Below, one piece after another: positions 1-64,000 of a stretch of DNA of 64,000 nt (positions are counted from its first letter, which is position 1; each line of letters opens with the position of its first letter). The stretch comes from a virus. The stretch lies in IMG/VR virus record IMGVR_UViG_3300009183_000059, positions 1 to 64,000 of that record. One strand, 5' to 3'. The translations under genes and the position numbers were made by a program. The notes beneath the pieces were generated by a model, which was not told the DNA's origin, searched no databases, and saw only the letters and a list, made by a program, of their open reading frames with translations.

Positions 1-123
1 AATATCACCCATACCAAATGTTTCTTGTGCTAATGTAAATGGCTTATTCAATCTATCTTTAATCATATCTACCTCAGACTTAGGTCCTTGTATAGTTAAT
101 GTGTTATATACCCAGTTTGGCAT
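1..123 (-). CDS. Partial ORF (runs off window), MPNW-type N-terminus, DUF1281/YubB-like phage protein
   Basis: Hand translation MPNWVYNTLTIQGPKSEVDMIKDRLNKPF...; GAAAGG RBS; TTGACT-N18-TAAGAT promoter at 159-188. Confidence 0.6.
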   Translation of the reverse strand, partial: MPNWVYNTLTIQGPKSEVDMIKDRLNKPFTLAQETFGMGDI

Positions 124-295
124 ATTGTTCCTTTCGGGTTGGAAATTGTTTATATCCAATCTTAGCATTGCCGTAATGGGGAAGTCAAGTCCAAATTCCC
201 ACGATTTCTGGGATATCTGCGTAATGCCCGTAATGTGATCAAAATCATACCGCAGCGGCGAATTTTTATGCAATGCGTTGCATATTTATTTATTG

Positions 296-369
296 CGATC
301 TGTAACGGACTTGAACCGTCGACCTCTACCGTGACAGGGTAGCGCTCTAACCAACTGAGCTAACAGACC
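296..369 (-). tRNA. trnD: tRNA-Asp(GTC), CCA not encoded
   Basis: Reverse complement GGTCTGTTAGCTCAGTTGGTTAGAGCGCTACCCTGTCACGGTAGAGGTCGACGGTTCAAGTCCGTTACAGATCG folds as a cloverleaf with GTC anticodon, TTCAA T-loop and G73 discriminator. Confidence 0.95.
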
Positions 370-375
370 AAATGG

Positions 376-403
376 TGAGCAGTTTTTATTCTTGCTCAGG
401 AAT
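376..403 (-). ncRNA. Repeated H-type pseudoknot motif, copy 1 (ATTC-CTGAGCA-A-GAAT-AAAAAC-TGCTCA)
   Basis: One of five copies with compensatory P1 changes; lies between the DUF932 stop codon and the tRNA 5' end. Confidence 0.6.
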
Positions 404-409
404 TTTTAT

Positions 410-1423
410 TTATGCGATTGCTAAAACTGTTTTCACAATTTTTGCTAAGCGATTTTTTTCTGCGTTGATTTGTGCGTCAAATCCACTTGCAGCAGCGAGC
501 AGACTTTCTGTCTTTCCACCACGAGCAGTGCGAGCCCAATCAAGGCGTTCGGTGAGTGCATTTAGTGCGCCCCAACCAGTGCCAGCAATCATTCCGTTGA
601 ATTCACCAGTGTATAAATCGTTGATTGTATCCACTTTTGTTTCCCACTTTTTGATTGCGCCTTTTGTATCCTTCTCAGGCTTTGGATAAGCCGCAAGAAT
701 GATGTCGTTGAATTGCTTAGCATTGACTGACTTCTCATAGAGAGCGTTAGCCAACTTTGAGAATTCGTCCATATAGAAATCTGCCATTCCTAGTGCTTGA
801 CGAGCAATAGCAATCTTTCCTTCTGCAGTTTGTGTGTGGCGAATTTTGAATGATTGCTTTACGCCACCCTTTTTCTTAGCACCCAATGCAAGATTGAGAG
901 TGTTAGCGCACACAACACGAACAGGTGTAATGCTTGCTTGAATAGCAATAGAGCCATCGTGTGATGTGTTGATGAGCAAATAAGTTTTTACAACATCATT
1001 GACACCAGTAGGGTCTAGAACAACTTCACGCTCTAGAGCAAGAGAGCCGAATACAACACGACCACCCTTGATTGAACCAGCAGTTTCCCAGCGACCACCG
1101 CCGTCTAGAATGTTATCGCCAAATGCAAATAAATCTTCATTTTGCAATGGAACATAACGCTGACCAACTACACCAAGAATATCGGTTTGTGTGTTGTCGG
1201 TAGGATTAGTGCGTAGGACATACTGATAATCCTTATCAGATGTTAGGTGATTTGGAACTTCCAAATCTTCTAAGCGGACATTCCATCCATTTAGATTTGC
1301 AAGAGATAGCATTTCAGATGTATTTACTTCATTAGTAAATACGGTTCCTAAACCGTGCCAAGCAGGTTCACGGAATGAGGCAAAAGATGTTTTGCCGTTT
1401 TGACTTTCGAGGTCGTGCGCCAT
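410..1423 (-). CDS. DUF932 / TIGR03299-like phage-plasmid protein
   Basis: Motifs REPAWHGLG, WETAGSIKGGRVVF, YLLINTSHDGS, TPVRVVCANTL, IRHT, GTGWGALNALTE. Confidence 0.9.
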   Translation of the reverse strand: MAHDLESQNGKTSFASFREPAWHGLGTVFTNEVNTSEMLSLANLNGWNVRLEDLEVPNHLTSDKDYQYVLRTNPTDNTQTDILGVVGQRYVPLQNEDLFAFGDNILDGGGRWETAGSIKGGRVVFGSLALEREVVLDPTGVNDVVKTYLLINTSHDGSIAIQASITPVRVVCANTLNLALGAKKKGGVKQSFKIRHTQTAEGKIAIARQALGMADFYMDEFSKLANALYEKSVNAKQFNDIILAAYPKPEKDTKGAIKKWETKVDTINDLYTGEFNGMIAGTGWGALNALTERLDWARTARGGKTESLLAAASGFDAQINAEKNRLAKIVKTVLAIA

Positions 1424-1452
1424 ATTTTCCTTCTTTCTTTGTTGTTATTTCA

Positions 1453-1482
1453 AGTATAACAGGATGAACTGACAGATGTCAA
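1453..1482 (-). promoter_or_regulatory. Early promoter with TTGACA -35, TGTCAG (-26 type) element and extended -10 TGtTATACT
   Basis: Minus strand TTGACATCTGTCAGTTCATCCTGTTATACT upstream of the DUF932 gene. Confidence 0.75.
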
Positions 1483-1512
1483 TTCGTATAGGTAAAAATG
1501 TCCAATTTTCGG

Positions 1513-1558
1513 TGTGATCAAATTCACACCCGTAAGCCTGTGGATAAGCTGTGGATAA
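1513..1558. promoter_or_regulatory. CRP-type box (TGTGA-N6-TCACA, 1513-1528) and two DnaA boxes (TGTGGATAA, 1539-1547 and 1550-1558)
   Basis: Exact consensus matches in an intergenic region. Confidence 0.65.
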
Positions 1559-1590
1559 CCCGCCTCGCATTTCTGCGGGATTGTCAAGTC

Positions 1591-1776
1591 CTATTTCATT
1601 TTAGTAATTGACTCCCAAAAAGTGGGAGGGTCTTCATTTGCTTGCGCCTTAACATCATTGTAAGTTTTATCATTTAGTAATGCGGTGATAATAAAAAACG
1701 GCGCAATAAAGAAGAACATAAGTAGTAGCACAAAACCAATGCCAATTACATAGCCAAGAAAGTCATAGAACCGCAT
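1591..1776 (-). CDS. Small membrane protein
   Basis: 61 aa ORF with long hydrophobic N-terminal segment, co-oriented with neighbours. Confidence 0.65.
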   Translation of the reverse strand: MRFYDFLGYVIGIGFVLLLMFFFIAPFFIITALLNDKTYNDVKAQANEDPPTFWESITKMK

Positions 1777-1787
1777 AATCTATTGTC

Positions 1788-2258
1788 TCACGCTTCTACT
1801 AGATTTGGCAAATCGTATCTATTTTCAGTTATCTTTGTTTGGTCAATGTCAGACATTTTAGATTGCCATAATGATAAATTGGATTCAAGACGGTCACCAA
1901 AAACTCTTACAAAATCTGCAAGGTCTACGGTCTCACCAGTCAAACAAGATTTAAGTACATCGATACCAAGGTACACTCGACTATCCCCGCTCCACCCAAT
2001 TGAAACAGGTACCAGGCACGTACGGTACTCATCTTGAATCCAACCTACCCCCTCTCCACAAATAACAGCGTGTTTAGCACATCCATATGCATCAGGGTCA
2101 TTAATCATAACTAGTACTAGATCTTCTACAGAATGATTCTTCATATATTCAACGGGGTCCATATCATAAGTGGCAACCTGGATATCCCGTGCACGTTCCA
2201 ATAGCTTAGCTTGATCAAGCTTATAGCCAATAAATCCTCGTGTGCGTTCTCTTGACAT
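1788..2258 (-). CDS. Hypothetical phage protein
   Basis: 156 aa ORF, AGGAGA RBS, operon context. Confidence 0.7.
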   Translation of the reverse strand: MSRERTRGFIGYKLDQAKLLERARDIQVATYDMDPVEYMKNHSVEDLVLVMINDPDAYGCAKHAVICGEGVGWIQDEYRTCLVPVSIGWSGDSRVYLGIDVLKSCLTGETVDLADFVRVFGDRLESNLSLWQSKMSDIDQTKITENRYDLPNLVEA

Positions 2259-2267
2259 ATATATCTC

Positions 2268-3017
2268 CTATTTCTTAGTAGCGCTAAATCGAATGTCGGC
2301 CTTACCATAAACGCATAGGCCACAAGATACGCAGGCGGACCCATTGCTTGAGATTAATGGAATTGCTTTTAAATTCTCAGGACATTTAGCCCCGACTTTA
2401 CCAGTCAACTCTTTCATCTTATCAGCGGTTACGGCAAAAGTTTTTCCAAGGTATGCAAGGCGGACCTCATAATCCTTTTTTAACTCTTCTCCAATTGTAG
2501 CATTTTCATCATCGGTTGAAAAGTATAGGGAAAGATTAGTAATCTTATTTAGAATTAGAGCGGCAGGCTTCACACGTGTGTATACCCAAAATTGAATGTC
2601 GGGATGATTAGTGATAACAGTCTTCCAGGCATAAGTGTAAGTATCATTAAAAAAGTCCCCGTCCCAGTGAATGCGGAATAACTTAGGGGCAGATTTCTTA
2701 TCACAATCAGCAATAAATTCTACAATCATCTCATCTAATAGTCTAACCATAGTTTCGCTATCGGCGTCTTTTAGTAGGGCCCAGTTATGAAGAAGATTAG
2801 TCTTTACTCCCTTGAATAATTTTTCAAGTTTCCCAGCGTAGCAAACAGTCTCACAGATAGACGTTGCACCAGGACAAGAAAAATCTTTTCCTGCAGGTAG
2901 CCCGAACGTGTTCGCAATTGCGGCTTGCTTTCCATTTTTTGTGACAAGGTTAGCCACCTTTCTGTCATTAGAACGTTTTAGTTTCATAGGAATAATTGTA
3001 TCGGAGGCCACTGACAT
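2268..3017 (-). CDS. Gp88-like (radical-SAM-related, Cys-rich) phage protein; alternative start at 2987
   Basis: CPGATSICETVCYA, FRIHWDGDFF, FWVYTR, NLSLYFSTD and C-terminal CPE...CVSCGLC motifs typical of Gp88-like proteins. Confidence 0.7.
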   Translation of the reverse strand: MSVASDTIIPMKLKRSNDRKVANLVTKNGKQAAIANTFGLPAGKDFSCPGATSICETVCYAGKLEKLFKGVKTNLLHNWALLKDADSETMVRLLDEMIVEFIADCDKKSAPKLFRIHWDGDFFNDTYTYAWKTVITNHPDIQFWVYTRVKPAALILNKITNLSLYFSTDDENATIGEELKKDYEVRLAYLGKTFAVTADKMKELTGKVGAKCPENLKAIPLISSNGSACVSCGLCVYGKADIRFSATKK

Positions 3018-3160
3018 TATAGGTCTCCCATTTCAGCGTCGGCCATACGTGTTTCCATATAGTCATCACGATACCAAATTGGATCGGATGAAGAATAGCC
3101 TTTCATACAGATAGTGCAGATAGAGTAGTTCGTGCAGTAACAAGAATTAATATCGTTCAT
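3017..3160 (-). CDS. Unannotated 47-aa Cys-rich microprotein
   Basis: Hand translation MNDINSCYCTNYSICTICMKGYSSSDPIWYRDDYMETRMADAEMGDL; GAAAGG RBS; TAATG overlap with next gene. Confidence 0.7.
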   Translation of the reverse strand: MNDINSCYCTNYSICTICMKGYSSSDPIWYRDDYMETRMADAEMGDL

Positions 3161-3304
3161 TAATTCGCCTTTCGTTCGGGTGTATAACAATACTAGCAGA
3201 TATTTCAGTGGATATCAATTTCTACTCGTAAGTAGCGTGTGATGTTGATCACATGCCGCCTCGCATTTTCAGCGATTTTGTCAAGCAGCTCGTATGTGGT
3301 GTGT

Positions 3305-3465
3305 TGAGCAGTTTTGGCACTTGCTCAGGTGGTCTGCGTCTTTAGGTCGGCAGTAACCTTGCTCTATAGTATTTCTGTGATCGCCCTAATCAGCCTGGCG
3401 AAAGCAGTTTTAACACTTGCTCAGGTGCTTCGCAATTTATCGTTATGCGAGAACGATTGCGCTTT
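3305..3465 (-). ncRNA. Tandem array of H-type pseudoknots, including copies 2 and 3 of the CTGAGCA motif
   Basis: ATCGTT/AACGAT with TCGCA/TGCGA; GCAC/GTGT with AGCA/TGCT; AGGT/ACCT with CTGC/GCAG; CAC/GTG with TGAGCA/TGCTCA; no credible ORF. Confidence 0.55.
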
Positions 3466-3467
3466 AG

Positions 3468-3650
3468 TTATGCGCCAATTTTTACCATTGCCCACCGCAT
3501 ACCATTTTCGGTTTGCAGAGATAACTTAGTTAGGTTTGGTCGGACAGAAACTATTTCACGAATAGAACCTGTAACGCCTGACTTACCAGTTGTGAAAGTA
3601 TCTCCTAAGCGGTAGAACTTTCCTTTTGTAACATCTAGAATTGGTGACAT
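3468..3650 (-). CDS. Small beta-rich protein, paralogue of 4290-4436
   Basis: Shared GxTFTTxKSGVxGxIxExV...RW motif. Confidence 0.75.
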   Translation of the reverse strand: MSPILDVTKGKFYRLGDTFTTGKSGVTGSIREIVSVRPNLTKLSLQTENGMRWAMVKIGA

Positions 3651-3680
3651 TTTATTTCCTTCTTTCGGGTAGTTGTTGTG

Positions 3681-3770
3681 TTGAGCCTTTTCACAACTTG
3701 CTCAGGTTGTAAGAGTTCTTACTTACGACATTGGACTAGAAACTCTTAGAAACTGTCCCTGTTTCGATTA
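3681..3770 (-). ncRNA. Structured intergenic element plus pseudoknot copy 4
   Basis: GAAAC/GTTTC stem, GGAC/GTCC pseudoknot, TAAGAGTT/AACTCTTA stem, then ACAAC-CTGAGCA-A-GTTGT-GAAAAG-GCTCA. Confidence 0.5.
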
Positions 3771-3775
3771 TCTAA

Positions 3776-4198
3776 TTACAGATAACGAGCAATAGCATTG
3801 TAAGTGCTTGTGCTAACCAATTCCTCATCTGTCATTTTCAGAATACGGATTGCGTTTGACATTTCCTCTTTCATCTCACGATACTGATGAGAGTGAATAA
3901 CCTCGAAATCCTTTTCAGGTTCAGCAGGGAAGTTGCCTTCCTTTGTGATGATGTCGAAATCAACATTGAGGGTGTTGTTCCATTGACGATAGTTTGTGCG
4001 TAGGTTTTCAGCCTTTGAGAAGTTCTCAATAGCCCACTTAGCAATTTCCTTTTTCCAAGCCTCTTGCTTCTTACCGAACTTTGCTTCCTTTTCGGTTTGT
4101 GTAGCATAGTCTTGCTCTAGTTCTGCTAACTTTGCCTCTAGTGCCTTGATAACTCTAGCAGTAGGGATTTTTACATTTATAGATTTGCCTCTTGACAT
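3776..4198 (-). CDS. Hypothetical helical phage protein
   Basis: 140 aa ORF, AAAGGA RBS, own TGTCAG-N10-TAGAAT promoter at 4243-4264. Confidence 0.8.
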   Translation of the reverse strand: MSRGKSINVKIPTARVIKALEAKLAELEQDYATQTEKEAKFGKKQEAWKKEIAKWAIENFSKAENLRTNYRQWNNTLNVDFDIITKEGNFPAEPEKDFEVIHSHQYREMKEEMSNAIRILKMTDEELVSTSTYNAIARYL

Positions 4199-4289
4199 TT
4201 GTTTCCTTTGTTAGTTGGGTGGTTTGGGTTTCTTACTATCTAATTCTAGCAGGGGCTACTGACATTTTGCCAATAGCCCCCGATTAGGA

Positions 4290-4436
4290 TTACTTCGCTG
4301 TTGTCCAGCGAGTTTGACCTGCGACATCAAGTTTGATACGATAAGAGCCATTATCGTTCTTGACTACTTCTGTGATTGTTCCTTCTACGCCAGACTTTGC
4401 TGTCGTAAAAGTTTCACCGATTTTTGGTGTTGTCAT
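4290..4436 (-). CDS. Small beta-rich protein (start revised to MTTPKIG), paralogue of 3468-3650
   Basis: GAAAGG RBS precedes ATG at 4436; the longer ORF call runs through the promoter at 4468-4489. Confidence 0.75.
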   Translation of the reverse strand: MTTPKIGETFTTAKSGVEGTITEVVKNDNGSYRIKLDVAGQTRWTTAK

Positions 4437-4628
4437 TTTTGCTTCCTTTCCGTTTGTTGTTATTACAAGTCTAGCAAATCCTACTGACATTATCAAATCG
4501 TAAATCGGTCAAATCGGACATTTTTTCCACAAATTCTGTGATAAATGTCATAATGTCGTAACTTGACAAAGCCCTGGAAATGCGCCCCGCATTTTTATGC
4601 AGTCAGCTGAATATTTATTCAGAAATAT

Positions 4629-4748
4629 TTATTCAGAATATTTATTTTTATATTTTTGTTTTCGTGAATAAACTTTTTTTGATTGCACATAAGTTGCAGC
4701 GTTTGATCTCCGCAATTCTTGAATGCGTGTAACTTTTTCTTTTATCAT
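4629..4748 (-). CDS. Unannotated 39-aa basic microprotein
   Basis: Hand translation MIKEKVTRIQELRRSNAATYVQSKKVYSRKQKYKNKYSE; follows 4754-5026 in operon. Confidence 0.6.
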   Translation of the reverse strand: MIKEKVTRIQELRRSNAATYVQSKKVYSRKQKYKNKYSE

Positions 4749-4753
4749 TTTTC

Positions 4754-5026
4754 CTAATCCCATTCTGGTAGCCAAGCGTCTAAGTGGTGTTGTTCTGCAA
4801 TTGCGTGTGCGGGTGCAGTTGTTTTATTTTTATACAATACGCCTTCAGGCAATTCAATTTCAGTATTGCCATCGCCTGCGTGAATTGCATCTATTGCGTC
4901 AATGCAAGGTTGCACCATAGTAAGTGGAACGGGCGGGTAGTGATTACCCTGTAAGTGATAACCAATAGCCTGTTCAAGTGATAGGTCAAAGTTAGTTGCT
5001 AAGTCAATTGCTGTATTGTTTCCCAT
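4754..5026 (-). CDS. Hypothetical phage protein (HLQGNHYPPVP motif)
   Basis: 90 aa ORF, coupled to upstream ORF. Confidence 0.75.
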   Translation of the reverse strand: MGNNTAIDLATNFDLSLEQAIGYHLQGNHYPPVPLTMVQPCIDAIDAIHAGDGNTEIELPEGVLYKNKTTAPAHAIAEQHHLDAWLPEWD

Positions 5027-5238
5027 TATGCATTTTCCATTTCTTTTAGTAGTTTAGAGTTTCCCATACTATCAGACTTGACTGACAATTCACAATCACG
5101 GCACTGGTATTCATAGCGAATAGTGCCTTTTCTATACATACCGCCAAGAGTAGCAATACACATATGAGTCATTTTTTCTGAGCATACTGGGCAAGGGAAT
5201 GAAATCTGATCCCCTAGCCCACCAATAGTAATTGTCAT
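5026..5238 (-). CDS. Zinc-ribbon protein
   Basis: CPVC...CRDC; overlapping start/stop with neighbours. Confidence 0.7.
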   Translation of the reverse strand: MTITIGGLGDQISFPCPVCSEKMTHMCIATLGGMYRKGTIRYEYQCRDCELSVKSDSMGNSKLLKEMENA

Positions 5239-5450
5239 CTAGTTACCACCATTCCACTACGATAGAAAACTTTTGTATAGCATTTGCCAGTTGGCGTGTA
5301 TAGATTTACAGTTGAATACTCGTTAGCCATTCCCCAGTCTGTAAAACTGAAGAAAGATTTCCAAGCGTCAAATTCGCTTTCATAGCGTTGCTTCCAATGA
5401 GGGCTTTCCTCATAGTCATACTGACAAGATACTAGATACTCATAGTCCAT
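5235..5450 (-). CDS. Hypothetical protein (start revised to MDYEYLV)
   Basis: GAAGGAG RBS before ATG at 5450; the longer call overlaps another ORF. Confidence 0.7.
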   Translation of the reverse strand: MDYEYLVSCQYDYEESPHWKQRYESEFDAWKSFFSFTDWGMANEYSTVNLYTPTGKCYTKVFYRSGMVVTR

Positions 5451-5452
5451 AG

Positions 5453-5593
5453 TTATGCTCCTTCGGGTGTTGTAAATAATTTTACCTCTTGGCACTGACA
5501 AGTTTCGACATCGTAGTCTAACTCGTTGCCCCAGAAAATAAGTCCTTCTCCGTGGCATTCATCGCAAGCAAATCGCATTACTGAGTTTATCAT
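5453..5593 (-). CDS. Unannotated 46-aa Zn-finger-like microprotein
   Basis: MINSVMRFACDECHGEGLIFWGNELDYDVETCQCQEVKLFTTPEGA; TAATG coupling. Confidence 0.7.
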   Translation of the reverse strand: MINSVMRFACDECHGEGLIFWGNELDYDVETCQCQEVKLFTTPEGA

Positions 5594-5715
5594 TAGATAG
5601 CACCTTCCTGAAATAATCCAATTTCAATGTCTAGTAATTCTGCGGGTGTCGCATTATCCAAGTTTATCCAACCCGCACCCTCGTTGTCAATTCTAAAAAT
5701 TTCAATGTATCCCAT
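5593..5715 (-). CDS. Unannotated 40-aa acidic microprotein
   Basis: MGYIEIFRIDNEGAGWINLDNATPAELLDIEIGLFQEGAI; GGAGG RBS. Confidence 0.7.
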   Translation of the reverse strand: MGYIEIFRIDNEGAGWINLDNATPAELLDIEIGLFQEGAI

Positions 5716-5718
5716 TAT

Positions 5719-5934
5719 TTATTCCTCCGTCTTTACTGCTACAGTTCGGTAAGTTCTGCGACCAAAATTATTGTATCCGCTATTAGGTGCAACCTCTACA
5801 AGATAAGTTTCGCAACCTTCATACCAAATACCTTTAGGGTGTTTTTCGGCAGATACGATTTCACCTTGCAAGGTGCGTGAGTAGTAGTTTTTTCCTACAA
5901 GTAGGTTTTCGATTGTGTATACATTTGCTGACAT
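5719..5934 (-). CDS. Hypothetical protein
   Basis: 71 aa ORF, GAGG RBS, tandem TGTCAG promoters at 5964-5985 and 6040-6061. Confidence 0.75.
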   Translation of the reverse strand: MSANVYTIENLLVGKNYYSRTLQGEIVSAEKHPKGIWYEGCETYLVEVAPNSGYNNFGRRTYRTVAVKTEE

Positions 5935-6168
5935 TTGCCAACCTCTTTCTTTTTGTTGTTACAAGTCTATCATTTGCTACTGACATTTTCGGGAAGCCAC
6001 GCCGTAAATGATAAACTATTTTGTTTTTCTTACTCTGTAAGTCTATCAGAACCGACTGACATTTTTCTACCTACTAGCCAGTAAGTTCATAATGTGAGAC
6101 GCTCAAGCCGTGTGATAAATCTCACAAAAATTTCCAGGTTATCCACAGACACTCCGTAAGTTATCCCC

Positions 6169-6216
6169 AGACACGCCCGAGTGCGGGGCGCTGTCGGGCG
6201 TGTTGCATTTAGTTGA
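6169..6216. repeat. 48-bp exact direct repeat, copy 1 (contains 10-bp inverted repeat ACACGCCCGA/TCGGGCGTGT)
   Basis: AGACACGCCCGAGTGCGGGGCGCTGTCGGGCGTGTTGCATTTAGTTGA, identical to 7303-7350. Confidence 0.9.
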
Positions 6217-6221
6217 AAGCT

Positions 6222-6248
6222 TGAGCAGTTTTAGATCGTGCTCAGGAT
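6222..6248 (-). ncRNA. Pseudoknot motif copy 5 (ATC-CTGAGCA-C-GAT-CTAAAAC-TGCTCA)
   Basis: Directly after the stop codon of 6256-6471; compensatory P1. Confidence 0.55.
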
Positions 6249-6255
6249 TTTTATT

Positions 6256-6471
6256 TTATTTTAGCAGAGCGTGTAATTCTGGCAGTTGGCAAATTTCTTT
6301 TACACCGCAAGCATTTTGAAATTTTGCAAAATCAAAATTAGGATTATCAGCAGAAAACATTTCGCCGAATTCAAAAACCAAATCTTCAAAAGTAAATTGG
6401 TCAATCAAATCAGAAAAAGATTCTAGAACGCTTGAAACTTCAATAAAAGTTTTACGAGTATAACGAGACAT
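6256..6471 (-). CDS. Small phage protein, TRK...DNxxF...KF..AC family; paralogue of 8607-8765
   Basis: Motif shared with the hand-translated ORF at 8607-8765. Confidence 0.75.
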   Translation of the reverse strand: MSRYTRKTFIEVSSVLESFSDLIDQFTFEDLVFEFGEMFSADNPNFDFAKFQNACGVKEICQLPELHALLK

Positions 6472-6683
6472 TAATTTTTACCCCATTTCAAAGTGGCATA
6501 AGAATTATTTTTATTTATTTCTTCCATTGCATTTAGAGAGTCAATAGAACCAATAAAACTTCCAGCAAAAAGTTTTTGAATAAAACTTTCAGGCATTGTT
6601 GCAAGAGCGGAAATTACATAGTCGGGAGCCTTGTGCTCGTCAATCTCTGCAATTAGATTTACAGTGTGTGAAATTGTTATCAT
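6471..6683 (-). CDS. Hypothetical protein (start revised to MITISHT)
   Basis: TAATG coupling with 6683-6868. Confidence 0.7.
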   Translation of the reverse strand: MITISHTVNLIAEIDEHKAPDYVISALATMPESFIQKLFAGSFIGSIDSLNAMEEINKNNSYATLKWGKN

Positions 6684-6868
6684 TACTTTACCGCCTTTCC
6701 TTTTAGAACACCACGAACACCGAGCAAGTCGCAATCGAACTTGACGGAAATACCAACAGGGAGTTGTGTTGGATAAGTGTTGATGAATTGGGCAACCGCA
6801 CCTTTAGAAGGAAGGTTGATTTTTGATACTGAACCTGAGAAGGTTTCTAGTCTGATAGTGTAAGTCAT
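6683..6868 (-). CDS. Hypothetical protein
   Basis: 61 aa, AAAGGTGG RBS, promoter at 6905-6926. Confidence 0.75.
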   Translation of the reverse strand: MTYTIRLETFSGSVSKINLPSKGAVAQFINTYPTQLPVGISVKFDCDLLGVRGVLKGKAVK

Positions 6869-6965
6869 TTCTGACCACCTTTCTGTTGTTTGTTTATAGG
6901 AATAAGTCTAGCATAGGGGGCTGACATTTTGAGGCATTTAGCCCCAAAAGTCGGTGTGAGATACC

Positions 6966-7121
6966 TCACAGGCAGTTGATACAATTACAACCTTTAGAGG
7001 AGAATAAATACTTTAGCAATTCCTTGCGAGTATAAGCATCCAAGCCATAAGAGGATTTTACTCCGCCATTATGGTATTCGTGAACGATAGTAGAGAATAG
7101 AGTTTCATTTAGTGTAGTCAT
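6966..7121 (-). CDS. Unannotated 51-aa microprotein, paralogue of 7941-8096
   Basis: MTTLNETLFSTIVHEYHNGGVKSSYGLDAYTRKELLKYLFSSKGCNCINCL; AAAGGTGG RBS. Confidence 0.75.
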   Translation of the reverse strand: MTTLNETLFSTIVHEYHNGGVKSSYGLDAYTRKELLKYLFSSKGCNCINCL

Positions 7122-7302
7122 TTGAGACCACCTTTCTTTTTAGAGATTTACTTCTTTTTCAATCTTTATACTAGTAAGTATAGCAGGGGGGTCTGACATT
7201 TACTGACCAGTAATCGGTCAAATCGGACATTTTGAAATGTGAGTAATCTCACATTATCTTTTTACGCTCAAAATTCCAGTGTGTTCATAATCACACCTGT
7301 AA

Positions 7303-7350
7303 AGACACGCCCGAGTGCGGGGCGCTGTCGGGCGTGTTGCATTTAGTTGA
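7303..7350. repeat. 48-bp exact direct repeat, copy 2
   Basis: Identical to 6169-6216. Confidence 0.9.
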
Positions 7351-7389
7351 TCGTTGTCAAGTGCAACACGAAATTATTTTATTTTATTT

Positions 7390-7482
7390 TTAGTAACACT
7401 CGCTACACATTGCATAATAATATTCACCATCATCAGTTACAAACTGAGTAGTGTCTTGATTACAAGATGAACATTTATTCAT
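7390..7482 (-). CDS. Unannotated 30-aa CxxC...CxxC microprotein
   Basis: MNKCSSCNQDTTQFVTDDGEYYYAMCSECY; GAAAGG RBS. Confidence 0.65.
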   Translation of the reverse strand: MNKCSSCNQDTTQFVTDDGEYYYAMCSECY

Positions 7483-7603
7483 TAGTATTCCTTTCATCAG
7501 TTACACATTTACATTGTGTTACAAGTATTGTATCAGTTTCCACTGACACAATAGCAAGAGTATTGCAATTATCGCAAATCCACATTCCAGCAATCTGATT
7601 CAT
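7475..7603 (-). CDS. Unannotated 42-aa CxxC...CxC microprotein
   Basis: MNQIAGMWICDNCNTLAIVSVETDTILVTQCKCVTDERNTNE; GAAAGG RBS. Confidence 0.65.
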   Translation of the reverse strand: MNQIAGMWICDNCNTLAIVSVETDTILVTQCKCVTDERNTNE

Positions 7604-7605
7604 TA

Positions 7606-7704
7606 TTACCAACACCTTTCGCATAAAGCAGTTATAAATTCTGAATCTTCAATTGACATTTCCATTACGAATTCATCGCAACCTTTACAATTTATAGTTA
7701 TCAT
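7606..7704 (-). CDS. Unannotated 32-aa CxxC...CxxC microprotein
   Basis: MITINCKGCDEFVMEMSIEDSEFITALCERCW; GGAG RBS. Confidence 0.65.
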   Translation of the reverse strand: MITINCKGCDEFVMEMSIEDSEFITALCERCW

Positions 7705-7941
7705 TTATTCACTCCAACCATTTAGATTTTGAAATTCGGAATAAGGTAATTCAATTGTGAATACATTATTATTTTTATACACATTAGCATTTCTGCCTAT
7801 TGTGTATTTTTCTAGGATTACAGTAGCGATACCGCTATCCTCATTTAGAGATACAATTTCCACAACCTTGTGGTTTATGTATTTTGAAGGGGGCTGAAAG
7901 AATTTATCTTTAGCGATTTTATTAGCAAGAGATAGTGACAT
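7705..7941 (-). CDS. Hypothetical protein (start revised to MSLSLANK)
   Basis: TAATG coupling with 7941-8096. Confidence 0.7.
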   Translation of the reverse strand: MSLSLANKIAKDKFFQPPSKYINHKVVEIVSLNEDSGIATVILEKYTIGRNANVYKNNNVFTIELPYSEFQNLNGWSE

Positions 7942-8096
7942 TATTTTGCACACTCGCAATCTTTATGAGTAGGGATAGAGAACAGATACTTTAGCAAAGC
8001 TTTACGCTCTGCAAAAGAAATTTCGGGGTGAAAGTTTTTCACTCCTCCGTGTTGGTATTCAAACACGATTTTATTTAGTGTATTTTCTGATAACAT
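7941..8096 (-). CDS. Unannotated 51-aa microprotein, paralogue of 6966-7121
   Basis: MLSENTLNKIVFEYQHGGVKNFHPEISFAERKALLKYLFSIPTHKDCECAK; AAGGAG RBS. Confidence 0.75.
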   Translation of the reverse strand: MLSENTLNKIVFEYQHGGVKNFHPEISFAERKALLKYLFSIPTHKDCECAK

Positions 8097-8329
8097 TAGG
8101 CATACACTCCTTTTGCAATTAGAGAATCTAATTTAGCAGATAATTCATCTGCTTCATCAGCAACCCACTCTGAAATTTCATAGTGGGACATAAATTCTGC
8201 AAGAGTCATTAGACCCTTGTATTCATTACAGGATACGCAGAAACTTTCGTTAGCGTATTGTGAACAGAAGGCGCAAACAATTTTGTTTGCATACTCTACA
8301 GGGAGAGTGTTTATTGTAAATGTAGTCAT
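8096..8329 (-). CDS. Zn-binding small protein (start revised to MTTFTIN)
   Basis: CAFC...CVSCNEYKG; AAAGGTGG RBS. Confidence 0.7.
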   Translation of the reverse strand: MTTFTINTLPVEYANKIVCAFCSQYANESFCVSCNEYKGLMTLAEFMSHYEISEWVADEADELSAKLDSLIAKGVYA

Positions 8330-8606
8330 TTTAGACCACCTTTCTAGTTTGAGAACCTTTCTCAACTTTCTTTATACTAGAAGTATAACACCTACCACTG
8401 ACATTTTGGGGGGTTACTCGCCAGTATTTTCAAAGTATTTTTGTGATTTGCACCACATAGACTTATCCACAGACACGCCCGACGCCGCCCCGCATTTTTT
8501 GCGATCTGTCAAGTAGACACACCGCAAAAAACTTTTTATTTTAGATTAATAAAAGATAACCAAATAAAGTTACGCAGATTATTAAGAAAATAAATTCTTT
8601 CACGAA

Positions 8607-8765
8607 TTAATTCTCCAAACAAGCTTCAAAAAACTTTTCTTCGTTAAACCTTTCGTTATCTTTTTTAAACATATTAGAAAAATCTAATAGCAAACCAGCG
8701 GGAGCATTTTCAAAATGCTTATTTAGAATTTCAGCGGTAGCGATGTAGTCTTTACGTGTCATCAT
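8607..8765 (-). CDS. Unannotated 52-aa protein, paralogue of 6256-6471
   Basis: MMTRKDYIATAEILNKHFENAPAGLLLDFSNMFKKDNERFNEEKFFEACLEN. Confidence 0.75.
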   Translation of the reverse strand: MMTRKDYIATAEILNKHFENAPAGLLLDFSNMFKKDNERFNEEKFFEACLEN

Positions 8766-8875
8766 TAGTTTAGTCCATTCTCTTTTAGGTCTTTGATTAC
8801 GGCAATGATTAGGGGGATAGTAACGCCAAGCATTACTAATTGGACGGCGGTAGTTAGTAGACGATTACTTGACAT
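8765..8875 (-). CDS. Unannotated 36-aa membrane microprotein
   Basis: MSSNRLLTTAVQLVMLGVTIPLIIAVIKDLKENGLN; TAATG coupling. Confidence 0.6.
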   Translation of the reverse strand: MSSNRLLTTAVQLVMLGVTIPLIIAVIKDLKENGLN

Positions 8876-9011
8876 TCTTAGTTTTCCATTTCTTATAATA
8901 CTTATAACCTACCGCTAATAGGGCGGTGGTAATTAGTAACTGCCAAGAAAGCGCAATATAGCACCATTCTGTGTCGAGCATAAAGCCGTAGTTATCTAGT
9001 TCAATAGTCAT
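8865..9011 (-). CDS. Unannotated 48-aa membrane microprotein
   Basis: MTIELDNYGFMLDTEWCYIALSWQLLITTALLAVGYKYYKKWKTKNVK. Confidence 0.6.
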   Translation of the reverse strand: MTIELDNYGFMLDTEWCYIALSWQLLITTALLAVGYKYYKKWKTKNVK

Positions 9012-9163
9012 TAGTTCTGTTCTACCTTTCGCATATGGGCTACTACATTTTTAGAAACCTTTTGTAATTCGGATACTGTCTTATTCATTTCATCTGCTGA
9101 TGAAGCCTTGAAATCAACGCCCAAGAGTTGAGCGCCGTCCCATAGTGAGTATGTTATTGTCAT
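9011..9163 (-). CDS. Unannotated 50-aa protein
   Basis: MTITYSLWDGAQLLGVDFKASSADEMNKTVSELQKVSKNVVAHMRKVEQN; promoter at 9201-9222. Confidence 0.7.
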   Translation of the reverse strand: MTITYSLWDGAQLLGVDFKASSADEMNKTVSELQKVSKNVVAHMRKVEQN

Positions 9164-9246
9164 TTACTGTTCTTCTTTCTGTTAGTTTGTTTATATGATA
9201 ATACTAGTGGATAGGGGTGACAAATGTCAAGATTAGATCGTGTGAG

Positions 9247-9459
9247 TTACGCCACACGATTAGCGAATACCCACTTACTTTCGTTAGGGGTAAGGTAGCG
9301 GTGAGAGATAAGACCCTCAGAGGCTACCATATGGACATATGCCATACGGCTAATGTAGTTACCATTAGCAAGGCGGAAGAGTTCATTACTCTTAGTGTTA
9401 GAGGAAGCCATAGAGTGGTTAGGCTCTACTACTACTGATAATGTATTTAGTGAATTCAT
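9247..9459 (-). CDS. Hypothetical protein
   Basis: 70 aa, GAAAGGA RBS, long structured leader. Confidence 0.7.
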   Translation of the reverse strand: MNSLNTLSVVVEPNHSMASSNTKSNELFRLANGNYISRMAYVHMVASEGLISHRYLTPNESKWVFANRVA

Positions 9460-9634
9460 TTTAGAATTCCTTTCTTTTTTATTCGGTTAGTATTTCTAAC
9501 CTTTTTGCTGACCTAGTTTATTTGCTCTTTCGGGAGGCTCACCTAGGATTTTCTTTTATTTAGTTTTTCTTATGTAGTAAGACTATCAGACCAAACCCTG
9601 AAAGTCAAGGCTATTTGGTGTGATGTCTACCACA

Positions 9635-9793
9635 CTAGGGCTTAGTGTATCCCTTACCCTGTGGGCAGTGGATGTCAAACTGACCTCCACACATTACACA
9701 GCGTGTCCACGCTGTGAGTCCCCCGCAGGTATCGCAAGGGGTAAGGGGGAAGGAGAAGCCTCCCGCATTTCTATTTTCATACAGTGAATTCAT
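9635..9793 (-). CDS. Unannotated 52-aa CxxC...CxxC microprotein
   Basis: MNSLYENRNAGGFSFPLTPCDTCGGLTAWTRCVMCGGQFDIHCPQGKGYTKP; GAAAGGA RBS; promoter at 9844-9865. Confidence 0.7.
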   Translation of the reverse strand: MNSLYENRNAGGFSFPLTPCDTCGGLTAWTRCVMCGGQFDIHCPQGKGYTKP

Positions 9794-10047
9794 TTGGAAT
9801 TCCTTTCTTTATTGTTAATCACCTTGATTAACTTGATACTAGTATCCTATCAGACCCCACTGACATTTTCTACTCAAAAAACGCCCAAATCGGACATTTT
9901 AAATGTGAGATACACCACATTAGGGCTATGGGCGCACTATTTGTCCGTTTTGTGCTACTCAGAGTATGAATCATACAAATTAAATGGATATTAACATTTT
10001 AGAAAAGCTAATATTGTAGTTGACTAGAAATATGATATAATTGTTTC

Positions 10048-10194
10048 ATGAATGATCACGAAGATATGATATTAACAGCAGGCGGCGGAGTAAGTGAAAT
10101 GACCATTATGTGGATTATTATGGGAGCTATGGCTATACATCACTTGTGGATGTGGTATAAAATGAAAAACCAAAAGTGTAAGTGTAAAAAATGA
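10048..10194 (+). CDS. Unannotated 48-aa membrane protein, probably leaderless
   Basis: MNDHEDMILTAGGGVSEMTIMWIIMGAMAIHHLWMWYKMKNQKCKCKK; TGaTATAAT ends 6 nt before ATG. Confidence 0.6.
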   Translation: MNDHEDMILTAGGGVSEMTIMWIIMGAMAIHHLWMWYKMKNQKCKCKK

Positions 10195-10268
10195 ATTGGT
10201 TACAAGCTAGTATAATCTTTGGACCTGTATTGGTAATTTTGATTACAGGTTGGAAAGACATATTCTAA
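10191..10268 (+). CDS. Unannotated 25-aa hydrophobic peptide
   Basis: MNWLQASIIFGPVLVILITGWKDIF; ATGA overlap with the previous ORF. Confidence 0.5.
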   Translation: MNWLQASIIFGPVLVILITGWKDIF

Positions 10269-10923
10269 AAAAAATATTTTATTAACATTTAGATAGATCT
10301 AATATTCTAGTTGACTAAGATTTATACTACTATTCAAATGAAATTTGGGTGGAGTAGAAATCTTCATCTACTTCTTTTACGATATGACAATATCGACAGG
10401 TAACTTCCCCATCATTATCTAAGTGAAAATCGTGATCACAGCTCATTTATGCTCTTTCCTTATATGATTATTGAGTGTGAAATGTGCAAAACCTGATCGA
10501 ACTTCGATTTCTTTTTTGCACAGATCACAGATAACTAATCTCATATATATCCTAGTCGACTAAGATATTATCGTCTTTTACAGGTACAAACCTTGTTTTC
10601 ATATCTTCAGTATACATCATTAGGAACGGAACGGCAACTTAAGAGCTTTAGCTCTTCTTGGCTTAAATAGGCGTATAAGGCTTAATATAGGTATAGTGAT
10701 AAAAATGCCACATACGCCAACTGCCAGAATACCCCTAATTCGTCCAATAGAGTCCAAATCAGGCAGTTTTAGCCCTATAGGGTAGTTGGGTATCGGATCG
10801 ATACACTTTTAACCCTTAAATTGGCTGCTATGGATTTTTTGATCTATATTACGCTCTATAGTGTATATGCTATAAAGGGGTTCTGGTTTCGGCTCACTCA
10901 ATTCCGCCGCTTCCCGATTTTAT

Positions 10924-11745
10924 TTAAGGTAGTGCACCAGTTTTAGCTAAGAACAAGCCATACTCGTTTCCGTTAGTAAGACCAGATGAAATAGCATTGT
11001 AAGCAGTTTGATTATAATCTAAGCACCAAACTTCTCTACCTACAGCAACGTTTGGATAAGGAACACCTAGTGTTAATGTAAAGCTTGCATGCTCTCCAAA
11101 GGATTTAAATTTCCAAGACTGTGCTACACCTGCTGTTGCAGCATAATTCATATAAGCATCTACTTGTGGAGTTCTTGCAATTCCAATTGATGCTCCCATT
11201 GTAGCGTGATTAAAGTATCCGTAGTCAAGGTTATAATTGCTTGCCTCTTGAAATGATTTTAATGGCAAGTATGCAGGAAGACCTGCAACTACAAGTCCAT
11301 TTGTATACTCTGTCCAAGATGGGGTTCCTGGCGGATAGCCTGGGTTTCCTGGATTACTAGACCTTATAAATAGTTGTCCTGGATTTCCATAAGGACTTCC
11401 AGCTGGGATACTTACAATTCCGCCGATTGGATATGAAGCACCGTTGTTATATTCTCCTAGGTAGTTTGGGTATTGTCCATCTTGTCCTGTGTAAAAAACA
11501 AGGTGCTCATTATCATCGATAACCCAACCAGTTGCAGAATTAGGATCTTCACGAACTACATAAACTTTATTTGGGTTAGTATTATCTTTTACAAAAGCCC
11601 ACCAGTCAGCATCTGCTAAACCTACTGGACCTCCCTGATAAACTGCAAGAAATGCTGTTACGCTACTCCATGTTCCAAGGAACCTAGAATCTTTTCCTGG
11701 CAATCCATTACCAGATCCACCTGTTGATGTAAATGAAAATGGCAT
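10924..11745 (-). CDS. Hypothetical protein, virion-accessory/fibre-like
   Basis: GLPGKD...FLGTW and YLGEYNNGASYPIGGIV segments resemble fibre/carbohydrate-binding repeats. Confidence 0.55.
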   Translation of the reverse strand: MPFSFTSTGGSGNGLPGKDSRFLGTWSSVTAFLAVYQGGPVGLADADWWAFVKDNTNPNKVYVVREDPNSATGWVIDDNEHLVFYTGQDGQYPNYLGEYNNGASYPIGGIVSIPAGSPYGNPGQLFIRSSNPGNPGYPPGTPSWTEYTNGLVVAGLPAYLPLKSFQEASNYNLDYGYFNHATMGASIGIARTPQVDAYMNYAATAGVAQSWKFKSFGEHASFTLTLGVPYPNVAVGREVWCLDYNQTAYNAISSGLTNGNEYGLFLAKTGALP

Positions 11746-11746
11746 T

Positions 11747-12007
11747 TTATCTCTCCAAGATTAGTACAGAAACCGTACCTGATCCAGTTGCATAGATATC
11801 ATCATAAGCACCAAGGTCTGCGCTCCAGATAACTCCAGGCTCAAGCTTAACTCCATAAGAAGATGTAGTAACTGTTGGTCCACCTAGATATATTGTTGAG
11901 GAGGCATGTGTATTTTGTACAGATATTGTATTGGGTGTACTAACCTGATCGGTAATTGTTAGTTGAACCGCAGTACCAGTTAAAGTTATGTTTCTAGTTC
12001 TTAGCAT
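11747..12007 (-). CDS. Small beta-sandwich virion-accessory-like protein
   Basis: ISVQNT...IYLGGPTVTTSSYGVKL; beta-rich. Confidence 0.6.
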   Translation of the reverse strand: MLRTRNITLTGTAVQLTITDQVSTPNTISVQNTHASSTIYLGGPTVTTSSYGVKLEPGVIWSADLGAYDDIYATGSGTVSVLILER

Positions 12008-12075
12008 TTAATTTCCTTTATGAGTGGAAGGAATAAAATTTCCAACATGTATTAATTATAGATTAATTTACGCTA

Positions 12076-12153
12076 AAAAGCGAAAATCCCCAGATCTGCG
12101 GATATCTGAGGATTCTCTAATATTCAGGAACTTAAAGCTCAACCGAATACTTC
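12076..12153 (-). ncRNA. Candidate ~75-nt small RNA
   Basis: TTGACG-N17-TATAAT promoter (12159-12187), stem-loop TATTCGG...CTGAATA, terminator hairpin AATCCTCAGAT...ATCTGGGGATT plus T tract; no ORF. Confidence 0.55.
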
Positions 12154-12164
12154 TGTTAATTATA

Positions 12165-12320
12165 CTAGAAAAGGTCGTCTTCGTCAACTTCTTCTTTTAG
12201 ATCTACTTCATAATTCTCTAGCATTTGGGTTACCGCTCCAAAAGCATATATAGCAAAAGCAACGGCGCCTGCACCCATACCTAGAGCAACTGTACCAAGG
12301 AAGAAAGTTCTCTTCTTCAC
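12165..12320 (-). CDS. Unannotated 51-aa membrane protein with acidic tail
   Basis: MKKRTFFLGTVALGMGAGAVAFAIYAFGAVTQMLENYEVDLKEEVDEDDLF; GTGA overlap with 12317-12529. Confidence 0.65.
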   Translation of the reverse strand: MKKRTFFLGTVALGMGAGAVAFAIYAFGAVTQMLENYEVDLKEEVDEDDLF

Positions 12321-12529
12321 TCCGCCTCACTACCTAACGCTGGAAGTGGACCAAGTAGTTCACCATTACGATGAGCTTCGATCATTTTTAAAACTTCTTC
12401 GCCTTTACCGACACCATCTGCTATCAAGCAGAGAACGTCGTATATGCGAGAGAGCGTGATGTATGTGACAATATCGATATTATCATCAATTGTCTCAGAT
12501 GGCTTTTCTTCTGCGGCGAAATCACTCAT
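12317..12529 (-). CDS. Hypothetical protein
   Basis: 70 aa, coupled operon. Confidence 0.7.
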   Translation of the reverse strand: MSDFAAEEKPSETIDDNIDIVTYITLSRIYDVLCLIADGVGKGEEVLKMIEAHRNGELLGPLPALGSEAE

Positions 12530-12719
12530 TAACGGCTAACACTCTTTTCATTCTGTCATAGGAGTTATATCCTATTTCTATAGTATCATTGCATTCAAGG
12601 CAATATAGATAGATTGTATCATCATGTCTTAAATTTGGCAATAGTGGACGATTGTCCTTCTCGCAAAAAAGTTCACTAGGGTAACGCTTTATAAATTCAC
12701 GGACAATTTTGATGTCCAT
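12522..12719 (-). CDS. Zn-ribbon-like protein
   Basis: CEKD...LYCLECN. Confidence 0.7.
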   Translation of the reverse strand: MDIKIVREFIKRYPSELFCEKDNRPLLPNLRHDDTIYLYCLECNDTIEIGYNSYDRMKRVLAVNE

Positions 12720-13279
12720 TATTTATTGCTTTCTGGATTGTCCCATTTACATTGCAATGGCTTAAAGGTATCTGGGTATTTAGACATCCACTCTTTAGTC
12801 CTTGGAGTAAGTCCATGCCATGACGACCAGTTTTCTCCTCCAGCACTCATGTGAAATGCAATCGTTGCATTAGTCCATGGATCCAACAGGTCTTTATCAT
12901 AAGTCAAATTAAATTTCTCTCTTCGATCTGCTCCCATAGATCCAAGCATATTGATCTGGAAAACTCCATAGGAGCTGTCTCCAGTTTTTCTGTTACCGTT
13001 GTATGCCAGTGGTCGGCCATTAGATTCTTTCTTTGCAACTGCCCATGCTTCAATAAGGTCACGGCCCTTGAAACCAGCGCAGTATAATAGTTGAGATAAG
13101 TCTTCATCACTAAGTGATTTAACGCTCTTAAAGTCCTCTATAAAGGCGTATTGTGCTTGTGGTACATCATTTGATATACTTGTTTGAGCAACAGCGTTGT
13201 TAAATCCTGGAAAGCTAGCACATACTAGTGCAATCATTCCCAATTTAAGGGCTGTGTCTCTTATGGTTTTATTTTTCAT
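12719..13279 (-). CDS. Secreted lysozyme-like / lytic transglycosylase (SLT-type)
   Basis: Signal-peptide-like N-terminus; AVAKKESNG catalytic Glu motif, SYGVFQIN, LLDPWTNA, NWSSW; TTGACA-N18-TATGAT promoter. Confidence 0.8.
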   Translation of the reverse strand: MKNKTIRDTALKLGMIALVCASFPGFNNAVAQTSISNDVPQAQYAFIEDFKSVKSLSDEDLSQLLYCAGFKGRDLIEAWAVAKKESNGRPLAYNGNRKTGDSSYGVFQINMLGSMGADRREKFNLTYDKDLLDPWTNATIAFHMSAGGENWSSWHGLTPRTKEWMSKYPDTFKPLQCKWDNPESNK

Positions 13280-13321
13280 AAGGTATTAATCATAACCTAT
13301 TAGTAGAAAGGCTGTCAAGTC

Positions 13322-14311
13322 GTGATTTTAAGTTTTAACACTAATCCAGGAAATTTAAATATTTCTACAGGTTATGGATATGCGGGATATCATATTGTAA
13401 CAAGTCTACAGAAACTAGGATACAAAGTTCCTTTTAAATACAAGGGTGCTAAAGTTCAATTAAATTTTAGTCAACCACAATTTTTTGATTTAAATAAAGA
13501 TCAATATCAAATTGGATATATGCCATGGGAATCGACTCAATTACAAGAGGGTTGGCTAGAAGCATTAAATGAATGTGACGAAGTATGGGCGACATCTCCT
13601 TGGGTAAAACAAGTTTATGAAAAATGTGGAGTAACTCCACCAGTACATGTTTACGAACATGGAATTGAAAATATTTGGCAACCAATTAAAAGATATAGAA
13701 AAGATGGACCATTAAGGTTTTTACATGTTGGAGAACCAGCACCTAGAAAATCAGGACAGATGACTTTCGAAGCTTTTGTTGATGTTTTTGGAAATGATCC
13801 AGATTATCGTTTAACTATTAAATCTTATAAATATAATACTATAAGAGTATATAATAAATATAATAATATTATAGATAGTACTTTAACTAAAACATATAAT
13901 AATATTTCAATTATACCTGAAGAAGTTTCTACAAGTCAAATGGTAGGCATTTTTAACTCTCATCACTGTTTAATCTATCCATCTTGGGGAGAAGGTTTTG
14001 GTTTCATACCGCTTCAAGCTCTTGCAAGTGGAATGCCAGTAATTTGTACTGAAGAGTGGGCACCATATAAAAAATTCTTAGGACCGCTAGCACTTAAATC
14101 TCAATATGTAGAATCTCCTTGGCAACACCCTCACCCTGGACTAATGGTTGAGCCTTCATACGAAGATCTTTGCGATTTGCTAAGAAAGACTGCTAACGAG
14201 TATAATACTATTGCGGACTATTATTATGAGCAGGCTGCGGAAGTTGGTAAAGCATACGATTGGTTGCAGTTGACTGATAATGCTTTCTCAAGATTAAAAG
14301 AAAAATTTTAA
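13322..14311 (+). CDS. Glycosyltransferase family 4 (GT-B)
   Basis: FLHVGEPAPRKS, IYPSWGEGFGFIPLQALASGMPVI, PWEST motif. Confidence 0.9.
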   Translation: MILSFNTNPGNLNISTGYGYAGYHIVTSLQKLGYKVPFKYKGAKVQLNFSQPQFFDLNKDQYQIGYMPWESTQLQEGWLEALNECDEVWATSPWVKQVYEKCGVTPPVHVYEHGIENIWQPIKRYRKDGPLRFLHVGEPAPRKSGQMTFEAFVDVFGNDPDYRLTIKSYKYNTIRVYNKYNNIIDSTLTKTYNNISIIPEEVSTSQMVGIFNSHHCLIYPSWGEGFGFIPLQALASGMPVICTEEWAPYKKFLGPLALKSQYVESPWQHPHPGLMVEPSYEDLCDLLRKTANEYNTIADYYYEQAAEVGKAYDWLQLTDNAFSRLKEKF

Positions 14312-14399
14312 AAGTTTTAGTTCTTTAAAAAAAAGTCACTATACTTAGTATTACCAATAAAATTAAACCCAACATGTGGGACTAGAGGAGTATTCTAAA

Positions 14400-16331
14400 A
14401 TGCAAGATGTAATTAAAAATCCATACGAGAACTTTATCGCTCTGAGCCGTTATGCAAGATGGCTACCAGATCAAAACCGTCGTGAAACTTGGGGAGAGAC
14501 AGTAGATCGATTTGTTTTGTATATGACAAATCACCTTAAGAACGATTATAACTATGAACCTTCTGCTAGCCTAACTCTAGAGATTCGTGATGCAATTTTT
14601 AATAGAAACATCATGCCTTCTATGAGAGCTGTGATGACAGCAGGTCAAGCTTTAGATAGAGATAATGTTGCTGGATACAATTGTTCTTTCTTGCCAGTCG
14701 ATTCAATGCGTTCTTTTGACGAAGCAATGTATATCTTGATGTGCGGAACAGGTGTTGGATTTTCAGTAGAGTCAGTTTACATTGACAAGTTACCAATTGT
14801 TAACGAACACTTTGAAAAAACAGATACAACAATTATAGTTGAAGATTCTAAAGCTGGTTGGGCAAAAGCACTTCGTGAACTTCTTGCTTTGTTATGGCAA
14901 GGACAAATTCCTACATGGGATGTTTCGCAGGTACGTCCTGCAGGTGCAAGACTAAAGACATTTGGTGGACGTGCATCTGGTCCAGAACCATTGGTAAATC
15001 TTTTTGAATTTTGTATTACAACAGTTAAGCATGCGGCAGGAAGAAGATTACGTTCGGTAGAAGCACATGACATTATGTGTAAGATTGGTGAAGTAGTTGT
15101 AGTTGGTGGCGTTCGTCGTTCTGCATTAATTTCACTTTCTGATCTTCGTGATACAGACATGGCAAAAGCAAAGTCTGGTGCTTGGTGGGAGGCAACTGGG
15201 CATCGTGCACTTGCAAATAACTCTGTTGCTTATCAAGAGCGTCCATCAATGGCTGATTTTATTGCTGAGTGGAAAAATCTTTATGATTCAAAATCTGGAG
15301 AGCGTGGCATTTACAATGTTAAGGCTGCACAAAAGCAAGCAGCTAAATATGGTCGTAGAGATGAAACAATTCGTTACGGAACTAATCCTTGTTCTGAAAT
15401 TATTTTGCGTCCGTATCAATTTTGCAATCTTTCAGAAATTATTGTCCGTGAAGAGGATGATGAAAAAACATTAACTCGTAAAGTAGAGCTAGCAACCATT
15501 CTTGGGACATGGCAATCAACACTTACTAACTTTAAGTACCTTCGCAAAATCTGGAGAGAAAATACAGAAGAAGAAAGACTACTTGGCGTTTCTATTACTG
15601 GGCAATTTGGAAATCAACTAATGTCTGGCAAGAAAGGCATGGACAAACTTTCTAAGGTTTTGAATTCACTAAGAGAGATTGCTGTATCTACAAACGTTGA
15701 AGAGGCTGGAAAGATTGGTATTAATCCTTCTGCAGCAGTTACTTGCGTTAAGCCTTCAGGAACTGTTTCACAGCTCACTGGAGTATCTTCTGGTATGCAC
15801 CCATGGCACAACGAATATTACATCCGTACAGTCCGTGGAGACAAGAAAGATCCGCTAACTCAATTTTTAATGGAGGCAGGAGTTCCAGCAGAAGATGACT
15901 TTATGAATCCTACTCAAACAAAAGTATTTTCATTCCCTATCAAAGCTCCAAAGGGTGCTGTATTAAGAAATGATCTTACTGCTATTGAACACTTGAATAT
16001 TTGGCTAACATATCAAAGAGATTGGTGTGAGCATAAGCCTTCTATTACTGTTTCAGTTCGTGATGAAGAGTGGATGGAAGTTGGTTCTTGGGTTTGGGAT
16101 CACTTTGACGAAGTTTCAGGAATTTCGTTCTTGCCATACTCTGACCACACTTACAAGCAAGCCCCTTATCAGGATGCTACAGAGCAGGAATACTTAGACG
16201 CCGTTGCAAAGATGCCAGAAGAAATTCATTGGTCAATGCTAACTCTTTATGAGACAGAAGACTCAACTACTGGAAGTCAAAATCTGGCATGTTCAGCTGA
16301 TGCTGGATGCGAAGTGGTAGACATTAACTAG
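14400..16331 (+). CDS. nrdJ: Class II adenosylcobalamin-dependent ribonucleotide reductase
   Basis: RRETWGETVDR, YNCSF, GTGVGFS, TNPCSEI, FCNLSE, CVKPSGT, C-terminal Cys pair; GAGGAG RBS before ATG 14400. Confidence 0.92.
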   Translation: MQDVIKNPYENFIALSRYARWLPDQNRRETWGETVDRFVLYMTNHLKNDYNYEPSASLTLEIRDAIFNRNIMPSMRAVMTAGQALDRDNVAGYNCSFLPVDSMRSFDEAMYILMCGTGVGFSVESVYIDKLPIVNEHFEKTDTTIIVEDSKAGWAKALRELLALLWQGQIPTWDVSQVRPAGARLKTFGGRASGPEPLVNLFEFCITTVKHAAGRRLRSVEAHDIMCKIGEVVVVGGVRRSALISLSDLRDTDMAKAKSGAWWEATGHRALANNSVAYQERPSMADFIAEWKNLYDSKSGERGIYNVKAAQKQAAKYGRRDETIRYGTNPCSEIILRPYQFCNLSEIIVREEDDEKTLTRKVELATILGTWQSTLTNFKYLRKIWRENTEEERLLGVSITGQFGNQLMSGKKGMDKLSKVLNSLREIAVSTNVEEAGKIGINPSAAVTCVKPSGTVSQLTGVSSGMHPWHNEYYIRTVRGDKKDPLTQFLMEAGVPAEDDFMNPTQTKVFSFPIKAPKGAVLRNDLTAIEHLNIWLTYQRDWCEHKPSITVSVRDEEWMEVGSWVWDHFDEVSGISFLPYSDHTYKQAPYQDATEQEYLDAVAKMPEEIHWSMLTLYETEDSTTGSQNLACSADAGCEVVDIN

Positions 16332-16385
16332 TCTGCCTTTAGCGTTTATATATGCTAAAATTAGATTAATACCACTGGAGCGTAA

Positions 16386-16736
16386 ATGCCATTTTTAACT
16401 AAGAATTTTAATGTAGACGAAGGCGCTACACTGACTTTCACTATCTTTTGGAAAGATCCAAATGATATTCCAATTAATATAACTGGTTATTCCGCAAAAA
16501 TGCAGGCAAGAGATAAGCAAGGCGGAAAGATACTTTGCTTTACTTTAACCCATACAGATGGAATAGCTATAAATGGCCCACTCGGAAGAATTAGCGTAAC
16601 AGTATCTGCAGAAAGAACTACTAAGCTAGTTTATCCAAAGTCATTCTATGATCTAGTTCTCACCGCCCCAGATGGAGTTACCAAGACACGAATTCTTGAA
16701 GGAACACTTAGTGTTTCAAAGGCGGTTACAGTCTAA
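16386..16736 (+). CDS. Ig-like virion/fibre attachment protein (BppU/LtfC N-terminal-like)
   Basis: GATLTFTIFWKD...INITGYSAKMQAR...YDLVL...RILEG pattern; TGcTAAAAT promoter upstream. Confidence 0.65.
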   Translation: MPFLTKNFNVDEGATLTFTIFWKDPNDIPINITGYSAKMQARDKQGGKILCFTLTHTDGIAINGPLGRISVTVSAERTTKLVYPKSFYDLVLTAPDGVTKTRILEGTLSVSKAVTV

Positions 16737-17212
16737 TGGCTGAAATTACGGTTGTAGACAACTCAAACATTATTAATGTCACACAGGTTGACAATCAAGT
16801 AATCCTTTCAGACTCTGGAATTCAAGGTCCATCTGGAAGAACTATTCTTAATGGCTCTGGAGCTCCCGCTGACGGAGTTGGAGTAACTGGAGACTTCTAT
16901 TTTGACGTAGTTTCAAATAAGTTCTACGGACCTAAGCTCACAGACAACTCTTGGCTTAACGCCAAATCTATAATTCTTACACAAGAGGTTTCAGAAAAGA
17001 TTTCCTGGAGCCTTGCCCAAGTTAGTTCTACCCCTGATGCAGATGGCTATTACACAGTCACTCTTACTACATCTTTAGTTTTCCAGCCAAATGTTACAGT
17101 TATTGATAGCGGCGGCAATGCATTCGAAACTGGAGTACAGTATAATGAGAGTAATAAAACTGTGAAGCTTTTCATGACTTCTAGGTTTTCTGGGACAGCC
17201 TACCTGTCCTAA
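16736..17212 (+). CDS. Virion structural/fibre protein
   Basis: ILNGSGAP...GVTGDFYFD...FYGPK motif; C-terminal FSGTAYL. Confidence 0.7.
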   Translation: MAEITVVDNSNIINVTQVDNQVILSDSGIQGPSGRTILNGSGAPADGVGVTGDFYFDVVSNKFYGPKLTDNSWLNAKSIILTQEVSEKISWSLAQVSSTPDADGYYTVTLTTSLVFQPNVTVIDSGGNAFETGVQYNESNKTVKLFMTSRFSGTAYLS

Positions 17213-17225
17213 AGGGAGATAAAAA

Positions 17226-18521
17226 ATGGCTAGACAGTTTCTTATAGACATTGATTTAAAGCAAAATGAATTACGCAATGCCGTAATCCATAACCTAGGC
17301 ACAGCCCCACTAAGCGGAAAAGCTGGACAGGTTTATTACAACACTGCATCAAATCAACTATTCTTCCACAATGGAACTAGCTGGCAATCAGCTGGTCAGA
17401 TTAGTATCACACTCGGCGGAGATTTAAGTGGTACAGCTTCTACAAACGCATCAGGTCAAATAACTCTTAATGCAACAATTGAACCAAACTCCGTTGCTCT
17501 CGGCACAGATACTTCTGGAAATTATGTTGCAACACTTTCTTCAACAGACTCACATTTAACTATTGCAAACTCTGGAACAGAGACTGCAGCTGTAACAATT
17601 GTTACAAACGCAACAGCGCTAAATACAGCTTCAGCAATAGTATCTAGAAATTCAAATGGCGATTTTGCTGCTGGAACAATTACAGCTAACTTAACTGGTA
17701 ATGTAACTGGAAATCTAACTGGAGACGTTAAGAATACAGATGGCACAACCATCTTGGATTCTGGAAACTCTAATGCTAGAGCAGTATTTACTGGAGATGT
17801 TTCTGGAAATGCTTCTACAGCAGATACCTTATTAGTAGCACGTAAAATTGAACTTGATGGTGACGTCAAGGGAGAAGTTAATTTTAATGGATCTCAGAAT
17901 GTAGTAATTACAACCGCAATTCAACCAAACTCAGTAGCACTTGGAACTGATACAACTGGAAATTATGTAGCTGGAATTTCTGGAACTACTAACCAGATTT
18001 CAGTAACTGGCTCAGGTTCTGAGTCTGCAGCAGTAACAATAGGTTTACCAGATAACGTAGAAGTTGTTGGAAACTTACAGGTTGGCGGAAACTTAAATGT
18101 TGTTGGAACAGTTAACTCAGTTAATACAACTCAAGTCAACATTGTCGATAACAAGATTAATCTTAATACATCTTTCACTGGAGTTCCTACAACAGATGCT
18201 GGAATTCGTGTAGAGCGTGGAGATGCCGCTGATGTTGAAGTTTTATGGAATGAAACTGATGACAAGTGGACACTTACAAATGATGGATCTAACTACCACC
18301 ATATTGTTAGAAAATATGCAGAGACACTTTCAACCTCACTTGCTACCTACACTATTTCACACATGTTAGGTTCACAAGATGTTGTAGTTCAAGTATTTGA
18401 AACAGGCGGTTCTAAAGAGCAAGTAGAAGTTGGAGTAGAGCATTTTTCTCCGACACAAGTTAAACTACAGTTTGCTACCGCACCAACAGCTGGAGCTTAT
18501 AGAGTCGTAATCACTGGATAA
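17226..18521 (+). CDS. Tail fibre protein
   Basis: Repeated PNSVALGTDT(S/T)GNYVA, ARKIELDGDVKG, AGIRVERG motifs. Confidence 0.75.
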   Translation: MARQFLIDIDLKQNELRNAVIHNLGTAPLSGKAGQVYYNTASNQLFFHNGTSWQSAGQISITLGGDLSGTASTNASGQITLNATIEPNSVALGTDTSGNYVATLSSTDSHLTIANSGTETAAVTIVTNATALNTASAIVSRNSNGDFAAGTITANLTGNVTGNLTGDVKNTDGTTILDSGNSNARAVFTGDVSGNASTADTLLVARKIELDGDVKGEVNFNGSQNVVITTAIQPNSVALGTDTTGNYVAGISGTTNQISVTGSGSESAAVTIGLPDNVEVVGNLQVGGNLNVVGTVNSVNTTQVNIVDNKINLNTSFTGVPTTDAGIRVERGDAADVEVLWNETDDKWTLTNDGSNYHHIVRKYAETLSTSLATYTISHMLGSQDVVVQVFETGGSKEQVEVGVEHFSPTQVKLQFATAPTAGAYRVVITG

Positions 18522-18532
18522 GGAGTTAGTAT

Positions 18533-18787
18533 ATGTCATCTATAAAAAGACTAGTACCACTTCATGCAGTTGAATTATCAACAGACCCAGCCAATGGAAG
18601 AATTGGCGATATTTATTATAATAGTGCTGTAAAAGAATTAAGATTTTATGATGGAAGCTCATGGCAACCTGCTGGTGGAGCACTTAGTGGTATTTTAGAT
18701 CACGTACACACTTATGATGGAGAAATTTATTCTGTAGAAAATGTTCAAATTCCAAATCCAGGATTTATTGATGGCGGAGATGCATAA
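18533..18787 (+). CDS. Small fibre-associated protein
   Basis: GDIYYNS...LRFYDGSSW, IDGG end motif. Confidence 0.65.
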   Translation: MSSIKRLVPLHAVELSTDPANGRIGDIYYNSAVKELRFYDGSSWQPAGGALSGILDHVHTYDGEIYSVENVQIPNPGFIDGGDA

Positions 18788-19989
18788 TGTCATCAGTTAT
18801 AAGATTACGAAGAGGAACATCTGCTCAATGGGCAACATCAACAATAGTTCTTGCTACCGCTGAACTTGGTTTAGATACAACTTTAAATAAATTAAAAGTT
18901 GGAAATGGCATGTATACATGGCCAAATCTTCCTTTTATAAATGTTCTACCTTCAGAGCTTGCTGAACTATCTCAAGATGCTATAAATAGCGCTTTAGTCA
19001 TGGGACTACATATGTCAAAGACATATGACGATGCTGCAAATACAATAACAATTGCCTCTACTCTTACAAATGTAGATAATACATCTGATGCAAATAAGCC
19101 TATATCTACAGCCACCGCAACCGCATTAAATCTTAAAGCACCATTAGCAAATCCAGCATTAACGGGAATACCAACTGCTCCAACTGCAACGGATACAACT
19201 AATACAACACAGATTGCAACAACAGAGTTTGTTAAAACTGCCGTCGCAAATCTTGTTAACTCAGCGCCAGAAGCATTAAATACTCTTAAAGAATTATCAG
19301 ATGCACTGGGTGCCGATTCAAATTATGCAAGCACAATATCTACTGCTTTAGGACTAAAAGCTCCTTTAGCTTCACCAACATTTAGCGGAACAGTATCTTT
19401 ACCATCGAATACATCTATTGGGACAGTTAGCTCAACAGAAATTGGATATGTATATGGTGTTACATCATCAATTCAGAATCAAATAAATTTAAAATCTCCA
19501 CTAGCAAATCCAACATTTACTGGAACAGTAAATGGTATTACAAAAACAATGGTTGGCCTAGGAAATGTAGATAATACTTCAGATTTAGATAAACCAGTAT
19601 CATCTGCAGCTTCACTTTTGCTTGGACAACTACAAACATCACTAACGGATGGACTTGCAGCTAAAGTTGATAAGGCAACTATCCCATCAATTAAATCTGA
19701 TACAGCATATACAATTAGCAATCAAACAGATAGATATAATAGACTTGAATTTGATTCTTCATCACCAATTACTGTAACTATTCCAACAAATTTAAATGAT
19801 CCTTGGCCAGTAGGTTCAAGCTGTGAAATTATGCAGGCTGGAACTGGGAAAATTACTGTAGTTGGTCAATCTGGTGTAACTTTAAATGCACCAGACAATC
19901 AATTTAAAACCAGAGTTCAGTGGAGCACACTTATCCTTGAAAAAAGAAGCCAAAATAGTTGGCTAGTATCGGGAGACTCTGATCTATAA
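18787..19989 (+). CDS. Tail fibre with Mtd/hyaluronidase-type N-terminal domain
   Basis: IRLRRGTSAQW...ELGLDTTLNKLKVGNG; NVDNTSDxxKP, KAPLASPTF, LNTLKELSDALG repeats; C-terminal QAGTGKITV...WLVSGD. Confidence 0.8.
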   Translation: MSSVIRLRRGTSAQWATSTIVLATAELGLDTTLNKLKVGNGMYTWPNLPFINVLPSELAELSQDAINSALVMGLHMSKTYDDAANTITIASTLTNVDNTSDANKPISTATATALNLKAPLANPALTGIPTAPTATDTTNTTQIATTEFVKTAVANLVNSAPEALNTLKELSDALGADSNYASTISTALGLKAPLASPTFSGTVSLPSNTSIGTVSSTEIGYVYGVTSSIQNQINLKSPLANPTFTGTVNGITKTMVGLGNVDNTSDLDKPVSSAASLLLGQLQTSLTDGLAAKVDKATIPSIKSDTAYTISNQTDRYNRLEFDSSSPITVTIPTNLNDPWPVGSSCEIMQAGTGKITVVGQSGVTLNAPDNQFKTRVQWSTLILEKRSQNSWLVSGDSDL

Positions 19990-21392
19990 TGGGATTATCA
20001 AGAAAAAAAAGAAACATTGTATCTTCAAGGTTAAAAGCTTTTGTATTCTTTCAAGATAGTTTTAATAATTATTTTAAAGGCGGATGGAAATTTAGAAGAG
20101 GTGAATGGGTAGCCCAGACATCTAAAGCAAGCACTGCATATAGCTCTTCTCTTTATCCAATGGCTTCAGTCCCAATGAAAGATACAAATGTAACTATTTC
20201 TATTAAAGACCCAGGCGTTGGTGCAGGTGCCGCTCTTTGGGTTACAGACGATGGAAACTGGTATGGACTAGTATCTTCACAAACATTAAGTTCTGGAACT
20301 GGTGGATGTGTTTCTGCAAACCCATACAATCCTTGTGGATCTACAAATCCATGCCAACCAACTGGAGGTAATTGCGTCTCATCTGGTGGAAATTGTATTG
20401 CTACTGGAGGATGCTCTGGAACTGGCGGAAACTGCGTGGCAACTGGTGGTGAGTATTGTTGTGAATATCCAGAGTGCGTAGCAACTGGAGGAACCTGTAA
20501 TCAAACTGGCGGAAACTGCATAAGCTCAGGAGGTAATTGTAATACTGGTGGTGGTAATTGTAATACAGGAGGCGGTAACTGTCGCTCTGCTACTGGCGGA
20601 AACTGTAATGCAGGAACTGGAGGAAATTGTAGAACCTTTGGTAACTGCCTGATTTACGGTAGCTATTATATATCTTGTTGTAAATCATACAATCCATATA
20701 ACCCATGTCCTAGCGTTAATCCATATAATCCATGTCCTAGCGTTAATCCATACAACCCTTGTGTAAGTATAAATCCATATAACCCATGCGTAAGTATTAA
20801 TCCCTATCAGGCTTGTAATGGACTTAACCCATATAATCCATGTGCAAACGTCAACCCATATAATCCATGTGGGGCTACTAGATATGTTCAAGTTTATTAT
20901 GCAATAGATCCATGTGGAGCAACAAACCCATATAATCCATGTGGATCTTCAAACCCATATAATCCATGTGCTGGAACAAACCCATATAATCCATGTGCTG
21001 GAACAAACCCATATAATCCATGTGGGGCTGGTGGAAATTGTTCTGGAACTGGCGGAAGTTGTAATTCTTATGCAAATACATATCCAAGATACCTACAATT
21101 TATTAAATTTACATCAAATGTAGCAACTACACTTTTTACAATGACACTAGACGCTGTAACAAGCTATACTCAGATGAGAGGGTTAAAAGTACAAGTTTCA
21201 AATTCAACAAAAGGCGGAACCACAGCCACTATTACGGCTAAAGCATACTCTGATACCGCCATGGTTACGCAGATTGGTCCTGACTTGATATATAACGCAA
21301 CAGGTGTTAATATTATAGCTAACTACGGAATAGTTGTTTCTCCAAGCAGCTATAACGAAGATAAGTCACTTGGGGAAATTACAATATCGTAA
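19989..21392 (+). CDS. Fibre-associated protein with mirror-symmetric 34-Cys GGNC/NPYNPC insert in a beta-rich scaffold
   Basis: Direct reading of the translation; coupled (TAATG) to the fibre gene. Confidence 0.85.
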   Translation: MGLSRKKRNIVSSRLKAFVFFQDSFNNYFKGGWKFRRGEWVAQTSKASTAYSSSLYPMASVPMKDTNVTISIKDPGVGAGAALWVTDDGNWYGLVSSQTLSSGTGGCVSANPYNPCGSTNPCQPTGGNCVSSGGNCIATGGCSGTGGNCVATGGEYCCEYPECVATGGTCNQTGGNCISSGGNCNTGGGNCNTGGGNCRSATGGNCNAGTGGNCRTFGNCLIYGSYYISCCKSYNPYNPCPSVNPYNPCPSVNPYNPCVSINPYNPCVSINPYQACNGLNPYNPCANVNPYNPCGATRYVQVYYAIDPCGATNPYNPCGSSNPYNPCAGTNPYNPCAGTNPYNPCGAGGNCSGTGGSCNSYANTYPRYLQFIKFTSNVATTLFTMTLDAVTSYTQMRGLKVQVSNSTKGGTTATITAKAYSDTAMVTQIGPDLIYNATGVNIIANYGIVVSPSSYNEDKSLGEITIS

Positions 21393-21402
21393 GGAGTATA
21401 CT

Positions 21403-21621
21403 ATGACAATTGATATCCCAGCATGGGACAGGGTTTCAGTAGGAGAACCTGCACCAACAATCCCATTTGCATTAATTTTAGATGGAGTCGTACAGCAAGT
21501 AATGAATACAAACGTAACAACAGCATCTCTTCTTTTAGAAAACCCACAAATTATTAGAACTAATGATTACACTGTTGTTGGCGATACAGCTGATTCAGCA
21601 GTTTTTGTACAGCCAGCTTAA
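21403..21621 (+). CDS. Small protein, paralogue of 22327-22635 (start revised)
   Basis: AAGGAG RBS before ATG 21403; ALILDGVVQQVM...LLLENPQII. Confidence 0.75.
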   Translation: MTIDIPAWDRVSVGEPAPTIPFALILDGVVQQVMNTNVTTASLLLENPQIIRTNDYTVVGDTADSAVFVQPA

Positions 21622-21652
21622 TTAGCAAAACTTTAATAGAATAGAGCAGTAA

Positions 21653-22330
21653 ATGAAAATAATAAAGTTCATTCCTTTTGGCGGGAGGAAAAAACTTATG
21701 CCACCATCTGTTTCAAAAATACCACAATGGTGGAGAGATGGGGAGTTAGTTTTATCCCAAGGTGAACCTGGACTAAAATCGTGTGTTCCTTTTATGGAAG
21801 TTATGATGTCTGGATATACAATAAATCTGCCGTTTGATTTGTTTGTTTCTAAAAATGAAGAAGGAAACACTAGCATAAAATGGAATGCTCCAGGTCATAA
21901 TGGCTGGCCAAATTTTATTGAAGAAAGACCAAAAGAACTTGGAGAGACTATTCCAAGGCCAGCAGGTCATTTACCAAATGGTTTTATTTGGGCTGGTCAG
22001 TGGTCGTGGAAAACTCCAAAAGGATATAGTGCTTTAGTTACTCATCCATTTAATAGGTTTGATTTACCATTCACCACTTTGTCAGCTACAATGGACGCCG
22101 ATAAATTTTATGGCAATGGAAATGTTCCGTTTTTCCTTAAAGAAGATTTTCAAGGAGTAATTCCTGCTGGAACACCAATAATTCAAATTTTCCCTTACAA
22201 AAGAGATAAATGGAAGTCTTGGGTAGATGATTCTGAGCTAGAACGTATAAACGAAAAACAATTAATAAATCTAAGAACTCCTGAAGGATCATATAAAAAA
22301 AGATTTTGGGTAAAAAAGGTGTATGAATGA
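21653..22330 (+). CDS. DUF6065-related (dUTPase-like fold) protein 1
   Basis: KSCVPF...GY, TPKGYSALVTHPFNR, LSATMDAD, IPAGTPIIQIFPYKR. Confidence 0.65.
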   Translation: MKIIKFIPFGGRKKLMPPSVSKIPQWWRDGELVLSQGEPGLKSCVPFMEVMMSGYTINLPFDLFVSKNEEGNTSIKWNAPGHNGWPNFIEERPKELGETIPRPAGHLPNGFIWAGQWSWKTPKGYSALVTHPFNRFDLPFTTLSATMDADKFYGNGNVPFFLKEDFQGVIPAGTPIIQIFPYKRDKWKSWVDDSELERINEKQLINLRTPEGSYKKRFWVKKVYE

Positions 22331-22635
22331 TATTTAGAAAAAAAAATAAGATTGAAAAAATCAACCCAAAAATAGATGATTTTAAACAGCCAAAAAATTA
22401 TCATAGCCCCATAAAAACATATTCTATTGCTTTAGTTCTGGACAATGAGGTCCAGGATATAATTAGAACAGAGGAAAGACTTTGGGCAATGCTAATGAGC
22501 AACCCACTGATAATAGATATAACAGACCTTGAAACAAGACCAGGTTTAAACTGGGAATACAATGAAGAAACAGGAGAGTTTACAAATCCAAATGCGATTC
22601 AGCCCAACAACAAAGAAGATCAAAGCCTTATCTGA
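22327..22635 (+). CDS. Small protein, paralogue of 21403-21621, fibre-chaperone-like
   Basis: ALVLDNEVQDII...MLMSNPLII...GLNWEYNEETGEFTNP. Confidence 0.75.
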   Translation: MIFRKKNKIEKINPKIDDFKQPKNYHSPIKTYSIALVLDNEVQDIIRTEERLWAMLMSNPLIIDITDLETRPGLNWEYNEETGEFTNPNAIQPNNKEDQSLI

Positions 22636-23272
22636 AGATATTTATGTAGACTGGGAAAAACCAAGTCCATCATCAAAAGAAATACCAGACTGGTTTAAAA
22701 AAATTCAATCAGTAGATGATGAACATCATGATATGACTATTAAAAAGTGTATACCAGTTTTGGATACGCTTACAATAGGATATGTATTTAAAACTTCTGC
22801 AGATGTGATATATGATGACAGATATAAGAGATTTCTTGACAACGGTGTTGGTGATGTTGTTACTCATCATCCATCATTTCAAATAGAAAATATGGAGATA
22901 GACAGTAATCTTGACCCAATTCCATTTAAATGGATAAATAAATTTTTTTGGCAAACCCCAAAAGGATACAGCACTCTTTTTACACATCCTTTAAATAGAA
23001 CAGATTTGCCGTTTCAGACTCTTTCTGGAGTAGTAGATACAGATGATTTTCCTTTATCTGTCCAGTTTCCGTTTTTTATAAAAAAGGGATTTTCTGGATT
23101 AATTCCTGCTGGTACTCCAATAATTCAAGCAATACCTTTTAAAAGAGATAATTGGGAGCTAGAATTTCCAGATCAAGATAGATCTTATGAGTATGAAGAA
23201 TTTTGGAATTGGTTTAATCCACCAATGGCTAAGTATAAAAAACAGTTCTGGAAGAGAAAGACTTATAAATGA
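22592..23272 (+). CDS. DUF6065-related protein 2 (start 22562 or 22592)
   Basis: KKCIPV...GY, TPKGYSTLFTHPLNR, LSGVVDTD, IPAGTPIIQAIPFKR. Confidence 0.65.
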   Translation: MRFSPTTKKIKALSEDIYVDWEKPSPSSKEIPDWFKKIQSVDDEHHDMTIKKCIPVLDTLTIGYVFKTSADVIYDDRYKRFLDNGVGDVVTHHPSFQIENMEIDSNLDPIPFKWINKFFWQTPKGYSTLFTHPLNRTDLPFQTLSGVVDTDDFPLSVQFPFFIKKGFSGLIPAGTPIIQAIPFKRDNWELEFPDQDRSYEYEEFWNWFNPPMAKYKKQFWKRKTYK

Positions 23273-24117
23273 AAAATGGGTCAAAAAGTCCATGGGAAAT
23301 CTTTAAATCTAAAAAGATTGAAAAAATATCTTTAGAGGATGAGATAAAAAAAGATTATATCAACGACGATAATTTTCTTGTCCCAGAAAAAACTTTGGCT
23401 TTCTATGCAACTAAAGATACTAGGCATAATCTTTCTGACGTAATAGAAAGTCTGGTAGGCCATCCAAATAGAGATTGGTTTTCAATAACAGCATTTTCTT
23501 TTTGTCTGCCTTTAACAATAGCAAATCAGTATGGTTTTGTTGTAAAATCAAATTGGGATGCAGAGATATTTTGGGATGGCAATATAGAAAATCCACCAGA
23601 AATTAAATCTGAAGGATGGCAAAATCATGAATCTATACAGCCTTTATTAGGAGATTTTGCAAATGGAATAATTACACTAGAAAATAAATTTATTGTAAGG
23701 ACCCCAAGGGATACAAATTTAATGATAATGCAGCCACCAAATTATTTTATTCCAGGGCTACATACTATGAGCGCTGTTGTCGAATCAGATAATCTTAGAA
23801 GAAATTTTACCTTTAATATAAAAGTAACTGAGCCAAATAAGACCATAAATATTAAAAAGGGTGACTGGCTTGCAGCCTTTATACCAATCCCAAGATTCTA
23901 TGTAGATATGTTTAAGATGAAGGATGCCTTTGATTTGTTTGGTGAAGAGGTTATAAAAAATGAGCTAGAATCCATGCATAAGCTTGGATGGGAAAGAAAT
24001 AATCAAGATTATGATAAAATTAATGGTTCAGGAAGAAGATATTTTAAAGGTAAGCATGTAAATGAAACAATGTATAGAAATCATCAAAAGAGGGCGGGTT
24101 CAATAAATGGACAATAA
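23269..24117 (+). CDS. DUF6065 family protein 3
   Basis: FCLPLTIANQYGF, RTP...PPNY, SAVVESD, FTFNIK, KKGDWLAAFIPIPR. Confidence 0.7.
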   Translation: MKNGSKSPWEIFKSKKIEKISLEDEIKKDYINDDNFLVPEKTLAFYATKDTRHNLSDVIESLVGHPNRDWFSITAFSFCLPLTIANQYGFVVKSNWDAEIFWDGNIENPPEIKSEGWQNHESIQPLLGDFANGIITLENKFIVRTPRDTNLMIMQPPNYFIPGLHTMSAVVESDNLRRNFTFNIKVTEPNKTINIKKGDWLAAFIPIPRFYVDMFKMKDAFDLFGEEVIKNELESMHKLGWERNNQDYDKINGSGRRYFKGKHVNETMYRNHQKRAGSINGQ

Positions 24118-24376
24118 TGATATTCCTAAATGGAAAAATGTTCCAGCTAGACCGTGGGACCTATTTAATAAAAAAATAGGTAGAGTCTCTGTAGAGGTTG
24201 CGGCTGAGAGATTTGAGATATGTAAGGCATGCCCAAGATATGTTAAATCTACCCATCAGTGCTTAGAATGCGGATGTATTATGAATTTAAAAGTTAAGCT
24301 TCCAAATGCAGAATGCCCATTAGGTCATTGGGGACAAGTTGACCTAGAAGAAGACTTAGACACAAAAGAAGAGTAG
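24107..24376 (+). CDS. Small Cys-rich metal-binding protein (DUF6171-like)
   Basis: RFEICKACP...QCLECGCIM..K......CPLGHW. Confidence 0.75.
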   Translation: MDNNDIPKWKNVPARPWDLFNKKIGRVSVEVAAERFEICKACPRYVKSTHQCLECGCIMNLKVKLPNAECPLGHWGQVDLEEDLDTKEE

Positions 24377-24409
24377 CGATTTATGCTTTATCTAAGGTAT
24401 AATTAAATC

Positions 24410-27160
24410 ATGGCTACGTCATTTCCAACCTCAAAAGACACTCTGATTAATCCACAACCTACGGATTCACCAGAATTAGTCTCACATGCCGCCCAGCATG
24501 CTAATGCCAATGACGCAATAGAAGCCCTTGAAACTAAAGTCGGAGTTAATAATTCTGCTGATGCTACATCCCATGATTATAAGATCAGAACCCTTGAGTC
24601 CTATGCAATTAGCTATGAGACTGCTCAGGATGCCGCAGGAGCCCTTTTAGGACATACAAACCATACAAACCTTATAGCCACCTATGATGACGTTTTAAAT
24701 GAAGTTAGATTATCAGTAGCCGCTCCAGATGTTGCAAGAACAATTTATCAAACAGCAAAAAATGAAACAGGTGCAACCTTAGCAAAAGGTAAGCCAGTAT
24801 ATGTAACTGGATCAGTAGGAGCATCAGGTAAAATTAAGGTTGGATTAGCTTCAAACGTAGCAGAAGCACAATCAAGCAAAACATTTGGATTTACGGCAGA
24901 GTCTATTTCTAATAATGGCGAAGGTCAAATAATTACTGAAGGTCTTCTTTCTGATATTAATACAGTTGGCGGAGCTGACGGAGATCCAGTATGGTTAGGA
25001 GCAAGCGGCAGTTTAATATTTGGTCTTGCTAATAAGCCAGTAGCGCCAGCACACCTAGTATTTATTGGAATTGTTGTTCGTGGAGGGAATGCAAACAATG
25101 GTTCTATCTTTGTTAAAATTCAAAATGGGTTTGAGCTACAAGAGCTACATAATGTATTAATACAGTCTCCAGCAAATAACAACGCCTTGGTCTATGACTC
25201 TGCAACTAGTTTATGGAAAAACTATGACCTTAGTAACTTTTTGGCAACTAAGACTTATGCAGATACATCTGCAACAACAGCGCTAAATACAGCAAAAACA
25301 TATACAGATACTTCTATATCAAATCTTATAGATGCTGCTCCTGGAGCCTTAGACACACTTAATGAGCTAGCAGCGGCAATTAATGACGATTCCTCATATG
25401 CCGCAACAGTAACAACAGCATTAGGAACTAAACTAAATATAACTGATGCTGCATCCACATATCTATCGCTTGCAAATACAGACGAAAGGATTCAGGATGT
25501 TGTTGGCGGAATGGTATCTACAAATACAGAGGGTGGAATTGAGGTTACATATGACGATCCAACAGGAAAGTTAAACTTCAGCGTTACACCAGCACTTATA
25601 ACAGAGTTTGTAGAGTCTGCCCAAGACGCTTCAGCATCATTATTAAATCACTCTGATCATAATAAGATAACCGCTACATACAATGATGAGACAAATAAAG
25701 TAATTTTAAATGTTGATGAACCAATTAAGGTTAGCGTATCAGCTCCAGCAAATCCATTAAATGGGGATAGCTGGTTTGATCATCAGACTGGAGTTTTGTA
25801 TGTTTATGACGGATCATATTGGATTGAAGTCTCAGGTGGAACTGGATTTACCGCAAGCGGAGTAAATGATCTACCAGATACGATTGCATATTTAACTGGA
25901 GTAACAAGTAATATACAACCACAGCTGAATGCTAAAGCACCACTTTCATCTCCTTCTCTTACAGGCATACCAATAGCTCCAACAGCATTAGTAGATACAA
26001 ATACTACACAAATTGCAACAACTGCTTATGTTGTAGGTCAAGGTTATTCAAAGATAGCTTCTCCAACATTTACTGGAACAGTAGTTCTTCCAGCAACCAC
26101 TTCAATTGGAACAATAACTTCAACAGAATTAGGGTACCTTGATGGAGTAACATCAGCAATTCAAACACAGATTAATACTAAATCTCCATCTGCTTCTCCA
26201 ACATTTACTGGAACAGTAGTCTTGCCAGGAACTACATCAATAGGTACAGTTGATTCAACAGAATTAGGGTACCTTGATGGAGTAACATCAGCAATTCAAA
26301 CACAAATAAACTCTAAACTTGCAACAACAGCATTTACATATGCTGGAATTACAAAAGCATCTTATGCAAACGTAGGCTCACTTCCAGCAGCAGCATCAAA
26401 TACTGGCAAAGTTATGTATGTTACAGCTGATGGATATATGTACTATTCAACAGGAGCAACCTGGGTAAAAGTTGCAAAATTTAATGATACAACATCATTA
26501 ACATATAATATTAATGCTTTAACAGATGTTGATACTTCAACTACAGCCCCATTAATTAATCAGGTTTTAGGTTGGAACGGAACCAACTGGATTCCAGTAA
26601 ATCAAAATTCAGCAACCCCACAAATAACACTTGACGATATTACAAATGTTAATTTAACTGTGGCGCCAGAAATTGATGATGTTCTTACATATGATGGAAC
26701 AAACTGGGTTGCCTTACCTGCAGGAAGTACAACTCCAACAACCACAGCTTTTTCAGACTTAACAGATATATTTAAGACAGCAGATATGATTGCATATCCA
26801 GCTATAACAAGATTAAATGTTACTGCCTCTGGATCATCAGGATATCTTTTTACAAATCAATATAACAATACAGTTAATCCAACAATATATGCTATTTCTG
26901 GAACAACAATTGCGTTTAATCTAAATGTGCCAGGACATCCATTTTTAATTCAAACAACTGGAGGAGTCAATAGTAATTTAGGGCTAATTCACGTAGATAT
27001 AGATGGAACTGAAGGTATTGGTGGCGCAGCTCAGGCAAAGACTAGTGGAACTGTCTATTGGCAAATACCAGTTAATGTTACTGGAAATTATAAATACCAG
27101 TGTGCTGCACATACAGTAATGAATGGCATTATTACAATTAAGGATATATCAGCAATATGA
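24410..27160 (+). CDS. Long tail fibre protein, probably leaderless
   Basis: Fibre repeats (TYDD, LDTLNELAAA, SPTFTGTV, TELGYLDGVTSAIQTQ); C-terminal cupredoxin-like HPF...YQCAAHTVMNG; TATAAT ends 6 nt before ATG. Confidence 0.8.
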   Translation: MATSFPTSKDTLINPQPTDSPELVSHAAQHANANDAIEALETKVGVNNSADATSHDYKIRTLESYAISYETAQDAAGALLGHTNHTNLIATYDDVLNEVRLSVAAPDVARTIYQTAKNETGATLAKGKPVYVTGSVGASGKIKVGLASNVAEAQSSKTFGFTAESISNNGEGQIITEGLLSDINTVGGADGDPVWLGASGSLIFGLANKPVAPAHLVFIGIVVRGGNANNGSIFVKIQNGFELQELHNVLIQSPANNNALVYDSATSLWKNYDLSNFLATKTYADTSATTALNTAKTYTDTSISNLIDAAPGALDTLNELAAAINDDSSYAATVTTALGTKLNITDAASTYLSLANTDERIQDVVGGMVSTNTEGGIEVTYDDPTGKLNFSVTPALITEFVESAQDASASLLNHSDHNKITATYNDETNKVILNVDEPIKVSVSAPANPLNGDSWFDHQTGVLYVYDGSYWIEVSGGTGFTASGVNDLPDTIAYLTGVTSNIQPQLNAKAPLSSPSLTGIPIAPTALVDTNTTQIATTAYVVGQGYSKIASPTFTGTVVLPATTSIGTITSTELGYLDGVTSAIQTQINTKSPSASPTFTGTVVLPGTTSIGTVDSTELGYLDGVTSAIQTQINSKLATTAFTYAGITKASYANVGSLPAAASNTGKVMYVTADGYMYYSTGATWVKVAKFNDTTSLTYNINALTDVDTSTTAPLINQVLGWNGTNWIPVNQNSATPQITLDDITNVNLTVAPEIDDVLTYDGTNWVALPAGSTTPTTTAFSDLTDIFKTADMIAYPAITRLNVTASGSSGYLFTNQYNNTVNPTIYAISGTTIAFNLNVPGHPFLIQTTGGVNSNLGLIHVDIDGTEGIGGAAQAKTSGTVYWQIPVNVTGNYKYQCAAHTVMNGIITIKDISAI
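26057..26310 (+). repeat. Intragenic tandem repeat, 135-bp period (45 aa)
   Basis: GCTTCTCCAACATTTACTGGAACAGTAGT at 26057 and 26192; TCAACAGAATTAGGGTACCTTGATGGAGTAACATCAGCAATTCAAACACA occurs twice. Confidence 0.8.
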
Positions 27161-27396
27161 TAATGGAAACAGTAGGAAACTTTAAGTGGAAAATGGAAAA
27201 CAGTGAAAATGTTCCACTTTTTGATATAACCATAAAAAACATATCTGATAACAAAACAGTGTTAATAACAGATATTGTGTGGGCAACTGGTCGTGAAGAT
27301 CTACTTGCAGAATTTTATAGGTCAGCAATTGAAACTTTAAATGGTGAAGATATCTGCTGCTATGATGGCAAGGTTTCATTAGTAGAGGAGATCTAG
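27157..27396 (+). CDS. Hypothetical protein
   Basis: 79 aa, ATGA overlap. Confidence 0.65.
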   Translation: MIMETVGNFKWKMENSENVPLFDITIKNISDNKTVLITDIVWATGREDLLAEFYRSAIETLNGEDICCYDGKVSLVEEI

Positions 27397-27397
27397 T

Positions 27398-28597
27398 ATG
27401 GCAACATTTTTCCCAGCAAATCCAACGATAAACCAAGAATATAATGGCTACAAATGGAATGGCGAAGCTTGGCGTATTATAAATGTTGAAAGAGAAACAG
27501 CTCAAGATGACGTTGCAGCAATGCTTACTCATGCAAGCCATCAGAACATTACGGTAACATATGATGACGCTAATAATAAGGTAATATTTACTGGCTTTCC
27601 ACAACTAACCCAAGAACAGATACAAGATTTCCTTGCCCCAATGTTTACTCATGGGACAAACTCAAATATAACTGCAACATATGATGATGAAGCAAACAAG
27701 ATGATGCTTGAGGCAACAATTCCTCCATCTAAAGCTTATATGTCTGTTATGGCACCAGCCAGCCCAATTGATGGACAGATATGGTTTGATACAGATGAGG
27801 CAAGAGCTGGAGTAACGGGTGCATTAAAAATATGGAATGCTTTAACAAGCCAATGGGTATTTTTAAATCCTAATTTATCTCAATCAACAACAAATACCTG
27901 GACATCAAATAATACATTTAATAATGGTGTAATCATTGGATTGGGCGCCGCTCCAACTTCACCAGTCGCAGGTCAAATTTATTATAACTTAACTTTAAAA
28001 AAACTTAAAATATTTGATGGAGAGCTTTGGCAAGATGTTCAAGGATCTGGCGGCGGCGGAGGCCTTAGTTTAACAGCTACAGATTTAACAGTTCCACCAA
28101 GTACATTTTTTGTTGGATTAATTGCTCCTCCAAGCGGAGCTACAAATACTGGTGATTTGTGGATTGATATTGATGATGATGCTGGCGAAACAGAATTTAT
28201 TTATGCTGGACCAGAAGCTCCAACAAACTACGGTACAGACACTCTTTGGATTGATACAGATGAACCAATTACAGAATTAATATATAGTGCAAATGAACCA
28301 GCAAACCCATCATATACTGGAGAGCTTTGGATAGATTTAGATGATACTTCAGGACAATCAATATTATCTTCAACTACTGCACCATCCCCATCAGAAACAG
28401 AATTTTGGTTAGATTTAACGTCAGAAGAAGGCTCTATATCTTATACAAACGTATCAGATCTGCCTTTAGCATCAGCATCTCTAGGTGTCTTAGCTTATGT
28501 TACTTCAAATCAATCTTTATATATTGGAACAAGTCAAGGCTGGAAGAAATTTTATCCTAACTATGATTCGGAAGCATTAGTCTGGATGGGCTTTTGA
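27398..28597 (+). CDS. Fibre protein with acidic G(D/E)LWID repeats
   Basis: TYDD repeats, GQIWFD, several LWIDxD repeats. Confidence 0.75.
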   Translation: MATFFPANPTINQEYNGYKWNGEAWRIINVERETAQDDVAAMLTHASHQNITVTYDDANNKVIFTGFPQLTQEQIQDFLAPMFTHGTNSNITATYDDEANKMMLEATIPPSKAYMSVMAPASPIDGQIWFDTDEARAGVTGALKIWNALTSQWVFLNPNLSQSTTNTWTSNNTFNNGVIIGLGAAPTSPVAGQIYYNLTLKKLKIFDGELWQDVQGSGGGGGLSLTATDLTVPPSTFFVGLIAPPSGATNTGDLWIDIDDDAGETEFIYAGPEAPTNYGTDTLWIDTDEPITELIYSANEPANPSYTGELWIDLDDTSGQSILSSTTAPSPSETEFWLDLTSEEGSISYTNVSDLPLASASLGVLAYVTSNQSLYIGTSQGWKKFYPNYDSEALVWMGF

Positions 28598-28634
28598 TAA
28601 CTAATTATAGTATAATTAAGGCGAGGTATCAAAC

Positions 28635-29255
28635 ATGTCATTAAAACGTTGGAACGGCTCAGCTTGGGTTGTAGTCGCAGGATCACGTCCTGGAGCACAA
28701 GGTCCTCAAGGACTTCCTGGTGCTGCAGCAACTGTTTCTGTTGGTACAGTAACAACACTACCTTCAGGATCAACACCAACTGTTGTAAATAGCGGAACAT
28801 CCTCAGCAGCAGTATTAAATTTTAGTCTCCCAACTGGCACAGCAGGCCCAGCAGGTACTCCAGGAGCCGCAGGACCTCAAGGAACGGCAGGACAAAGAGG
28901 TTCCTATAACTATACTGGAATTGCTAATCCAACAGCCTTAAATCCAGCAAATAAACTAGGTTTAGATAATTATTTAAATACAACAACAGGCGATTGGTTC
29001 CAATATAATTCATCTACATCTCAGTGGACATTGCAAGGAAATATTCGTGGAACTCAAGGTATACAAGGTATCAAGGGTGATACTGGAGCGGTAGGTCCTT
29101 CTGGTAATGAACTAGCAAATGCTATACTAGAGGAGACTACAGTGGCTAGAGTTGATGCTATGCTCAATCTTGGCTTGTATTATCCAAAATATACAAGTAC
29201 CGTTACACAAACACAGCTTAACAGTAGATTCGCAGCATCAAGTTATTTATTTTAG
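28635..29255 (+). CDS. Collagen-repeat fibre protein
   Basis: G-X-Y stretches; ATVSVGTVTTL...VVNSGTSSAAVLNF. Confidence 0.8.
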   Translation: MSLKRWNGSAWVVVAGSRPGAQGPQGLPGAAATVSVGTVTTLPSGSTPTVVNSGTSSAAVLNFSLPTGTAGPAGTPGAAGPQGTAGQRGSYNYTGIANPTALNPANKLGLDNYLNTTTGDWFQYNSSTSQWTLQGNIRGTQGIQGIKGDTGAVGPSGNELANAILEETTVARVDAMLNLGLYYPKYTSTVTQTQLNSRFAASSYLF

Positions 29256-29264
29256 GGAGAAAAA

Positions 29265-32200
29265 ATGGCAAGAAGACAAATAGAAGAAACATACTATACG
29301 TTTAACCCAGCAACAAATACTGTTGTTGTCCCTAGAATTATTCTTCAAGACCGCTTAATGCTTATTACAAATACCACTAAGGGTACAGTAATTTATAATT
29401 TTTCAGATCCAACAATTAATGCTTATAGCTTTTCAGTAGATAATGAAGTTGGATACGATCCAAAAACAACAATTGTTTTAAAGTATAATTGCAGCGGAAT
29501 GAATGCTAATGATAAGTTAGCAATTATTGTTGATGAAGTAGCAGAAACAATGACATTTACAGAGCCACTATTAGATGCAGTAAATAAGCTTCGTGTGGCA
29601 CCACCACAATCACTTATTGATACAGACTTTGAGTATGGCGTTCAGGGATCTAAATGGGAAGCATTAGTTCTTACAGCAAACTATCCATCATTCTTTTCAA
29701 GAGCAACAGGCGGTAACTCTTTTGACCTTGCATCTATGGTTGGCGACGGCACCTCACCAAGATCATTAGTTACGGTTAATGTTGTTTCACCAGCCACAGA
29801 CCTTGCTGCGGGAGATGTTATATCAGTTCAAGATTCATTAAATCCACTTTCAGAAGGAACATATCCAATTGAAACAGTTTCTGCTGATGGATTTACATTT
29901 ACATTTAGAGCTTCTGGAGTCGTAAGCGGAAACCTAAGAGACGGTACTCTTACAGCAGTAACAGGTGGAGGAATCTATGACAATGCTCATATTCCAGGAG
30001 GAAATGCAGCATCTGGTCTAAATGGATGGTCTGCATACTCTGATGAAGCAACACTATCTACTATTACAGTAACAACAAGCAATCCACATGGATTGCTTCC
30101 AGGAACACCAATTCTTATTGGAAATCAAAATGCTGCTTGTCCTATAGCTGGTACTTGGAGAATATTTAATGTATCTACTCCAAACCAATTTAAATTTAAA
30201 ATGACATCAACAGTAACAAATTCTTCAATGGTTACATCTGGAGTTGGACTTTATGCTAAGCCAAACGGATATGTTCAGCATCGTCCATTTGACGGAGGTG
30301 TTATTCTTTCTACAACAGATAACGTTTGCGGAGTTAGAGTAGTTAGACAGACACGTAGATATTTTAGATATCAATCTGGTAAGGCTATGCAGTTCTCAAC
30401 AGGTGTTAAGTTCACACCAACATTTGATATTGATGGAATTACAGTTGCTGGAGTTCTTCCAGGTAGCCAAACAGTTACAGTTCAAACAATTCAAGACCAT
30501 GGTTTACAACCAGGTGCCAAGATTAAGGTTGAAGGTGTAGTAACTGCTGGTTCGTATAATCCATGGAATGGAAAGTTTGTCGTAACTAACATTCTTGGAA
30601 CCAACTCTTTCCAATACAACATGGTATTAACACAAGGACTTCAAGCAACAGATCAGTTCCCAGGTGGTATTGATGTAAAGGCAACTGTTTATGAATGGGA
30701 TGGAGCCGCAACACGCTGTGGACTTTATAATGATCAAAACGGATTCTTCTTTGAATATGATGGAACATATCTATATGCAGTAAGAAGATTTACTAAAAAA
30801 GAATTATTTGGAAGACTTTCTGTAACACAAAATTCAAATATTATTACAGGAATAGGTACAAGATTTAGAAAGCAATTATTAGTTGGAGATCACGTTGTTA
30901 TTAAGGGTGCTAACTATACAGTAGCTGAAATTTCAAGCGATACAAGAATGGCAGTTACACCTGCTTATAAGGGTGCAACAAATGCAACTTCAAGATATCT
31001 TATAACTCAAGAAATTCGTGTTCCTCAAACTGAGTGGAGCATGGATAGAATGGATGGCACAGGCCCTTCAGGATACACACTTGATACAACTCAAATGCAG
31101 ATGGCCTATATTGACTATACTTGGTATGGCGCAGGATTTATTAGATTTGGATTTAGAACTACTGAAGGTAATATTGCATATTGCCATAGAATGCCAAATA
31201 ATAATACAAATACTGAAGCATACATGCGTTCTGGTAACCTTCCAGCTAGATATGAAGCAATTAACTCTCCATTCTTTAATACAAAGCTTAAGGCTGGTGG
31301 AAATGGAATTGTTGGATCTACATTAGCATCATCAGAAATTCTTATGTATGTTGATAGCATCAAGTTTTGGCCAACAGAAGGCTGGCTAATCATTAAAGAT
31401 AGCTCAGCTGTTGAGATTTGCTCATATACAATCACAAACCCTGTATACAATCCAACAGCTCAAGGATATGCAGTAAATATTAATCGTAGACAACCTATGA
31501 CGTCATTCTTTGGCGGAACTCCATGGCAATTAAGTGGAACTGCTAACTCAGCAACATTTACACCAGATTCAACAATTACAAATGGTTCAGGAACATCTCA
31601 AGTATCAGTTCAAACAATTACAAATACATGTGCGCCAGTTATTTCACACTGGGGATCATCAGTAATTATGGACGGACGATTTGATGATGATAAGAACTTT
31701 ATCTTTACAGCAGGTATGCAGAGATTTATGAATATTGCAGGTTCTGGTACAGTTACAGCTAAGGTTGCAACTAAGTCAGCAACAGGTGGAGTAGCAACAC
31801 TTACTACAACATCACCACACGGATTACAGCCAGGATATGTAGCAACAATTTCAGATGTTAATACTAAAGCAGTTATTACATCAGTTCAAAGAACTTCTCC
31901 TACTAGCTTAACATTTACTACAGCTGGACCACACAACTTCTTAGCAGGATTTAACTTAACAATTGCAAACGTTACATTATCAAATACTGGATCCACAGGA
32001 CTTGTAGTTACAAATGCTATTTTAAATGTTGCAAATGGAACAAGAACAATTGATACAGTTCCTACAACAAATTCATTTACAATTACTTTGGCTGGAGCAT
32101 ATGGTTACCTATTAGCAAGTCAACCATCAACTGCTCTAGCAACAGAAAGCTCAATATTTAATGGTTCATATACAGTATCTGCAGTTACTGGAAATACAAT

Positions 32201-32828
32201 TCAATATAGTATTGCAAATACACAAACAATTCCATCATCTATTGTTACTCCAAATGGTAACGTACAGCAATCATTTGGTTCTGCAGCAGTTGCTAGACCA
32301 CTGATTTCAATCAGAATTGCTCCTTCAGCAGATAATGGTATTGGAAGAAACTACGGTATTCGTGAGATTATTAATACAATGCAGCTACAACTTCAGTCAC
32401 TAGGAATCTTGGCTCAAGGAACATTCCTTATTCAGGGTCTTTACAACGTAGCTAAGTTCCCAACTGGAGTTAATATTCCATCAGACTGGGAGCTTAAGAG
32501 AGTTCCAGGTGGATCACTAGCACAGGTAATCTACCATGATAATACTGGAATTACTGGAACAACAGTAACAACACCACTTAGTACAGTTCAAGGCGGAGAC
32601 CAGGCATTTGCGTTCTACGTATCTGGTACAGGTACAGAATATAATACAACAACATTCGATCTTTCAAAGGTCAGAGATCTTGGAACATCTATTCTTTCTG
32701 GAAATGGTAACTTTACAGCACCAGGATTTCCAAATGGTCCAGACATTTTAACAATTGTTGCAACTAACTTAGGTTTAACATCTTCAGATATTTCAGCTCG
32801 TCTTTCATGGACTGAAGCTCAGGCTTAA
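29265..32828 (+). CDS. Large virion structural protein
   Basis: 1187 aa, beta-rich, repeated T..PHGL.PG modules, IDTDFEYG, YFRYQSGK, WYGAG. Confidence 0.7.
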   Translation: MARRQIEETYYTFNPATNTVVVPRIILQDRLMLITNTTKGTVIYNFSDPTINAYSFSVDNEVGYDPKTTIVLKYNCSGMNANDKLAIIVDEVAETMTFTEPLLDAVNKLRVAPPQSLIDTDFEYGVQGSKWEALVLTANYPSFFSRATGGNSFDLASMVGDGTSPRSLVTVNVVSPATDLAAGDVISVQDSLNPLSEGTYPIETVSADGFTFTFRASGVVSGNLRDGTLTAVTGGGIYDNAHIPGGNAASGLNGWSAYSDEATLSTITVTTSNPHGLLPGTPILIGNQNAACPIAGTWRIFNVSTPNQFKFKMTSTVTNSSMVTSGVGLYAKPNGYVQHRPFDGGVILSTTDNVCGVRVVRQTRRYFRYQSGKAMQFSTGVKFTPTFDIDGITVAGVLPGSQTVTVQTIQDHGLQPGAKIKVEGVVTAGSYNPWNGKFVVTNILGTNSFQYNMVLTQGLQATDQFPGGIDVKATVYEWDGAATRCGLYNDQNGFFFEYDGTYLYAVRRFTKKELFGRLSVTQNSNIITGIGTRFRKQLLVGDHVVIKGANYTVAEISSDTRMAVTPAYKGATNATSRYLITQEIRVPQTEWSMDRMDGTGPSGYTLDTTQMQMAYIDYTWYGAGFIRFGFRTTEGNIAYCHRMPNNNTNTEAYMRSGNLPARYEAINSPFFNTKLKAGGNGIVGSTLASSEILMYVDSIKFWPTEGWLIIKDSSAVEICSYTITNPVYNPTAQGYAVNINRRQPMTSFFGGTPWQLSGTANSATFTPDSTITNGSGTSQVSVQTITNTCAPVISHWGSSVIMDGRFDDDKNFIFTAGMQRFMNIAGSGTVTAKVATKSATGGVATLTTTSPHGLQPGYVATISDVNTKAVITSVQRTSPTSLTFTTAGPHNFLAGFNLTIANVTLSNTGSTGLVVTNAILNVANGTRTIDTVPTTNSFTITLAGAYGYLLASQPSTALATESSIFNGSYTVSAVTGNTIQYSIANTQTIPSSIVTPNGNVQQSFGSAAVARPLISIRIAPSADNGIGRNYGIREIINTMQLQLQSLGILAQGTFLIQGLYNVAKFPTGVNIPSDWELKRVPGGSLAQVIYHDNTGITGTTVTTPLSTVQGGDQAFAFYVSGTGTEYNTTTFDLSKVRDLGTSILSGNGNFTAPGFPNGPDILTIVATNLGLTSSDISARLSWTEAQA

Positions 32829-32840
32829 AAGGGAGAAAAA

Positions 32841-33509
32841 GTGCCAGACTATAGCACACTCAATGATGAAATCGCAGTCTTAAAAACTAAGATTGATGGG
32901 TTAACGTCTCAGACTCTTACAGCAGAAAGCATAATGTATGTTGCTGAGTCCCTTACAATTCTTGGAGAGCTTTTAGGTGTAAAGGATATTGTTGGTGCAA
33001 CTGCAGCAGCAATAACACAATTGAATACGGCAAGAGACGCAGCCATAACAGTAGTTCAAGGAACTGCTAATGGTACTGCTGTTTCTAATCTTCAATCTTC
33101 ATATACCACACTTAATGCAGCATATAATAATATTGCTCCTAGAACTACTTCACTTGAAGCACAGATAAACTCTCAAACTTCAGCAATTGCAACCGCTTCT
33201 GCTCAAGCAGCAGCAGCATCATATAATCCTTGGCAAATAATTACAGGAACATCATATCAAGCTTTTGCAAAAGATAGACTAATGGTAGTTCCAGTTGCAT
33301 CACAAGTAATTACACTTCCACCTGGACCAGCAATTGGAGATGTTATTGAGATTATTGATATTGCAGGAACGGCAGGAACAACAAACTTTACAATAAATAG
33401 ATCTGGAGAAAGAATTCAGGGTCTAGTAGAGAACCTAGTGTTTAACGTAAATGGAAAGAGAATTAAATTGTTATACTCAAATATTACATATGGTTGGAGG
33501 ATCATCTAA
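32841..33509 (+). CDS. Fibre adaptor protein, paralogue of 34865-35197
   Basis: DYSTL...KIDxLTSxTL...LGxLLGV N-terminus; ITLPPGPAIGD...GW C-terminal domain. Confidence 0.7.
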   Translation: MPDYSTLNDEIAVLKTKIDGLTSQTLTAESIMYVAESLTILGELLGVKDIVGATAAAITQLNTARDAAITVVQGTANGTAVSNLQSSYTTLNAAYNNIAPRTTSLEAQINSQTSAIATASAQAAAASYNPWQIITGTSYQAFAKDRLMVVPVASQVITLPPGPAIGDVIEIIDIAGTAGTTNFTINRSGERIQGLVENLVFNVNGKRIKLLYSNITYGWRII

Positions 33510-34444
33510 TGCCAGATTTAAATTCCGTTCTTACTTTAGGGTCAGGACTTAAAGCAGCAGATCTAGCAACTATTGGTGTTACTGGCACATCCCTTGGCAT
33601 TACACCAGCGTCGCTTGGCGTTAAGTCAATGCTTGATAATGAATTTCAAGAGGTAACTGATGGTTCAAGATTCCCATATCATATTCCAACAATCTATACA
33701 ATTAACAACAGAAACCCTACTTGGCAGGGAGCCTGGGGTTCAGGTGATGGATGGGGAGCATATTACAACTATATGAACTCAACATCAGACCATGAAAGAA
33801 ACTTTCATATGTCTCATGGAAAGCACAATCGTCAGCAGACTAACAGCTACTCATCAGTAGAAAATAGAGCTCACAACGTTATCCAGTATGCAAAGGGTAA
33901 CGTAGTTGGAGGCGGACAGGTACACAATATTATGGAAGATTCAGCGTATCAGGGATTCTCAATGAGATCTATGTATATTAGAAACTTTCACCCAACACTA
34001 TCTAAAACAATTACAGTTTATGGCTGGTATGCAAATTACTGGGCGCAAGGTTATGAAGGCTCCGCAATGTATTATGGAATACCAACTGGAGCAGGCAAGC
34101 TATACTCACAAGCTACTGGAATGACATGGACAACTATGGCAAACAGATCTTCTGGTAACTCAACATATACATGGTCTGGAACAATGACAATTCCAGCACT
34201 ACAGACAGCGTTTCTTTGCCAGACATCAACTTATTACTGGTGGCAGGGTGGCTATGGCGGAAAGGCATTAGAAGTAAATAAATTCTATGACCTACATACT
34301 ACATTTGCAGACAAGTGGATTCAGCCAGATATGAGAATGACTATGACAGCACATAACTACGCAGATCTTGATGATACCGCATATAATGGATATTCTTCTC
34401 ATAGACTATGGAATAGATGTGCTACTATTTATGGAGATAGATAA
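33509..34444 (+). CDS. Putative receptor-binding/adhesin protein (start revised)
   Basis: GGAGG RBS and TAATG coupling; aromatic/Gly-rich. Confidence 0.6.
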   Translation: MPDLNSVLTLGSGLKAADLATIGVTGTSLGITPASLGVKSMLDNEFQEVTDGSRFPYHIPTIYTINNRNPTWQGAWGSGDGWGAYYNYMNSTSDHERNFHMSHGKHNRQQTNSYSSVENRAHNVIQYAKGNVVGGGQVHNIMEDSAYQGFSMRSMYIRNFHPTLSKTITVYGWYANYWAQGYEGSAMYYGIPTGAGKLYSQATGMTWTTMANRSSGNSTYTWSGTMTIPALQTAFLCQTSTYYWWQGGYGGKALEVNKFYDLHTTFADKWIQPDMRMTMTAHNYADLDDTAYNGYSSHRLWNRCATIYGDR

Positions 34445-34818
34445 TGATTTATATTAAATTTGATGAAAACGGTATTCAAGAAGAAACTAGATACGCAGAA
34501 GAGTCTCCTGGTGCAGATTGGCATCCAGTAAATTCTGATATAGACGGTAAGTTCTATAAGTTATCAAATGGTGCTCCCGTTGCAATGACAAAAAAACAAC
34601 TAGAAGATTATAGACTGGGATTAAGAAAAACTTGGGTCATTATGGATGCAAGAGTTAAAAGAGACAGAGCTTTAATGGAGTCAGACTGGACGCAACTTCC
34701 TTCATCTCCATTATCTGATGCAAAAAAGGCAGAGTGGGAAACTTATAGACAAGCCCTACGTGACTTTCCATCAGTAGTAGAAAACGACTTAGAAGCAGTA
34801 TTTCCAGCACAACCGTAA
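34444..34818 (+). CDS. Tail fibre assembly chaperone
   Basis: RDRALMESDWTQL...WETYRQALRD...FP motif. Confidence 0.85.
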   Translation: MIYIKFDENGIQEETRYAEESPGADWHPVNSDIDGKFYKLSNGAPVAMTKKQLEDYRLGLRKTWVIMDARVKRDRALMESDWTQLPSSPLSDAKKAEWETYRQALRDFPSVVENDLEAVFPAQP

Positions 34819-34864
34819 TAATTACGGGCATGCTATAATTAAGACAAAGAGGTGGTAGTAAAAA

Positions 34865-35197
34865 ATGACTGACTATTCAACACTTGGCACCCAAGTAACA
34901 CTGGCCAAAAATAAGATTGATGCTTTAACAAGCTCAACTCTTGATGCCCAGGATCTAGTATTTTTAGCAAAAGCTTTAGAGACACTAGGAAACTTGCTCG
35001 GAGTCAATGATATTCTTGGAGTAACAAATAGCTCTATTCTAAGCGTTCAAAGCGCTGCAGCAGGTCAGGTCAACCTTGTTACTGCCGCTGGAGCAACACA
35101 GATTGCAGCAGTAAACACATCTGGTACAACACAGATCGCACTCGTCGCAGCAGCAATTAGCAATTATACTTTATACGCAAACATGGGAGTAATATAA
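34865..35197 (+). CDS. Fibre adaptor protein, paralogue of 32841-33509
   Basis: Shared N-terminal motif; own TGcTATAAT promoter. Confidence 0.7.
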   Translation: MTDYSTLGTQVTLAKNKIDALTSSTLDAQDLVFLAKALETLGNLLGVNDILGVTNSSILSVQSAAAGQVNLVTAAGATQIAAVNTSGTTQIALVAAAISNYTLYANMGVI

Positions 35198-35198
35198 A

Positions 35199-35516
35199 AT
35201 GGCTACAATTAGCTTACCAGCAAGACTATACAGCGGCGTAGTACCAAACACATCAACACAGATTTGGACATGCCCAGCAGGTGAAACAGATGTTATTACA
35301 TCAGTTACAGTTGCTAACTTAACAAACGTTGCAAACCAGTGCACACTGAGCTTTGCAGGAACAGAATTCTTCAAGAACCTTGACTTGGCACCACGCCAGA
35401 TCACAGTCCTTGATTTCAAGCAAGTTTTAAACGCAGGAGATGCAATCTCAGTATCAGCATCGGTAGCAAGCGCAGTAAGCTTGTTCATCTCTGGCGTAAA
35501 AGTAACAAATATCTAA
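35199..35516 (+). CDS. Small beta-sandwich structural protein, paralogue of 40363-40698
   Basis: PxR...V(A/T)N...V(L/V)NxGD...ISGV motif. Confidence 0.7.
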   Translation: MATISLPARLYSGVVPNTSTQIWTCPAGETDVITSVTVANLTNVANQCTLSFAGTEFFKNLDLAPRQITVLDFKQVLNAGDAISVSASVASAVSLFISGVKVTNI

Positions 35517-35541
35517 TAATAGAAATTTAGGAGAAATTTAA

Positions 35542-37044
35542 ATGGCAGTAGCAAATAGTACGATACAGCTAATCATTCCAGGTATTGATAAACTTATCGC
35601 TGACAGCTTTACAACAACTTTAGCTTCTAACGCTACTATTGCTGCTATTCAAACTAACCTACAAAATGCTGGCTCATTAACAGATATTAATGCGGCACTA
35701 ACATTACTTACAGCAGATATAGATACTATTCCAGGTAAAGAGCCACTTCCTTACTTTGCAACATTCTCAAACTTTAACAATGATCCTAGAGCATCTATTT
35801 ACAATAGCGATATGCGTGAAGTCTATAATGGTAAGCCAGATACAAACGCTGAAATGTGGTCAACTTGGACTGGAAACAATTATACAAATGGTAACATTGG
35901 TGGAAATGGCTGGACATCATATTGGATGGGATCAACATCATTCTATCAAGCAGACACACATTGGTATTTTAGAGTCTCTGAAGGATATAACAATCCAGGA
36001 TTTGCAATGAATCCAGATGGACAAGATTCATTTATACCTTACTGGGGTGTAATTGTTGGAAATACTGGTAAGAGACAAAAGATTTCGTTATTTACAAGCA
36101 ATAGCACAATGCGTGTGTATCCAAGAGGCGTACAAAATGGCTGGCTTGAAGGTTTAGACTTAAACTCAACAACGTATGCAACATGGTTTGGCGGAACAAA
36201 CTACGGAATGAACTCTTATAACGAAAGAACTGGAACCATGGTTGTAATTGAAGCTAAAGATGGCTCTAATAACTACCGTCTACATAGATGGATAAATACT
36301 GGTACAGGCAGATCAATTAATCAGTCAAACTATAAGGCTGGAATGCTTCATAGATTCCTTTCAGAGGCTAAAGCAGGAATAACAACTGGTGGAACTGCTT
36401 CATATAACTTCTATGATTTCCAGTGGCAGGCATCAGCTTCTCAGAACTATAATGAGTCAAGATACCGTATGCGTATTGTAGTTGGGGATAATGGAATTAT
36501 CGGAATGCAAAGATTCGTTCCTTCTAATATTACTCACTATGCTACATACACTCCTTCATCTGGAACTCTAAATACATCATTTAATACTATTTCAAACACA
36601 ACATCATATGGAATCGAGCAGGGCGGAAAGTATGGTGCCAGACATATGATTACCTGGGACAATTATTGGGTAGCAGCATTTAACGTATACTACTACTATG
36701 GTTGCGGAATGAACGTATTCTTTATTGATACTAGAGATCCAAGAAACTACTTTATTGGTCAGTACGGAGATACAACCAATGGATGTGCACTTGTACCGTT
36801 TGATAGAAACAAGTTTATGTGGTCTTATCACGTATCAAACTCAGATGGAACATCTGGACAAAGACTTGCAATTGTTGATCTTGAAGGTCCATTAAAGTAT
36901 GGAAGAACACTTTCTGGTACAATTGGTAATGGTGGTAATATTGATCTTTCAAAGAACATAATGAATGGTATTTTCGATACAAAGTACACAAGCACAAACT
37001 ATACATGGCTAATGCCAGTACAACGCTGGCCTAGAAATATTTAA
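35542..37044 (+). CDS. Putative receptor-binding protein A, paralogue of 37808-39331
   Basis: Blocks shared with paralogue: TYATWFGGT, IEAKDxSNNYR, DFQWQ, ITWDN, DTRDPRN, YTSTNY. Confidence 0.65.
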   Translation: MAVANSTIQLIIPGIDKLIADSFTTTLASNATIAAIQTNLQNAGSLTDINAALTLLTADIDTIPGKEPLPYFATFSNFNNDPRASIYNSDMREVYNGKPDTNAEMWSTWTGNNYTNGNIGGNGWTSYWMGSTSFYQADTHWYFRVSEGYNNPGFAMNPDGQDSFIPYWGVIVGNTGKRQKISLFTSNSTMRVYPRGVQNGWLEGLDLNSTTYATWFGGTNYGMNSYNERTGTMVVIEAKDGSNNYRLHRWINTGTGRSINQSNYKAGMLHRFLSEAKAGITTGGTASYNFYDFQWQASASQNYNESRYRMRIVVGDNGIIGMQRFVPSNITHYATYTPSSGTLNTSFNTISNTTSYGIEQGGKYGARHMITWDNYWVAAFNVYYYYGCGMNVFFIDTRDPRNYFIGQYGDTTNGCALVPFDRNKFMWSYHVSNSDGTSGQRLAIVDLEGPLKYGRTLSGTIGNGGNIDLSKNIMNGIFDTKYTSTNYTWLMPVQRWPRNI

Positions 37045-37062
37045 AGGAATAAGGAGAAGAAT

Positions 37063-37356
37063 ATGAAAATAAGCTTTATGGGTGAAGGTTTTGCAGGACA
37101 GTTTCTTGAAAATGGTGAGTACGACTTGCCAATTGAGTCTGACCTCCCACACCGCTTTGAGCTAAAAGATGGCGTAGTACTAGATAAGTACAACGGCGTA
37201 TCTGATGACGAAGTAAAAAGAATTGATCATGAAGCAGCTATCGCTGCTCGTGAAGCAATAATCGCTGCAGTAGAAGCAGGAGATGAAGTAGAAGCAAATA
37301 TTCCAGCAGAACTTCCTTCTTTAGACTATGTAGCCCCAGCAGAGGATAACGAGTAA
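37063..37356 (+). CDS. Small acidic protein, chaperone-like
   Basis: 97 aa, AAGGAG RBS, follows RBP-like gene. Confidence 0.65.
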   Translation: MKISFMGEGFAGQFLENGEYDLPIESDLPHRFELKDGVVLDKYNGVSDDEVKRIDHEAAIAAREAIIAAVEAGDEVEANIPAELPSLDYVAPAEDNE

Positions 37357-37357
37357 T

Positions 37358-37795
37358 ATGCCAATAACACAGACACCTTCGTCTATAGTTCCAGCTTTAT
37401 GGACATATACATATGTTCAGGCTCCTATTGATGGTCAAGGTAACCCATACTTTAATATTCCTTCACAGTTTACAGACCTTGGAACAAAGACCTCTGGAAC
37501 TCTTACACTTGATCTAAAAACATCAAATGTGTTTAAAGTAATTGCAGGCGGAGCATTTACAGTAGCATTTTCAAATATTGCTGCAACAGCCAATACAGCA
37601 CAGTTTTGGCAATTAGAAATTAAATCTGGTGGAAGTTATGTTCAGACATGGCCAGCATCAGTTATCTGGGACGGCGGAGGAGCTTCAAACATCTCTCCAG
37701 TACTCTCACTTGATACAACAGTACTAAACTTTTACACAAGAAATAACGGAACAACCGTTTACGGATCATACGCATATTCTGATTTAAAGATATAA
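37358..37795 (+). CDS. Fibre C-terminal-type domain protein
   Basis: TLTLDL...NVF...TVAFSN...TWPASVIW motif. Confidence 0.7.
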   Translation: MPITQTPSSIVPALWTYTYVQAPIDGQGNPYFNIPSQFTDLGTKTSGTLTLDLKTSNVFKVIAGGAFTVAFSNIAATANTAQFWQLEIKSGGSYVQTWPASVIWDGGGASNISPVLSLDTTVLNFYTRNNGTTVYGSYAYSDLKI

Positions 37796-37807
37796 GAGGA
37801 GCAATAA

Positions 37808-39331
37808 ATGGCAATTTCAACTAGCAGCACATCAATAGACCTTCCTGGCATTGGAGCCACAATGGTATCCAATTTGGATGCCGCTCTAAACGCTAGTCCA
37901 ACAATGCTAAATATTCTTTTAAATTCAAGCCTTTCAACAGGATTAAATTCAGTAAACACAACAATTACTTCTATCAGAGCAAAAGTTACAGACTTGCCAA
38001 CCAACCGACCTTTACCTACATTTGCAACATTTTCAAATTATCAAAATACTCCAGGATGGACTATCTATGATAGTGAAATGCAGCCAATTGGTGGAGCAAA
38101 TGGATCTACAGATTTTGAAATTCAAAACGATTATACTGGACAGAACTATACAACAAATAACTGGTCATCAAACGGCGTAACAAATAGCTGGTCTGGAGCA
38201 ACTCCAATGCACCAGCAAGATGGTGACTGGTACTGTAATATCCCAGGAAGAGGATTTGGTCCAGAAGGAATTTGGGCACGTAACCGTGGAACAATGGATT
38301 CATATATGCCGTACTTTGGTACAGTAATTGGAACTCGTGGTTTAAGACAGCAAATGTCTTTAAGATCAGCAGATGCTGGACTTCAGATTATGCCAAGAGG
38401 TGCATCAAACTACCTTGAGGCTTTAAACTTAAATACATCAACATACGCTACATGGTTTGGAGGAACAACATACGGATCAGCTTCTTATAACCAAAGACAG
38501 AAGAAGCTAATTGTTATTGAAGCTAAAGATACATCTAATAATTACCGTATGCACATATGGCGCAATACAAACACAGGAAGAGACCTAAACTCAGAAACAC
38601 ACGATGTCGGAACTCTTCACTTATTCTTATCAGAAGCTAAGACTGCTGGAACACCAGCGGCCACAACAACTGGCGTATACTACTACTACAATGATTTCCA
38701 ATGGCAGCAAGATAGCTCACAGAGCTATACAGAGTCACGTTATAGACTACGTGTAACTGCTGCAGATAATGAGCATGTTGGTATAGCAAGATTTGTGCCA
38801 TCAACCATTACACACTATGCAACATTCTTACCTAATATTGCAGGAACATCTGGAACTCTAACAACTAGAGGCGGAATTGGAAATACAACATCATATGGTT
38901 GGGATCAGGGCGTACAGTACGGAATTAGAAGCAATATAACATGGGATAATAACTGGTTAGTTTCATACTCTCCATATTATTACTATGGCTCAGGAATGTG
39001 TGCAGTATTCAATGACACAAGAGACCCACGTAACTTCTACTTTGCAAGATATGCAGATACAAACAATGGATGTCAGATAATGCCATTGAATGAGGATAAG
39101 TTTGTATTCAACGCATCAGTTGAAAATGCTGACGGAAACGTTGGGATGAGATTGTCTGTTGTTGACCTAGGCGGAATCTTTGAGTTCGGTAGAGATGCAA
39201 CTACATCTGGAATTACAAATGGTGCAACGATTAACCTTCGTCCAACTACTATGCTTTACAGCTTTGATACTAGATACACATCTACAAACTATCCAGGATT
39301 AATGCAACCTACATCTTGGACGAATGGATAA
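37808..39331 (+). CDS. Putative receptor-binding protein B, paralogue of 35542-37044
   Basis: Shares the same sequence blocks as 35542-37044. Confidence 0.65.
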   Translation: MAISTSSTSIDLPGIGATMVSNLDAALNASPTMLNILLNSSLSTGLNSVNTTITSIRAKVTDLPTNRPLPTFATFSNYQNTPGWTIYDSEMQPIGGANGSTDFEIQNDYTGQNYTTNNWSSNGVTNSWSGATPMHQQDGDWYCNIPGRGFGPEGIWARNRGTMDSYMPYFGTVIGTRGLRQQMSLRSADAGLQIMPRGASNYLEALNLNTSTYATWFGGTTYGSASYNQRQKKLIVIEAKDTSNNYRMHIWRNTNTGRDLNSETHDVGTLHLFLSEAKTAGTPAATTTGVYYYYNDFQWQQDSSQSYTESRYRLRVTAADNEHVGIARFVPSTITHYATFLPNIAGTSGTLTTRGGIGNTTSYGWDQGVQYGIRSNITWDNNWLVSYSPYYYYGSGMCAVFNDTRDPRNFYFARYADTNNGCQIMPLNEDKFVFNASVENADGNVGMRLSVVDLGGIFEFGRDATTSGITNGATINLRPTTMLYSFDTRYTSTNYPGLMQPTSWTNG

Positions 39332-39334
39332 CAG

Positions 39335-39631
39335 ATGTATTATGCAATTATTAAAGCCAATAAGATAGACAAGTTTGGCACTCTAAAAGACTTATTTCCT
39401 ACATCTGGATTTCCACCAACTGGACCAGATGAAGATTTTATGAGAGACAACGATATGCACGTTGCACTAGAGTATATTGATCACAAATCCACAACTCATA
39501 AGTTAGTATATTGTGACCCATACATCTTAGAAGATAAAGTTTACTGCGTTGTGGCAGAAAAGTTTACTAAGGCGGAGGCCTCAGAAAATAAAGATGCACT
39601 AGCTGCATTTGAAGCATTACAGGGGGAGTAG
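39335..39631 (+). CDS. Small fibre chaperone-like protein
   Basis: LFPTSGFP...HKLVYCDPY motif. Confidence 0.65.
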   Translation: MYYAIIKANKIDKFGTLKDLFPTSGFPPTGPDEDFMRDNDMHVALEYIDHKSTTHKLVYCDPYILEDKVYCVVAEKFTKAEASENKDALAAFEALQGE

Positions 39632-39632
39632 C

Positions 39633-40352
39633 ATGTTAAGCAATCAAAGATCTATTTACAAGAGAGCTAGATATAGCCAATATGGATTAAGTCTCTGGAT
39701 TGATGCAACAGCTATTGATAATATTACAAGGGATGCTAATCAAAAGATTTCATTAGTAGAAGACAGATCTCAATACATAAGACATCTATCTCAGCCTACA
39801 TTAGCCAATCGCCCAACATTTGTGGCATCAGGAATTAACTCTCTTCCTTGCATCAGATTTAATGGAATTGACCAGTTCTTACTTATGTCTGATCAAACAT
39901 TATCATGGTTAACAGCTTCATCATTTACAGTTTTTTACGTAGCAACAAAAACTGCTCAAACATCTAACTCATTTGTTCTCGGCGGACAATCTGCTGGAAC
40001 AAGAGCGAATCTAGCTTCTGGATACTTAGCAGCAAATACACACAGAATTATTTTTGGTGGAGATGACGCAAGTACAATTGTTCCACTTAAGACACCTGGA
40101 CAGCCAGAGCTTTATGGAATATCTTTTAGTGCAACAACCCTAGAAAGAGTTGTAAGACGTAATGGTAAGGTTGTAGGACTTGGATCTTCTGCTGGCTCAT
40201 TAGCTGGAATGACAGGCCAGGCAGTAGGAAGATATTTAACTTCATACGGTCAGTTTGATCTTGGAGAGATGATTATTTATAACAGAACACTTAGTGATTA
40301 TGAGACAGGCCAAGTAGAGCGTGACTTAATCTCCAAGTGGACAATTAGCTAG
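39633..40352 (+). CDS. LamG/concanavalin-A-like domain protein (start revised)
   Basis: LSLWIDA...DRS...INSLPCIRFNG...GEMIIYNRTLS...KW. Confidence 0.75.
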   Translation: MLSNQRSIYKRARYSQYGLSLWIDATAIDNITRDANQKISLVEDRSQYIRHLSQPTLANRPTFVASGINSLPCIRFNGIDQFLLMSDQTLSWLTASSFTVFYVATKTAQTSNSFVLGGQSAGTRANLASGYLAANTHRIIFGGDDASTIVPLKTPGQPELYGISFSATTLERVVRRNGKVVGLGSSAGSLAGMTGQAVGRYLTSYGQFDLGEMIIYNRTLSDYETGQVERDLISKWTIS

Positions 40353-40362
40353 GAAATTAAAG

Positions 40363-40698
40363 ATGGCATATACACCAACAAGATTTGCTGGTCCTGTAGC
40401 ATTAACTACAGTTCCAATGTTACTTTCAACATTTTCTACACCAGGATTAATAAAAGAGTTTATTGTTACAAATACTAGTAGCGGAGTTTTATACTTCTCG
40501 TTTGCTGTTGTTCCAAACGGAACAGAATACGGCTTAGATTCTCAAAAAATATATACTCTTAACTCTATTGAAGGAAATGAAACAATTACTCTTTCGCACT
40601 CCCTAGTTGTAAATTCAGGAGATAAAATCTATGGTTTTGGCAGCATACCTAATCTGATTAATGCAACAATCAGCGGTGTGTCAATTACTGCTAACTAA
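40363..40698 (+). CDS. Small beta-sandwich structural protein
   Basis: Paralogue of 35199-35516. Confidence 0.7.
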   Translation: MAYTPTRFAGPVALTTVPMLLSTFSTPGLIKEFIVTNTSSGVLYFSFAVVPNGTEYGLDSQKIYTLNSIEGNETITLSHSLVVNSGDKIYGFGSIPNLINATISGVSITAN

Positions 40699-40726
40699 TC
40701 AAGATAAACTATGTAAGGGGAGAATA

Positions 40727-42370
40727 ATGAAAATCGCACAGGTACTGTTTGATCAGTCCCAGCAATCATTTTCTGACATCTCTGGAAAAAATTTAGTATT
40801 ACCAAAAACTGGAACATTCATATCTACACCACCACTTACCTCAAGAACAAAGAATTCAATCCCATTTACGGGAACTAATTCTTTAACAATACAGGATGTT
40901 CCAATAGCAAAAAGAACCCACGAAGAAGAAGAATTTTCAATATCCTTCTATATGAAGGCAGGAAACACATTTGATTCTTTAACTAATGTTATTTATGACT
41001 CTTCTAACAATATAGGTATAAGCATATTTAAATCAAATATTACTTTTACTATATCAGACTCATCTAATACTTTAAGTTCTATTTCATACAAAATTCCAGA
41101 AATAGGAAACGCATACCATATTGCAGCTGTTTACTCTAAAAGAACAATGCAACTTTTTGTTGATGGTATAGCAAGATCTAGCAAAACACTCTCAGAGGCA
41201 TTTGAGTTTAAAGCCATATCAAACCTAAACCTATTACTTGGTGGTAATGGTTATTACATATTAATAGATAAACTAGAGGTATTTAATGAGGCAATTTCTA
41301 CTAAATATATAGATTCAGAAATGCTATTAGATTTAGTCTATCAAAATCCAGGACAAATAATGAGCCTTGACGATGCATCATATTTTAGTTTTTCTAAAAA
41401 CTTAAAGCCAATTAAAACTGGATTTTCTTATGGCGCCAACAAATCATTGTCTACTGCAGCCATGGTAAATGTAAGTGAAGCTTTTAAAAATTATTTAATC
41501 TTAAATGACGGACAAAACTCTGGATACTTTACAGACTCTGCTTTTATAACAACAATTGATAACAATCAAATAGATTGGTATGGAGATTCTGGCGGAATAC
41601 AAGTTTCTTGGAATATGGACGGCAGCAATACCTATATCCCTTTAATTAATCATTCTGATATTCCAGGATTTACTGGAGGAATGCTTTATTACAAGGTTAC
41701 TCTAACAAGAGACTCAGCTAGCTTGGCAAGTCCTGTGTTTACTGGCCTAGATTTTATATCTTATGACAGTAAAGAATTTAGATCAGATAATACCCTGTAT
41801 GCCTTAGATACAGATTTTAATTACCATGTGGGTAAATACTCAAACTCTATTTTATCTCAGTCTTTAGAAAACGGAATTAAGACCTTATCTGGCGGAGTTA
41901 AGGTATTAGGCACAACAGCTAGGTCCGTAGAGTTTATGTTCAACCCTTCTGGACTTGGGCAAACATGCCTATTAGATTTGGGCGGAGCAAGATACTCATG
42001 GTCAGGAGCTGGTAGTATAACAAAGACTGGAATATCGTCTATATACGTAAATGGAGTTAACCTATATAGCCAGACATCCATATCAAATGTATTTAATTCT
42101 GGCATATGGCATCATGTTGTCATAACACTATCTCAAGATCAGACAGACACCCTATATTTAAATCAATCAAAGACGGGAACATTAATAGGTTCAGATAATA
42201 GCTTTGCACACTTAGGAATATATAATTATGATATGTCTGCAAAGGCTATTTCACATTATAAATACCTTACATCTAGAGTATCAGAGGCAACATCTTCTGA
42301 TTCCATATCTATAGGCTCAGACTCATATTCTGGCTATAATCTGGACAAAGTAGTTCTTTCAACACAATAA
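40727..42370 (+). CDS. Minor tail protein with LamG-like domains (start revised)
   Basis: YHIAAVY...LFVDG and IYVNG...WHHVVI; GGGGAG RBS before ATG 40727. Confidence 0.7.
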   Translation: MKIAQVLFDQSQQSFSDISGKNLVLPKTGTFISTPPLTSRTKNSIPFTGTNSLTIQDVPIAKRTHEEEEFSISFYMKAGNTFDSLTNVIYDSSNNIGISIFKSNITFTISDSSNTLSSISYKIPEIGNAYHIAAVYSKRTMQLFVDGIARSSKTLSEAFEFKAISNLNLLLGGNGYYILIDKLEVFNEAISTKYIDSEMLLDLVYQNPGQIMSLDDASYFSFSKNLKPIKTGFSYGANKSLSTAAMVNVSEAFKNYLILNDGQNSGYFTDSAFITTIDNNQIDWYGDSGGIQVSWNMDGSNTYIPLINHSDIPGFTGGMLYYKVTLTRDSASLASPVFTGLDFISYDSKEFRSDNTLYALDTDFNYHVGKYSNSILSQSLENGIKTLSGGVKVLGTTARSVEFMFNPSGLGQTCLLDLGGARYSWSGAGSITKTGISSIYVNGVNLYSQTSISNVFNSGIWHHVVITLSQDQTDTLYLNQSKTGTLIGSDNSFAHLGIYNYDMSAKAISHYKYLTSRVSEATSSDSISIGSDSYSGYNLDKVVLSTQ

Positions 42371-42428
42371 TTAGGCCATACCAAATACAGTTATGGACTT
42401 ATATGATAGAAAATGGTAGAATATATAT

Positions 42429-42773
42429 ATGCTAAATAAATTAGGTAAAGCCAAGGTAGTTGCAGACAAGACCAAGTATGGAGTCTATGTTTGGGAAATG
42501 CCAGATGGCAAATGGGTAGGAGACGATGAAGGTCACTACATGTTGATCCCAGCAGTCTTTGGTGATGCGGAAAAAATTAAGATTTTAAAAGAAGCAGCAG
42601 AGGGATATGGAGTTACTGAGGGTGCACCAAAGTTTCTTCCAGGTCGTAGAAAAGTTTCTGATGAAGAGTATGCAGCACAAGAAGCAAGACTGCATGCTGG
42701 TTTGACACCAGATCCGTGGGATCTTGGAGAAGGTTTAGACGCCGCAAAAAGGATGGTACAAAATGGCCGCTGA
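42429..42773 (+). CDS. Hypothetical pre-portal protein, probably leaderless
   Basis: YGVYVWEMPDG...GRRKVSDEEY; TGgTAGAAT ends 6 nt before ATG. Confidence 0.75.
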   Translation: MLNKLGKAKVVADKTKYGVYVWEMPDGKWVGDDEGHYMLIPAVFGDAEKIKILKEAAEGYGVTEGAPKFLPGRRKVSDEEYAAQEARLHAGLTPDPWDLGEGLDAAKRMVQNGR

Positions 42774-44331
42774 GTTCATTGAAGATACAGAGACGATTGA
42801 GATAAGTGGATCTGGCGATATGTTCGCTGGTGTTCGTGGAAACGAATATGGAGATCCGTTTAGTCGTGGTTTAGATGAAGTAAAAAAGATGAGTGGGTTT
42901 AGCACCAACTTTAAAAAGAAGGTTGCTAGAACAGATTTTTCAAAGTTCCTTCGTGGAGATGGTTCACAGAGCACAGCAATTGTAGAACCATTTATGATTA
43001 CTGGATACAGCATACTTGATGTTGTTATGCCTCCATACAACCTAGACTACCTTGCAAAGATTTATGAAATTTCTTCACCACATTATGCTGCAGTCAATGC
43101 AAAGATTGCAAACATCGTTGGTTTAGGCTATGATTTTGTTGAGAGTGAAGCAACTAAAGAGCGCCTCTCAGATATAGAAGATGAAAAAGGTTTAGAGAGA
43201 GCACGTAGAAAGCTTGAAAGATTAAAGCTTCAAATGCATACTTGGCTAGAGAACACAAACGAAGAAGAAACATTTGTAGAGACTCTTGCTAGAGTTTGGA
43301 AAGACTATGAGACAACTGGAAACGGTTACCTTGAAGTAGGAAGAAAAAATACTGGAGAGATTGGCTACATTGGCCATGTTCCATCAGCATCAATGCGTAT
43401 TCGCAGAATGAGAGATGGATTTGTCCAGATCATTGGAAACCAAACTGTATTCTTTAGAAATTACGGAGATACTGAAACTCCAAACCCTATAACTTCAGAC
43501 GTAGTGCCAAATGAAGTTATTCACTTTAAGAATTACACTCCAACAAACGGCTTCTACGGAGTGCCAGATATTATTTCCTCAAAGAATGCTATGGCAGGAA
43601 ATGAATTTGCGGCAAGATTTAATCTAGACTATTTTGAGAACAAGGCCGTCCCTAGATACATTATTACAGTCAAGGGTGCAAAGTTGTCTAACGATGCAGA
43701 AAGAAAGCTCCTAGAGTTCTTCCAGACAGGTTTAAAGGGCAAGAATCATCGCTCCTTATACATACCTTTACCTTCAGATAATTCTGACTCAAAGGTTGAG
43801 TTTAAAATGGAAGCAGTTGAGGCTGGAGTTCAAGACTCCTCATTTGATAAATATAAGTCAGCCAACAGAGATGAAATATTAATGTCTCACCGTGTCCCTA
43901 TTAGCAAGATCGGAACTCCTCAAGGAGTATCCCTTGCAAATGCCAAGGATGCCGATAAGACATTCAAAGAGCAGGTATGTAGACCATCACAAAGAACTCT
44001 TGAAAAGAGACTAGGCAAGATTATTGCTGAAAAGACAGACATGTTCTTGATCAAGTTCAATGAATTAACATTGACAGATGAAGATACTCAATCCAAGATT
44101 GATGAGAGATACCTAAGAATGAAGGTCATTGTTCCGAATGAAATTCGTGCTAGAATGGGACTACAAGGTTTATCGGGTGGAGATGTACCTGTTGAATTGA
44201 ACGCAAAAACAGCCGCTGAGTTAACAACTCAAGCCACAGGCAATAGACAGCGAGATCAAGAAAGACAGGCAAATCAAGCAGACAACGGTGGAAGCAGAAA
44301 TGCTCAAGGCGACGGACGTCAAACTCAATAG
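42763..44331 (+). CDS. Portal protein
   Basis: GNGYLEV, NEVIHFK...FYGVP, YFENKAVP, EILMSHRVP, PNEIR. Confidence 0.93.
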   Translation: MAAEFIEDTETIEISGSGDMFAGVRGNEYGDPFSRGLDEVKKMSGFSTNFKKKVARTDFSKFLRGDGSQSTAIVEPFMITGYSILDVVMPPYNLDYLAKIYEISSPHYAAVNAKIANIVGLGYDFVESEATKERLSDIEDEKGLERARRKLERLKLQMHTWLENTNEEETFVETLARVWKDYETTGNGYLEVGRKNTGEIGYIGHVPSASMRIRRMRDGFVQIIGNQTVFFRNYGDTETPNPITSDVVPNEVIHFKNYTPTNGFYGVPDIISSKNAMAGNEFAARFNLDYFENKAVPRYIITVKGAKLSNDAERKLLEFFQTGLKGKNHRSLYIPLPSDNSDSKVEFKMEAVEAGVQDSSFDKYKSANRDEILMSHRVPISKIGTPQGVSLANAKDADKTFKEQVCRPSQRTLEKRLGKIIAEKTDMFLIKFNELTLTDEDTQSKIDERYLRMKVIVPNEIRARMGLQGLSGGDVPVELNAKTAAELTTQATGNRQRDQERQANQADNGGSRNAQGDGRQTQ

Positions 44332-44377
44332 ACTGGTATTTGCGTTTTAATCTACTAAGAGATATTATAATAACACT

Positions 44378-45721
44378 ATGGAAATAACTAAGTCTAATTG
44401 GACCACTAGCGGAAACAACATTAAGTTGAGCATTCCGTTCTCAAAGGTCGATCAAAACAAGCGAACAGTCTCTGGCTACGCAACACTAGACAATGTAGAC
44501 TCACACGGAGATATTGTTTCTTCTGAAGCCTCACTCGGAGCATTCATGAGATTCCGTGGAAATGTTAGAGAAATGCACCAGCCTATGGCGGTAGGAAAAG
44601 TTGTAGCATTTGAACCTAAAAGTTATTACGATCCAAAAGAAGGTAAAGTTTATAATGGTGTTTACGTGACATCATATGTTTCAAAGGGTGCACAAGATAC
44701 TTGGGAAAAAGTTCTTGATGGCACTCTTTCTGGTTTCTCAATTGGCGGATCAATTAAGAAGTCAGACAATGAGTTTATTGACGGTCAAGAAGAGCCAATA
44801 AGAGTAATCAAAGATTACGACCTAGTAGAGTTGTCCCTTGTAGATAATCCAGCCAATCAGTTAGCAAATATTTTTTCTATTGAAAAAGTTAATGGAGCTA
44901 TGGTTATGAAGGGAATTGCAACAGGCATTACACCAGAGAATATTTTTTGGTGCGGTCAAGATTCAATTGCAATAACATCAGAAAATGATACAGCAACTTG
45001 TGATAACTGCTCATGCAATATGGAACAAATTGGATGGGTAGAATCATCTGACGTTTCCAAAGCAGAATCAATTAAATTAATTGTTGATTCATTTGTACAA
45101 AAGAATTCTGAGATTGAAAATATCGCAGAAGAACGTCGTGAAGCTAACGACGGCGTTGATTTAAATAAAAACACAGCCAATGTAGGAGGTACAGAAGTGG
45201 CAGAAAATACAGAACTTCAGTCTGAAGTTGTAGACGCACCAGCAGCTGAAGCAGTTGTTGAAGCACCAGCAGCTGAGGAAGTAGTTGAGGCAGCAGAAGT
45301 TGCCGCAGAAGCTCCAAAGGGCGATGAAGAAGTTGTCGAAAAGGCAGCAGATATTCAAGAGATCGCCGTAGAAGAGTTAGATTTCGCAAAGAAGCTTGAT
45401 GAACTCAAGTCGTTCTTCGCCGATAACTTTGCAAAGAATGCATCTGAGAATGCAACAGGTCTAGAGTCAGTACGTAACAATGTTGAGGAACTAGTTAAGG
45501 GTACAGAATCAAAGATCGAAGATCTTGCAAAGAAGTACGATGAAATTTCTGGCATCGTAAAGGGCATCACAGATGCTCTTACAGCAACAGAAAAAAGAAT
45601 TGATTCAGTTGAAACTTCAACTGCTATCAAAAAGTCAGCAGACCTTGGCGGGTCTAATGATGAACCAATTAAGAAAAGCAAGTGGAACGGCACTTTCCTC
45701 GGTGTTCGTGAAATTCTCTAA
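44378..45721 (+). CDS. HK97-type prohead protease fused to scaffold-like domain, probably leaderless
   Basis: VSGYAT...DSHGD, VREMH, LSGFSIGG, LVELSLVDNPAN; acidic coiled-coil C-terminus. Confidence 0.9.
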   Translation: MEITKSNWTTSGNNIKLSIPFSKVDQNKRTVSGYATLDNVDSHGDIVSSEASLGAFMRFRGNVREMHQPMAVGKVVAFEPKSYYDPKEGKVYNGVYVTSYVSKGAQDTWEKVLDGTLSGFSIGGSIKKSDNEFIDGQEEPIRVIKDYDLVELSLVDNPANQLANIFSIEKVNGAMVMKGIATGITPENIFWCGQDSIAITSENDTATCDNCSCNMEQIGWVESSDVSKAESIKLIVDSFVQKNSEIENIAEERREANDGVDLNKNTANVGGTEVAENTELQSEVVDAPAAEAVVEAPAAEEVVEAAEVAAEAPKGDEEVVEKAADIQEIAVEELDFAKKLDELKSFFADNFAKNASENATGLESVRNNVEELVKGTESKIEDLAKKYDEISGIVKGITDALTATEKRIDSVETSTAIKKSADLGGSNDEPIKKSKWNGTFLGVREIL

Positions 45722-45744
45722 AGACAAGGCAGGTGAAAAAACAA

Positions 45745-46830
45745 ATGAGTAATGAACTATTAGAAAAAGCAGTAGTTACAGCGCAGACAGGAGCCAACGC
45801 TCTTGGCGTATCAGGCGATGATTCAGCTCGTGGTGGCTTACTAAAGCCAGATCAAGCTAATCGTTTCATCGACTATATGTTTGATGCAACAGTTGTAACA
45901 AAGTTTGCTAGAACCATTCGTATGCGTTCTGACATTCAAGAAATCGACAAGATCGGTGTAGGCGAAAGAATCCTTAAGGTTGCTACAGAAGCATCTGATA
46001 CAGGAGCAGCACAATCAGTTGTGTTCGCTAAGATCTCTCTTGCAACAAAGAAGCTCCGTTTAGATTGGGAGCTTTCAACTGAATCTTTAGAAGACGGCAT
46101 TGAGGGCCAAGACCTAGAAGACCACATCGCAAGATTGATGGCTACTCAGGTTGGTAACGATGTTGAGGATCTTATCCTTAACGGAGTTGGAACAGGCTCA
46201 GATACACTTCTAAAAGCATTCAAGGGTGTTACAACCATCGCAAAGACAGAAGCAAATGTTGTTGATGCAGCAGGTGCAACAATTTCTAAGAGCATCTTTA
46301 ATGACGCTCTTAAGAAGATGCCACGTCGCTACAAGCAACGTCGCAACCAACTACGTTTCCTTACAGGAAGCAATTTGGTACAGGACTACTTATACAGCCT
46401 AACATCACTTCCAGGATCACCAGAAGATATCGCATCTTCTATCGTTCGTGGAGATGTTGCAGCTAATAATGGTGCTCCAGGAGGCGTAATCCCTTACGCA
46501 TACGGTATCCCAGTACTAGAAGTTCCACTTCTAGATGAGAACCAAACTGGAACATACACAAGTCCATCAGGTGCACACGGAGACGTACACCTCACATTCC
46601 CAGACAACATTATTGTTGGTGTGAAGCGTGACATTACAGTACACCGTGAGTTCAAGCCAAAGAAGGATACAACAGAATATACTCTGTTCCTTCGTGTTGG
46701 TACAGCAATCGAAAATCCTGACGCATTCGTTGTCGTCAAGAACGTAAAGGTTGCAGCAGGATACGATACACGTGACTTCGCAGCCTCAACTGGCGGAAGC
46801 TACACAAATCTTCCAGCATCACGTCCATAA
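45745..46830 (+). CDS. Major capsid protein
   Basis: GGLLKPDQANRFID, LEDGIEG, position after protease, strong codon bias, terminator downstream. Confidence 0.92.
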   Translation: MSNELLEKAVVTAQTGANALGVSGDDSARGGLLKPDQANRFIDYMFDATVVTKFARTIRMRSDIQEIDKIGVGERILKVATEASDTGAAQSVVFAKISLATKKLRLDWELSTESLEDGIEGQDLEDHIARLMATQVGNDVEDLILNGVGTGSDTLLKAFKGVTTIAKTEANVVDAAGATISKSIFNDALKKMPRRYKQRRNQLRFLTGSNLVQDYLYSLTSLPGSPEDIASSIVRGDVAANNGAPGGVIPYAYGIPVLEVPLLDENQTGTYTSPSGAHGDVHLTFPDNIIVGVKRDITVHREFKPKKDTTEYTLFLRVGTAIENPDAFVVVKNVKVAAGYDTRDFAASTGGSYTNLPASRP

Positions 46831-46856
46831 TTATAAATTAGGACAAAATCTGTGAG

Positions 46857-46890
46857 AAGGACCCCTTTCTTTAAAGGGGTCCTTTTCCTT
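46857..46890 (+). terminator. Intrinsic terminator
   Basis: AAGGACCCCTTT-CTTT-AAAGGGGTCCTT followed by T-rich tail. Confidence 0.85.
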
Positions 46891-46937
46891 TATAGTGTGT
46901 AAAATGCTATAATTAAAACAAAGAAATGGAGAAATAA

Positions 46938-47330
46938 ATGTCATTAGAGTCAATGAAATTGGCAGAACTAAAAAAGGTAGCAGAAGAATTTGCTGTAGAT
47001 CTAGAATCTGCAAAGACTAAAGCCGAGGTTCTTGCAGCCCTAGCGGAAGAGGGGGTAACATCAGACCTAATTAATAATTTGAAAAAGGTGGAAAGAGAAG
47101 AGATGCCACCACCACCAGTGTTTGCTAATGCGGAAGAATTTAATCAAGATCCAGGTTCAGCGCTGGTAAAGATGGAAAGGCTAAATAGAAGCTTTCATAC
47201 CCGTGGGTATAGTTTTAGCCAAGAGCACCCATTTGTAGCAATGAGAATGGAAGATGCACTAGAAATTTTGGATACAGAAGAAGGTTTTAGATTAGCTTCA
47301 CCTAGAGAAGTTAACGAATACTACTCATAA
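46938..47330 (+). CDS. Hypothetical protein with Rho-N/SAP-like N-terminus
   Basis: LESMKLAELKKVAEEF...KTKAEVLAAL. Confidence 0.7.
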   Translation: MSLESMKLAELKKVAEEFAVDLESAKTKAEVLAALAEEGVTSDLINNLKKVEREEMPPPPVFANAEEFNQDPGSALVKMERLNRSFHTRGYSFSQEHPFVAMRMEDALEILDTEEGFRLASPREVNEYYS

Positions 47331-47341
47331 GGAGATAACAA

Positions 47342-48271
47342 ATGGCAGAGATACACGCTGGAACTAATGGTCCTATAAACTTTAAGACTTACTATAATGG
47401 TATAGCCAAGGATCCAGATGTTGGTCCAACAGTTACTATATTTTATGAGGATGCTACAACTGGCACAGTTCTAACTGCCAATAACACTGATGTTGATGCA
47501 GGAAGCTATTTTACATATGTTCCTATATCAGCTACAACAACCTATAAATATTTTTATTTAAAGATTGACTATACAATTTCTGGAACAGTATTTTCTGATC
47601 GAAAGCACTACCTTGTAACACGACCATATGCAACAGTTGCAGACATTGTAGATTATTCTGGATACGGCGTAGACACAGTAGATACCAACTACAAAACATA
47701 TGATGAAATTATGTCTGCTGAAAGATATGCTAGATTTAAGATTAATGCCTTTACTGGACAAAAATTTGATTATGTTCAAAAGACTATATCAGTACTTGGC
47801 GACGGAGTAGATGTACTATTACTACCAGAAAGAATTCAATCTATATCTAAGGTATATGAGAACGATGTTTTAGTATACGATTCAACATCTGCAAATAATC
47901 AAGTTACATTAAAGGTTACAGATACCAACTATGCAATTGCAATAGACAAAGGCGCAGGCTTAGAAGTATTTGAGTCATACCCTTACCAAGCAGATAGACC
48001 AAATGCTGGATATTTTAATAACGGATCAAAGTATAGTGTTGAAGGAATGTTTGGATACAAGAATGTTCCAATTGAAATCTATGACTGCACAATAAGACTG
48101 GCAAATGACTTTTTCCACCAAGACACTATATGGAAGGAGAAGTATGTTAAGTCTATGCAGACTGGTGACTGGAACGTTGATATTTCTCCAGCAGCATTTA
48201 CTGGAACAGGCAACTCTGCAGTAGACAGAATGCTTGAGCCATTCGTTGCTAACCGTATGGTGGTTATTTAA
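47342..48271 (+). CDS. Head-tail adaptor
   Basis: PYAT...INAFTGQKF...GMFGY..VP...TGNSAVDRML; synteny. Confidence 0.75.
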   Translation: MAEIHAGTNGPINFKTYYNGIAKDPDVGPTVTIFYEDATTGTVLTANNTDVDAGSYFTYVPISATTTYKYFYLKIDYTISGTVFSDRKHYLVTRPYATVADIVDYSGYGVDTVDTNYKTYDEIMSAERYARFKINAFTGQKFDYVQKTISVLGDGVDVLLLPERIQSISKVYENDVLVYDSTSANNQVTLKVTDTNYAIAIDKGAGLEVFESYPYQADRPNAGYFNNGSKYSVEGMFGYKNVPIEIYDCTIRLANDFFHQDTIWKEKYVKSMQTGDWNVDISPAAFTGTGNSAVDRMLEPFVANRMVVI

Positions 48272-48702
48272 TGTCAAGAGGCCTTATAGAATCTACCCTA
48301 AACATGAAAATGGATGTTTATGAGGTCATTGTTTCACAGGATGAAAATACTGGAGCACTTGTAAAGAAATGGGGATATAAGAGCACAGAGCCATGCTTGG
48401 CTAGAGGTTATATATCTGAAACTGGAAGAACTGGCGGAAGCTCAGAAAAGACTGGCGAAAGATACGAAAATACTGAAAGAATAATTATTGAGACAAAGTA
48501 TAAGACATCAAAGACACAAAGACTTACTAACATTAGAAACGACAGAGATGAAGTAATCTGGTTTGAATTAATTAGCAATAACTACGATACCCCAACTATA
48601 TTTGACGTAATGGGAGTTACCCCAGTCCTTGATCCATTTGGCCAAATACTATCATTTAATATAACCGCTAAACGCTCAGAGGTACAAAAGCTTGAAGTCT
48701 AA
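48271..48702 (+). CDS. Head closure/stopper protein
   Basis: Size, synteny, QDENTGA motif. Confidence 0.65.
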   Translation: MSRGLIESTLNMKMDVYEVIVSQDENTGALVKKWGYKSTEPCLARGYISETGRTGGSSEKTGERYENTERIIIETKYKTSKTQRLTNIRNDRDEVIWFELISNNYDTPTIFDVMGVTPVLDPFGQILSFNITAKRSEVQKLEV

Positions 48703-49483
48703 CATAATCTCACAAATTAAATCTGCTGAGCAAGTTATGTCAATGGGCGGAAGCAAAGGCATGATCAAAGATAATGGCTCAATAGCTAAGATAGCATCAG
48801 CACTATATTATAAAGCAGCGGCATTAGACTATTTAGTTAATTCTTCATTAACACAAAAAGCAGTAAAAACAAAGATTTTTAATCAGATAAACAAAGACTT
48901 TTCATTTTATACAGATGCACAGGCTAGGAGCTACACATCTAGGCTACACCACGTATATGAGTGGAGAAGACCTGGAGACCCGTCAGCGAGGCTGTGGAGC
49001 CTTGATATGACCCCTTCTACGGGATACAACATGTCTTTGTCATATTCATTTAAGCAGTCCAGATCAAATGTTCCTAATACAAGATCATTAAAGAAATATG
49101 TATTTAAAGAGAAAGCAAGAATTATGGAATATAGAATTCCAGTAACTATTAGGCCTAAAGCGGCATCAATAAGACTAGCCTTTGAAGGAAGAGATGGGAA
49201 GCTGGTTGTCCTTCCAAAAGGCCAAAGCGTTAGAGTTAAAAATCCAGGCGGAAACAATGTATATAACGGATTTGGAAGAACCTATGAAAGATTCTTTAAG
49301 GGCAATATGGTTAAAACTAGCATTGAAGATTCTGGAGTTAAGGGTGCAGTTACCAGAGCAACAAAAACTTCTACTAAGGTTCCAGCCATGATTTCAAGCA
49401 AATTGTCTATTGGAAGAATATCTCCAGAGGCTGTAAGATCACTTGCTAAGGCAAGTGCATTGAGGGAGGCTAACAAAATATAA
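48692..49483 (+). CDS. Neck/tail completion protein
   Basis: Basic, LHHVYEW motif, synteny. Confidence 0.6.
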   Translation: MKSNIISQIKSAEQVMSMGGSKGMIKDNGSIAKIASALYYKAAALDYLVNSSLTQKAVKTKIFNQINKDFSFYTDAQARSYTSRLHHVYEWRRPGDPSARLWSLDMTPSTGYNMSLSYSFKQSRSNVPNTRSLKKYVFKEKARIMEYRIPVTIRPKAASIRLAFEGRDGKLVVLPKGQSVRVKNPGGNNVYNGFGRTYERFFKGNMVKTSIEDSGVKGAVTRATKTSTKVPAMISSKLSIGRISPEAVRSLAKASALREANKI

Positions 49484-50028
49484 TGGCAAACTATTCATTA
49501 AATGCTGCAGGAGCCGTAAGAGACTTCTTGTGGAGTAAGCTAAGCACAACAGATTCAAATGTTAAATCTGGTCAAAAGATGTTTGAACCATCAGACTATC
49601 AGATTGATCTATTGAGCGGAACCGAATTCACAATGATACCTATCATTCCATCACAGCAGGATGCCTTGTTAGACGGAGCCCTAGCAGATAGAAATCATAT
49701 TATTTATGATTATGTAGCAGATGGATATGAGGACAATTGGATGATCTGCAGAGATTCAATGATGTTCACAATATACTCCAAGTCATATGCTGAGATTGCA
49801 GAGGTTCAAAACTTAATGCTAGATCTATTCAGAAGAATGGATGATACAGCGGAAGACATAAACAACTTTATAGGCTCAAATTCACCATTTATCTTCTTTT
49901 CGGTCTCACTGATCGACCTTCTTTCTCCAGAACCAGAACGTGAAAAGGTTGGATGGCAGGCAGGACAGGTCGTAATCAGATATAAGTATGGAAGACAGAT
50001 ATCAGCAACTACAGGTAGATTCTCGTAG
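49483..50028 (+). CDS. Tail terminator
   Basis: Synteny immediately before the tail tube gene. Confidence 0.6.
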   Translation: MANYSLNAAGAVRDFLWSKLSTTDSNVKSGQKMFEPSDYQIDLLSGTEFTMIPIIPSQQDALLDGALADRNHIIYDYVADGYEDNWMICRDSMMFTIYSKSYAEIAEVQNLMLDLFRRMDDTAEDINNFIGSNSPFIFFSVSLIDLLSPEPEREKVGWQAGQVVIRYKYGRQISATTGRFS

Positions 50029-50161
50029 GCCTTGCTTTTTAATATGTTAGGCTGTATTATTTAACTATCGAGGATTTGTCAGCCTAGCCAGCTGTTCGTT
50101 TTAATTGGTAAGATTTTAAGCAAGAACTATATCCACAAAAAAGATGGAGGTGGAAACAAAA

Positions 50162-50839
50162 ATGGCAAATGTAAATAATATTATCGTTGGTGCCGCTAAC
50201 GTTTGGGTTTCAAAGAAAGACTCAACACAGGTAGCAGCATGGCCAACATACGCATTACCAACATTCACAGCTAACACAACAGCAGCGACAGCAATGGACG
50301 CAGCTACAGGCGCAACAGGTTGGAGAAACGTTGGTTTTACATCAGAAGGAATTGAAGTACAATACTCACCAGATTACGGTGACATTCAGGTAGATCAGCT
50401 ACTTGATACAGCTAAGCTTTTCAAGCAAGCAATGACAGTTTCAGTAAACACAACATTAGCAGAAGCAACTCTAGAGAACCTATTGTTCTCATTCGCACAA
50501 GCGAATGATACAAAGGATGCTACAACAGGTGCAGGAGCAGATACAGCTTACGTAAAAGGAACTGGCGGAGAGTCACTAGGACTTGAGGCAGGAGCACTTG
50601 GAGCAGAACCAGTAGAAAGAGCACTTGTGTTCATTGGTAACGCACCACGTTCGACAGCAGGTGTTAAGAGAGAGCGTCTATATCATGCACGTCGTGTATT
50701 GAACGTAGAAGCTTCTTCACACTCATACCGTCGTAATGAAGCAACAGTATTCCCAGTATCATTTAGATTGTTACCAGACCCAGCATTTTCAGGCGCTGAG
50801 TACGGAATGATCGTTGATCGTCAAATTGCAGCTTCTTAA
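50162..50839 (+). CDS. Major tail (tube) protein
   Basis: NIIVGAA...VGFTSEG...VDQL...TTLAEATLENL...FRLLPD; GGAGG RBS; terminator downstream. Confidence 0.88.
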   Translation: MANVNNIIVGAANVWVSKKDSTQVAAWPTYALPTFTANTTAATAMDAATGATGWRNVGFTSEGIEVQYSPDYGDIQVDQLLDTAKLFKQAMTVSVNTTLAEATLENLLFSFAQANDTKDATTGAGADTAYVKGTGGESLGLEAGALGAEPVERALVFIGNAPRSTAGVKRERLYHARRVLNVEASSHSYRRNEATVFPVSFRLLPDPAFSGAEYGMIVDRQIAAS

Positions 50840-50864
50840 TAACTAAATTTATTTAGTCTCAATT

Positions 50865-50895
50865 AAATGGCCCCTATTCGTAGGGGCCATTTCTT
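50865..50895 (+). terminator. Intrinsic terminator
   Basis: AAATGGCCCCTA-TTCG-TAGGGGCCATTT. Confidence 0.85.
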
Positions 50896-50955
50896 GTCTT
50901 AATACCTAGTGTCTGGTAAAATTGTACAGAGACTAACAGAAATAGGAGGAGTACT

Positions 50956-51288
50956 TTGGCTACCAAGGTATACGAAACGTACGAAATCGAACTACAAAAT
51001 GGAACAGTGGTTACACTTAGACCATTACCAATTGCACAATTAAGAGAGTTTATGACTCATATGGCAAAGCTTGACGGGTCCCTCAACGAAAACGAAGCAG
51101 TAGATACACTGCTCGCTGCATCAGCAGTTGCATTAAAAACATCAGCTCCAGAATTAGCTGCTAACAAGGGTGAACTAGAGAATGCTCTAGACATGCCAAC
51201 AATTATGAAAATTGTTGAAGTGTGTGGAGGTATCAAGATGGACGACCCAAACCTCTTGGCGGCAGCTCTACTAGCTGGTCAGAACTAG
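50956..51288 (+). CDS. Tail assembly chaperone (gpG equivalent)
   Basis: Between tail tube and tape measure; TTG start with GGAGGAG RBS. Confidence 0.85.
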   Translation: MATKVYETYEIELQNGTVVTLRPLPIAQLREFMTHMAKLDGSLNENEAVDTLLAASAVALKTSAPELAANKGELENALDMPTIMKIVEVCGGIKMDDPNLLAAALLAGQN

Positions 51289-51608
51289 ATTTAGTTGCCG
51301 TAGAATCAGAGGCCTTTTTGTTAGGTCTCTGGAAAAATTTTCAAGACCTGGAGGAGTCAATATCAATGCCTGAACTGCTAGCAATTCTTGAAGCATCAAG
51401 AAAAAACAAGAATGAAGAACGCAAGTTCTCTGCTGCTTTGCAGGGTGTTAAGATTGACGATCCTGAAACAACAAAGTCGTTTGATGATATCAAGCGACGT
51501 GCAATGGGCTACGATACAGAAACAAATGACGTAGCATCATTAAGAGGCTCACTCGCAGAACAGGAAGGTTTCGGAGTAGGTCAAGGCCTAGGTTATAAGG
51601 AAGAATAA
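51246..51608 (+). CDS. Tail assembly chaperone -1 frameshift extension (gpGT equivalent)
   Basis: Slippery heptamer C CCA AAC at 51246-51252 shifts into the 51222-51608 frame, which lacks a good start. Confidence 0.8.
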   Translation, partial: PKPLGGSSTSWSELDLVAVESEAFLLGLWKNFQDLEESISMPELLAILEASRKNKNEERKFSAALQGVKIDDPETTKSFDDIKRRAMGYDTETNDVASLRGSLAEQEGFGVGQGLGYKEE

Positions 51609-51611
51609 CAA

Positions 51612-54600
51612 ATGGCTGATATTTTAAATGTAAAGTTCACCGCCAATGCTGATTTTGGACAGTTAATATCTGAAGCCAATAGAGCAATGGCGGTGCTTTC
51701 TAAATTTAGAAATCAGGCCCTTTCAGAGAACATAGGTTTAAATAAAAAAGATTTTGATGTTGCAGTCGGTGAATTTAGAAAAGCAGTTACTGCAGCAGGA
51801 TATTACAATGCATCAATAGTTGACGTTACATCATCAACACAAAAATTTGGTAAAGAATTAGCTGGTCAAAGATTAAAGCTAAAGGACTACTACAGCGCTT
51901 GGTCTGAATATAGCAGGGGCGCACAGGGACAAATAAGAAAGCTTGCACAAGAGCAAGTTAGAATGAACTCTTCTATTGTTAAATCATTAGGAAGAGATGT
52001 CAGTGGTGCTCAGAAAGCAATGGTTATTACCCCTACTGGAATTGACGCAGTAGCAAGTGCCTCTAAAATTGCAGCAGCAGAATTATCAATTTATCATAAA
52101 GTCTTAAGAGATGGATCAACATCTTTAATTAACTGGGGTAAAAATACTCAATGGGCAGGACGTCAGTTAACAGTTGGTCTTACATTACCATTAGCAATTT
52201 TTGGTAAGACAGCATCAGAAGCATTTAGAGCAGCAGACATGGAGCTCACAAGACTTGCAAAAGTTTATGGTGGTATTGGTGGAGTTTCATCTGAACAATT
52301 AACTAAGGTTAAAAAAGATGTAACTGAGCTTTCAACAGTATTAGCAAAAACATATGGAGCATCATTTCAGGATACACTTGGATTAGCTGCAGATATTGCT
52401 GCAACTGGTAAAGAAGGAAATGATTTACTAGGATCAGTTGCTGAAACAACAAGACTAGCAACGCTTGGCGATGTTGATAGACAAGAGGCTATGAAGGCAA
52501 CATTAGCACTTCAAAGTGCATTCTCAATGAATACAAAAGAGCTTGCAGAATCAATTAACTTTCTTAACGCAGTTGAAAACCAGACATCAACAACACTTTC
52601 AGATTTAGTAGAAGCAATTCCTAAAGCTGGACCAGTTATCCAAGGTCTTGGCGGAACCGTAAAAGATTTAGCAGTTCTTCTTACAGCAATGAAAGAAGGT
52701 GGGGTTAATGCAGCAGAAGGTGCTAACGCATTAAAGTCTGGATTAGCATCTATGATTAACCCAACAAAGGTTTCCAGAGATTTGCTTATGAGCTGGGGAG
52801 TTTCAATTGATGATATTGTAACTGGAAACGCTGGCGATATTGTTGGAATGATGCAAGAGCTAAAAAAAGCACTTGATCAATTAGATCCACTACAAAAACA
52901 AAAAGCTATCGAACAATTATTTGGTAAATATCAGTTTGCAAGAATTAATGCATTACTTGAAAACTTAGGTAAAGAGGGAAGCCAGACACTACAAGTATTT
53001 GATTTAATGAAAGCATCGACATCAGATCTTGGATCTATTGCTGATCGAGAATTAAAATCATTAACAGAATCTGCATCTGGAAGATATAAAAGAGCGCTAG
53101 AAACATTTAAAGCTGCAATTGCAGATATCGGTGAGCCATTCTTAAATATTATGGCAAAAGTCCTTGATGTTGGCGGAAAAGTTTTGGGTGTATTTGGCAA
53201 AATGCCAGCACCATTAAAAGCATTCGTAACTGGCATGGGTGTCTTAACAGCATTAGCTGGCCCATTGATTATGCTTACTGGTCTTATGGCTAACTTCTTT
53301 GGATATATTGTAAAAGGCGTAAATGCACTAAGACAATTTAGAAGCGGGGCTGACTCATTTAAACTTGTAACAACAGAAACAATTGCAGCAGATCAAGTTG
53401 CAGATGCATATACACAAAGTATTTATTCGCAAAAAGATGCCGCAACAATTCTTAGAGTAGAGCTAGAAAGACTTGCACAGGCATATAGAGATGTTGCTGG
53501 AAGTCAGCAGGGAGGAGCTCCAGGTCCTAATTCTGGTGGAGTAATGCCACCTACTATTATTGGCCCAGGCGGAGGAACACCAACCTCAACAAGAAAAGAT
53601 CCAGAGCTTACACAATATCAACAGACTATTGATGACATCATTAATGACCCAGAAATGGAGCAGGCCAAATTAAGAGCAAGAGAAAAAGCTAAAGCATCAG
53701 GATCATTCAAGAGTGTTGTTGAACAACAGCAGGCAATGCTAGCTGAAACAAAAAGTTCTGGCGGACATGATTTCCAGGCACCAATACATGCGGCAGTTGC
53801 AAAGCAAGCTGGACTTGGTGATGGAACAAGATTTACATATGGTAAAGATACAATTGATGTTGCAAGCGGAAATTATGAGAGTGCTCATTTAGATCCATCT
53901 ACAAAAGTTGATAAAACATATGGATCAACAGTACAATCTAAAAGCGCTAATCAAACAATTGCAGCTAGAGGTATTAAAGATCAGGGAGAATTTCTTCAAT
54001 ATACAGAGTCAGACTACGAAAGAATGGCTATTGCAAATGAATATACTCAATCAAAAACTAGAGCTGGTGGAAGAAAAGGATCTGTTTCTCAAAAAAGAAT
54101 TAAAGACGCAGTTGCTCCATTTAAAAAAAGATTTGGTGGAGATCTAGGATCTGCAGCACTTCAAGAACAACTTCAATCATCTGTACCAGTTTCTACTATG
54201 GCACCAACTTCACCAGTAGTATCAAATACTAGAAAAGCAACAGCTGTATATAATGATCCAAATACAGATATGGCTACAAGAAAGTCTATTGATAGAAATA
54301 GAAAGAAGACAGGGCAAGCACCTTTAGGCGGAGTTCCAGACACACGAAAAGTTGAAAAGGGAATGGTTAACTCTGCAAAAGCAGCAAAAATGTTTAATAA
54401 TAATATAATGATGTCTGTAGGTTCACTTGGAATGGCAGCATCAATGTTAAATCAAGTTACTGGATTACAAAGTGGTTTAGTCTCAAAGGCATCAGAGTTT
54501 GCAATGGCTCTAGGTTTTGGTTTACCAGCCGTCAAAGCTTTGGGCGGAGGACTTAAATCAGTAGGAGGCTCTTTAGCTAAGAGTGGTGGATTAGTTGGAG

Positions 54601-56990
54601 GATTAGGAAGAGGCCTTGCAATGATAGGCGGCCCATACGGTGCAGCAGCAGTAGCTGGAATTGTTGCAATAACTATGGCAATTAAGTTTATGCAAAAACA
54701 ACATGCGGAGGCACTTGCTAAGGCAAAAGCTGATATTGATGTATCTGCAGCAGCAGTAGAAAAATTTGGTGGAAATGCACTAAATGCTCAAACAGCATTT
54801 AAAGCACTATCAGAAAATGCTGGCGCACTTAGATCTAAAATGGCTTCAAGTACTGAAGACTTTTCATTACTTCCAAATCAAAAAGAAATCGATGCTGTTA
54901 GCAAAGATGTAAAAACATTAATGCAAGACCAGATTAAAGCAGCTGGTGGGCTCAAAGATCGTGGTGCAGCAGAAGAATTTGCAAGAAACCTTAAAGCAAC
55001 ATTAGTTTCACAGGGTGTTGGGGAACAACAGGCAAACGCAATTCTGGGTTCTATACTTCAGCAAGCAAAAAAAGAAGAATTTACAGTTCCAGTTATGATG
55101 GCAATTAAAGGCATTAGTACAAAAGAATCAGCTTTAGATGCTTTAAAGACTGCAGCAGAAAAAACATTTAATGAAATTCAAGATAAGCTGAATGCTGGTC
55201 TATTTATTACTGAAGCAACACAAGGAAGATTTGCTACACAGATAAGTAACCTTGCAGGTCTTGCTGTAAATCAGGTAGGCAAGTTTGAAGACATAAATAA
55301 AATTGTAAGCTCATTACCAGATGGAATGGAAAATTTAAACTTCCAACAGCTTCAAGCTACATATAGTGGACAACAGTTATTAGCAAAACTTAAAGAAACT
55401 AATGCTCCTTTATATGAAGCATTTATGACAGCAGGCTCACTTGGAGACGCAATAACCCAAGCGGCAGCTAATACCCTTGGATTAGTAAGCGCTTTATCTG
55501 GAGTAGAAGCTTCATTTGATATTGCTGCACAGCAAGCACAGAAACTTGCAATTTCAGAATCTTATGGCGCATCTGGAATACAGAAAAAATATGATGCGAA
55601 AATTAAAGCAGAAAATGCAGCAATTGCTGCAGTTCGCAAAAGAGCTCAGGCAGAAAAAGATGCTGCAGATAATGAAAAAAATGCTATTGATGAAAAAATA
55701 TCTAAGCTTAAAGATGAGATTGATGTAATACAAGAAGCAACAGATAAGCGTAAAGATCAACTTCGTGTTCAAGAAGAAGCAGCTAACTTTGAAAAGGAAA
55801 TAGCTACATCTAGAGCAGAGCAAAATGTAGCTATGTTAACTGGTAACTTTGCAGAAGCTGCAATTATTGGATTACAGATAGATAAAAAGATGAATTCAAG
55901 ATCAGTAGATCTTGCAGAAAAATCTATTGATGATAAATCTAAAGCAGAAGTTAAAGCTCGTGAAGATGAAATTAAACGTCATGAAGATAGAAAGAAAGAA
56001 ATACAAGATCTTACTGACGCACAAATTCAAGCAATTGATGCTCGTGCAGCAAAAGAAATTGCAAAGCATCAGGATGTAATCAAGGCTACTCAAGCTGCAG
56101 CTGCACAAACTGCTTCTGATTTTAGAAAGCTTTATCAAGAAGCAGCACAGGGTAATCAGAAATCATATAAAGATCTACAGGTTCTGCTTGGAAAAACTGG
56201 CGGAGATCTTGGAGTTCTTCAGGGCTCATTTACTAAATTTGCTGAAAAGGCTACTTCTGATTTTAAAAAGTTTTTCTCAAACACAATAAAAGCTCTACTA
56301 GGTAGCAAGTATCAACTAGATGATGCTACTGGCAAAATATATGAAAATGGTGCAGATGGAAAACGTGGCAAACAAGTAGGAGACATGGGATCTGGATTCC
56401 TACAGATGTTTGGATTTACTGGTGGAGCATCAGGCGGAGTTGGGTATTTCCCAGCTCCTGCAGATATTATTAAGAGGGGCGGACTAGTTGAAGGAATGGC
56501 TTCATATGTAGCAACTATGAAGTTTAGAGATAAAGATGGTAAAGAATACTCTAAGAATGCAATTGATGGAATGTGGGATGGAGCAAGCATGGATGAAGAG
56601 ACATCTGCTCTATATGCTAAAGAAACTGGAAAGGGATCAGTATTCCTTGGATATGCACAAAGATATATGGGTGGACCAGTAAAAGGGAATTACAGAATAA
56701 AAGCTCAGGCATTTGATGGTGCAAGAACTATGTCGTCAACTATGCCATACATGGTTGGAGAAAAAGGACCAGAATTATTTATACCAAATATGAACGGAAA
56801 TGTGGTACCATCAGATAGGTTATTTAATGCGGTAAGACAAATGAATCTATCAGGCTCTGCAGGCGGAAACGAGTATAATATTAATGTAAGCGTTATGAAT
56901 TCAGGCGCTAGCGCAGATCAAATTGCTAATGCAATCCAGTCTAAGATGAAGCTTATGGATCAAAGAGTAGGGGTATCAAGGAGTGTATAA
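51612..56990 (+). CDS. Tape measure protein
   Basis: 1792 aa, TP901-type core, Ala/Gly-rich helical, VGEKGPELFIP C-terminal motif. Confidence 0.95.
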   Translation: MADILNVKFTANADFGQLISEANRAMAVLSKFRNQALSENIGLNKKDFDVAVGEFRKAVTAAGYYNASIVDVTSSTQKFGKELAGQRLKLKDYYSAWSEYSRGAQGQIRKLAQEQVRMNSSIVKSLGRDVSGAQKAMVITPTGIDAVASASKIAAAELSIYHKVLRDGSTSLINWGKNTQWAGRQLTVGLTLPLAIFGKTASEAFRAADMELTRLAKVYGGIGGVSSEQLTKVKKDVTELSTVLAKTYGASFQDTLGLAADIAATGKEGNDLLGSVAETTRLATLGDVDRQEAMKATLALQSAFSMNTKELAESINFLNAVENQTSTTLSDLVEAIPKAGPVIQGLGGTVKDLAVLLTAMKEGGVNAAEGANALKSGLASMINPTKVSRDLLMSWGVSIDDIVTGNAGDIVGMMQELKKALDQLDPLQKQKAIEQLFGKYQFARINALLENLGKEGSQTLQVFDLMKASTSDLGSIADRELKSLTESASGRYKRALETFKAAIADIGEPFLNIMAKVLDVGGKVLGVFGKMPAPLKAFVTGMGVLTALAGPLIMLTGLMANFFGYIVKGVNALRQFRSGADSFKLVTTETIAADQVADAYTQSIYSQKDAATILRVELERLAQAYRDVAGSQQGGAPGPNSGGVMPPTIIGPGGGTPTSTRKDPELTQYQQTIDDIINDPEMEQAKLRAREKAKASGSFKSVVEQQQAMLAETKSSGGHDFQAPIHAAVAKQAGLGDGTRFTYGKDTIDVASGNYESAHLDPSTKVDKTYGSTVQSKSANQTIAARGIKDQGEFLQYTESDYERMAIANEYTQSKTRAGGRKGSVSQKRIKDAVAPFKKRFGGDLGSAALQEQLQSSVPVSTMAPTSPVVSNTRKATAVYNDPNTDMATRKSIDRNRKKTGQAPLGGVPDTRKVEKGMVNSAKAAKMFNNNIMMSVGSLGMAASMLNQVTGLQSGLVSKASEFAMALGFGLPAVKALGGGLKSVGGSLAKSGGLVGGLGRGLAMIGGPYGAAAVAGIVAITMAIKFMQKQHAEALAKAKADIDVSAAAVEKFGGNALNAQTAFKALSENAGALRSKMASSTEDFSLLPNQKEIDAVSKDVKTLMQDQIKAAGGLKDRGAAEEFARNLKATLVSQGVGEQQANAILGSILQQAKKEEFTVPVMMAIKGISTKESALDALKTAAEKTFNEIQDKLNAGLFITEATQGRFATQISNLAGLAVNQVGKFEDINKIVSSLPDGMENLNFQQLQATYSGQQLLAKLKETNAPLYEAFMTAGSLGDAITQAAANTLGLVSALSGVEASFDIAAQQAQKLAISESYGASGIQKKYDAKIKAENAAIAAVRKRAQAEKDAADNEKNAIDEKISKLKDEIDVIQEATDKRKDQLRVQEEAANFEKEIATSRAEQNVAMLTGNFAEAAIIGLQIDKKMNSRSVDLAEKSIDDKSKAEVKAREDEIKRHEDRKKEIQDLTDAQIQAIDARAAKEIAKHQDVIKATQAAAAQTASDFRKLYQEAAQGNQKSYKDLQVLLGKTGGDLGVLQGSFTKFAEKATSDFKKFFSNTIKALLGSKYQLDDATGKIYENGADGKRGKQVGDMGSGFLQMFGFTGGASGGVGYFPAPADIIKRGGLVEGMASYVATMKFRDKDGKEYSKNAIDGMWDGASMDEETSALYAKETGKGSVFLGYAQRYMGGPVKGNYRIKAQAFDGARTMSSTMPYMVGEKGPELFIPNMNGNVVPSDRLFNAVRQMNLSGSAGGNEYNINVSVMNSGASADQIANAIQSKMKLMDQRVGVSRSV

Positions 56991-56992
56991 CA

Positions 56993-57424
56993 ATGCCATT
57001 TAAAATATCCCTACCTAAAAGTTCCCTTGTTGAGATAGAGTCTACCACCGATACTTGGAATAAGCTTACTGAGCATAATCGTGGTGCGCTGGAAATGTCT
57101 ACAGAAAGAATTGAAGATACAAAGCGTATGGCAAATGGAACTTTAAGAAAATACTATGTTGCTGATAAAAAGTCATTCTCAATGTCTTGGGATTTTGTTC
57201 CAGGGGCACAAACTCACCTAGTAGATACAGCATGGTCAGTAAATGATCTACAAACATTCTACAACTCAGCAACTGGAAAAGCATCATTTAGAATTAGAAT
57301 CAAAAAAGCGGATGGCACATATGAGGGTCCATATACTGTCATATTCTCAGGTTTTTCACCCACTATTGTAAAACGTGGAGTAGATACTTTCTATAATCTG
57401 TCAATAGAAATGCAGGAGGTTTAG
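56993..57424 (+). CDS. Distal tail protein-like
   Basis: RMANGTLRKYYVADK; directly follows the tape measure gene. Confidence 0.7.
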   Translation: MPFKISLPKSSLVEIESTTDTWNKLTEHNRGALEMSTERIEDTKRMANGTLRKYYVADKKSFSMSWDFVPGAQTHLVDTAWSVNDLQTFYNSATGKASFRIRIKKADGTYEGPYTVIFSGFSPTIVKRGVDTFYNLSIEMQEV

Positions 57425-60397
57425 TTGATAAGCATTCCAGCATTAACACAGATCCTGTCAGAAAATACATCAGTAAAGGCTCTGCCTAAAGTCATATTTG
57501 AATACAATATGAACGAGATGGCAGGCACCGTTGAGGTAACAACTTCCTCAACTCAATCAGATATTATAAAAGAATTGTTCCCAGCAAAGTCTATAGTTCA
57601 GTCATTTAGACCATCAAAGGCAGGAGTAAGATACGCAATTCTAGGTACAGGCTTGACCCTAGGCACATATAAAACAAAGGTCATCCCTACAACAAGAACA
57701 TATATGGTTGATAAAAATATACCTTACACCTATTTCTTGGCTCAAGGAAGCGCAGTTGCCGTTGTATCATATAAAAATAAATCTGGAAGTGCTGCACAAA
57801 ATATATTAACAAATAAAATATCTGTTCGTGTAGAAACTGGCCATGGCTCAAATACAATATCTATAGGCTCACTATATACTGGATCAGTTCCTTCATCTGG
57901 AATTGTAGACATTTGGTATAACGGAACTGCTTGGACAACTACAGAGCCAGCAACTTATGCAACTCCACAATCAATATCAACATTAACAGTAACCGTATCA
58001 GGAGGGACATTTAATTCAATCATTGAGGTATCTCCAAAATATGTTTTAGATGTCACAAACAGAGTTATATCTGTTAATATTGATAAAGATGATTCAATGA
58101 ATGATGACAAACTTCCAGTTGGAATGCTTACAGCAAATGCGGCATCACTTAATCTGTCAACCATAATTCAAGACGATATAGTTCAGTTTCTTCGTGGTGA
58201 CACCATTGTCTCAAATAAAGTGATGATAACTAATAACATAAAATGCATAGTCAAGTTTATTATTGAAGATACACATTCTGTTCAGCAGGGAGTATTTTAT
58301 ATAAATGACTACAGCTCTGATGAGTATGGAAACTATTCAATTAAAGCACTAGATGTTGCAAAGTTTCTTCAAGAGATACCGTGTCCCGAAATAATGCTAA
58401 AGGATTCATCCTTCCAAGCAATTATGTGGAGAGTTCTTGATGCAGTTGGATTTGTGGACTATGATTTTTCAAAATGCACAGCAGACGTTTTAACTTGTAG
58501 ATATTGGTGGGGCGATTCAAACAAATCAGTATGGCAGGTAATACAAGAAATTTGTAGAGAAAGCCAAACAGTAGCTTATGTAAACGAATCTGGAACATTG
58601 GTGTTTATAGATAGAGACACATTCTACAGCTCAATACCAAACTACACATGGACTTTTAGATCCACCCCACTTGCAAATATGAAGCCAGATATTATTCAGT
58701 TGTCATCTTCATCTAGACCAACAACTAATGCTGTAAGAATTAAATATAATGTTCCAACAACAAGTTCCCAAGAAGCATCTTCTCAACCACTGTGGACCGA
58801 ACAATCACCATCAACTTTATTTGCGGCTCCTTATAAAGGAATATCTTCAGGTTACATCTTATATCCAGAAAGAGGAGTGTTCTCAGATGTTATCCCAACG
58901 AGATTTAACTCCTACATTCTTGTAGGCGGAGAAATTATAGAATATGATGCTATAAGATTTCAATCTCCAGATGGAGAAGTTGATGTATCTTCTGCTGGGC
59001 AGTATCTTGAATTAAGAGCAAAGCATAATAATAACTTGAGTCCCGTAGGAAAACTAAAGATAAAAGCTAGAAATGTATTTGGAACCCCAAATACAACAGC
59101 AAATCCCGTTCAGTCACCATCTTTAATTCTAGATGGATACAGTGCAAGACAAATTAAACTAGGAACAACAACAAATAATTCTGTTGATATATCAAAAGTT
59201 TGCGCTATGAATCAATCTGGAAATAACATGTCTGCCTTATCTATAAGTGCATCTGGCTCTAAAGATGATTTATATTTAGTTAGTAAGACATTTCCATATA
59301 CATCAGACTCTGAATTTTTCCAAATAGGTACAGCAATTGGATTTGAATTAGCCTCAGCATCCCAGATAGGAATTCAACAGACTTCTGGAATGACATTCTT
59401 CTGGAATAATTCTACTAATAGTGGATACCTACTTCTACTATACTCAACAAGATCTGCACAGAATGTTAAGCAGAAATCGGAAGCTGCTTTGTATAAAGTT
59501 ACTAATGGGTCAGCCAAACTTCTTGAGAGCGTAACCTCAAATATATTTGAAGAGTCTTTTTATGGATTAGATATCTTAGTGCACAAAGAATCAACTAAGA
59601 ATACTATTTTTATAAGTGTTAATGGAAGTACAATCGAATATGAAGACGCAACAAGCCCAATCGCTGCAACATCAACCATAGGTCTTGTGGCTGGAGGTCA
59701 ATCAACTGCATACTTTGATTATCTATACTCATTAAAGAGAGACGCATTTGTACTAGATATATCTGCATCAAGAACTAGCGGTAGGCTGTTATCCAATTCA
59801 TTTTTCCAGAAGTTTACATATGATTCTGCCACAGCATCTAATTTAAAATATGATGAATTTGGAGATGTGATTAGAGAGCTATATAAGGCTGAGGCTCAAT
59901 ATGAATCTGCATATGCTATTGCAGCCCAACCATCAGACGGTCTTGCCCAGGTGGTAGGACAAAGGCTTGGATACTATAAGGGTGAGTTTTATGTATTTAA
60001 TACTTCATCTTCTACAATTGCCCTAGCTGGCGGAGACGGCAAAGACTTATTTGTGTATGGTGTATCTGTAGCAAATGCTGGTCAAAATTTTTACAACTCA
60101 GATGACAAAATTACGGATGTAAAGCAAATAACCTCATTTGACTCTCAGTGGATACAAAGCAAGGAAGCGGCCAAAAGCCTATCAGACTTCCTTACAAAGC
60201 AATGGTCTAAGTCAACAGTAGACATTGATATGGAAGTTTTTGGAAATCCTGTACTTCAGGTGGGGGATATTGTTACAATTAATTATCCAGAAAGAGGTTT
60301 TGACGGATCTGGCAAGTTTGTTATCAGATCTATATCACATTCTATGGATATTGGAATAAGCACCAGGCTAAAACTACGTTCGATTTATTCGGCTTAG
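57425..60397 (+). CDS. Baseplate hub / tail tip protein
   Basis: 990 aa; C-terminal GNPVLQVGDIVTI motif; synteny. Confidence 0.75.
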   Translation: MISIPALTQILSENTSVKALPKVIFEYNMNEMAGTVEVTTSSTQSDIIKELFPAKSIVQSFRPSKAGVRYAILGTGLTLGTYKTKVIPTTRTYMVDKNIPYTYFLAQGSAVAVVSYKNKSGSAAQNILTNKISVRVETGHGSNTISIGSLYTGSVPSSGIVDIWYNGTAWTTTEPATYATPQSISTLTVTVSGGTFNSIIEVSPKYVLDVTNRVISVNIDKDDSMNDDKLPVGMLTANAASLNLSTIIQDDIVQFLRGDTIVSNKVMITNNIKCIVKFIIEDTHSVQQGVFYINDYSSDEYGNYSIKALDVAKFLQEIPCPEIMLKDSSFQAIMWRVLDAVGFVDYDFSKCTADVLTCRYWWGDSNKSVWQVIQEICRESQTVAYVNESGTLVFIDRDTFYSSIPNYTWTFRSTPLANMKPDIIQLSSSSRPTTNAVRIKYNVPTTSSQEASSQPLWTEQSPSTLFAAPYKGISSGYILYPERGVFSDVIPTRFNSYILVGGEIIEYDAIRFQSPDGEVDVSSAGQYLELRAKHNNNLSPVGKLKIKARNVFGTPNTTANPVQSPSLILDGYSARQIKLGTTTNNSVDISKVCAMNQSGNNMSALSISASGSKDDLYLVSKTFPYTSDSEFFQIGTAIGFELASASQIGIQQTSGMTFFWNNSTNSGYLLLLYSTRSAQNVKQKSEAALYKVTNGSAKLLESVTSNIFEESFYGLDILVHKESTKNTIFISVNGSTIEYEDATSPIAATSTIGLVAGGQSTAYFDYLYSLKRDAFVLDISASRTSGRLLSNSFFQKFTYDSATASNLKYDEFGDVIRELYKAEAQYESAYAIAAQPSDGLAQVVGQRLGYYKGEFYVFNTSSSTIALAGGDGKDLFVYGVSVANAGQNFYNSDDKITDVKQITSFDSQWIQSKEAAKSLSDFLTKQWSKSTVDIDMEVFGNPVLQVGDIVTINYPERGFDGSGKFVIRSISHSMDIGISTRLKLRSIYSA

Positions 60398-60417
60398 ATT
60401 GGTATAATGGAGATATA

Positions 60418-60849
60418 ATGACAAAAAAGACGGTAACAATTCATGAGGTCAAAGACAAGCCAAAGATTGTCGTAGACAAAAACTCTCCTGCCGCATACCT
60501 AGTAGCCTCAAAATTTATTGATCCTCAAGAAACCTATAAAATATATGGAAGATCGTCTGTAGACGCAGAAGGTGAAGAAAACGACGGAAGGTCTGACGAT
60601 GATGACTCAAGCTCAGAATCAGAGGGTACAGTACTTCAAGCACCAGAATTTACTGATATCTTTTTAAAAAGAAACGGTTCATTTGAAAACCTTAACCCAT
60701 CAAATAAATATGGAGTCCTGTACAATGTTTCTGGAACTTCAAGAGCTTTAGTAGAATTAGAATTCAAGGTAATGATACCGCTTGATCTGGTAGATGTAGT
60801 TACTGGAATTGAAATATTATCTGATAACGAGGTGGTTGCTGAACTATGA
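60418..60849 (+). CDS. Minor tail protein
   Basis: 143 aa, operon context. Confidence 0.6.
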   Translation: MTKKTVTIHEVKDKPKIVVDKNSPAAYLVASKFIDPQETYKIYGRSSVDAEGEENDGRSDDDDSSSESEGTVLQAPEFTDIFLKRNGSFENLNPSNKYGVLYNVSGTSRALVELEFKVMIPLDLVDVVTGIEILSDNEVVAEL

Positions 60850-61739
60850 TAACTGGATACTATGTAATTAAAGACGGAGACAAAGAGCTTTGCCGATCAA
60901 AAAACATAATTACAAACATTGGTAAAAGACATATTCTTAACTATCTTGCGGACAAGGTTACCGATAGATCTAGATACATTGGAATTGGTATTGGGTCTGC
61001 AACGCCAACTTCTACAGACTATAAGCTTCAGTTTGAAATTAATAAGTATCAAGTATACACTTCAACTATAGACTATTCAAGCAATGTCATTATAATGAAA
61101 GCTCAGTTGCCCCTACAACTTGCAGCAACTATTAGCGAACTTGCTTTATTCCCAGGAGTCTCTACTTCAAGAGCTGCCGAAGATAGAGTAATAACATTTT
61201 TTAACAACGATGCATCTTGGACAAATGGTTCATACATATCAGAATCCGCAAATTCTAAAATAAATAATACATCTTTTCAGATTCAATCATCTAATGGAGC
61301 TATAGTCACAGCAGCTTCTACAGACATTCCATTTGATGTATCTGGGTATTCTACAGATGATTCTATATCAGTAGCATTTAAGCAAAATGATGCAAATCTT
61401 CAATACATAGATATATCTTTTTCTTCATCAGATACAGATTACTATAAATACAGAATAAACGGAACCTCAGTCATAGGACACAGAATTGTAGAGGTGCCAC
61501 TAGTAGATTTCTTTGCTAATCCAGTGGGTGATCCAAAAGACTCTATAAGCAAGATTTCTATAACTGTAAAAGCAAATGCATCAACCTCAACATCCGTAGA
61601 CTTTGATGGAATGAGAATAAATGATAATGATACTTATGTTCAAGAGACGGGAGCAATTAGTAGAGCTGCTTTGATTAACCCAATCGTAAAAGAGTTTGGA
61701 AGAATATTAGATTTAGAGTATAGGCTGGTGATTGCGTAG
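60846..61739 (+). CDS. Minor tail protein
   Basis: NIITNIGK...IGIGIG...L.FEI motif. Confidence 0.7.
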   Translation: MITGYYVIKDGDKELCRSKNIITNIGKRHILNYLADKVTDRSRYIGIGIGSATPTSTDYKLQFEINKYQVYTSTIDYSSNVIIMKAQLPLQLAATISELALFPGVSTSRAAEDRVITFFNNDASWTNGSYISESANSKINNTSFQIQSSNGAIVTAASTDIPFDVSGYSTDDSISVAFKQNDANLQYIDISFSSSDTDYYKYRINGTSVIGHRIVEVPLVDFFANPVGDPKDSISKISITVKANASTSTSVDFDGMRINDNDTYVQETGAISRAALINPIVKEFGRILDLEYRLVIA

Positions 61740-64000
61740 TGGGACTACAATCAGATAACTCATTATTTGCTGCACAAAAATCACAATCATTTAAAACTGC
61801 AAAGCTCACAGAAAGATCTCCTGGAAATGAGGAGAGATTATTTGTAAGATATATTGGTAAAGATGAGAATGGTAACAAGGTAGTTGGTAATGTCTCTCCA
61901 GCTTTAGTGTTTACAAATATTGGAATTGAAACATTCAAATATGCAGTGGTGCCAACACTTACAGTAACCCCACAAGCATTTGGATACCTTGTTTCTTGGC
62001 CAGTTCCAAGCACAACTGATTATCCTAACTATAGATATACTCAGATATATGAATCAAAAACACTTAATAATTTTGGCGTAAACGATTTATCAAACCCTGC
62101 TGTAGTATTAAAAGCAACAAGTTCTACAAACTCATACGTAGTTCCTACACTAGATCTTGATTTAAGATATATAAAAATTAGACATGCTGGTATATCGGGG
62201 TCACAAACTGCGTATAGTCCTTTGTCAGCAGCAGCCTCTGCAACACCAACAGATCCAGTCGCAGCAGCCTCTGATGGAGTACCTCCAGGTAATGTAACGG
62301 TTACGTCGGCGGTATGGTCTGGAGATAATGTGCTTATTTATCTTACAATGCCATCAAATGATCTTTCTAAAAGATTTATTATAAGACTAACAAACGGATC
62401 TACATCTGGATATTTTTACAAATTTGCAAATGGAACATCAACATCTCAAATACTAACTATAACAGCAGAAGAACTTTACACTGTTATGGGTCAGAGATTT
62501 ACATCCTTTACTGGATTGTTACAGAGTGCTGATTCTGCAGACAACATAAATACTGGAACTTCGTTTTCGGTTGCAGAAAAATCAAATCCTTTATCTGGGG
62601 TAGTTCCAACATTTACAGCGGCACCAATTGCAAATGGGTATGCAGTTAATTACACTCTTCCTTCTGGAGCAACATCAGCAAAAGTATATGCAAGTGCAAC
62701 ATCTGGTTTTACTCCAAATGATTCTACAAACTTAGTATACTCTGGAATTAGTCCAGCAGTAATTATTAATACATCGTTTACAACGCTATATATTAAGATT
62801 AAATATTTTGGTCTATCTTTAAACTCCTCTTCTGATTCAGCGCAGGTTGCAGTAAATGCTGTAGATGCAGGAGCTCTTTCATTAATTGATAACGAAGTTA
62901 AAATAAGCACCACAGGATCACTACTTGCTGGCGACTCAGCAATATCTGGTGGAAGAGCTATCTTTAATAAGACTGGTACATATTTCTACGATGCTGGCGG
63001 AAACCTAACATCACAATTATTAGCAGGAGCAGCAAACGGCTCACCAACATTTATAACTACAAATGCAAAAATAGCTAATTGGATGATATACGCAAATAAA
63101 ATAGAAAATTCACTTATTCCTGGAGTAGTTAATCAGTATGCAGGACTTTCTCCAAATGGAACGTATGCGTTCTGGGCTGGATCTAATGTTGCTGGCGGAG
63201 ATGCAAATGCAGATTTCTCTGTAACACAATCTGGAGCGGTAGTTGCTAAGAATATAAGTATTAGTGGTGGATCTCTAAATGTAGGTACAACAAATATTAG
63301 TGCAGTTAGCGGTAAGCTTACAGCAAGTGATGCAGAAATTACTGGAAAAATAACAGCTTCATCTGGATCAATTACTGGAAACCTTGCACTTGGCGGCTCA
63401 TTACATACTGGATCTTCTCCTTCTTCTGGAGACAGAGTTGTCTTTAACTCTGCAGGAATAGGAAGCTATGCCAATGGCGTATCATCACCACTATTTGAAC
63501 TTACTGGAAATACTGGAAAAATCGGTGGATTCACAATTAATTCCACTTCCCTTGCTACAAGTAGACTTACTATAGACTCAGCTAATCAAAAGATTGTATT
63601 CAATGGAGGGTTTACCCTCGATCAAGACAATGTTGCCTCTAGAACATTTACTGTTACAGATAGTTCTGGTTCTTCTAGCACAGAGCTTGATTCAGCAAAC
63701 TCATTATACTCATCATCATCAGGAACTGGATCATCTACAAGTGCCTCTACAATATCATTAAAGCTTGATTCTGCAAATACAACAAATAGCCCTAAGATAT
63801 CATTGAGTTCTGATTCATCAATTGGTGCTACAATATTATTAGAAAATTATGGAAACTCTTCTAAATCATCCATACAGCTTGCAGACGGAGGAATTGAATT
63901 TAATGTTGGTAAGACTGGTGCCGTAAAACTTACTGGCTTTACAAATAGAGCACACTATTCTTATGGTTCTGGGTATTATGGAAGCGGAACTGAAGTAGCA
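61739..64000 (+). CDS. Partial large tail fibre / central spike protein (not in ORF track, runs off window)
   Basis: GTG overlaps the previous TAG; frame reads MGLQSDNSLFAAQK... and is in frame at the window end (...YGSGYYGSGTEVA); FN3-like and Gly/Ser/Thr-rich segments. Start and end were translated by hand, not every internal codon. Confidence 0.75.
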   Translation, partial: MGLQSDNSLFAAQKSQSFKTAKLTERSPGNEERLFVRYIGKDENGNKVVGNVSPALVFTNIGIETFKYAVVPTLTVTPQAFGYLVSWPVPSTTDYPNYRYTQIYESKTLNNFGVNDLSNPAVVLKATSSTNSYVVPTLDLDLRYIKIRHAGISGSQTAYSPLSAAASATPTDPVAAASDGVPPGNVTVTSAVWSGDNVLIYLTMPSNDLSKRFIIRLTNGSTSGYFYKFANGTSTSQILTITAEELYTVMGQRFTSFTGLLQSADSADNINTGTSFSVAEKSNPLSGVVPTFTAAPIANGYAVNYTLPSGATSAKVYASATSGFTPNDSTNLVYSGISPAVIINTSFTTLYIKIKYFGLSLNSSSDSAQVAVNAVDAGALSLIDNEVKISTTGSLLAGDSAISGGRAIFNKTGTYFYDAGGNLTSQLLAGAANGSPTFITTNAKIANWMIYANKIENSLIPGVVNQYAGLSPNGTYAFWAGSNVAGGDANADFSVTQSGAVVAKNISISGGSLNVGTTNISAVSGKLTASDAEITGKITASSGSITGNLALGGSLHTGSSPSSGDRVVFNSAGIGSYANGVSSPLFELTGNTGKIGGFTINSTSLATSRLTIDSANQKIVFNGGFTLDQDNVASRTFTVTDSSGSSSTELDSANSLYSSSSGTGSSTSASTISLKLDSANTTNSPKISLSSDSSIGATILLENYGNSSKSSIQLADGGIEFNVGKTGAVKLTGFTNRAHYSYGSGYYGSGTEVA

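Follow-up and report, generated by a model that had tools for sequence, protein, structure and literature searches.

Organization of the locus

The window (the whole stretch of DNA that was analysed) comprises 64,000 nt, positions 1 to 64,000 of the record IMGVR_UViG_3300009183_000059, and comes from an uncultured phage. Six + strand ORFs, here called A to F, occupy positions 21403-24376, between a gene that we call Lad and the next fibre gene. The features of the region are as follows.

18787..19989, + strand: fibC, a fibre gene matching PHROG tail-fibre families (E down to 1e-29); its stop overlaps the start of Lad
19989..21392, + strand: Lad, predicted lectin-fold tip protein with a 34-Cys repeat insertion (AF2 model, VIA-align)
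21403..21621, + strand: A, small paralogue 1 ('sm' family), 72 aa (A against C, E=2e-6)
21653..22330, + strand: B, B-type protein of the DUF6065 superfamily, 225 aa (phrog_7084, E=8.5e-33; 34% identity to D)
22327..22635, + strand: C, small paralogue 2 ('sm' family), 102 aa, between the DUF genes B and D
22592..23272, + strand: D, D-type protein of the DUF6065 superfamily, 226 aa, modelled as a dUTPase-like beta-barrel
23269..24117, + strand: E, bona fide Pfam DUF6065 protein, 282 aa (PF19541, E=5.5e-29, 101.8 bits)
24107..24376, + strand: F, six-Cys protein, 89 aa, putative divergent member of DUF6171 / phrog_13558 (phrog_13558, E=5.4e-14)
24394..24404, + strand: AAGGTATAATT element, possible promoter -10 box in the 33-nt gap before the fibre gene
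24410-27160: next fibre gene, after the 33-nt gap 3' of F

Along the run from Lad through A, B, C, D, E and F to the fibre gene, the spacings are +10, +31, -4, -44, -4, -11 and +33 nt, which shows that the genes of the cassette are tightly coupled. The initial annotation had described six tightly coupled non-fibre genes interrupting the fibre block, and all six ORFs are confirmed on the + strand. The ATG of A is preceded, 8 nt upstream, by AGGAG. A reading of D as a 236-aa protein starting at 22562 is possible, but the length of 226 aa is that of a 99%-identical protein in the database. According to the synteny maps, most related loci have a homologue of fibC upstream of Lad.

Lad, the presumed client

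In the AF2 model of Lad, residues ~20-110 and ~358-467 (pLDDT ~95) form one beta-sandwich, while the centre of the protein has a pLDDT of 30-40. The structural matches of the model in VIA-align include CBM66 (Z 16.0), the baseplate protein of mycobacteriophage Douge (Z 14.5) and the receptor-binding domain of TM4 gp23 (Z 13.3), so that these two segments are predicted to make up a receptor-binding domain of the ConA-like lectin/glucanase fold. The same sandwich is found, with Z 12-16, in the lectin-fold domains of phages of actinobacteria and lactic acid bacteria (TM4 gp23 C-terminal domain, Douge baseplate protein, J-1 Dit CBM2). Lad differs from these in carrying, inside the domain, a low-complexity insertion of 250 residues, which is Cys-rich or, in one clade, Tyr/Thr/Ser-rich.

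The Cys ladder is a disordered insertion of about 250 aa between the N- and C-terminal thirds of Lad. The homologues of Lad keep the N- and C-terminal parts and have a hypervariable centre; those that we call Cys-free, whose insert has 0-2 Cys, form one clade. Between the window and the closely related locus L003, the identity is 72% for Lad, 66% for A, 77% for B and 80% for D, against 90-98% for the flanking fibre genes. Identity dips of this kind are typical of host-range modules and their partners.

Conserved gene order and occurrence of the DUF genes

The locus set consists of 80 related viral contigs and this window (n=81). The order fibre gene, Lad, (sm), B-type DUF, sm, D-type DUF is found in 39 of the 81 loci, with D proteins down to about 36% identity, which bears out the tie between the cassette and the Cys-ladder gene proposed in the initial annotation. 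The B-type orthologue is always the first DUF gene behind Lad, and B and D, an ancient pair, are retained together in 46 loci.

The DUF genes also occur elsewhere. In 42 of the 81 loci, DUF genes are present in the absence of a Lad; others are found in 49 haloarchaeal virus records, in cyanophage S-RIM4, where the gene lies between those of RNR and transaldolase and far from Lad or fibre genes, and in bacterial chromosomes, homologues of E with ~40% identity being present in Steroidobacteraceae and other MAGs. According to the initial annotation, its proposal would be refuted by families that occur independently of Cys-rich fibre genes, and this is what is seen for the DUF families. Since the DUF genes of S-RIM4 and bacteria are far from Lad and fibre genes, the basic activity of the DUF proteins cannot be specific to Lad. 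A gene for a 2OG-FeII_Oxy_3 oxygenase lies directly beside the DUF gene for 8 of 12 phage copies. In bacteria, at least 15 loci have a 2OG gene directly 5' of DUF6065, and in Steroidobacteraceae 2OG-FeII_Oxy_3 and DUF6065 make up a two-gene unit.

The DUF6065 superfamily

DUF6065-type proteins make up 2,674 clusters at 50% identity. Searches of the literature for DUF6065 or PF19541 returned no match, and broader ones gave none on the Lad cassette system. E scores 101.8 bits against Pfam DUF6065, far above the gathering cut-off of 26.6, and a search of the phage's own record confirmed this, while B and D have no Pfam match at E<=1. B and D are nevertheless divergent members of the DUF6065 superfamily that fall below the Pfam threshold for membership, judging from sequence comparisons: B, D and E all match phrog_7084, the profiles of the D and E families align with an hhalign probability of 95.7%, and there are homologues that pass the DUF6065 cut-off (the DUF protein of L044, with 31.1 bits, and P0096 and P0104). 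Pairwise, B and D are 34% identical (E=5e-40), and B matches E with E=2e-4.

The paralogy of B, D and E had been proposed from common motifs, which are indeed present, with two corrections: the spacing is CxP-x7-G(Y/F), not x6, and E has QPPN where B and D have HPxN. S-x3-(D/E)-x-D, I-x-x-G and P-x-(K/P)-R are common to the three. The residues conserved throughout the superfamily are W34, C53 (codon 22748-22750), P55, G63, D151, G174 and R185 in the numbering of D; the cysteine of CxP is nearly invariant, being present in 99% of 177 sequences from phages, archaeal viruses and bacteria. The conservation of these few near-universal polar residues points to a ligand-binding or catalytic site. The CxP cysteine, which the initial annotation had proposed as the catalyst, is a fair candidate for a catalytic or ligand-binding role, but it cannot be a device specific to the Cys ladder. 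A Cys-His-Asn triad in B and D was considered and rejected, the His being conserved neither in E nor across the superfamily.

Searching the PDB sequences with the D-family profile gave chance-level matches only, and searches of phage records by megablast with the cassette and by tblastn with E gave none. A search for longer forms of D gave a single 513-aa protein, whose C-terminal extension has no annotation, so that it is not an informative Rosetta stone.

A dUTPase-like fold

The AF2 model of D (pLDDT 87, pTM 0.84) is predicted to have the jelly-roll-like beta-barrel fold of dUTPases and dCTP deaminases. The 23 best matches in VIA all belong to the dUTPase superfamily (Z 9.2 to 5.3, the next match having Z 3.1), the first being the Aquifex dUTPase (Z 9.2, rmsd 3.2 A over 117 residues), and dUTPases dominate the PDB and BFVD lists obtained with Foldseek. 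Structural dUTPase-related proteins, HCMV pp71 (Z 7.2) and MHV-68 ORF10 (Z 6.2), are also among the matches. B would have the same fold by homology to D. A cupin or 2OG-oxygenase-like barrel was considered for DUF6065 but is not supported, as cupins reach Z <= 2.6 compared to Z 9 for dUTPases.

The likeness of D to the trimeric dUTPase/dCTP deaminase superfamily (PF00692, including the non-catalytic herpesvirus proteins) lies in the beta-barrel, the colinear order of the strands and an acidic pair at motif 3, but B, D and E have about 80 additional residues and no profile similarity to it. The five dUTPase motifs are not recovered: none of the three proteins matches PF00692, the D- and E-family profiles align with five bacterial dUTPases with an hhalign probability <1%, and the sole local match to a dUTPase profile covers 9 residues at motif 3, with the acidic pair (VDTD), motifs 1, 2, 4 and 5 being unrecognisable. 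Instead of the P-loop of motif 5, which is absent, the C-terminus of B, D and E is a basic and aromatic Y-K-K/R-x-F tail, and a W, the CxP and an R are conserved features particular to these proteins.

The small proteins A and C

A and C are paralogues, as had been proposed (38% identity over 40 aa, E=2e-6). Their family, sm, is present beside Lad in all complete Lad-DUF cassettes and absent from loci without Lad, except where the locus is truncated just 5' of the sm gene. Lads with Cys-rich and with Cys-free inserts alike are followed by sm proteins. They are not part of the bacterial DUF6065 operons, where the sole match, in L106, looks like a phage contig. The 33 members of the family share no Pfam domain and have no PDB sequence match, the profile search giving chance-level hits only.

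Tail-fibre genes followed by dedicated assembly helpers are known in lambda (stf-tfa), Mu (S-U) and T4 (gp37 with gp38 and gp57A). The sm genes resemble those of the helpers in that they are small, evolve fast, lie directly 3' of the gene for the receptor-binding protein and are inherited with it; this position and this co-inheritance fit the tail fibre assembly protein family. However, sm has no detectable sequence similarity to Caudo_TAP (PF02413) or other known helpers, with only a weak Atlas lead (0.81) to the former. The Lad cassette also differs from these systems in that it has six genes, three of which code for proteins whose fold is of an enzyme type and whose polar residues are conserved.

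F and the Cys-type inserts

F contains the CxxC, CxxCGC and CP motifs recognised in the initial annotation, in the arrangement C-x2-C ... C-x2-C-x-C ... C-P, with invariant C39, C42, C52, C55, C57 and C70. F scores 18.5 bits against DUF6171 (PF19668), under the cut-off of 27, which its relative in L017 exceeds (32.2 bits), and its 30 Atlas neighbours are all DUF6171-type. The F-family profile gave chance-level matches only in the PDB sequences. In L012, L013 and L016, F is fused to a GT60 transferase.

Among the genes of the cassette, only F tracks the Cys-rich inserts. Of 29 Cys-rich Lad genes, 27 are accompanied by F, against none of 10 Cys-free ones (Fisher test, p = 4.7e-6), which is not independent evidence: as the Cys-free Lads are a single clade, the association comes down to one evolutionary transition plus local adjacency. 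This adjacency is seen in L015, L016, L021, L022 and L042, where F is directly 3' of Cys-rich Lad copies with no DUF gene between; L021 has both types of Lad, and F adjoins the Cys-rich copy. The distal F of L017 comes after another ORF, which has 10 Cys. The co-occurrence with Cys-rich fibre genes suggested as a check of the whole cassette thus holds for F, but not for the DUF and sm genes, which also follow Lads with 0-2 Cys.

Tailoring enzymes in related cassettes

The cassettes of relatives contain additional genes, coding for GT60, GT61, GT2-TPR, P4H-like oxygenase, HAD, PseB-like and GT4 proteins. GT60 is present in 19 loci, and 37 of the 81 loci have a tailoring-type enzyme <=5 kb from a DUF gene; among the related cassettes, 13 have an N6_N4 DNA methylase and 5 a PseB-like UDP-sugar dehydratase. 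None of the cassette variants contains a thioredoxin or an enzyme of the radical-SAM, YcaO or lanthipeptide type. GT60, GT61, GT2-TPR, P4H-type oxygenases and sugar enzymes are all absent from the phage's own record, which spans 94 kb and is about 77% complete, so that a reading of the cassette in terms of tailoring is borrowed from the relatives.

Two known systems are relevant here: the islands of actinophages that serve virion glycosylation, and the Skp1-type pathway of the cytoplasm, in which a prolyl-hydroxylase (P4H) is combined with a GT60 GlcNAc-transferase. The relatives' cassettes share with them genes for PF11397, PF13640, GT2-TPR, GT61, HAD and PseB-like proteins, located beside DUF and Lad. 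The Skp1-type combination of a P4H (PF13640) and a GT60 (PF11397) with a substrate gene is missing from the record of this phage; both enzymes occur in related cassettes. DUF6065 and DUF6171 have no counterpart in the islands or the Skp1-type pathway.

A proposed role in maturation or assembly of the receptor-binding tip

The best reading of these results is that the six genes form a maturation or assembly cassette dedicated to Lad. That they are a conserved accessory set of Lad, itself a receptor-binding tip in which a hypervariable repeat loop is inserted in a ConA-like lectin domain, has in our opinion an even chance of being correct. The analysis shows the folds of both D and Lad, paralogy within the cassette, synteny and patterns of co-occurrence; the physical interactions and chemical steps that follow are inferred. 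A and C, which accompany every Lad whatever its loop, are probably Lad-specific helpers for folding or attachment, by analogy with tail-fibre assembly proteins. B and D would be paralogues of ancient origin, each with a barrel of the dUTPase type (seen in the model of D), and E a third copy, of bacterial type; the three probably form a hetero-oligomer whose conserved Cys/Asp/Arg/Trp site binds or transforms a ligand during the maturation of Lad. The P4H-type oxygenases, the GT60, GT61 and GT2-TPR transferases and the UDP-sugar enzymes found beside the DUF genes of relatives suggest that this step may be tailoring (hydroxylation or glycosylation) or the handling of a nucleotide sugar, rather than disulfide or RiPP chemistry. 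F, a small Cys6 module which presumably binds metal, is present only with Cys-type inserts and is sometimes fused to GT60; it would most likely dock the machinery onto the Cys-type loop or stabilise the loop.

According to the initial annotation, the six genes together would introduce disulfides, metal or RiPP-like modifications into the Cys repeat, B, D and E providing the catalyst through their CxP cysteine and A and C acting as chaperones. The tight coupling to the Cys-ladder gene, the near-invariance of that cysteine and the behaviour of F agree with it, and it is partly supported, in that the cassette is tied to Lad. We find this chemistry highly improbable, because the clade of Cys-free Lads keeps the B- and D-type DUF genes and sm, because DUF genes occur in the absence of Lad in viral loci, haloarchaeal viruses and bacteria, and because the accessory enzymes are glycosyltransferases and oxygenases, with none of those expected for RiPP or disulfide chemistry.

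Another explanation is that B, D and E are nucleotide, nucleotide-sugar or DNA-modification enzymes that sit by chance in the late region, their targets being the pools of dNTPs or UDP-sugars instead of a fibre protein. It draws on the fold of D and its motif-3-like acidic pair, on the proximity of RNR genes, at 14376-16331 in the window and likewise in haloviruses and S-RIM4, on the DNA methylase and the PseB-like dehydratase of related cassettes, and on the fact that no canonical dUTPase was found in the phage's record. However, the dUTPase motifs are lacking, the bacteria that have DUF6065 carry a normal dUTPase too, the partner oxygenase is of the P4H/PKHD type and not TET/JBP, and the genes are translationally coupled in the fibre operon, co-vary with Lad and evolve as fast as receptor-binding genes; we therefore regard it as unlikely. 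It is equally improbable, in our view, that B, D and E are non-catalytic, their trimer-forming barrel being a template or chaperone for the assembly of the tip, or a structural part of it, as in the tegument proteins of herpesviruses related to dUTPases. The fold common to pp71 and ORF10, the location of B, D and E directly behind the receptor-binding gene, their rapid divergence and the retention of the B/D pair are consistent with such a role, but polar residues that are near-invariant across domains of life, and bacterial copies paired with an oxygenase in non-phage contexts, do not fit a pure scaffold.

The Lad-dedicated cassette may also be seen in a broader frame, which we consider doubtful. 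In it, the DUF6065-type proteins would form an extensive branch of the dUTPase fold that has gone unrecognised, and would have been recruited to tailor substrates or to handle nucleotide sugars, in concert with P4H-type oxygenases and cytoplasmic glycosyltransferases. Those of phages would belong to a modular system, made of the DUF proteins, the Lad-specific sm proteins and a module that depends on the loop type (DUF6171 for Cys-type loops, GT61 and HAD for Tyr/Thr-type loops), which would build, post-translationally, a hypervariable receptor-binding loop on a fibre tip with the lectin fold.

Receptor-binding tips set the host range of phages, and what is known of their helpers comes mostly from a few coliphages. 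The cassette is a widespread, conserved set of presumed helpers in environmental phages, with an enzyme-type fold never linked to fibres, and its make-up differs from one chemistry of the hypervariable tip loop to another. Should the DUF6065 proteins be catalytic, a family of thousands in phages, archaeal viruses and bacteria acquires a function, and the dUTPase fold an additional chemistry; if they are chaperones, they constitute a new class of fibre assembly factor.

A putative promoter before the next fibre gene

The cassette is probably transcribed together with the fibre operon in late infection. The initial annotation had placed a late promoter before the fibre gene at 24410. A lone GGTATAAT is indeed present at 24396-24403, within the AAGGTATAATT element, and ends 6 nt from the ATG of that gene; it was missed by a two-hexamer scan and is not a recurrent motif within the window. 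This element is kept in the close relatives L003 and L006 and occurs in a similar form in L009. That it acts as a promoter which restarts the fibre genes is plausible.

Layout of the cassette

The window comes from a 94-kb record of an uncultured virus, whose completeness is estimated at 77%. Six plus-strand ORFs, A to F, sit between a run of tail-fibre genes (16736–21392) and more fibre genes from 24410, as judged from PHROG tail-fibre matches. The last gene of the run, referred to as Lad, encodes the 34-cysteine repeat and is the presumed client of the cassette.

19989–21392: Lad, Cys-ladder gene
21403–21621, plus strand: A, small-protein (sm) family
21653–22330, plus strand: B, DUF6065 superfamily (DUF)
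22327–22635, plus strand: C, sm family
22592–23272, plus strand: D, DUF6065 superfamily
23269–24117, plus strand: E, clear Pfam DUF6065 member
24107–24376, plus strand: F, member of phrog_13558

The gaps and overlaps along the run (+10, +31, −4, −44, −4, −11 and +33 nt) indicate that the ORFs are coupled. B and D are 34% identical (E=5e-40); B matches E weakly (2e-4), yet alignment of the family profiles gives a probability of 95.7%, and phrog_7084 takes in all three. A and C have a 40-residue core in common (E=2e-6). The motifs listed in the initial annotation do exist in the sequence, except that the spacing is CxP-x7-G(Y/F) rather than CxP-x6-G(Y/F), and that E has QPPN. Just 5' of the fibre block, the region 13322–16331 encodes a GT4-type glycosyltransferase (13322–14311) and a ribonucleotide reductase (RNR, 14376–16331); RNR genes are also found near DUF genes in haloarchaeal viruses, in S-RIM4 and in several contigs.

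Lad as a probable lectin-fold tip protein with an inserted loop

Lad homologues conserve an N-terminal part of about 105 residues and a C-terminal part of about 100 residues; between the two lies a hypervariable, low-complexity centre. The centre is either of a Cys type, with 8–34 cysteines (NPYNPC, GGNC, SPSYPC, WNASxC and further repeats), or it lacks cysteine and has many Tyr, Thr and Ser residues. As modelled for Lad, both conserved parts (pLDDT about 95) form one shared beta-sandwich and the centre is unstructured, the only feature inside the Cys ladder being a weakly predicted hairpin (residues 214–234). The sandwich matches ConA-like lectin domains, including CBM66 (Z 16.0) and phage proteins: the baseplate protein of mycobacteriophage Douge (Z 14.5), the receptor-binding domain of TM4 gp23 (Z 13.3) and J-1 Dit CBM2 (Z 12.1). 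Since these matches include phage receptor-binding proteins, Lad is best read, from its predicted structure, as a lectin-fold tip protein with a large inserted loop, and since its two ends make a single sandwich, the whole Cys ladder would be inserted into one of the loops of this domain.

In one clade of Lad, the Cys-type insert is replaced by Cys-free Tyr/Thr/Ser repeats (TTYTSG, PYTS). This is the case in L010, L011, L017, L019, L021, L028, L029, L031, L032 and L034, and these genes form a single nested clade in the tree of the Lad domain.

Conservation across viral loci

A profile scan of IMG/VR gave 548 confirmed loci, 80 of which were retrieved; with the window, 81 loci were mapped by HMM-based and cluster-based methods. 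The order fibre, Lad, [sm], B-type DUF, sm, D-type DUF is found in 39 of them, down to about 36% identity of the D protein. All complete cassettes pair Lad with the sm family, also those of a clade in which Lad has 0–2 cysteines; mapped loci without Lad lack sm, apart from loci that are cut off just 5' of the sm gene. DUF genes occur without Lad in 42 of the 81 loci, often adjoining other fibre-like genes; adjacent paralogue pairs of DUF genes, also frequent, are present in 46 of the 81. F goes with 27 of the 29 Cys-rich Lad genes and with none of the 10 Cys-free ones; of the two Cys-rich genes without F, one belongs to L045, a locus that ends just downstream. The proposal that the cassette serves the Cys repeat is thus supported in part, by the shared gene order and by F, but not by the sm family, which is kept when Lad has hardly any cysteine, nor by the DUF genes, which are found without Lad in viral loci, haloviruses and bacteria.

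F lies directly 3' of Cys-rich Lad copies that have no DUF genes in L015, L016, L021, L022 and L042; L021 has both Lad types, and F adjoins the Cys-rich copy. In L017, another Cys-rich ORF precedes a distal F. Because the Cys-free Lads are a single nested clade, the link between F and cysteine amounts to one loss event plus local adjacencies, not to many independent events. F is the sole Cys-linked element of the cassette, and is probably a metal-binding docking module.

Compared to the close relative L003, the flanking fibre and structural proteins are 90–98% identical, while identity is 72% for Lad, 66% for A, 77% for B, 80% for D, 85% for C, 87% for E and 96% for F. The dip is centred on Lad and its first helpers, the pattern expected of a host-range module and its partners.

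Tailoring enzymes in related cassettes

A GT60 'GlcNAc' transferase (PF11397) is encoded in 19 loci, usually directly 5' of F, and in three of them it is naturally fused to a C-terminal F domain (DUF6171-type, six-Cys):

L012, 8630–10072: GT60–F fusion
L013, 8630–10072: GT60–F fusion
L016, 2190–3482: GT60–F fusion

Eight of the 12 copies of a P4H/PKHD-type 2OG oxygenase directly adjoin a DUF gene. A GT2–TPR protein of relatives has a peptide-glycosyltransferase architecture, its match to SunS being faint. GT61 and HAD genes are found downstream of Cys-free Lads, and take the place of GT60 and F in six loci (four of the 10 with a Cys-free Lad, and the partial L023 and L039), so that loop chemistry and enzyme set seem to switch together. 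Related cassettes also encode GT4, a PseB/CapD-like UDP-sugar dehydratase, a tryptophan halogenase and an N6_N4 methylase; an enzyme of this kind lies within 5 kb of a DUF gene in 37 of the 81 loci. None is found in the window's own clade (window, L003–L007, L009), and PF11397, PF00535, PF04577 and PF13640 are missing from the window's record, which has only the GT4 gene at 13322–14311.

Flavin-dependent tryptophan halogenase genes (PF04820, E=2e-101 at L043 14725–16311; also L046, L047, L054 and L074) adjoin DUF6065-like genes in some viral contigs and the gene for the six-Cys protein F in others.

Fold and possible function of B, D and E

The AlphaFold2 model of D, built with 36 homologues as input, is confident (pLDDT 87, pTM 0.84). 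In an exhaustive structural comparison, the top 23 matches all belong to the dUTPase superfamily (Z 9.2 to 5.3, next 3.1): dUTPases, dCTP deaminases, herpesvirus dUTPase-related proteins and baculovirus Tlp20. Foldseek searches against the PDB and viral models gave the same result. The B/D/E family has no PF00692 match, and its profile aligns with five bacterial dUTPases at a probability below 1%, the similarity being confined to a short local stretch at motif 3; judged by sequence, it is not a dUTPase family. Near-universal residues, counted over 177 phage, archaeal-virus and bacterial sequences, are W34, C53, P55, G63, P123, P133, D151, G174, P182 and R185 (D numbering). The family comprises 2,674 clusters (50% identity, E<=1e-3), almost all of stand-alone proteins of 215–260 aa. 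In the single long homologue, the metagenomic P0241 (513 aa), the N-terminal half is DUF6065-like and is followed by a C-terminal extension of about 290 residues without Pfam match.

The six genes are best explained as accessories dedicated to the Lad tip protein, and we give about even chances to their being a Lad-directed maturation or assembly cassette. The sm proteins would be partners specific to Lad, and their position and co-inheritance are those of chaperones, although their likeness to known helpers is unproven; the dUTPase-fold proteins would be components of a general kind that share a conserved polar site. One main rival is that B, D and E are purely structural or chaperones; the other is that they serve nucleotide metabolism, unconnected to the fibre. 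In 49 haloarchaeal Hafunaviridae records, the DUF genes lie between a class II RNR gene and adhesin/fibre genes, and the DUF gene of cyanophage S-RIM4 adjoins RNR and transaldolase. E-type copies are also found in chromosomal contexts (Steroidobacteraceae and other MAGs), where at least 15 bacterial loci have a 2OG-FeII_Oxy_3 gene immediately 5' on the same strand; a canonical dUTPase is also encoded in all five of the genomes with this pair that were checked. Because the DUF genes of phages and bacteria alike have oxygenases and sugar enzymes as neighbours, the evidence favours a tailoring or nucleotide-sugar role of the dUTPase-fold proteins over the disulfide or RiPP-like chemistry of the initial annotation. 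For the window's phage, this link to tailoring would hold by analogy only.

In the bacterial MAG contigs L084–L112, the oxygenase and the downstream DUF6065 gene form a two-gene unit in otherwise unrelated chromosomal surroundings, with genes such as an FGGY kinase, an SSF symporter and a dehydroquinase. L106, labelled as a Bacteroidota MAG, has a DUF6065 gene together with three genes of the sm family, and appears to be a piece of a phage genome that was binned with a bacterial MAG.

The gap before 24410

A late promoter had been proposed to restart the fibre genes at 24410. The 33-nt gap 5' of this position contains AAGGTATAATT, which is kept in L003 and L006 and has a similar form in L009. 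AAGGTATAATT is not a recurrent motif, and a two-hexamer scan also missed it; a restart promoter is possible on the basis of this short element. The only other plus-strand copy of GGTATAAT in the window, at 60401–60408, is intergenic and lies just past an ORF that ends at 60397.
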